Below, in pieces: positions 1-24,000 of a DNA stretch of 24,000 bases. Source of the stretch: Candidatus Bathyarchaeota archaeon. Its GTDB lineage: Archaea > Thermoproteota > Bathyarchaeia > TCS64 > B23. Numbering within the stretch: the stretch's first letter is position 1; each line of letters starts with the position of its first letter. The notes beneath the pieces were generated by a model that had not been told where the DNA came from, did no database searches, and was given only the letters and a program-made list of their open reading frames with translations. Where the stretch lies: assembly GCA_029259285.1 (NCBI GenBank), contig JAPDJB010000174.1, forward strand, positions 1 to 24,000, in the 5' to 3' direction. The position numbers and the translations under genes are program-made.

Positions 1-460
1 TTTCACCCTCCCTAGTAGCCACCTTGAGGATGGAGGCGGCCTCCCTGCTGCGGAGGCCTATGGAGAGAACTCTAAGCCTTTCCCCCCCGATCTCCATCTC
101 GAAGCCTATCGAGTAGGCCTCCTCCCTCCTCTCGGGCCAGCCGCCGCTGGAGAGGGCGATGACGGGCCTCTCAACCTCTAGATGTAGCCTGTAGGGGTCT
201 ATCCTGATGCCTCTGAGGAGTTCTCGGTGTAGCAGTATCACCCTGATCTGGGGGTGGTGGTTCGACCCTCGGATCATCTCCGCAACCTTTAGGGTTGGGG
301 AGGCCTCGTCTCCCCTCAGGTTGATGGCTAGAACTCCATCGAGCCATAGGGAGCCTCGATAGACCACTCCAACAACGGTTTGTAGGCTTCCCCTGGGTTT
401 GGAGGCGATGCCTAGAACCCTGATCTCCCTCTTAATCCTCCTAATTCTCGTTATTCCCAT
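1..460 (-). CDS. UPF0215/DUF99-like protein, C-terminus cut by window edge
   Basis: My own minus-strand translation from the ATG at 460 reads MGITRIRRIKREIRVLGIASKPRGSLQTVVGVVYRGSLWLDGVLAINLRGDEASPTLKVAEMIRGSNHHPQIRVILLHRELLRGIRIDPYRLHLEVERPVIALSS... and stays open to base 1. The pattern (IRVLGI, VGVVxRG..LDGV, IRVIxL, RPVIAxS) resembles archaeal DUF99 proteins. The start overlaps the rpoL stop by 20 nt. It is absent from the ORF track because it runs off the edge. Confidence 0.55.
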   Translation of the reverse strand, partial: MGITRIRRIKREIRVLGIASKPRGSLQTVVGVVYRGSLWLDGVLAINLRGDEASPTLKVAEMIRGSNHHPQIRVILLHRELLRGIRIDPYRLHLEVERPVIALSSGGWPERREEAYSIGFEMEIGGERLRVLSIGLRSREAASILKVATREGE

Positions 461-749
461 CGCCCTTAATTCTCTCCAGCTCCCCTTTGAAGGCTGAGAG
501 GAACTCCCTCAACTCCCCCTTAGCCCTCTCAGCCGCGTCTATGATGGCCTGCTCCGGCGTCTTATCCCCCTTCATCTCGACGAAGAGGATGGAGTAGTCC
601 ATTAGGGGATGGGGCTTCGCATATCCAGCCATCCTCACCGCTTCATCCCTCAGCAGGGAGCTCTGGAGTAGATTCAGCAGTGTATGCCCCTCTCCCCCCA
701 CCGCTATCTCTATATGCCCCTCCCTCCGCTTGAGAACCTTCAACCTCAT
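441..749 (-). CDS. rpoL: DNA-directed RNA polymerase subunit L (Rpo11)
   Basis: 102-aa ORF with the EGHTLLNLLQSSLL...AGYAKPHPL signature typical of the archaeal RpoL/Rpb11 family. It overlaps the csl4 stop by 4 nt. Confidence 0.85.
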   Translation of the reverse strand: MRLKVLKRREGHIEIAVGGEGHTLLNLLQSSLLRDEAVRMAGYAKPHPLMDYSILFVEMKGDKTPEQAIIDAAERAKGELREFLSAFKGELERIKGDGNNEN

Positions 750-1348
750 GCCAACTCCTCCGATCCATATGTTCTAGCTATCTTCCTCCTCTCAACCCTA
801 CCGCAGCGGGGGCATGTGAGCCTCATCCTCCTCTGCTCTAGGAGTGAGCCGCATTTGGAGCAGAAGGCGTAGATGACGCCGTATCTCGACCCCTCGATGG
901 AGAGCTGTGTAAACCTGTTCTTCGTGTTTATCACCCGCGCCTTAACTATGTCCCCGCTTCTAAGGGCTAGATTCATATTCTTCACGTCCAGCCCCACGCT
1001 GGAGATGTGGATCACCCCCGTGAAGGGGGGTGAAACCTCCACTCCTTCTATGTAGAATATCTCGACATTCGCCGTCCTCCTCTTCACGGAGCCTACCTCG
1101 CCGATGACCTCCAATCCCTCCTCTGGAAGGATGGGCGTCCTCGTCCTCTTCGAGACCCTCACCTCCCTCCTCTCCAGATCGAATTGGGCGTCTCCAAGCT
1201 CCGCCGATCGAACTACCCCATCCTCCTGATAGGCTCCAGGGCCGTCTAGGAACTCCTCTATCACCGCGAGCTTATCCCCTGGGAAGACGAGTCCACCTCT
1301 CAGCCTCTCCACTCCCCTGGACATGCCGGCCTCCACCGGCTCGCCCAA
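746..1348 (-). CDS. csl4: Exosome complex RNA-binding subunit Csl4
   Basis: 200-aa ORF with N-terminal VFPGDKLAVIEEF, a central S1-like region and a C-terminal zinc ribbon CSKCG...CPRCG. Adjacency to rpoL and dph2 is typical of archaea. The start is either the TTG at 1348 or the ATG at 1324 (MSRGVERL). Confidence 0.85.
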   Translation of the reverse strand: MGEPVEAGMSRGVERLRGGLVFPGDKLAVIEEFLDGPGAYQEDGVVRSAELGDAQFDLERREVRVSKRTRTPILPEEGLEVIGEVGSVKRRTANVEIFYIEGVEVSPPFTGVIHISSVGLDVKNMNLALRSGDIVKARVINTKNRFTQLSIEGSRYGVIYAFCSKCGSLLEQRRMRLTCPRCGRVERRKIARTYGSEELA

Positions 1349-1369
1349 CTAATTCTCCCCAGCTTCAAT

Positions 1370-2008
1370 TTAAACTCTTAGCCTCTCGATCCTGTAGAGG
1401 TCTATCTCCACAAGTCTCCTCGGCTTCCGGTGAAACCTGAACATGTGGGGTATCTCCATCTCCATCTCGAAGAGAGCTGAGATCCTTCCGCCCCTCCTCC
1501 GGATGTGTCTCCTGATGAACTCCCTCGTGCTGCTCTTATGAATGCTGTATACCGCCCTAGCTATTCTCAGAGCCTCGTCTAGAAACTCTATGTCGGCGTG
1601 GCGACGCCTAGTTCCAAAGGGGGGATTCATGATGACCGTGTCGAAGACGGCTCTGAGGGGTGCGACATCCCCGATGAGGAGGTGGAGGCGATCTGAGACG
1701 TCTGCCTCCACGGCGTTCTCCCTAGCTGTGGAGATGGCTGTTGAGTCGATGTCGACGCCTACAACTGCCTCAGCCCCCAGCATTAAGGCTCCTATGCCCA
1801 ATCGCCCCGTTCCACATCCCAAGTCCGCGACAAGCCTATCTTTGATGTCGTCATAGATGTATCGCGCTGTGAATAGGAGTTCGGCTGCCACCCTTGGAGG
1901 CGTGGTATACTGTTCCAGCTCCGGATCTGGATGGGGGTGGGGTTTAAGTCTCCTCAGGGCCTCCTCCAGCCTCCTCCTGGGTATGATCTCCTCAGCATCT
2001 CTCCCCAA
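1370..2008 (-). CDS. METTL5-like SAM-dependent N6-adenine methyltransferase (putative rRNA methylase, COG2263 type)
   Basis: Carries the SAM-binding motif DLGCGTGRLG, then VGVDID, and the catalytic NPPFG motif. The only in-frame start I found is the TTG at 2008, which gives a 55-nt overlap with the dph2 3' end. Confidence 0.75.
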   Translation of the reverse strand: MGRDAEEIIPRRRLEEALRRLKPHPHPDPELEQYTTPPRVAAELLFTARYIYDDIKDRLVADLGCGTGRLGIGALMLGAEAVVGVDIDSTAISTARENAVEADVSDRLHLLIGDVAPLRAVFDTVIMNPPFGTRRRHADIEFLDEALRIARAVYSIHKSSTREFIRRHIRRRGGRISALFEMEMEIPHMFRFHRKPRRLVEIDLYRIERLRV

Positions 2009-2982
2009 TCCATCACCCCCATCATAATGTAGGCCTCCTGGAGGGTGATCATCGGCCTCCTGAGGTCTGGTAGGCCGTCTAGGGCGATCCTGGGGCAGGC
2101 GGTGTCGATGAAGGCTTCAAACTCCGTGAAGTCGTTTAGGATGTCAGCTCTCACCACGTCGAGGGCGATTATGGCAACCCTATACCCCCTCCCCTCAAGT
2201 TCCCCCCTCAGCCTTTCAGCCTCCCCCATCCTACTCTGACCTGGCTTTACACTCACCACGATCCCTATATTCCTAGCCTTCTTAACCATCTCCACGATGG
2301 CTATCCTCCTCCTCAGCATCCTCATGGCCTCTCCACGCCCTATCCTGGCAGCCTTACCCGTGTAGGGGTCGGCTGCCACAACCTCCCTCCCAGTGGCTAG
2401 GGCCATGCCGAGGGGGTGGAAGCGTCCTCCCCCTATGAAGAGGAAGCCGTCTACCATCTCGGCGATGGAGAGGGCTGTAGAGTAGTCACAGCCTAAAACC
2501 TGCCCATCATAGGGAGTCCATCCGGCTCCCCGACCGATGTGAGGTGTAAATCCCCACCTCCTCAGGGTTTCAGCCACCCTCGGCAGTAGGTGGACATGCT
2601 GAACGGTGGAGGCCAAACCTATACTCCCCCAATCCTCCAGTAGGGGGCGAGCCTCGTCGAGGAGCTCCTCGACGTCGAAGTCTGCTCTCAGCTCCACGTA
2701 GATGACTGGTATCCCAGCGTCTGGCAGCATCCTGTTATGGCCGTAGTGGATTATGAGGTCGACGCCTAGGCTCTTAGCCTCATGGAGGGGTAGGTCGCAT
2801 CCCCCATAGCAGGTGCCCCCTGAGATGTAGGCCCTTACACCCGTCTCAGCCTCCAGCCTCCTCGTCAGCCAGAGGGCCTTGGGTCTCAGCCCCTCTGGGA
2901 GCTGTATTAGAACCCTTTCAACGCCTCTCTCAGCTATCTCCCTGATAACCCTCTCCATCTCGAAGTTATAGGAGATGGTCAA
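1954..2982 (-). CDS. dph2: 2-(3-amino-3-carboxypropyl)histidine synthase Dph2 (diphthamide biosynthesis)
   Basis: 342-aa ORF. The N-terminus YNFEMERVIREIAERGVERVLIQLPEGL matches the typical archaeal Dph2 start. Conserved Cys-containing segments (GGTCYGGCD, LGCDYS) fit a radical-SAM-like 4Fe-4S enzyme. The start is a TTG. Confidence 0.85.
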   Translation of the reverse strand: MTISYNFEMERVIREIAERGVERVLIQLPEGLRPKALWLTRRLEAETGVRAYISGGTCYGGCDLPLHEAKSLGVDLIIHYGHNRMLPDAGIPVIYVELRADFDVEELLDEARPLLEDWGSIGLASTVQHVHLLPRVAETLRRWGFTPHIGRGAGWTPYDGQVLGCDYSTALSIAEMVDGFLFIGGGRFHPLGMALATGREVVAADPYTGKAARIGRGEAMRMLRRRIAIVEMVKKARNIGIVVSVKPGQSRMGEAERLRGELEGRGYRVAIIALDVVRADILNDFTEFEAFIDTACPRIALDGLPDLRRPMITLQEAYIMMGVMDWGEMLRRSYPGGGWRRP

Positions 2983-3008
2983 GGCCCCTTCTATTTAGGG
3001 GCTGGAGG

Positions 3009-3018
3009 CTTATAATGG
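3009..3018 (-). promoter_or_regulatory. Candidate TATA box for dph2
   Basis: The minus strand reads CCATTATAAG about 30 nt upstream of the TTG start at 2982. This is consistent with an archaeal TATA box and a leaderless or short-leader mRNA. Confidence 0.4.
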
Positions 3019-3024
3019 TGAACG

Positions 3025-3540
3025 CTAGGAGTGGGGCTGGGCTGTGGAGATGGGGGTTATCCTGATCCTGCAGGGGATGGGGAACTTAGCTGAGGCCCTC
3101 CTAAGAGCCTCCTTCGCGATGTTAACCGCCTTCTCATCCACCTTCACAACCATGAGTCTCTGCCCACGTCTAACCCTCGCCGCAGTCCCAGCTGGCTTCC
3201 CATAGGGTCTGCGCATCCCATCTTGGAATCTGTCTGCCTGGGCGACGGCCAGCCTCCTCTTCTCCCTCAATATGTGATGGGGATATGGAACGATCTGGAG
3301 GAGATAGTTATCCCTGCCGAGATTCCTCTCCAGATACCTGTTAGCCGCCAGCCTCGCCGCCTCCAGGGCGTTATGCCTTATCTGCGCATCCCTCAGGTTT
3401 AGAAGCTCCACGATGTATTCATAATCCCTATTGGGGTTTCCCATGGTGAACTTGACTATTCTGAGGCCTGGGACTCCCCCTACATACTCCTTCCTGGTGT
3501 ATGGCATCCTCTTTATCGACCTATAATTCCTCGCCCTCAA
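3025..3540 (-). CDS. rpl10e: 50S ribosomal protein L10e (uL16)
   Basis: 171-aa ORF with YTRKEYVGGVPGLRIVKFTMGN and other L10e/uL16 hallmarks. The start is a TTG at 3540. Confidence 0.9.
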   Translation of the reverse strand: MRARNYRSIKRMPYTRKEYVGGVPGLRIVKFTMGNPNRDYEYIVELLNLRDAQIRHNALEAARLAANRYLERNLGRDNYLLQIVPYPHHILREKRRLAVAQADRFQDGMRRPYGKPAGTAARVRRGQRLMVVKVDEKAVNIAKEALRRASAKFPIPCRIRITPISTAQPHS

Positions 3541-3565
3541 GGCCCATCAATCTTCCCCTATGGGG

Positions 3566-3576
3566 GTTTAAAAAGC
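3566..3576 (-). promoter_or_regulatory. T-tract/TATA element: likely terminator of the DUF655 gene and TATA box of rpl10e
   Basis: The minus strand reads GCTTTTTAAAC. It lies directly after the DUF655 stop (3581) and about 30 nt upstream of the rpl10e start (3540). Confidence 0.4.
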
Positions 3577-3580
3577 TGAC

Positions 3581-4144
3581 TCATGTAGGCCTTGTGAAGA
3601 GGAGGTATTTCTCATCCTCAGAAAGCTCTCTCAGAATCCTCCTGGCCAGCAGCTTAACGGGGTCTGGGATGTTCACCCTGCTCTGGAGATCCTCGAAGCT
3701 CTCGAAGGGTCTGCGCTCACGCTCCTCCAATATCTGCCACATCAACTTCTTCCCAATCCCAGGGATCAGCTCTAGGGCGTGCATCTTAGGCGTCACGGGC
3801 TGAGACCTGTTGAAGAACTCTATGAAGCGCTTCTCGTTGGCCTTGATGATCCTCTCTATTATGCCTGGCAGCTCAGCTTTGGCTGTGGCCGTCAACTCGT
3901 CGTAGGAGATTCGTCCAAGTATGTGATCAACCTTGGTTCTGCCGATCCTCCCTACGTAGAGGCGCTCCCCTATATCGATCTCGACATCTCTCTTCGGCGT
4001 GGCCTCAAGCAGCGTGAAGTAGGTTTCGCCGACGAGCTGTATTATGCCTCTTCCATAGCTGTATCTAGGGGCGCCTGGCCTACCATGCGGCAATTTGTCT
4101 AGGACGTATGCATATTCCTCGTATTTTTTACCCTCTCTCTCCAT
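3581..4144 (-). CDS. DUF655 family protein (OB fold plus helix-hairpin-helix, putative nucleic-acid binding)
   Basis: 187-aa ORF with YAYVLDKLPHGRP at the N-terminus and FIEFFNRSQPVTPKMHALELIPGIGKK (HhH) at the C-terminus, as in archaeal DUF655 proteins. Its position beside rpoF and L21e is conserved. Confidence 0.75.
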   Translation of the reverse strand: MEREGKKYEEYAYVLDKLPHGRPGAPRYSYGRGIIQLVGETYFTLLEATPKRDVEIDIGERLYVGRIGRTKVDHILGRISYDELTATAKAELPGIIERIIKANEKRFIEFFNRSQPVTPKMHALELIPGIGKKLMWQILEERERRPFESFEDLQSRVNIPDPVKLLARRILRELSEDEKYLLFTRPT

Positions 4145-4157
4145 CTCTGCCTCCCCG

Positions 4158-4487
4158 CTATTGAGAGGTAGCCTTAGACCTGTATTTCTCTATGATCCTC
4201 ATTAGATTCTCCATGGTCTCCTTCGATATTATGCGTTGGCGTCCCAGGAAGGTTCTCAGCTCCTCTATGCTTTGGGGGAGGCAGTTGGCTATCTGAACCG
4301 CTATGCCTCTCTCAAGTCCGCTCTCCACTAGCTCCTCCACGAGCTTCCCCGCATCCTCTGCGGGGAGTTTTGAGAATTTGAGGGTGTAATCTAGAACCCT
4401 TCTCTGGAGTGGGTCTAGCTCTCCTATGGATTCAAGTATCTTCTTCGCCTCTGATACGGTGATCTCCCTGCGCTCTATGATGGACAT
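4158..4487 (-). CDS. rpoF: DNA-directed RNA polymerase subunit F (Rpo4)
   Basis: 109-aa ORF. The size, the N-terminus ITVSEAKKILES and the position downstream of rpl21e fit archaeal RpoF. It overlaps the rpl21e 3' end by 13 nt. Confidence 0.7.
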   Translation of the reverse strand: MSIIERREITVSEAKKILESIGELDPLQRRVLDYTLKFSKLPAEDAGKLVEELVESGLERGIAVQIANCLPQSIEELRTFLGRQRIISKETMENLMRIIEKYRSKATSQ

Positions 4488-4780
4488 GCCGTATGCCTCC
4501 TCAGATGCTCGGGTCTGGCGATGATGAGCTTCACCTTCTTCCTCTGTGGTATCTCTATGACGTAGGCCTTTCCACGCTTCTCCACTATGGTTCCAACTCT
4601 GCCCTGGTATCTCCTGTGGGGCATACCCTTGTGAACCGTTGGGTTGATGTCTATGACGACTCGGTCTCCTATCCCGTAGTTCTCCAGAAGCCTGCTGAGG
4701 GGTATCTTACCCCTCTCCCGAACCGGCTTCCGGAGCTTCCTCCTCGTCTTCCTCCTAGGCCCCTTAGAGTGCCTCCCCAT
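4475..4780 (-). CDS. rpl21e: 50S ribosomal protein L21e
   Basis: 101-aa ORF with the basic N-terminus SKGPRRKTRRKL and HKGMPHRRYQGRVGTIVEKRGKAY, which is typical of L21e. Confidence 0.9.
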   Translation of the reverse strand: MGRHSKGPRRKTRRKLRKPVRERGKIPLSRLLENYGIGDRVVIDINPTVHKGMPHRRYQGRVGTIVEKRGKAYVIEIPQRKKVKLIIARPEHLRRHTACPS

Positions 4781-4786
4781 CTCCCA

Positions 4787-6112
4787 TCATCCTAACCTGA
4801 ATCGTTGAAGCTGTCTGAGGAGTCTACGCCTACCCCTCAGCTGCTTCAGCATCTTTCTCATGGCGTTATACTGTTTTATAAGTTCTCTCACATCCCTCTC
4901 CTCCGTTCCGCTTCCCCTGGCGATCCTCCTGATCCTGGAGGCGTTTAGGATTCGCGGATTCTCCCTCTCCTCAGGGGTCATAGACTGTATGATGACCCTC
5001 CACTTATCCAGCCGCTCCTCGGCTATGTCGAAGACGTCGCTGGGAAGCTCATAGCCGAAGCCTGGGAGCATGGAGATGATCCTCCTCAGAGGCCCAAGCT
5101 TCCTCATCGCCTCCAATTGGCCGTAGAGGTCTTCCAAGGTGAACTTCCCAGAGAGGATCGCCCTCACATCTCGCTCCGAGACATCAACCTCAGCCTCCTT
5201 AACCCTCTTCACAAGGCTCTCTATGTCGCCCATGCCGAGGAGGCGTCCGATGAACCTAGGGGGATCGAAGGGCTCCAGGTCGTCGACTCTCTCACCGGTT
5301 CCTATGAACTTTATTGGAGCCCCAGTGGCTGCGACGCTTGATAATGCTCCGCCGCCTCTCGCCGAGCCGTCGAGCTTTGCGACGATGATGGAGCCTATCT
5401 CCGTTGCCTCCTTGAAGGCCTTGGCCTGGGAGGCCGCCTGCTGCCCTATCGTGGCGTCGATGACTAGGATGACCTCCCTAGGCTTGACTGCCTCCGCTAT
5501 TCGTCGCATCTCCTCCAGCAGCGGCTTCTCCTCCTTATGCCTCCCAGAGGTGTCTATGATGACAGCCTCATAATCCCTGAAGCGTTCAACCCCCCTCCTA
5601 GCGATCTCTATCGGGTCTCGGCATTCTGGGTCTCCATAGAAGTCGACCTTTATGGATTCGGCGAGCTGCTTGAGCTGGTCGTAGGCTCCAGGCCTGAAGG
5701 TGTCGGCGCATATCAGAGCCGTCTTGAAACCCCTCTTCTGTAGGTATCGCGCCAGCTTCGCCGCTGTGGTCGTCTTACCAGAGCCCTGTATCCCTATGAG
5801 CATATAGATGTTCTGGGTTCCAGGCCTTAGGTCTAGGGGCTGAGCCTTCTCCCCAACCAGCCTGGTCAACTCGTCGTAGATGACCCTGATGAGATGCTCC
5901 CGTCTACTTATCCCTGGGGGGAGCTCCTCGAAGGCTCTCTCCTCGATGCGCTTAGACAGCTCGAAGACGAGTTTCACATCGACATCGGCTTGGAGTAAGG
6001 CCCTCTGGAAGTCCCTTATGAGCGTCTTAACAACCTCTCTGTCAACCGTTGGAGCTCTAAGCATCCGCTTTATGGCGTCGTAGAGTGATGATCCAAGCTT
6101 CTCCAGCACCAT
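4787..6112 (-). CDS. srp54: Signal recognition particle protein SRP54
   Basis: 441-aa ORF with GTPase motifs GIQGSGKTTTAAKLA, DTSGRH and AKLDGSARGG, plus a Met-rich C-terminal M domain. Confidence 0.95.
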   Translation of the reverse strand: MVLEKLGSSLYDAIKRMLRAPTVDREVVKTLIRDFQRALLQADVDVKLVFELSKRIEERAFEELPPGISRREHLIRVIYDELTRLVGEKAQPLDLRPGTQNIYMLIGIQGSGKTTTAAKLARYLQKRGFKTALICADTFRPGAYDQLKQLAESIKVDFYGDPECRDPIEIARRGVERFRDYEAVIIDTSGRHKEEKPLLEEMRRIAEAVKPREVILVIDATIGQQAASQAKAFKEATEIGSIIVAKLDGSARGGGALSSVAATGAPIKFIGTGERVDDLEPFDPPRFIGRLLGMGDIESLVKRVKEAEVDVSERDVRAILSGKFTLEDLYGQLEAMRKLGPLRRIISMLPGFGYELPSDVFDIAEERLDKWRVIIQSMTPEERENPRILNASRIRRIARGSGTEERDVRELIKQYNAMRKMLKQLRGRRRLLRQLQRFRLG

Positions 6113-6145
6113 TTCCCGTTCTTCCCTAATCTATCCCTCTCACCT

Positions 6146-7081
6146 TCATGTAAAGGTTGCCTCAACCCTCTCAAGGGCGGCGGCGACTATAAATGGAAAT
6201 AGGATCGTCGCATCGCCGTAGACGTCGACTATCCTCGCTCCCTTAACCTTCCCCCAGCTGATGGCCTCTCTAAGTGGAGCTCCGCTGAGGCTTCCATCCT
6301 CAGCCCTCGCGGTGGTTATCTGAACCGCGGCGTCGAGGCCGCCTCTCAAGGTGTTCATGTATAATGTGTGATGCTTCGGGACTCCCCCGCCTAGGATGAT
6401 GGCTCCAGTCTTCTCGGCGTCATAGACCAACTCGGCGAAATGCTCGAAGTCCCTGAGGGGGTTTATGCTGAGCATCCTCCGCTGGGAGTACATCCAGAGG
6501 GGTATGCCGATCATGGAGTCTAGGAGGGCTGGGCTGAAGATGGGGATATTCCTCAACGCCGCGCATCTGAGGATGGAGTCCTCATCTCTCAGCCTCAACC
6601 CGATCTCGCGTAGCAGACCCCAGATCGGGGTTTCCCTCTTCTTCTCCTCCGGTATCTCATCGAGAATCCCGTGGAGGAAGCGCTCCAACTCCTGGAAGAC
6701 TCTGGACTCTATGTAGATGTCGTAGGCCCTGGAGACACCTCTCTCCCTGAGCTTCTCATCGTCGGCCTCTGGGCTTCCGGAGTGGTGTCTCCCTCCCATC
6801 GCCTCTATTAGGTCGTGTACCAGGTTGGCCCCGCTGGTTACCAGGGCGTCTATGTACCCCTTCTTTATGAGGTCTGAGATGATTAGGCGTAGCCCAGCTG
6901 GGATGAGGGGGCCTGATAGGGAGAGGAAGATGGTGTAGCTCTCATCGCTGAACATCTCAGCTATTATCTCGACGGCTTTCGCAACCCTTCCGGCTCCTAT
7001 GACTCCCGCCTTGCCCAGCTCCCTCGCTAAGCTGTCGACGGTCATTCCAGCCTTGAGGCGTATCGGTTTGATTCTCCTCAT
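6146..7081 (-). CDS. dys: Deoxyhypusine synthase
   Basis: 311-aa ORF with the TSGANLVHD and ILGGGVPKHH motifs characteristic of deoxyhypusine synthase. It lies immediately downstream of its substrate gene, aIF5A. Confidence 0.9.
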   Translation of the reverse strand: MRRIKPIRLKAGMTVDSLARELGKAGVIGAGRVAKAVEIIAEMFSDESYTIFLSLSGPLIPAGLRLIISDLIKKGYIDALVTSGANLVHDLIEAMGGRHHSGSPEADDEKLRERGVSRAYDIYIESRVFQELERFLHGILDEIPEEKKRETPIWGLLREIGLRLRDEDSILRCAALRNIPIFSPALLDSMIGIPLWMYSQRRMLSINPLRDFEHFAELVYDAEKTGAIILGGGVPKHHTLYMNTLRGGLDAAVQITTARAEDGSLSGAPLREAISWGKVKGARIVDVYGDATILFPFIVAAALERVEATFT

Positions 7082-7085
7082 CCCC

Positions 7086-7484
7086 TCAGCCCTTCACCCT
7101 CACAAGTTTCCTATGCCCCATGATGTTCCAGTATTCAACCTCCCTCCCGACTTCAAGCCTCGATTTAACATCCTCCTCCGATGGATGGGGAACCTCGAAG
7201 ACCTCGTAGGTCTCTAGATCCATGAGCTGGACATAATCGGGGGTGATGGAGACGATCTGGCCTCGCCGTTTGTCGACGATTGGTATCTCTATCGTCGCGT
7301 CGACGGGGCTTACAAAGCTCTTCTTACTGCCGTCTAGGAGGCTTACGGCTATGCATCTGAACTTCGCGCTCCCATGCTTCCCAGGCTTACTCTTCTGAAT
7401 TGAGAGTATCTGACAGGGTTCTCCGTCGATGACTGCGTAGGAGCCAACCTTCAACTCCCCAACCCTACCAATCCTATATGCCAT
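7086..7484 (-). CDS. eif5a: Translation initiation factor 5A (aIF5A)
   Basis: 132-aa ORF carrying the hypusination loop SKPGKHGSAKFR. Confidence 0.95.
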   Translation of the reverse strand: MAYRIGRVGELKVGSYAVIDGEPCQILSIQKSKPGKHGSAKFRCIAVSLLDGSKKSFVSPVDATIEIPIVDKRRGQIVSITPDYVQLMDLETYEVFEVPHPSEEDVKSRLEVGREVEYWNIMGHRKLVRVKG

Positions 7485-7748
7485 TTAGAGTCCACCAGCC
7501 CATGAGAGAGTATATGAGGGGAGATAAATCATTTCCGCGTTAGTGACTGTCTCGATCCCTCCTCACGCTTCTCTTTGCGAATCCCTGAGGGGCAGGCGAT
7601 ATATCTCGAAGGAGCTCATCTATCCTCCTTAAACCCTCTCTAACACTCTTTAACCATCTCTCATCCTGCTCTCTCATATTGACCACTGTCCATAATCTAA
7701 CACTCGACTTTCTTGAAGGTCTCGTAACCCTGTAGACGGAAGGGTTTT

Positions 7749-8132
7749 ATGTCGGTATGCGGATTGGATGTCGCTGCGGGCTGGGTGGAGGCTGTGGGGG
7801 AGAGATGGATTAGGGAGTGCGAGGAGTTTCTCAGGCAGATAAGGGAGAACAAGATGGCTGAGAATCCAGATCGCCTCGACCTCGTTAGGTCTATGCATGT
7901 CGCCCTCTTAGCCTTGAATCACAGCGTTATAGGATGGCTTCAATATGTGAATAACCCCGATGTGATGGGTAAGTTCACCCTCGAGGAATTGAGGGAGATG
8001 TCTCAGTATCTGAATAAGTTTGCGGAGGATTTCATCGAGTATGACATAAAGGTGACGAAGGCGGGGATGGAGAAGGGGCTTAGGGAGCTGGAGGAGGAGA
8101 GGGGAGAGGAGGATCAGCCCTTCTACATATAA
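7749..8132 (+). CDS. Conserved archaeal hypothetical protein (possibly DUF2153-like; unverified)
   Basis: 127-aa ORF, predicted helical, with an acidic C-terminus. The segment NPDRLDLVRSMHVALLALNHSVIGWLQYVNNPDVM looks like a conserved core. I recognise no functional motif. Confidence 0.6.
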   Translation: MSVCGLDVAAGWVEAVGERWIRECEEFLRQIRENKMAENPDRLDLVRSMHVALLALNHSVIGWLQYVNNPDVMGKFTLEELREMSQYLNKFAEDFIEYDIKVTKAGMEKGLRELEEERGEEDQPFYI

Positions 8133-8150
8133 CCCAGCCGTTTATAATCC

Positions 8151-10145
8151 CTAATACCTAACCCTATATATCAGGACGAAGTGATGCTCCGAGGCGAAGA
8201 CCAGCTCGAAGTGCTCTGGGTCTGCGGTCATCGTCATCAACTTATAGAGGGTTGAATCATAGAACTTCTCCGTATACCTTCTATTGCTGTAGTAGTCCGT
8301 CAGGTTTAGGCCTGCTATCTGAACCATCCAGCTCCACTTCACATTGTCGCCGAAGGGCCACTGCTGCCTAGGATTGTTGGGGTTGAAGGTGGCGAAGACG
8401 AGGATATGCGTCGCCCCATAGCGTCTGAGGATCTCAAGGGATCTCGATTCGTTCAGCATCATTATGAGGGCTATCTGGGCGATCTGACGCTGAATCCTCG
8501 TCGATCCATCTGCGAGGGTTCGCTTACCCGCGACGGTCTCTATCCAGTAGCCGTAGTCCCACCAGGAGACGACTACAGCGTCCTCGGGGAGGTTGTCCCT
8601 CATCCACGTCAGGGCCTGAGGCCAATCCTGTGGGTATTCACCCCCGATCTGGACGGGGACGGCTGAGGAGGCGAAGGTTCCAGGCCTATAGGAGGTGGAG
8701 GCAGCCCTCCAGATTGTGGGCATCGTCGCAATGAGGATGAAGGCTATGAAGAGCATCGAAGCCTCACGGCCTACCCCCATCACCCTCCTCCGCCTTTCCC
8801 TCCCCCAGCCCGCGACCAGCTGGATATGGGGGGTTAGAAGCTCCACCAGGGCATAAGAGGCCATGAGGGCTGCCGGAATGGAGAGGATGAGGGTTAACCT
8901 GATCATGGAGCCGGCGAAGTAGAGGGCTGTGAGATAGAATAGGAGCGCGTAGAGCTTACGCTCATCGAGGCCTCTGAGGGCTACATAGCATCCGAAGACG
9001 GAGAGGGGGAGGATGAAGCCGAAGTCCATGAAGAAGCTGGTCCACACCGCCCTCTTATGCTCAGCCACAGACTCCAATAGAGGGCTTTCAGGCCTCTTAG
9101 AGGGATTTAAGACGCTGAGGAATTTGCCAGTCAGGGGCTTAGCTATCCCCACATATTGGAGTAGGAGGGCGACGCCGAGAGCCGAGATGGCCAGGATCAG
9201 CGCAGGTATGATGAGTCTCCTAAGGGCGATTCGAGGCCTCACGGCCTCATAGACGAGGAGCGTGACCACTAGGAGGAGAACGGTGACATTCTCCACGCTC
9301 AGGAGAAATCTGGGGCCAAGCTTGGGGACGGAGATGGCGAAGAGGTAGCCTATAAACATCGTTAGGCAGTAGGAGGTTAGCACCCGTCGATCATAGTGGC
9401 GGGTGAAGAGGGTTGAGAGGATGAAGAGGGTGAGGAGGCCGGTCATATACTTCGAGGCGCCCCACGAGGCGTAGAGATAGGCGAGGGCTAAGCCGGCTAG
9501 GGATGAGTATAGCAGCCTCCATATCAGAGGTCTCCCCCCATCTATGGAACGGAGGAATAGGAGCGATACGGCTGCCATTCCGAAGATGCCGATGTTCTCG
9601 GTGTCGAAGAAGCCTAGGCTTGTTCGACTGATGAAGGCTGGGCTTATCGCGACGAAGAGGGAGGAGAAGATGCCGGCGGCTCCACCTCCAAGGTCTCTAC
9701 CTAGGAGATAGACGACGAGGCAGGTGACCACGGCCATCAGGATGGGGAAGTGGATGCATACATCTCTAAGGGAGACCTCCACGCCCAACGTCCTGAGGAT
9801 CATGTATAGGGCTGCGGCTGAGAAGGGGAGTCCTGGAAAGGAGCTGTGGGGGATATCCCTCCCCATGGGATACCAGCTGAGGGTGTCATGCCAGCTGAAC
9901 CACGCCGAGAAGCCGTTTTCAACGACGTATTCAGCCACCCTATACTGGAAGAAGGGGTCATAGGCCGTTAGGTAGGCCCCCCACCTCAAGGGTAGCTCCC
10001 TCAGAGCCGCGGCGACGAAGAGGATGAGGATGAGGGATGAGACCTCCACGAGGCTGCGTCTATCAACCTCAAACCTCAGGCTGGCGAGGCTCTGAGGGAG
10101 TGATCCAAGGCGTCCAAGGGCGTCTCTGAGGCCGCTTATAGGCAT
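8151..10145 (-). CDS. aglB: Archaeal oligosaccharyltransferase AglB (STT3 family)
   Basis: Carries the catalytic WWDYGYWIE motif and an N-terminal YDPFFQYR first-loop acidic motif, with many TM segments followed by a soluble C-terminal domain. The ORF track extends to 10676, but that extension is low-complexity S/P/R-rich and antisense to the 10192-11295 gene. I place the start at the in-frame ATG at 10145 (MPISGLRDALG...). Confidence 0.9.
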   Translation of the reverse strand: MPISGLRDALGRLGSLPQSLASLRFEVDRRSLVEVSSLILILFVAAALRELPLRWGAYLTAYDPFFQYRVAEYVVENGFSAWFSWHDTLSWYPMGRDIPHSSFPGLPFSAAALYMILRTLGVEVSLRDVCIHFPILMAVVTCLVVYLLGRDLGGGAAGIFSSLFVAISPAFISRTSLGFFDTENIGIFGMAAVSLLFLRSIDGGRPLIWRLLYSSLAGLALAYLYASWGASKYMTGLLTLFILSTLFTRHYDRRVLTSYCLTMFIGYLFAISVPKLGPRFLLSVENVTVLLLVVTLLVYEAVRPRIALRRLIIPALILAISALGVALLLQYVGIAKPLTGKFLSVLNPSKRPESPLLESVAEHKRAVWTSFFMDFGFILPLSVFGCYVALRGLDERKLYALLFYLTALYFAGSMIRLTLILSIPAALMASYALVELLTPHIQLVAGWGRERRRRVMGVGREASMLFIAFILIATMPTIWRAASTSYRPGTFASSAVPVQIGGEYPQDWPQALTWMRDNLPEDAVVVSWWDYGYWIETVAGKRTLADGSTRIQRQIAQIALIMMLNESRSLEILRRYGATHILVFATFNPNNPRQQWPFGDNVKWSWMVQIAGLNLTDYYSNRRYTEKFYDSTLYKLMTMTADPEHFELVFASEHHFVLIYRVRY

Positions 10146-10191
10146 CCACCCCTGATAACTTTTAGAATAGTGGGGGAGACTCTTATTTAAC

Positions 10192-11295
10192 TTGCCACCT
10201 CTAGGCTTCATCGTAAACCCCATAGCGGGGATGGGAGGGCGAGTCGGTCTAAAGGGGACGGATGGGGAGGACGTTTTAAGGGAGGCTCTGAGGCGTGGGG
10301 CGAAGCCCTGGTCTCCCATTAGGGCACGGGAGTTCCTGCGACATCTAGGTGAGGCCGGCAGGTCTGTTAGATGGCTGACATGGAGCGGTGAGATGGGGGA
10401 GGAGCTTCTCAGCGAGGCTGGATACAGCTTTGAGGTTGTTGGGGAGGCCTCCAAGCCGACGACGGCTGAGGATACGAGGAGGGCTGCGAGGAGGATGGCT
10501 GAGAGGGGTGTAAGCCTCATCGTCTTCGCCGGAGGCGATGGAACCGCCTGCGACATAGTTGAGGCCATAGATATGGAGACCCCAATCCTCGGCATACCGG
10601 CTGGAGTCAAGATGTTCAGCGCCGTCTTCGCCCCAACGCCGAGGGCGGCAGCCCAGCTTCTCATAAAATACCTCAAGGGTGAGGCTCAGATAGTTGAGAG
10701 GGAGGTGATGGACATCGATGAGGATGCCTATAGAGCTGGACGATTGACGGCCACGTTGAAGGGGTATGCCAAAACCCCCTATGCACCACAACTACTCCTA
10801 AGCGGAAAAGAGACTGTGTCAGCCGTCGACGAGGAGTTGATGAAGGAGTCCATAGCCGCAAGGGTCGTGGAGATGATGAGGCCAGGCGTAAACTATATCC
10901 TAGGCCCAGGATCAACGGTGGCCAAGGTGGCCGAGCTCCTAGGGGTGGAGAAAACCCTCCTCGGCATCGACGTCGTCAAGGATGGGAGGCTCATCGTCAG
11001 GGATGCCTCGGAGGAGGATCTACTCAGGGTCGTCGAGGAGGGTGAAACCTGGATAGTTCTCTCCCCCCTGGGAGGCCAAGGCTCGCTGCTTGGGAGGGGG
11101 AATCAGCCGATCAGTCCGAGGGTTTTAAGACGAGTCGGCTTGGATCACATCATAGTCATCGCCACCCCAAATAAGCTGAGGGGCCTCAAAGCCCTAACCA
11201 TAGATACAGGCGACCCCGAGCTGGATGAGGCTCTACGGGGCTATAGGAGGGTGATCACAGGCTACCATGAGGAGAGGGTGATGAGGGTTATATAG
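10192..11295 (+). CDS. ATP-NAD kinase family protein (COG3199-type predicted polyphosphate/ATP NAD kinase)
   Basis: 367-aa ORF with the N-terminus GFIVNPIAGMGGRVGLKGTDG and a GGDGT motif, both typical of this family. The start is a TTG, 46 bp from the divergent aglB start. Confidence 0.8.
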   Translation: MPPLGFIVNPIAGMGGRVGLKGTDGEDVLREALRRGAKPWSPIRAREFLRHLGEAGRSVRWLTWSGEMGEELLSEAGYSFEVVGEASKPTTAEDTRRAARRMAERGVSLIVFAGGDGTACDIVEAIDMETPILGIPAGVKMFSAVFAPTPRAAAQLLIKYLKGEAQIVEREVMDIDEDAYRAGRLTATLKGYAKTPYAPQLLLSGKETVSAVDEELMKESIAARVVEMMRPGVNYILGPGSTVAKVAELLGVEKTLLGIDVVKDGRLIVRDASEEDLLRVVEEGETWIVLSPLGGQGSLLGRGNQPISPRVLRRVGLDHIIVIATPNKLRGLKALTIDTGDPELDEALRGYRRVITGYHEERVMRVI

Positions 11296-11299
11296 ACGG

Positions 11300-11770
11300 C
11301 TATTCGTCGAGGATGTCGAAGCTAATCTCCAAGAGCTCCCTGGATGGTCGATGCCTAAACTTCCTGATCTTAATCCTCCCTATCTCACCCGTCGTCTCCG
11401 TATGCTTCTCACGGCAGGCGTTGACATTCCAACCCTCGATATGGAGGATCCTAAGCCTCTCAACCCCTGATGGCAGGGGGAAGAGGTCGTAGATGGCGTC
11501 TCCCCAGCGCTCCTCAGCCTCCTCACGGGTCATCTCTAACTCCTCTATGGGGGCGTCCTCCTCGATCTTCCTATTCGCCTCCTCCTCAACCCTCTCCATC
11601 TCCTCCCTCGACGGCTTACGATGATACTTGACGATCAGGCATCCATGTGACCCCTTAACATGGACGCTGGCCGTCCATCTCGCCCCTAAAACCTTCTGGA
11701 CTGCTCCCTTCAAGACGTGGAGAGCCGTATGAGTTCTAACCTCCAATGGTGGCTTCTCCTCCATAGGCAT
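11300..11770 (-). CDS. alaX: Alanyl-tRNA editing protein AlaX-S (AlaRS second additional domain homolog)
   Basis: 156-aa ORF with the [10 protein letters not shown] (HxxxH) zinc motif and a later CREKH motif. The size matches the small AlaX type. Confidence 0.8.
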
Positions 11771-11812
11771 CAGTATAGTTAGTCGACCTCTAGAAAGGGT
11801 TTGAGGGCTAGC

Positions 11813-12568
11813 CTAATAGCCATGGTATAGCCTGGAGGCGAGGAACTCGGGGAGACCTAGCCTCCTCATCCTCCCAGCCACCTCATCGATGTCATATTCA
11901 ACCCTTCTATGATGCATGGAGACCTCTCCCCCCTCCACCTCTAGCAGCATATAGCTGGCCCTCGGATCCCCATCCCTAGGCTGTCCAACGGATCCTGGAT
12001 TCACGAGGTATCGGCCATCAACCCTAATCAGATAGGGGATATGTGTATGCCCAAGGAGCAGTATATCCGCCTCCGCCATCCTCAGCAGCCTCTCAGCCAA
12101 TACATAGGCCTCATGGGGGAAGACATATTCATTCAGGGGGTCTCTGGGGCTTCCATGATAGAGTGCGATGTGAACCCCCTCCACCTCCAGGCTTAGATGG
12201 CTGGGCAGATCACCAAGCCATCTCACGGCGTCCATCCCCAGTAGCCTCCGATTTATCTGGACAGCCGCGGCGGCGTAGGGGTTGAAGCCCCAGGTCTCCC
12301 CCGAGGCCACCGCGGCGTCGTGGTTTCCCGCGACGCATCTAAAGCCCCTCATCTTAACCTCGGAGATGCATTCTCCAGGGTCTGGGCCGTATCCCACGAT
12401 GTCTCCGAGGCAGAGGGCCATATCCCAGCTCCCCGCGTCCTCCAGCACCTCCCTGAGGGCTGTGTGATTACTATGGATGTCGCCCAGCACCAATAGCTTC
12501 AAGCCCTCACCCCTTAATAGGATCCGAGGGGAACGCTTAACATCTCCCATCGCGTTAGACTCTATCAA
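11813..12568 (-). CDS. Metallophosphoesterase (YfcE/MJ0936 calcineurin-like family)
   Basis: Carries the motifs LVLGDIHSNH, GDIVGYGPDP, GNHD and GHTH. The track start at 12568 abuts the divergent ORF at 12569. More likely starts are the ATG at 12550 or the TTG at 12502, which gives MKLLVLGDIH and is preceded by GGGGTGAGGG. Confidence 0.85.
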   Translation of the reverse strand: MIESNAMGDVKRSPRILLRGEGLKLLVLGDIHSNHTALREVLEDAGSWDMALCLGDIVGYGPDPGECISEVKMRGFRCVAGNHDAAVASGETWGFNPYAAAAVQINRRLLGMDAVRWLGDLPSHLSLEVEGVHIALYHGSPRDPLNEYVFPHEAYVLAERLLRMAEADILLLGHTHIPYLIRVDGRYLVNPGSVGQPRDGDPRASYMLLEVEGGEVSMHHRRVEYDIDEVAGRMRRLGLPEFLASRLYHGY

Positions 12569-12895
12569 ATGGGCTTGGAGCTATCAACGGCGGAGACTCT
12601 CCTTGAGGGCCGTCCACTGAGGGCTGCCCTACTAGAGCTTGGAAACGCCGTCATCGCCCTCATCTGGCTTGGAGATGAGCCGAAGCTTGGAACCCTCACC
12701 ATCTCCATGCCTGGAGGCGTCTCCTCCCCCCTCCTGGGCGATAGGGATCGGATGTTGGGGCAGGTCATAGGTGAACGCCTAGCTCATCTCTATGGGAAGA
12801 TGGCCCTAGTCTCGATAAGCCTCCCCCAGGGCCTGGGAGTCTCCGCCGGCAGAGTCCTCATGAAACTGATGGAGGAGCTGGTGAGGGGGCATTGA
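12569..12895 (+). CDS. Small hypothetical protein, first gene of the UbiD/AcnX operon
   Basis: 108-aa ORF whose stop overlaps the UbiD TTG start (12892-12895). I recognise no motif. The antisense 67-aa ORF is S/R/P-rich and less plausible. Confidence 0.55.
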   Translation: MGLELSTAETLLEGRPLRAALLELGNAVIALIWLGDEPKLGTLTISMPGGVSSPLLGDRDRMLGQVIGERLAHLYGKMALVSISLPQGLGVSAGRVLMKLMEELVRGH

Positions 12896-14235
12896 GCGAT
12901 CTACGGGGCTTCCTGAGGGAGCTGGACTCCCAGGGGCTGCTCCTCCACATAGGGGAGATGCTCTCAACAAGATTTGAGATCGCCGCCGTGATGAGGCATC
13001 TAGATGGCAGGCCCCTACTATTCGAGAGGGTTGAGGGCTATAGGCATAGAGTGGCAGCCGGCCTCTGCTCCAGCAGAGACCTCATCCAAAGGGCTTTAGG
13101 CATCGAGGGTGTACAGCTCTATGAGGGACTCCTCCAAGCCGTTAGGAATCCACGGAGATGTGAAGTCGGCGACGGCCCCGTGAAGGAGAGGGTGGTGGAT
13201 AAGCCAAAGCTGAGCCAGCTACCCATCCTCACCCACTTTGAGGGCGACCCAGGCCCCTACATCACATCGGCGGCCCTCTACGCCAAGACGCCTGACGGCG
13301 AGGTTGAGAACGTCTCCATACACCGCCTCCTCGTCCTCGACGACCATAGATTGACGCTTAGAATCGTCCCGAGGCATCTATACAGAATCGTTGAGGCGGC
13401 GAGGGAGAGCGGCGTAGAGAGCATAGATGTCAGCATCTCCACAGGGCTTCACCCAGCCGTTCTCCTAGCGGCTTCGACGCCCGCCCCATACGGAGTCTCG
13501 GAGTTCGATGTGGCCAACGCCCTCCTAGATGGAGGCCTCAAATTGACGGAGTGTGAACACGTCGACGCCCTGGCTCCGGCTGACGCAGAGCTGGTTTTGG
13601 AGGGACATTTGAAGGTGGATGAGACGGCTGTTGAGGGCCCCTTCGTCGATCTGACGGGAACCTACGATGTGGAGCGGAGGCAGCCGATCATCGAGGTTGT
13701 CGGAGCCATGTATAGGGCTGACTACATCTATCAGGCCCTCCTCCCCTCTGGGATGGAGCATCGCCTGTTGATGGGTCTGCCACGGGAGGCTCAGATATGG
13801 GAGTATGTCCGAGGCATCACGCCCCATGTTAGGGGTGTAAACCTCACATCTGGGGGCTGTGGATGGCTCCACTGCATCGTCAGCATCCGGAAGGTTCGGG
13901 AGGGGGATCCGAAGAATGTTTTGATGGCAGTCTTCGCAGCTCATCCAAGCCTTAAGCATGCCGTCGTCGTCGATGAGGACATCGACCCATACAACCTTGA
14001 GGAGGTGGAGTGGGCCATAGCCACAAGGTTCAGAGGGGATGAAGACCTACTGATCATACCTCACGTCAGGGTTTCAAGCCTAGACCCAGCGTCGGATCAG
14101 AGGCTTGAACTCGGCTGTAAGGTGGGCGTCGACGCCACTAGGCCGCTGTCTATGCCTGAGCATCACTTCAAGAGGGCTGAGATACCTGTTTCGGAGCGTG
14201 TTAGACGTCTGTTGGGGAGGCTGGGATGTATCTAA
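12892..14235 (+). CDS. UbiD-family decarboxylase, candidate trans-anhydromevalonate 5-phosphate decarboxylase
   Basis: 447-aa ORF with a UbiD-like N-terminus (DLRGFLRELDSQGLLLHI) and UbiD-typical length. The functional call rests on direct coupling to the AcnX large and small subunits. Confidence 0.85.
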   Translation: MSDLRGFLRELDSQGLLLHIGEMLSTRFEIAAVMRHLDGRPLLFERVEGYRHRVAAGLCSSRDLIQRALGIEGVQLYEGLLQAVRNPRRCEVGDGPVKERVVDKPKLSQLPILTHFEGDPGPYITSAALYAKTPDGEVENVSIHRLLVLDDHRLTLRIVPRHLYRIVEAARESGVESIDVSISTGLHPAVLLAASTPAPYGVSEFDVANALLDGGLKLTECEHVDALAPADAELVLEGHLKVDETAVEGPFVDLTGTYDVERRQPIIEVVGAMYRADYIYQALLPSGMEHRLLMGLPREAQIWEYVRGITPHVRGVNLTSGGCGWLHCIVSIRKVREGDPKNVLMAVFAAHPSLKHAVVVDEDIDPYNLEEVEWAIATRFRGDEDLLIIPHVRVSSLDPASDQRLELGCKVGVDATRPLSMPEHHFKRAEIPVSERVRRLLGRLGCI

Positions 14236-15416
14236 CCCGACTTGAGGAGGAGATGCTGGAGGGAGAGATGGGGGAGGCCGTGGCGAGGGCTATGAGCCTC
14301 CTCGTCGCCCTCGGAGAGGTCTTCGAGGCTGAGAGGCTAATAGAGGTGGAGAGCGCCCACATCTCAGGGGTCTCCTATAAGAACCTCGGTGAAGCTGGAT
14401 TGGAGTATCTGGAGGAGCAGGCTGAGCTGGGGGCCAGTGTGCGTATAAGGGCGACGCTCAACCCTGCTGGAATGGATTTGGAGCGGTGGAGGGAGATGGG
14501 GGTCTCCCCTGAATTCGCTGAGGGTCAGCTTAGGGTGATAGAGGCCTATAGGCGTATGGGTGTTGAGGCCACATGCACCTGCACACCCTATCTCATAGGT
14601 CATAGGCCGAGGGCTGGAAGCCAGATCGCCTGGGCTGAGTCCTCAGCCGTCGCCTATGTCAACTCGGTTCTTGGCGCCAGAACGAATAGGGAGACTGGGC
14701 CTACAGCCCTCGCCTCAGCGATCACGGGTAGGGCGCCGCTACATGGCTATCGATTGGAGGAGAATAGGAGGCCGAGCATCATCGTGGAGGTGAAGACTCC
14801 CCTAAGCTCCAAATTCGATTATGGCGCCCTCGGCTATCTCATCGGAGAGATGGCGGGTCGAAGCGTCCCCTACATCAGGGGTTTGAGGGGCGCCAGCATA
14901 GAGCAGCTTAAGGCCCTCTCCGCGGCCATAGCCACCTCCGGAGGGGTAGCCCTCTACCACATTGAGGGCTTAACCCCCGAGGCTCGGAGGATGTCGCGGC
15001 ACCTCGAAGGCTTGGAGCGTATACCAGTAAAGCCCGACAGCCTAGGGGAGGTAGCTGAACGCTTCCAGGGGGCTGGGGAGGACGCCGTAATCTGCGTCGG
15101 CTGCCCCCACTGCAGCCTCAGAGAGCTGATGGAGGTCGCCCGTCTCCTGGAGCGTCGCAGCGGTGAGAGACTCTGGGCCTTCACCAGTAGAGGCGTCTAC
15201 ATGAAGGCTGAGCGGCTCGGCATCGTCAAGGCCATCGAGGAGGCTGGGGGGAGGGTCTACAGGGATACCTGCATGGTGGTGGCGCCTCTCAGGGAGATGG
15301 GCTGGAGGGAGGTGGCGACGAACAGCTTCAAGGCTGCCCACTACCTCTCCTCCATGGGCCTCACGGTTCAGGTTGCGCCTCTAAGGGAGCTCCTGGGTGG
15401 AGGCCATGAGGATTAG
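14226..15416 (+). CDS. Aconitase X catalytic (large) subunit, DUF521; candidate phosphomevalonate dehydratase large subunit
   Basis: 396-aa ORF with the N-terminus MYLTRLEEEMLEGEMGEAVARAM...ESAHISGVSY and Cys segments CTCTPY and VGCPHCS, as in AcnX. It overlaps the UbiD stop by 10 nt. Confidence 0.85.
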   Translation: MYLTRLEEEMLEGEMGEAVARAMSLLVALGEVFEAERLIEVESAHISGVSYKNLGEAGLEYLEEQAELGASVRIRATLNPAGMDLERWREMGVSPEFAEGQLRVIEAYRRMGVEATCTCTPYLIGHRPRAGSQIAWAESSAVAYVNSVLGARTNRETGPTALASAITGRAPLHGYRLEENRRPSIIVEVKTPLSSKFDYGALGYLIGEMAGRSVPYIRGLRGASIEQLKALSAAIATSGGVALYHIEGLTPEARRMSRHLEGLERIPVKPDSLGEVAERFQGAGEDAVICVGCPHCSLRELMEVARLLERRSGERLWAFTSRGVYMKAERLGIVKAIEEAGGRVYRDTCMVVAPLREMGWREVATNSFKAAHYLSSMGLTVQVAPLRELLGGGHED

Positions 15417-15801
15417 GGGTCGAAGAATAGTCGGCGGATACGCGGAGGGGGAGGCCCTAGTCAGCTCAGCTTCCTTCAGCTTTTATGGAGGTGTAGACCC
15501 AGAGACCGGCATTATAACCGAGCCTGGCCATCCCCTGGAGGGTGAGAGCGTCGCTGGGAGGGTTTTCATCTTCCCCCATGGGAGGGGCAGCACCGTGGGC
15601 TGCTACATAATCTATCGTATGCATCGTCGGGGGACGGCCCCAGCGGCTGTCATAAACCTTGAGACGGAGACGATCATCGCCACGGGATGCGCCATGGCTG
15701 GAATCCCACTTATGGATCGCCTAGAGGAGAATCCGTTGAGGTTGATTAGGAGCGGCGACTACATCGTTGTCAACGCCGATGAGGGATACATCGAGATTTA
15801 G
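15397..15801 (+). CDS. Aconitase X swivel (small) subunit, DUF126; candidate phosphomevalonate dehydratase small subunit
   Basis: 134-aa ORF with GGYAEGEALVS...SFYGGVDPETG...PHGRGSTVG, typical of DUF126. The track start is the GTG at 15397. The ATG at 15406, preceded by GGTGGAGG, is more likely. Confidence 0.85.
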   Translation: MEAMRIRGRRIVGGYAEGEALVSSASFSFYGGVDPETGIITEPGHPLEGESVAGRVFIFPHGRGSTVGCYIIYRMHRRGTAPAAVINLETETIIATGCAMAGIPLMDRLEENPLRLIRSGDYIVVNADEGYIEI

Positions 15802-17042
15802 CCAGAGGCCTCGAGGAGTTTTCCCGCTTCTTTCCTGACCCTATCCAAGTCCTCAGCCCTACAATAGACCCTGAGGATGTTTATGTAGCCCAGTAGAATG
15901 GGGGCGAGGGGTGAGACATCGCTGAAGTTTACACATCTCCTCGAGCCGTCGGGTTCCCTGATGAACAGCCTTATCTCCTCCGGCCTACTACTTCCAGGGT
16001 TGTAGGGGACTGATGGGGCCGTTGAGACGTCGACGATGAGGAAGCGGCCGTCGGCTCCACTTCTCTCAGCCAGAGTCTCCTCCAGCTCCTCCACCCTCAG
16101 CTTTAGGTCTTGGAGCTCCTCCTCCCCTAGGAAGCGTTCATAGGCGCATTTCAGCAGCCTCCTCCCCCTCAGCATCTCAGCCATCCTCCTGGCCGTCTCC
16201 AGTTCTCCATCGCCCTCTAGGGTTAGGAGCATCGATAGAACCCTCTCATCGTCTAGGTTGAGGTAGTCGTCGAGGGATTTGAAATCCGTTAGGCCTAGGG
16301 CTTCATCGGCCAGCTCCATAGCCCTGATGAGCATCACCGAGGCAGCCCTAACGGTTCTGTGGAAATAGACAGCCTTAAACATCTCATATCTAGCGATGAG
16401 GAAGGCCTCCAAGGCGTAGAGGGCCGTCATATCCATCGATAGCACATCGTCTAGGACGTCGACGGAGTCTATGAGCCTCCGGACGTCGATCCTTCCATAC
16501 TCGACTCCTGTGTAGTAGCTGTCCCTGACGAGGTAGTCCAGCGTATCGGCGCTGAACTGACCCGCCACCACCTGATTGAGGAAGCCCCTGCCAGGGAGCC
16601 GGCCAACCGAGAGCTCCGAGACCTCTAAGGGTTTGAAGCCATAGTCGCCGAGAACGTCGGCCACGACGGTCTCAACGATGATCCTGCGCCCCAAATCCTC
16701 GTGGCTCAGCCCCCTTCTTCTCAGGAGTTCCTCGAAGAGATGGCTGAAGGGGCCGTGGCCGACGTCGTGGAGCAATCCAGCCAGTCTAAGAAGCTCCACG
16801 TCATCTCCATCTATGAGGGCTAGGTCTCTGAGTCTCTCGCCGAAGAGGCCTGAGAGATGCATGGCTCCGAGGCTGTGCTGAAACCTACTGTGCTCCGCCC
16901 CTGGATAGGTTAGATGGGCCATAGCCAGCTGCCTTATACGCCTCAGCCTCTGAAGGGGCCAGGTGTCGAGAACCCCTCTCTCAGCCTCTGATAGTTCTAT
17001 GTAGCCGTGTATGGGGTCTTTTATCTCCCCCCACTTCATCAT
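15798..17042 (-). CDS. HD-domain phosphohydrolase (SAMHD1/dNTP triphosphohydrolase-like)
   Basis: 414-aa ORF with DPIHGYIELS...LQRLRRIRQL, RFQHSLGAMHL and LLHDVGHGPFSH, which together form the HD superfamily dNTPase-like signature. Confidence 0.85.
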   Translation of the reverse strand: MMKWGEIKDPIHGYIELSEAERGVLDTWPLQRLRRIRQLAMAHLTYPGAEHSRFQHSLGAMHLSGLFGERLRDLALIDGDDVELLRLAGLLHDVGHGPFSHLFEELLRRRGLSHEDLGRRIIVETVVADVLGDYGFKPLEVSELSVGRLPGRGFLNQVVAGQFSADTLDYLVRDSYYTGVEYGRIDVRRLIDSVDVLDDVLSMDMTALYALEAFLIARYEMFKAVYFHRTVRAASVMLIRAMELADEALGLTDFKSLDDYLNLDDERVLSMLLTLEGDGELETARRMAEMLRGRRLLKCAYERFLGEEELQDLKLRVEELEETLAERSGADGRFLIVDVSTAPSVPYNPGSSRPEEIRLFIREPDGSRRCVNFSDVSPLAPILLGYINILRVYCRAEDLDRVRKEAGKLLEASG

Positions 17043-17115
17043 CCACCTTTAGTCTCCGAGACCTTTAAGGCTACTCAAAGATGTTTTATCCAACTCCCAT
17101 GACTCCCTTTATGGG

Positions 17116-17715
17116 ATGACCCCTCAACGTGGATTCTTCATCGTCTTGGAGGGGATAGATGGCTGTGGGAAATCGACGCAGGGTAGGCTTCTGGCTGAGA
17201 GGTTGAGGGGGCTGGGCTATGAGGTTGTGGAGACCTGTGAGCCAAGCGATGGCCCGATTGGGCGATTGCTGAGGGAGCGGGGTGAGGAGGGATTCAGGTT
17301 TCCACCGGAGGTGGAGGCTCTACTCTACGCGGCTGATAGGCTTCACCACGTTGAGGAGATCGTTAAGCCGGCTTTGAGGGCTGGATTTATAGTGGTCTCA
17401 GAGCGCTATCTCCACTCCTCCATCGCCTATCAGGGGGCTGGAGGCGTCGACGTCGATTGGATTAGGATGCTGAACCGCCATGCCCCTAAGCCGGATCTCG
17501 TTGTGTTCCTCGACGTAAAGCCCGATACGGCCCTTGATAGGCTTCGGGGTAGACGTCTAACGGCCTATGAGGATTATGAGACTCAGAGGAGGGTGAGGGA
17601 GATATATCTGCGGCTCGTAGAGGCTGGGGAGCTGATCAGGGTTGACGCGGAGAGATCTGTGGGGGAAGTCCATGAGGAGCTCTTCAAACTCGTCGTGAAA
17701 TGTATCAGGCGTTGA
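17116..17715 (+). CDS. tmk: Thymidylate kinase
   Basis: 199-aa ORF with the P-loop FIVLEGIDGCGKSTQ and a DRLHH/SERY core typical of Tmk. Confidence 0.9.
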   Translation: MTPQRGFFIVLEGIDGCGKSTQGRLLAERLRGLGYEVVETCEPSDGPIGRLLRERGEEGFRFPPEVEALLYAADRLHHVEEIVKPALRAGFIVVSERYLHSSIAYQGAGGVDVDWIRMLNRHAPKPDLVVFLDVKPDTALDRLRGRRLTAYEDYETQRRVREIYLRLVEAGELIRVDAERSVGEVHEELFKLVVKCIRR

Positions 17716-17722
17716 GGAGACC

Positions 17723-18073
17723 CTATTTCTTCAGCCTCCTCAACCTCTGGAGTGAGGCTAGCAGCGTTGATATGGATTCAGCTATCTCCCTGATCCTCTC
17801 CGGCTCCTCCTCCTCTGAGAGGAGGTTGCTGAGGGTTGAGAGCTTCCTGAGAATGGCTCCCTCAAGGCTCTCCCATAGGAGCTCCCGCTGGACGACGGCT
17901 GCCTCGTCTTCGCCTTCCCTCAGGATGACGACCCGCCTCTGGCATCTGGCGCACCATATCTCCCCGCTCTTCAACCTGAATAGGGGCGATCCGCATTCGG
18001 GGCAGTTGTAGCTGAGCATCGTCGCCCCTGAGCGTAGGAGTTTAGCCATCTCCCTCGCCCAGTCGGATGACAA
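17723..18073 (-). CDS. UPF0148 / autoantigen-p27-like zinc-ribbon protein
   Basis: 116-aa ORF with GATMLSYNCPECGSPLFRLKSGEIWCARC followed by a helical acidic tail. The start is either the TTG at 18073 or the ATG at 18049. Confidence 0.7.
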   Translation of the reverse strand: MSSDWAREMAKLLRSGATMLSYNCPECGSPLFRLKSGEIWCARCQRRVVILREGEDEAAVVQRELLWESLEGAILRKLSTLSNLLSEEEEPERIREIAESISTLLASLQRLRRLKK

Positions 18074-18101
18074 CTCTCAGCCAACTCGATATGGTCTGAG
18101 A

Positions 18102-18112
18102 CCCTTTATAGG
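18102..18112 (-). promoter_or_regulatory. Candidate TATA box for the UPF0148 gene
   Basis: The minus strand reads CCTATAAAGGG about 30 nt upstream of the TTG at 18073. Confidence 0.4.
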
Positions 18113-18120
18113 TTTAGGGT

Positions 18121-18135
18121 TTGGAAAAAGGGGGG
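18121..18135 (-). terminator. Oligo-T terminator candidate after the aminotransferase gene
   Basis: The minus strand reads CCCCCCTTTTTCCAA immediately after the stop at 18136. Archaeal termination commonly uses T-tracts. Confidence 0.4.
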
Positions 18136-19302
18136 TTAGGCCCTATGCTCCTTGACGTAGGCCTCTATCCTGTTAGCTGCCTCCTTCAACACCTCTATCG
18201 GCTTGACGAGGGGTATTCGGACATGTCCCTCTCCCTGGGGGCCGAAGGCGGCTCCTGGCACTATGGCCACCCTCTTCTCCCTCATCAATCCCTCGCAGAA
18301 CTCAACGCTGGACTTTGAGACCTCTGAGATGTCTGGGAAGAGGTAGAAGGCCCCCTCAGGCTTGGGGCATTTGACGCCCTCTATCTCGTTTAGGCGTTTA
18401 ACGAGATACTCCCTCCGCCTATTATACTCCTCAGCCATCTTCTCTATCGGCTCCCATGGCCCCGTAAGGGCTGCGGCTCCGGCCACCTGGACGTGGGCCG
18501 CTGGGCAGAGAACCATGTTTCCCTGTATCTTCAGCATCTGCTCGACGAGGCCTCCAGGGGCGATGAGGTAGCCGAGCCTCCATCCCGTCATGGCGAAGGT
18601 CTTTGAGAAGCTGACCACCACGACGGTTCTCTCCCTCATTCCAGGTATGGAGGCTATGCTCACATATCTCCGGCCATCCCAGATGAACTCGCTGTAGATC
18701 TCATCTGAGATGACGAGGAGGTCATGCTCCTCGGCTAGGTCTGCCACCCCTTTAAGCTCCTCCTCGGTGAAGACCGTCCCCGTCGGGTTGTTCGGGGAGC
18801 AGAGGATGATTATCTTCGTCCTATCCGTTATCCTGGCCTTAACCTCCTCCAGGTCGAGGTGGAAGCCCTCGGCTTTGAGGGCGAATCTCACCGGTTTTCC
18901 GCCGAGGAATCTCACCGTTGGGACGTAGACGAGGTAGCTTGGATCGGGGATGAGAACCTCATCTCCAGGCTCAACGGTGGAGGCGAGGGTGAGATATAAT
19001 GCCTGCTGGCTTCCAGGGGTGACTATAACCTCCTTCTCGGCGTCGACGTCGACGCCGAACTTCTTATAGTAGGCCGCTATGGCCTCCCTGAGTTGGGGTA
19101 TGCCCTGAGTCGGCGTGTAGTGGGTCATCCCCTCCTTCAGGGCCTTGATGGCTGCCTCGACGATGTGGCTGGGCGTCGGGAAGTCTGGGTCTCCACCTGC
19201 GAGGACTATGACATCCTTCAGCATCATCAGGGCCGCCGCAAGTCTCCTAATCAGCGAGGGCTCCATCTCCCTGAGAATCTTCACCGCCCACCTCTCACTC
19301 AT
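18136..19302 (-). CDS. Class I/II pyridoxal-phosphate aminotransferase (aspartate aminotransferase-like)
   Basis: 388-aa ORF with the PLP-lysine motif SFSKTFAMTGWRLGY and NPNNPTG-type CSPNNPTGTVF. Confidence 0.9.
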   Translation of the reverse strand: MSERWAVKILREMEPSLIRRLAAALMMLKDVIVLAGGDPDFPTPSHIVEAAIKALKEGMTHYTPTQGIPQLREAIAAYYKKFGVDVDAEKEVIVTPGSQQALYLTLASTVEPGDEVLIPDPSYLVYVPTVRFLGGKPVRFALKAEGFHLDLEEVKARITDRTKIIILCSPNNPTGTVFTEEELKGVADLAEEHDLLVISDEIYSEFIWDGRRYVSIASIPGMRERTVVVVSFSKTFAMTGWRLGYLIAPGGLVEQMLKIQGNMVLCPAAHVQVAGAAALTGPWEPIEKMAEEYNRRREYLVKRLNEIEGVKCPKPEGAFYLFPDISEVSKSSVEFCEGLMREKRVAIVPGAAFGPQGEGHVRIPLVKPIEVLKEAANRIEAYVKEHRA

Positions 19303-19303
19303 G

Positions 19304-19324
19304 GGACTCCCTCAGATGGAGTCC
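19304..19324 (-). other. Perfect 7-bp stem-loop abutting the aminotransferase start codon
   Basis: GGACTCC (19304-19310) pairs with GGAGTCC (19318-19324) around a 7-nt loop. The structure ends 1 nt from the ATG at 19302 and fills most of the 33-nt spacer after the upstream gene. Confidence 0.4.
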
Positions 19325-19335
19325 TCGAGGCCCTA

Positions 19336-20211
19336 TTAAAGCTGTCGAGTTCTACTCCTCCAGAGGCTTAGCCTCCTCTCAGCCTCTGCTCTATGCTCCC
19401 TTATTATGGTTGGAAGCCTCCTCACCAGCTTGAGATTCTCCTCCACCCTCCCCCTATACAACTCTCCAAGCCTTGGGTGGAGCTCCTCCAGCAGCATGAG
19501 GCATCTCCTACCCCTGGAGACCGCCTCTGGACAGCTTGGGCTGCAGGGGAAGAAGTAGGAGACGAAGTAGGCCATGGCATCCGCCTCAGCCTCCTCCAGC
19601 TGTCTATAGGCCCTCTCCTCAACCTCTAAGCCCATGGATCTCTCCCTGGCGTATCGCTCCACGCAGCATTGAGGGTATCCGAGGAGTCCACCCATCTCCA
19701 CCACCCAATCGGCTTCCAGCTCCTCTGGGTATGCCAGATATATGCCGAGGCCTCTCGGCCTCTTCAGGGCCTCCCTCCTCAGCTTCTCCCTCCTATTCAT
19801 CAGCCTCCTCAGCCTCTTCTCGACGCCTCTCTCCCTGTATAGGTAGAGCTCCCTAACCGTCGGCCTCACCTCGTCTATACGCCATCTGAGGCCTAGGCGC
19901 TCAGCCCATTCTAAATGGGCTTTATACTCCTCCGAGTTCTCAACAACCTCTCTGTAGGCTCTCCGCATGGCCCTCTTCACATCCCCTATGGCGCCTCTAT
20001 CCCCCCTTCTAATCCTAAGGAGGGTTGGATAGACTCTCTCATCGATGATTCTCCCCATCTCCCCTCCACTCGGGAGTTCGGCGGGTATCGTTATCTGGGA
20101 GCAGGGTCTGACGCCGAGGTAGACGAGTAGATAGTCCTCCAGCTTCACGCCAAGCCTCAGCCTGTCATCCCCTAGGAGCTCCTCGATCTCCCCCTCATCT
20201 AACTCCTTCAC
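19336..20211 (-). CDS. Conserved Cys-rich hypothetical protein (possibly DUF483-like; unverified)
   Basis: 291-aa Arg/Glu-rich ORF with clustered cysteines LLGYPQCCVERY and FFPCSPSCPEA. Confidence 0.7.
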   Translation of the reverse strand: MKELDEGEIEELLGDDRLRLGVKLEDYLLVYLGVRPCSQITIPAELPSGGEMGRIIDERVYPTLLRIRRGDRGAIGDVKRAMRRAYREVVENSEEYKAHLEWAERLGLRWRIDEVRPTVRELYLYRERGVEKRLRRLMNRREKLRREALKRPRGLGIYLAYPEELEADWVVEMGGLLGYPQCCVERYARERSMGLEVEERAYRQLEEAEADAMAYFVSYFFPCSPSCPEAVSRGRRCLMLLEELHPRLGELYRGRVEENLKLVRRLPTIIREHRAEAERRLSLWRSRTRQL

Positions 20212-20247
20212 ATTTAGAGTGTCATCTAACTCCCTAATAGATGATGT

Positions 20248-20275
20248 GAAAACAAAGGGGGGTTTTTCAGGCCCT
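20248..20275 (-). terminator. T-tract terminator candidate at the end of the membrane operon
   Basis: The minus strand after the stop at 20276 reads AGGGCCTGAAAAACCCCCCTTTGTTTTC. The TTTGTTTT tract lies 20-27 nt past the stop (plus-strand 20249-20256). Confidence 0.4.
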
Positions 20276-20926
20276 TTACATGGGTGCTATCCTTAGGACT
20301 TGGAGGAAGAACTGCGCCCTGCCGGAGAGCATCGCCATCCTGAAGAGGACGGTGTTGCCGAAGTAGGCTCCCAGGCCGATCATGATGATCCAGCGTCCAA
20401 GCCTCGTCGCATAGCCCATTGCACCCCTATGCTCCCATGTCAGGACGAAGTACATGACGGCGCAGATGGTTCCTATGGCTATGTAGATGTAGTTCCACCA
20501 GTCAACCGCCCCAGCGCCGACGGCTGGCGGGGTGATCGTCGAGATCACCTGTTTGGTGATGTTCGGTATGAGGACTCCCCTCATACCCAGGCCGAAGCCG
20601 GCTCCGACTAGGATGGCGATTGGATACCTGCTGAGCCACCTATACCTCGGCGTCAATAGGAAGAACATCATGAAGCCGAGGATGACCGGTATGACATACC
20701 AGACCTTCCCCTGCATTAAAGGCGGCCCCACCATCCTTATCGTCGTCGTAATCGTCGTCGTGATGAGCATGATGGCCAGCATCAATCCGATGTAGGTGTG
20801 CTCAGCGAACCTATAGACCGGATTTTCCTTGTACAGCGGGTAGCTGTAGATCATCAGCATCAGCAGCCATGAGATCCATAGGCCGGCGATTCCAGCTGGA
20901 TCGGTTGGGTAGGGCATCCACCTCAC
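20276..20926 (-). CDS. Polytopic membrane protein (about 6 TM), operon gene 4, unknown function
   Basis: 216-aa ORF with six hydrophobic segments. The track start is a GTG overlapping the upstream stop. The ATG at 20917 (MPYPTDP), preceded by GGAGGTGAGG, is more likely. The C-terminal LGRWIIM...FRMAMLSGRAQFF resembles gene 2. Confidence 0.8.
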   Translation of the reverse strand: MRWMPYPTDPAGIAGLWISWLLMLMIYSYPLYKENPVYRFAEHTYIGLMLAIMLITTTITTTIRMVGPPLMQGKVWYVIPVILGFMMFFLLTPRYRWLSRYPIAILVGAGFGLGMRGVLIPNITKQVISTITPPAVGAGAVDWWNYIYIAIGTICAVMYFVLTWEHRGAMGYATRLGRWIIMIGLGAYFGNTVLFRMAMLSGRAQFFLQVLRIAPM

Positions 20927-21765
20927 CTCCTCTTACCCCTGCTGGCGAAGTAGCCGATGTTCGCCAGCACTACGGCTATGATGACGAGTATGTGGGAGAT
21001 GTTGATGGCTCCCATCCTGATGGTTGCCTCACCAGGCTCTCCGATGAGCTTCTCCAATTCAGCTCCACCCCTGACTCCGACGCTCATGCCGAAGAGGACT
21101 CCGGACTTGTAGAAGGGCATGTAGCTGGAGCCCAGCATCGCGATCCCTATCTCGGCGACTGGAACCCCATAGGGGATGCGCCACTGCCTTATGTAGTAGT
21201 CACAGCAGTCGCCGGTGTCCCCCGAAACGACCAACTTGATGTCCGTAGCCTTGTCGACGTTCTTCATCATCGGAAGCTCGTCCAGCGGTGTGCCATATTT
21301 GTCGGTGGAGAAGATGCTCCTGATAGATGAGCCCAGCTGGGCAACAGACGCCTCCATGTTGGGGTAGTAGCCGAGGTAGACGTAGTCCTCGCCGTATTTC
21401 AGCTTGGCGAAGTCTTCCTTGGCCCTCCTCAGCAGCTCCTCGTAGGTCAAGTCGACGTCGTAGTAGGAGCCCCAAATGATGATCTTGGCGCCCTCCCTGA
21501 TGAAGAGCTTGGCGCAGGAGACGAAAGCCGGCATACATTCGGGCCAAGCGCTGACCCCGAAGGCTATGTTCATCACAACTACGTCTCCAGGCTCCACCAT
21601 CTCCTTTATGCCCTCATAGAGGTCTCTGGTGGATGGGCTGATGCTGATGGGGAACATGATGGGCCTGATGAAGGGTATCATGAGGCCGATGAATAGTATC
21701 CAGTAGAAGACCCTGCGGTCGATCCTAGCCAGCTTCTCCCAGAAGGTGAGCTCCTCCTCACTCAT
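20923..21765 (-). CDS. Bitopic membrane protein (N- and C-terminal TM flanking a ~200-aa soluble domain), operon gene 3, unknown function
   Basis: 280-aa ORF. TM segments are VFYWILFIGLMIPFI near the N-terminus and ISHILVIIAVVLANIGYF near the C-terminus. It has an ATGA start/stop overlap with gene 2. Confidence 0.8.
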   Translation of the reverse strand: MSEEELTFWEKLARIDRRVFYWILFIGLMIPFIRPIMFPISISPSTRDLYEGIKEMVEPGDVVVMNIAFGVSAWPECMPAFVSCAKLFIREGAKIIIWGSYYDVDLTYEELLRRAKEDFAKLKYGEDYVYLGYYPNMEASVAQLGSSIRSIFSTDKYGTPLDELPMMKNVDKATDIKLVVSGDTGDCCDYYIRQWRIPYGVPVAEIGIAMLGSSYMPFYKSGVLFGMSVGVRGGAELEKLIGEPGEATIRMGAINISHILVIIAVVLANIGYFASRGKRR

Positions 21766-22424
21766 TCACCAGCCACCTCCCCATAGAAGCCCCTCTCCCT
21801 GCCCAGCAGCGCCCTGAAGCCGTAGGCGAGCATTCCGAAGGCTGCGACGATTAGGAAGCATCTCATACCAGGCACCTGACCATAGTCGAGGAACCATCGT
21901 CCTATCACCGGTATGCCGCTCCAGATTACTCCCCCTATAGGGGCGTTGGTTAGGATGACGAAGCAGCCTGCGATGAGCAGCAGGGCCGCATCGATGTTCC
22001 TAGCCCTGAAGGCCCTGTAGGCGGCGGAGAAGATGTAGAATCCCGTGATGGCGTATAGGGTTTGACCCAGGCTTGTGTAGGGCCACGTGAAGAGCCAGTT
22101 GTAGAGGGGGTTAGTCATGGCATCCTGCTTTATGACATAGCCAGCGAGGCCGCTGAGGAGTGTGACGAGGAAGATGATCCATAGCCAAATGCTGAAGGGC
22201 CATACCCCAGCCCTCCTCCTCTGGATGTTCTTCGCATGCTCAGACAGCAGCCTTACGGCTCCCAATGCGATGGAGATGTTCGCGATGATGGTGGCCCAGG
22301 TTCGAAGCTCCTCAGCGACATTCCAGGTTCCGATGAAGAAGAACTCTATGAACATCAGTATGGTGATTATGGCGGTTATGAGGTATACAACCTCCCTCCT
22401 CAAAACCTCAGCCATATTCACCAC
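21762..22424 (-). CDS. Polytopic membrane protein (about 6 TM), operon gene 2, unknown function
   Basis: 220-aa ORF with six hydrophobic segments. The track start is the GTG at 22424. The ATG at 22415 sits 2 nt after the gene 1 stop and is preceded by GAGGTGGTGA. Confidence 0.8.
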   Translation of the reverse strand: MVNMAEVLRREVVYLITAIITILMFIEFFFIGTWNVAEELRTWATIIANISIALGAVRLLSEHAKNIQRRRAGVWPFSIWLWIIFLVTLLSGLAGYVIKQDAMTNPLYNWLFTWPYTSLGQTLYAITGFYIFSAAYRAFRARNIDAALLLIAGCFVILTNAPIGGVIWSGIPVIGRWFLDYGQVPGMRCFLIVAAFGMLAYGFRALLGRERGFYGEVAGE

Positions 22425-23227
22425 CTCAAAACGTTTATCAGCGCTGGACTCCTGGCGAAGCCGAGTAGGAAGCCGATGATCATCAAGGCGATCAATATGA
22501 GCTTCATTACGTCCTCACCCCTCAGACAGCCGAGGATGTCTGGATCCTTGCTTATGGAGGCTCCAGCGGCGTATAGCTCCTCGGCCAGCAGGACGTAGTC
22601 GCAGGTGGCGACGAGGAAGGGCATCTGGTGGGTGTTGGCGGTTCCACCGATCTGGAAGGCTCCGATGGTGTTGCCGCCCTCACCCATTACGACGGACTCG
22701 TAGTAGAAGCCTCCTATCAGGAAGTTTGTTGCAGGCCTCTCCCTCTGGAAGTAGCCGAGGACTGCTGTCAGGTATGGTGACTGGCCGGCGATGAAGTGTA
22801 TCATATCGGGGGAGAACTCCTCAGGCTTCCCCTCAGCCATGTAGGCTGTTCGAAGAGTCTCCTCGGTGAGGGGGAGCGCCGTCGGGATGGGCATGAAGAC
22901 GTCGAGCTTCACACCCGTCTTGGCGCACTCCCTCGCAATGTAGCCGAGGATGCTTATAGCTGCCAGAACCTGTGGACCCTGCGTAGGGTCGTTTAGGTCT
23001 CCAGCGATGCCAGGTGTGAACATAACCGGCCTACCCATCTCAGCGGCCCTGCCGATCCCCTCCGGTATGGCGGCCATGGGTGGCAGCGTTCTAACCGGAA
23101 TCTCCCTCCCCTTTCTCCCGAGGTACATGAAGACGTAGAAGAGTATGTAGGAGAGCAGCAGTATTACGAGGGCCATCCCTCTCCCTTCAACGATGATGGC
23201 CATATTCTCTTCCTCCTTTTTCACCAT
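22418..23227 (-). CDS. Bitopic membrane protein (N- and C-terminal TM flanking a soluble domain), operon gene 1, unknown function
   Basis: 269-aa ORF with TM segments ALVILLLSYILFYVFMYL and LILIALMIIGFLLGF. The alternative ATG at 23203 is preceded by GGAGG at about 8 nt. Confidence 0.8.
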   Translation of the reverse strand: MVKKEEENMAIIVEGRGMALVILLLSYILFYVFMYLGRKGREIPVRTLPPMAAIPEGIGRAAEMGRPVMFTPGIAGDLNDPTQGPQVLAAISILGYIARECAKTGVKLDVFMPIPTALPLTEETLRTAYMAEGKPEEFSPDMIHFIAGQSPYLTAVLGYFQRERPATNFLIGGFYYESVVMGEGGNTIGAFQIGGTANTHQMPFLVATCDYVLLAEELYAAGASISKDPDILGCLRGEDVMKLILIALMIIGFLLGFARSPALINVLRW

Positions 23228-23250
23228 CTAGGGGCCTTGAGACCCCTAGA
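23227..23250 (-). other. 8-bp stem-loop overlapping the first base of the operon start codon
   Basis: On the plus strand, tCTAGGGG (23227-23234) pairs with CCCCTAGa (23243-23250) around an 8-nt loop. In the minus-sense RNA the stem ends at the A of the AUG at 23227. Confidence 0.45.
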
Positions 23251-23252
23251 CA

Positions 23253-23290
23253 GCTAATATAGATGAATTTACCATTATATATTTAAGTTT
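23253..23290 (-). promoter_or_regulatory. AT-rich promoter region with TATA-box candidates for the membrane operon
   Basis: The minus strand reads AAACTTAAATATATAATGGTAAATTCATCTATATTAGC, giving two TATA-like elements 25-55 nt upstream of the ATG at 23227. This is the only strongly AT-rich stretch in an otherwise GC-rich window. Confidence 0.5.
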
Positions 23291-23342
23291 TCCAAGGAAC
23301 TTCTTTCACCTATAAAATTAGGTAATGAGAGGGGAGATACAT

Positions 23343-24000
23343 CTACTCCTCGATGATCTCCACATTAGCCCTCGGCACGGTAACTATTCTGCCATCCTCA
23401 AGCTCCACCTCTAGAACCCTCACATAGGATTCCGTCTCCACCTGCTGTAGATCTATTGGCAGGCTGTGCACTCGGCCTATAGCCCCGAAGTAGGGAGCCC
23501 TGATGATGCGCACTGGGGTTCCTGGAACCATGCCCGCGGCCAGTTCGTCTCCACCCTCCTCCTCGTAGAACTCGCTGTGTGGTATGATGACTTCAGGCCT
23601 CATGACGCCAGCCCTAATCTGGGTTGCACCGTTGGCTGCAGCCCTGTAGCCCTCGAAGCTCTTGAAGAGGTTGAAGGCCCTACGGCTCATCCGCAGCTTG
23701 CCGAAGCCCTCGGTGATTATCAGCGTAAGCCCCACCTCCTCGTGTCCCGTGATGGCTACTCCGATCTCCTCGCTCATGAACTCTGTTAGGTCTCTATGCC
23801 TAATGCCCCCAGCGACGATGCAGGAGACTCCGACCTCCACGCCTCTTTTTAAGGCGTCCAGGGTTACTAGGGAGCCTCCTATGAGTATCGCCCCCTCGTC
23901 ATCATCCGATATATGGTCTGCGGTGAGCTCCTCATCTGGTGAGTCGACGGCTATCTTTATGACTCCATGGGTTTCACCTCCTATGCCGAAGATTCCCTGT
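23343..24000 (-). CDS. Hypothetical protein with KOW/SH3-like C-terminal segment, N-terminus beyond window edge
   Basis: The frame stays open upstream of the track GTG at 23840. My own translation reads ...QGIFGIGGETHGVIKIAVDSPDEELTADHISDDDEGAILIGGSLVTLDALKRGVEVGVSCIVAGGIRHRDL.... The C-terminal GTPVRIIRAPYFGAIGRVHSL resembles a KOW motif. I do not recognise the family. Confidence 0.7.
   Translation of the reverse strand, partial: QGIFGIGGETHGVIKIAVDSPDEELTADHISDDDEGAILIGGSLVTLDALKRGVEVGVSCIVAGGIRHRDLTEFMSEEIGVAITGHEEVGLTLIITEGFGKLRMSRRAFNLFKSFEGYRAAANGATQIRAGVMRPEVIIPHSEFYEEEGGDELAAGMVPGTPVRIIRAPYFGAIGRVHSLPIDLQQVETESYVRVLEVELEDGRIVTVPRANVEIIEE

Follow-up and report, generated by a model that had tools for sequence, protein, structure and literature searches.

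The described membrane systems closest to the locus analyzed here are the binding-protein-dependent importers (ABC type I/II, TRAP and TTT) and the Rnf/Na+-NQR complexes. In the latter, RnfA/RnfE and NqrD/NqrE are pairs of subunits with six transmembrane (TM) segments, and these pairs, like EbrAB, consist of paralogues inserted in opposite orientations. The locus lies in a window of 24,000 nt, the whole stretch of DNA analyzed, from a Bathyarchaeia genome and comprises four minus-strand genes (g1 to g4, positions 20276-23227). With the importers it shares an outward- and an inward-facing alpha/beta domain (both predicted), two different polytopic subunits, a most variable outer component and tandem amplification. 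It differs from them in that no match to an ABC ATPase (Walker A/B, signature), BPD_transp, DctQ/M, TctA/B or SBP was found and in that its soluble domains are single-lobed and TM-anchored at both ends. The likeness to Rnf/Na+-NQR consists of a six-TM subunit pair of about 215 aa, probably oppositely oriented and resembling RnfA/RnfE and NqrD/NqrE, an anchored domain outside, a TM-anchored cytoplasmic domain predicted to be Rossmann-like and a linked RnfC_N-like barrel-sandwich protein, whereas gene order and subunit count differ. In the reading favored here, to which a probability of about 0.4 is assigned, g1 to g4 form one stoichiometric complex in the cytoplasmic membrane, a member of a never-characterised family, with translocation as the most likely mechanism.

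The four open reading frames listed in an earlier note on this DNA were all recovered, namely 22418-23227 (g1, 269 aa), 21762-22424 (g2, 220 aa), 20923-21765 (g3, 280 aa) and 20276-20926 (g4, 216 aa). When these longest frames are taken, the overlaps at g1/g2, g2/g3 and g3/g4 are 7, 4 and 4 nt. The use of internal ATGs at 22415 (g2) and 20917 (g4) results in gaps of 2 nt and 5 nt, preceded by the Shine-Dalgarno-like sequences GAGGTGGTGA and GGAGGTGAGG. Public gene calls start at these internal ATGs (g2, 21762..22415, 217 aa; g4, 20276..20917, 213 aa). The 4-nt overlaps at the g2/g3 and g3/g4 junctions are found in bacteria, too. For g1, the start is most likely the second ATG at 23203 (22418..23203, 261 aa) and not the one at 23227, since a Shine-Dalgarno-like GGAGG (23212..23216, minus strand) lies 8 nt upstream of it, homologues begin with MAII... 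and the first ATG is missing from a 72%-identical relative (L005), in which the GGAGG is kept.

Upstream of g1, an AT-rich candidate archaeal promoter of g1 to g4 (23274..23317, minus strand) contains two TATA-box-like elements, TTTTATA (23311-23317) and TTAAATATATAAT (23274-23286), both kept in the close relatives L002-L004. The tract TTTGTTTT (20249..20256, minus strand), located 20 nt past the g4 stop codon, is a candidate archaeal oligo-T terminator. Both signals that the earlier note had assigned to the unit, its own AT-rich promoter region and a T-tract terminator, are present as predictions from the sequence. A scan for sigma-70 promoters and intrinsic terminators, models not relevant to an archaeon, gave no sites on the minus strand of the genes.

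The proposed alternation of two architectures was confirmed by hydropathy for g1 to g4 and by AlphaFold models for g1 and g3. In g1 and g3, one TM at each end frames a soluble domain of ~200 aa, and about six hydrophobic segments were found in each of g2 and g4. The g1 protein is a full-length member of Pfam family DUF6754 (PF20539), matching profile positions 11-248 of 257 with 239.5 bits (E = 4.3e-71; gathering score 27 bits). Clustered at 90% identity, this family has at least 7,973 clusters, and it is a name only. The literature search gave no paper that mentions the cassette family and none on the function or structure of DUF6754. New for DUF6754 are the constant partnership with three unnamed families as well as its predicted topology and Rossmann-like fold.

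The g1 domain is predicted to be cytoplasmic with the N-terminus outside, based on the K+R counts of the loops and on bacterial homologues, in which a signal peptide and an fn3 domain precede TM1 (K+R 4.3 after TM1). For g2, the charge distribution (K+R 10.8 inside vs 3.6 outside) points to six TM in an N-in/C-in topology; a conserved motif, FYIASAAYRAFRARN, marks the cytoplasmic end of TM4. The g3 protein is predicted to be N-in with an extracellular domain, since both tails are rich in K and R (3.3 and 3.2, against about 1.3 on the side of the domain) and the domain of one homologue (P0408) carries inserted CARDB repeats. Its TM2 contains the invariant residues H258 and N269. For g4, with about six TM and the conserved motifs LYKENPxYRFAEH and FGNTVxxRxSLLxGRxQF, the charge counts are ambiguous (K+R 5.5 vs 5.1). 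Its topology is probably N-out/C-out, because some homologues add a C-terminal TM followed by K/R residues. In all comparisons, conservation ranked g1 > g4 ~ g2 > g3, so that g1 is the most and g3 the least conserved subunit. Across archaea and bacteria, 39 positions of the g1 family are invariant; the g3 family comprises 4271 clusters at 50% identity.

The AlphaFold2 models of g1 (pLDDT 87) and g3 (pLDDT 90) both read TM, alpha0, six beta-alpha units, TM. From this predicted order of secondary-structure elements and from the Foldseek neighbours, both domains are classified as six-stranded and Rossmann-like. The best neighbours of the models were RCK/KTN gating domains, SIS, COMT, shikimate dehydrogenase and GT-B halves, likewise three-layer alpha/beta/alpha sandwiches, but only generic Rossmann-like domains were among the PDB neighbours and none reached an E of 1e-3 (TM-scores 0.2-0.4). 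The top match for g1 was the MthK RCK gating domain (E = 0.013, probability 1.0, TM-score 0.30-0.36), and the best ones for g3 were GT-B half-domains. Neither the glycine-rich GxGxxG-type loop after beta1 nor an acidic residue after beta2 is present in the g1 and g3 family alignments, and no other cofactor motif was identified in the two proteins. In the g1 model, invariant residues gather at the top of the sheet (G73, G172/F174/E177, G195/Q201, C209-D210-Y211, E216-E217).

DUF6754 was the sole family matched by g1 to g4 in Pfam and NCBIfam. For g2 to g4, no match was found in Pfam, NCBIfam, PADLOC, PHROGs or PDB. The anti-phage defence models of PADLOC gave no matches, and a single PHROG match (E = 0.05) fell on a TM segment. 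In agreement with the earlier note, Pfam and NCBIfam revealed neither a Walker motif nor a transporter family signature in g1 to g4; no redox signature was seen in the four proteins and no profile search returned a confident match to a characterised transporter or enzyme family. A weak NCBIfam match of g1 was to GlgA.

Known transporter types were examined individually. An ABC transporter was rejected, as no ABC_tran match was obtained for g0 to g5 (g0 and g5 being the flanking genes) and no ABC gene adjoins the cassette in a conserved manner at about 170 loci. When 27 members of the g2 and g4 families were scanned one by one with E up to 1, no ABC permease family (BPD_transp_1, ABC2_membrane, FecCD and others) was recurrent. 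No subunit matched DctQ+DctM, TctB+TctA or DctP/TctC in Pfam or NCBIfam, which speaks against TRAP and TTT transporters. A motor of the MotA/ExbB/TolQ type was dismissed as well, since MotA_ExbB was matched by one of 14 g2 members at noise level (E = 0.55) and a conserved mid-membrane Asp is missing.

The order g1-g2-g3-g4 is kept in about 45 Bathyarchaeia loci, in about 35 bacterial loci that span at least 10 phyla and in 45 of 46 complete metagenome loci, which confirms that it is conserved outside the source genome. Conservation of all four at the protein level, at about 170 archaeal and bacterial loci, identifies them as real genes and not chance reading frames. Genomes often contain 2-3 cassette copies, with tandem amplification of 2-3 times, and between copies of the same genome all four subunits diverge in parallel. 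Only g1 to g4 are common to archaeal and bacterial loci. They are a self-contained, co-evolving module, which has crossed between archaea and bacteria as a whole. No copies were found on plasmids or phages.

The fixed order, the junctions of at most 7 nt with Shine-Dalgarno-like motifs, the restriction of the shared gene set to g1 to g4, the parallel divergence of the copies and the 45 of 46 further loci argue for one complex, and the four proteins very probably are the subunits of a real membrane complex. The translationally coupled unit for a hetero-oligomeric membrane complex of no assigned function, as postulated earlier, is supported by order, junctions and conservation. It would be a widespread membrane machine that matches none of the transporters, enzymes or defence systems known.

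The unit boundaries drawn in the earlier note are probably too narrow. Upstream of g1, the frame of g0 (23343..24000, minus strand) is open to the end of the window and comprises the last 219 codons of a ~385-aa protein, for which a full-length orthologue is available (L003:6726-7883). It combines a barrel-sandwich domain of the biotin/lipoyl/RnfC_N-like kind with an alpha/beta part in the middle and a C-terminus resembling KOW, with Pfam matches to Biotin_lipoyl (29.7 bits) and RnfC_N (24.2 bits, below the cutoff of 25.6). Archaeal and bacterial g0 proteins are 46% identical with 78 invariant columns. Enough upstream DNA for this comparison is available at 27 archaeal and 35 metagenome loci; g0 lies 5' of the cassette in 17 of the 27 and in 31 of the metagenome loci. 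In relatives, the second gene 5' of g1, which here would lie past the end of the window, belongs with confidence to the GlmL/MutL family (PF13941; E = 3e-117 and 5e-93) of hydantoinase-A-like ASKHA proteins; it is named 'glutamate mutase L' by NCBI and 54% identical across domains of life. No glutamate mutase genes are nearby, and the gene is paired here with g0 and the membrane cassette. No demonstrated activity of the GlmL/MutL family was found in the literature search. In Bathyarchaeia and a separate bacterial clade, the MutL-family gene and g0 directly precede the cassette with order and orientation kept, and both proteins are more conserved than the membrane subunits. The g0 protein is a linked cytoplasmic partner of the cassette, and its gene is normally preceded by a MutL-family gene. 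The ATPase link is not universal, since neither gene occurs within 8 kb in any of 27 loci of WOR-3-type lineages, and the linkage may instead be a metabolic association.

As the task of the complex, transport by a new kind of membrane translocation complex is tentatively proposed. This is based on the two different polytopic subunits with one outward- and one inward-facing alpha/beta domain, on a conservation rank that suggests a conserved engine with a variable receptor, on the 2-3-fold tandem amplification, which is usual for uptake systems, and on the transfer of the module as one unit across domains. The cassette location among same-strand sugar and organic-acid catabolic genes in one large-genome lineage is consistent with this proposal. 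In such a mechanism, g2 and g4 (about 12 TM) would form the conduit, and the tethered outward-facing domain of g3 would capture the substrate and set the specificity. The invariant pocket atop the g1 sheet could bind a small ligand inside, either for substrate receipt or for coupling or gating of the conduit. In the Bathyarchaeia lineage, the complex would probably partner with g0 and the cytoplasmic, ATPase-like MutL/GlmL protein, which could supply energy or process the substrate.

Several findings stand against transport. No similarity to known transporter families was detected in sequence (Pfam, NCBIfam, PDB) or, for g1 and g3, in fold, and the g2 and g4 alignments contain no conserved mid-membrane acidic residue as expected for ion coupling. 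In contrast to known substrate-binding proteins, g3 has a domain with a single lobe and an anchor at each end. Furthermore, the fn3 and CARDB decorations and the occasional Wzi, PMT and LytR-CpsA-Psr neighbours fit a role in envelope polymers equally well. On this second explanation, the cassette would encode a machine that assembles, modifies, anchors or exports a surface polymer or glycan, in which the inner g1 domain would act on a precursor, either nucleotide-activated or linked to lipid, and the outer g3 domain on the product. Bacterial g1 proteins carry the extracellular fn3 domain, one of them with fn3 and a GH85_C-like region followed by a gene for a PMT_2/TPR glycosyltransferase, and one g3 homologue has the CARDB repeats. 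Genes for Wzi-family outer-membrane proteins lie directly downstream of the cassette in L083/L084 and L090 and a LytR-CpsA-Psr gene in L112; the GT-B half-domains matched by g3 and the GlgA match of g1 fit the same picture. However, these neighbours are not conserved (Wzi in 3 of 44 bacterial loci, 0 in archaea), no Foldseek match is significant (an E of 1e-3 is not reached, TM-scores go up to 0.35), and a GT-B cleft is impossible if the two domains lie on opposite membrane sides as predicted. Since 2-3-fold tandem amplification is also unusual for envelope assembly machines, this explanation is considered unlikely.

A separate question is whether the operon is a duplicated two-gene module, as the by-eye resemblance of g1 to g3 and of g2 to g4 had suggested; its copies would then lie in opposite orientations and form a pseudo-symmetric antiparallel assembly. 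The models of g1 and g3 agree in architecture and in the predicted order of their 14 secondary-structure elements. With deep profiles, hhalign aligned 91 co-linear columns of the two at E = 3e-4 (probability 40%), while all controls (reversed, 60 shuffled, other-family) gave E at or above 0.047. A second data set yielded E = 0.002, and conserved acidic residues are found at the start of alpha6, after beta6, in both proteins. The g1 and g3 segments picked out by eye coincide exactly with the aligned region. On the other hand, no BLASTP similarity between g1 and g3 was found, shallower profiles gave no significance and Rossmann-like beta-alpha-beta patterns are known to yield spurious profile matches, so that remote homology of g1 and g3 is borderline. 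The g2/g4 half of the proposal did not hold up. BLASTP gave E = 0.63, hhalign detected nothing at any depth (E = 0.23, 0.15 and 0.079; the reversed-profile control was better with 0.011), loop-length patterns differ, a half-by-half comparison was negative and neither family conserves the 'GRW...FR' resemblance internally. Opposite predicted orientations of g1 and g3, and probably of g2 (N-in) and g4 (N-out), would match the known inverted paralogue pairs. The duplication of the whole module is nevertheless improbable. The opposite insertion of g1 and g3 was unforeseen in the earlier note.

In its most far-reaching form, the transport proposal describes a new translocase class, antiparallel and pseudo-symmetric, with the Rossmann-like domains of the remote paralogues g1 and g3 on opposite faces around the g2/g4 conduit, energised not as in ABC or P-type systems but by an ASKHA-fold MutL/GlmL-like ATPase via g0, and shared by Bathyarchaeia and many uncultured phyla of bacteria through cross-domain transfer. 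Such a translocase would have no counterpart among known systems, and this extended version is itself rather doubtful.

An Rnf/Nqr-like energy-converting or vectorial enzyme would consist of a peripheral g0, antiparallel g2 and g4, an outer g3 and a cytoplasmic g1, and the MutL-like ATPase would drive or prime it. Such an enzyme would account for the two g0 domain matches, for the conservation of g0 and the MutL-family protein above that of the membrane subunits, for the N-in and probably N-out orientations of g2 and g4 (each about 6 TM and about 215 aa) and for the likeness of g3, membrane-anchored with its domain outside, to RnfG/NqrC. This enzyme is quite improbable, however, since g0 scores below the Pfam cutoff for RnfC_N and is missing near the WOR-3-type cassettes, g1 to g4 contain neither an Rnf-Nqr, FMN_bind or Fer4 motif nor one for flavin, NAD, NADH or Fe-S, and the family alignments of g2, g3 and g4 contain no conserved cysteines. 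A transmembrane sensor or regulator, in which g3 senses an external ligand and g1 relays the signal inside, could explain the outward- and inward-facing domains, the RCK top match of g1 and the several copies per genome, but is very improbable given the low TM-score to RCK, the lack of an output domain (kinase, cyclase, DNA-binding) in or beside the cassette in any lineage and the two dedicated subunits with their twelve additional TM helices, which a sensor hardly accounts for.

Downstream of g4, g5 (19336..20211, minus strand) encodes a soluble, Cys-rich DUF483-domain protein of 291 aa (Pfam DUF483, E = 2e-9). This gene is present behind the cassette at 34 of 45 archaeal loci and at 0 bacterial loci; it is limited to Bathyarchaeia and lies outside the cross-domain core.

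The four packed minus-strand genes at 20276-23227 (g1 to g4) make up a membrane module that is conserved and co-evolves; of its two Rossmann-like domains the conserved one lies inside and the variable one outside, and the other two subunits are polytopic. This cassette is not peculiar to the Bathyarchaeia metagenome-assembled genome from which the window originates. The gene order g1-g2-g3-g4, proposed as one unit in the earlier note, was recovered outside this genome by tblastn, with about 45 of the loci from Bathyarchaeia and about 35 from bacteria; the scan of one genome per species yielded 79 loci. The bacterial hosts belong to WOR-3, TA06, Stahlbacteria, Latescibacterota, Poribacteria, Planctomycetales, Cloacimonadota, Edwardsbacteria and Bacillota, and Planctomycetota and other phyla are also among the cassette hosts. 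A scan of metagenomes added 80 loci, of which 46 carry all four genes, with the order kept in 45 of these. Homologues were found in soil, groundwater, sediment and digester metagenomes. When all neighbouring ORFs were clustered, only the g1 to g4 families were common to archaeal and bacterial loci.

Two or three cassette copies per genome are often present. In WOR-3 and TA06 genomes, two or three complete g1-g4 sets are arranged in tandem, and the copies within tandems are 50-82% identical (L046, L048, L058, L070, L072, L074, L076). The closest relatives contain a second full cassette, divergent at 27-38% identity, some 7 kb upstream, a place that lies past position 24000 of the window (L002:119-901; L003:138-3033; L005:767-1549; L006:266-1838). 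Across cassette copies the four proteins diverge in parallel, and conservation always follows the order g1 > g4 ~ g2 > g3. The three groups of cassettes (archaeal type 1, archaeal type 2, bacterial) show roughly equal distances to each other. No cassette copies on plasmids or phages were found. Clustering at 90% identity gives at least 7,973 clusters for the g1 family (DUF6754); at 50% identity the g3 family has 4,271.

The coordinates of the four minus-strand ORFs were confirmed, and the junctions read in the sequence gave the noted overlaps of 7, 4 and 4 nt for the longest ORFs. If translation starts at the internal ATGs (22415 and 20917), 2 and 5 nt separate the genes concerned; these codons are preceded by GAGGTGGTGA and GGAGGTGAGG, and they are also chosen by the public gene calls for an identical contig. 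For g1, the second ATG at 23203 is most likely the start, resulting in a protein of 261 aa. The motif GGAGG is located 8 nt 5′ of this codon, g1 homologues have the N-terminus MAII..., and the first ATG is missing in a 72%-identical relative. Candidates for the promoter and T-tract terminator assigned to the unit could also be found, as two TATA-like boxes 5′ of g1 and the tract TTTGTTTT 3′ of g4. A sigma-70 and terminator scan is uninformative here since the host is an archaeon. Between the TATA-like box and GGAGG, an inverted repeat (CTAGGGG-N8-CCCCTAG) is located at 23228-23249 on the minus strand, probably in the g1 5′ leader, and it is kept in the closest relatives only. Rfam identified no structured RNA in the window, the inverted repeat included.

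The g1 protein matches DUF6754 (PF20539) in Pfam (E = 4e-71). The profile search of g2, g3 and g4 gave no Pfam or NCBIfam match, and no recurrent Pfam family emerged when every member of their alignments was scanned individually. PADLOC and PHROGs gave no matches for the cassette proteins. Sequence and profile searches against PDB chains with g1 to g4, the flanking genes g0 and g5 and the MutL-like protein of relatives returned nothing significant. In the literature search, no paper was found to mention DUF6754 or PF20539, none was returned for PF13941, and the matches to DUF483 were prefix matches to other DUF numbers. The system is regarded as outside known systems, because no described kind fits and three of the four cassette families (g2, g3, g4) are without a database entry. 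A link to a known superfamily could still emerge from the folds of g2 and g4.

The alternating architecture was borne out by hydropathy, with two transmembrane (TM) segments each in g1 and g3 and about six each in g2 and g4. The DUF6754 domain of g1 is predicted to be cytoplasmic with the N-terminus outside, because TM1 of bacterial g1 proteins is preceded by a signal peptide and an fn3 domain and followed by ARRGK, and because the mean K+R content of 92 sequences is 4.3 just after TM1 vs. 0.6 before it. The g3 domain is predicted to lie outside, since its tails are rich in K+R (3.3 and 3.2, compared to about 1.3 on the domain side) and in one homologue (P0408, 838 aa) the soluble domain is interrupted between alpha2 and beta3 by about 550 aa of CARDB/Ig-like repeats. 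Shorter insertions occur ahead of the C-terminal TM of g3 in P0480, P0482 and P0398. The predicted orientation of g2 is N-in/C-in, with a K+R content of 10.8 inside vs. 3.6 outside. The charge of g4 is ambiguous (5.5 vs. 5.1); some g4 homologues have an extra C-terminal TM followed by K/R, which would place the normal C-tail outside and suggests an N-out/C-out topology.

AlphaFold2 models were calculated from mixed alignments of archaeal and bacterial homologues for g1 (pLDDT 87, pTM 0.82) and g3 (pLDDT 90, pTM 0.84). Both show the same order of elements, namely a TM helix, alpha0, six beta-alpha units and a long C-terminal helix leading into the second TM. For neither model did Foldseek return a PDB match with an E of 1e-3 or below. 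The neighbours obtained (TM-scores 0.2-0.4) are Rossmann-like domains of a generic kind, including RCK, COMT, SIS, shikimate dehydrogenase and USP for g1 and glutamyl-tRNA reductase, GT-B halves, alcohol dehydrogenase and eIF2B for g3. Mapped onto the predicted elements, the invariant residues would mostly lie at C-terminal strand ends and at the starts of the next helices (g1: G73, G172/F174/E177, G195/Q201, C209-D210-Y211, E216-E217; g3: G185-D186, A209/S213, G230/G233/E236/E238). Rossmann-like domains usually bind their ligands at this place, and the invariant residues of both proteins may thus line such a site.

The earlier note had described the four genes as a duplicated two-gene module, a reading with borderline support for g1/g3 and none for g2/g4. 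BLASTP of g1 against g3 was not significant, hhalign with shallow profiles gave E = 0.015 and 0.077, and the match stayed weak when AF2-derived secondary structure was added (E = 0.049). With deep profiles (240 vs. 269 sequences), hhalign returned a score of 36.5, E = 3e-4 and a probability of 40% over 91 co-linear columns, and a second deep data set gave E = 0.002 for the same region. The controls (reversed profiles, 60 shuffled profiles and all other family pairs) did not exceed a score of about 21, with E of at least 0.047. The match spans alpha0-beta1-alpha1-beta2-alpha2, exactly the region of the g1/g3 segments that had been singled out by eye. For g2 and g4, BLASTP gave E = 0.63 and hhalign at three depths E = 0.23, 0.15 and 0.079, worse than g2 against the reversed g4 control (E = 0.011). 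No internal 3+3 repeats were found in g2 or g4, half-by-half cross comparisons gave no match either, and the motifs proposed to link these two proteins are not conserved within the families. Judged by the hhalign scores against the controls, remote homology is plausible but unproven for g1 and g3 and unsupported for g2 and g4. As true paralogues, g1 and g3 would represent a rare case in which a large soluble domain has changed sides of the membrane following duplication.

An apparent g2-g3 homology (E = 1e-47) was an artefact of two extracted g2 sequences that ran through a stop into the in-frame g3; the same two are not real g2-g3 fusions, as a stop codon lies between. The 838-aa g3 outlier, considered as a fusion, is really g3 with its CARDB insertion, and no natural subunit fusions were found among 150 diverse g3 representatives.

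The gene upstream of g1 (g0; 23343-24000, minus strand) runs past the window end, and a 165-aa ORF at 23343-23840 is its 3′ part. In relatives the full g0 protein has about 385 aa, and the gene is preceded by a 611-aa MutL/GlmL-family (PF13941) gene, whose product is an ASKHA ATPase-like protein (both at L003:4889-7883, where two cassettes flank the pair). In a bacterial clade from soil and groundwater metagenomes, the MutL-family gene, g0, g1 to g4 and a Memo-like gene follow each other on one strand. Archaeal and bacterial g0 (46% identical, E = 3e-117) and MutL-like proteins (54% identical) are clear orthologues by sequence; g1 to g4 are less conserved between those genomes (26-39% identical). 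The pair is located 5′ of the cassette in 17 of 27 archaeal loci with at least 2.5 kb of upstream DNA. Among 71 g1-bearing metagenome loci, 35 of which have at least 2.5 kb upstream, g0 was found upstream in 31 and the MutL-like gene in 23. Neither was near the cassette in any of 27 WOR-3-type loci. This link to an ASKHA-type ATPase-like protein provides a second, testable context for the GlmL/MutL family.

The g0 family has 78 invariant columns. It contains a biotin/lipoyl/RnfC_N-like barrel-sandwich domain, a weak RraA-like match in the middle (E = 0.008) and a KOW-like end (E = 0.25). A nearly invariant lysine (K109) of the lipoyl-like domain lies six residues before a conserved proline, which is the spacing known from the lipoyl-lysine of E2 lipoyl domains. 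Because of this domain, a lipoate/biotin-protein-ligase-like gene overlapping the g4 end (L132:6087-6833) deserves mention.

The four proteins may assemble into a single complex by which something is moved or processed across the membrane. A transporter of a new type is the favoured reading, on indirect evidence and at a probability of roughly 0.35, because g3 varies like a receptor and g1 is conserved like an engine, two distinct polytopic subunits are present, cassettes are amplified in tandem, the module has passed between domains of life and an ATPase-like protein is linked to it. A machine acting on an envelope polymer would fit the fn3 and CARDB decorations and the Wzi, PMT and LCP neighbours; we consider it rather unlikely, and Wzi is a neighbour in FCB-type bacteria only. 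A vectorial enzyme of the Rnf/Nqr kind is more doubtful still. Since their domains face opposite sides of the membrane, g1 and g3 were rejected as the halves of a split GT-B glycosyltransferase. Should the cassette encode a transporter or translocase, its mechanism would be of a new class and could account for the way in which these uncultured lineages obtain substrates. The exact gene boundaries, topologies, invariant residues and partner genes provide handles for experiments.

Several further neighbours are lineage-specific. The Memo-like gene (PF01875) lies directly 3′ of g4 at L139:6397-7677 and in 23 other metagenome loci, and its host is the bacterial clade with the MutL-like/g0 pair. 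A MazG-like NTP pyrophosphohydrolase gene was found just 5′ of g1 in 18 of 44 bacterial loci, of WOR-3 type and in Latescibacterota (L090:7696-8004, with a 4-nt overlap with g1; L063:7251-7550). A secreted, beta-rich protein of 550 aa without Pfam match is often encoded further upstream; BLASTP gave no support for this WOR-3 protein and the Wzi-family protein as one family. Like Wzi, both of these neighbours are limited to FCB-type bacteria. Sugar and organic-acid catabolic genes are neighbours in one large-genome lineage. The gene after g4 (g5; 19336-20211, minus strand) encodes a DUF483-domain protein with the Cys motifs CC...C..C. Of 45 Bathyarchaeia loci, 34 have it downstream of the cassette, and no bacterial locus does; nothing related in structure or function was found for its product.

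The region 1954-11770 contains ordinary archaeal housekeeping genes (diphthamide synthase, SRP54, deoxyhypusine synthase, a metallophosphoesterase, an HD-domain protein, thymidylate kinase, an aminotransferase and, at 8151-10676, an STT3/AglB oligosaccharyltransferase of 841 aa), none of which is linked to the cassette in other genomes. At 12892-15801 on the plus strand, genes for a UbiD-family decarboxylase and an aconitase-X (AcnX) protein are adjacent to each other and to a small overlapping ORF, a possible counterpart of the gene set for phosphomevalonate dehydratase and anhydromevalonate-phosphate decarboxylase in the archaeal modified mevalonate pathway.
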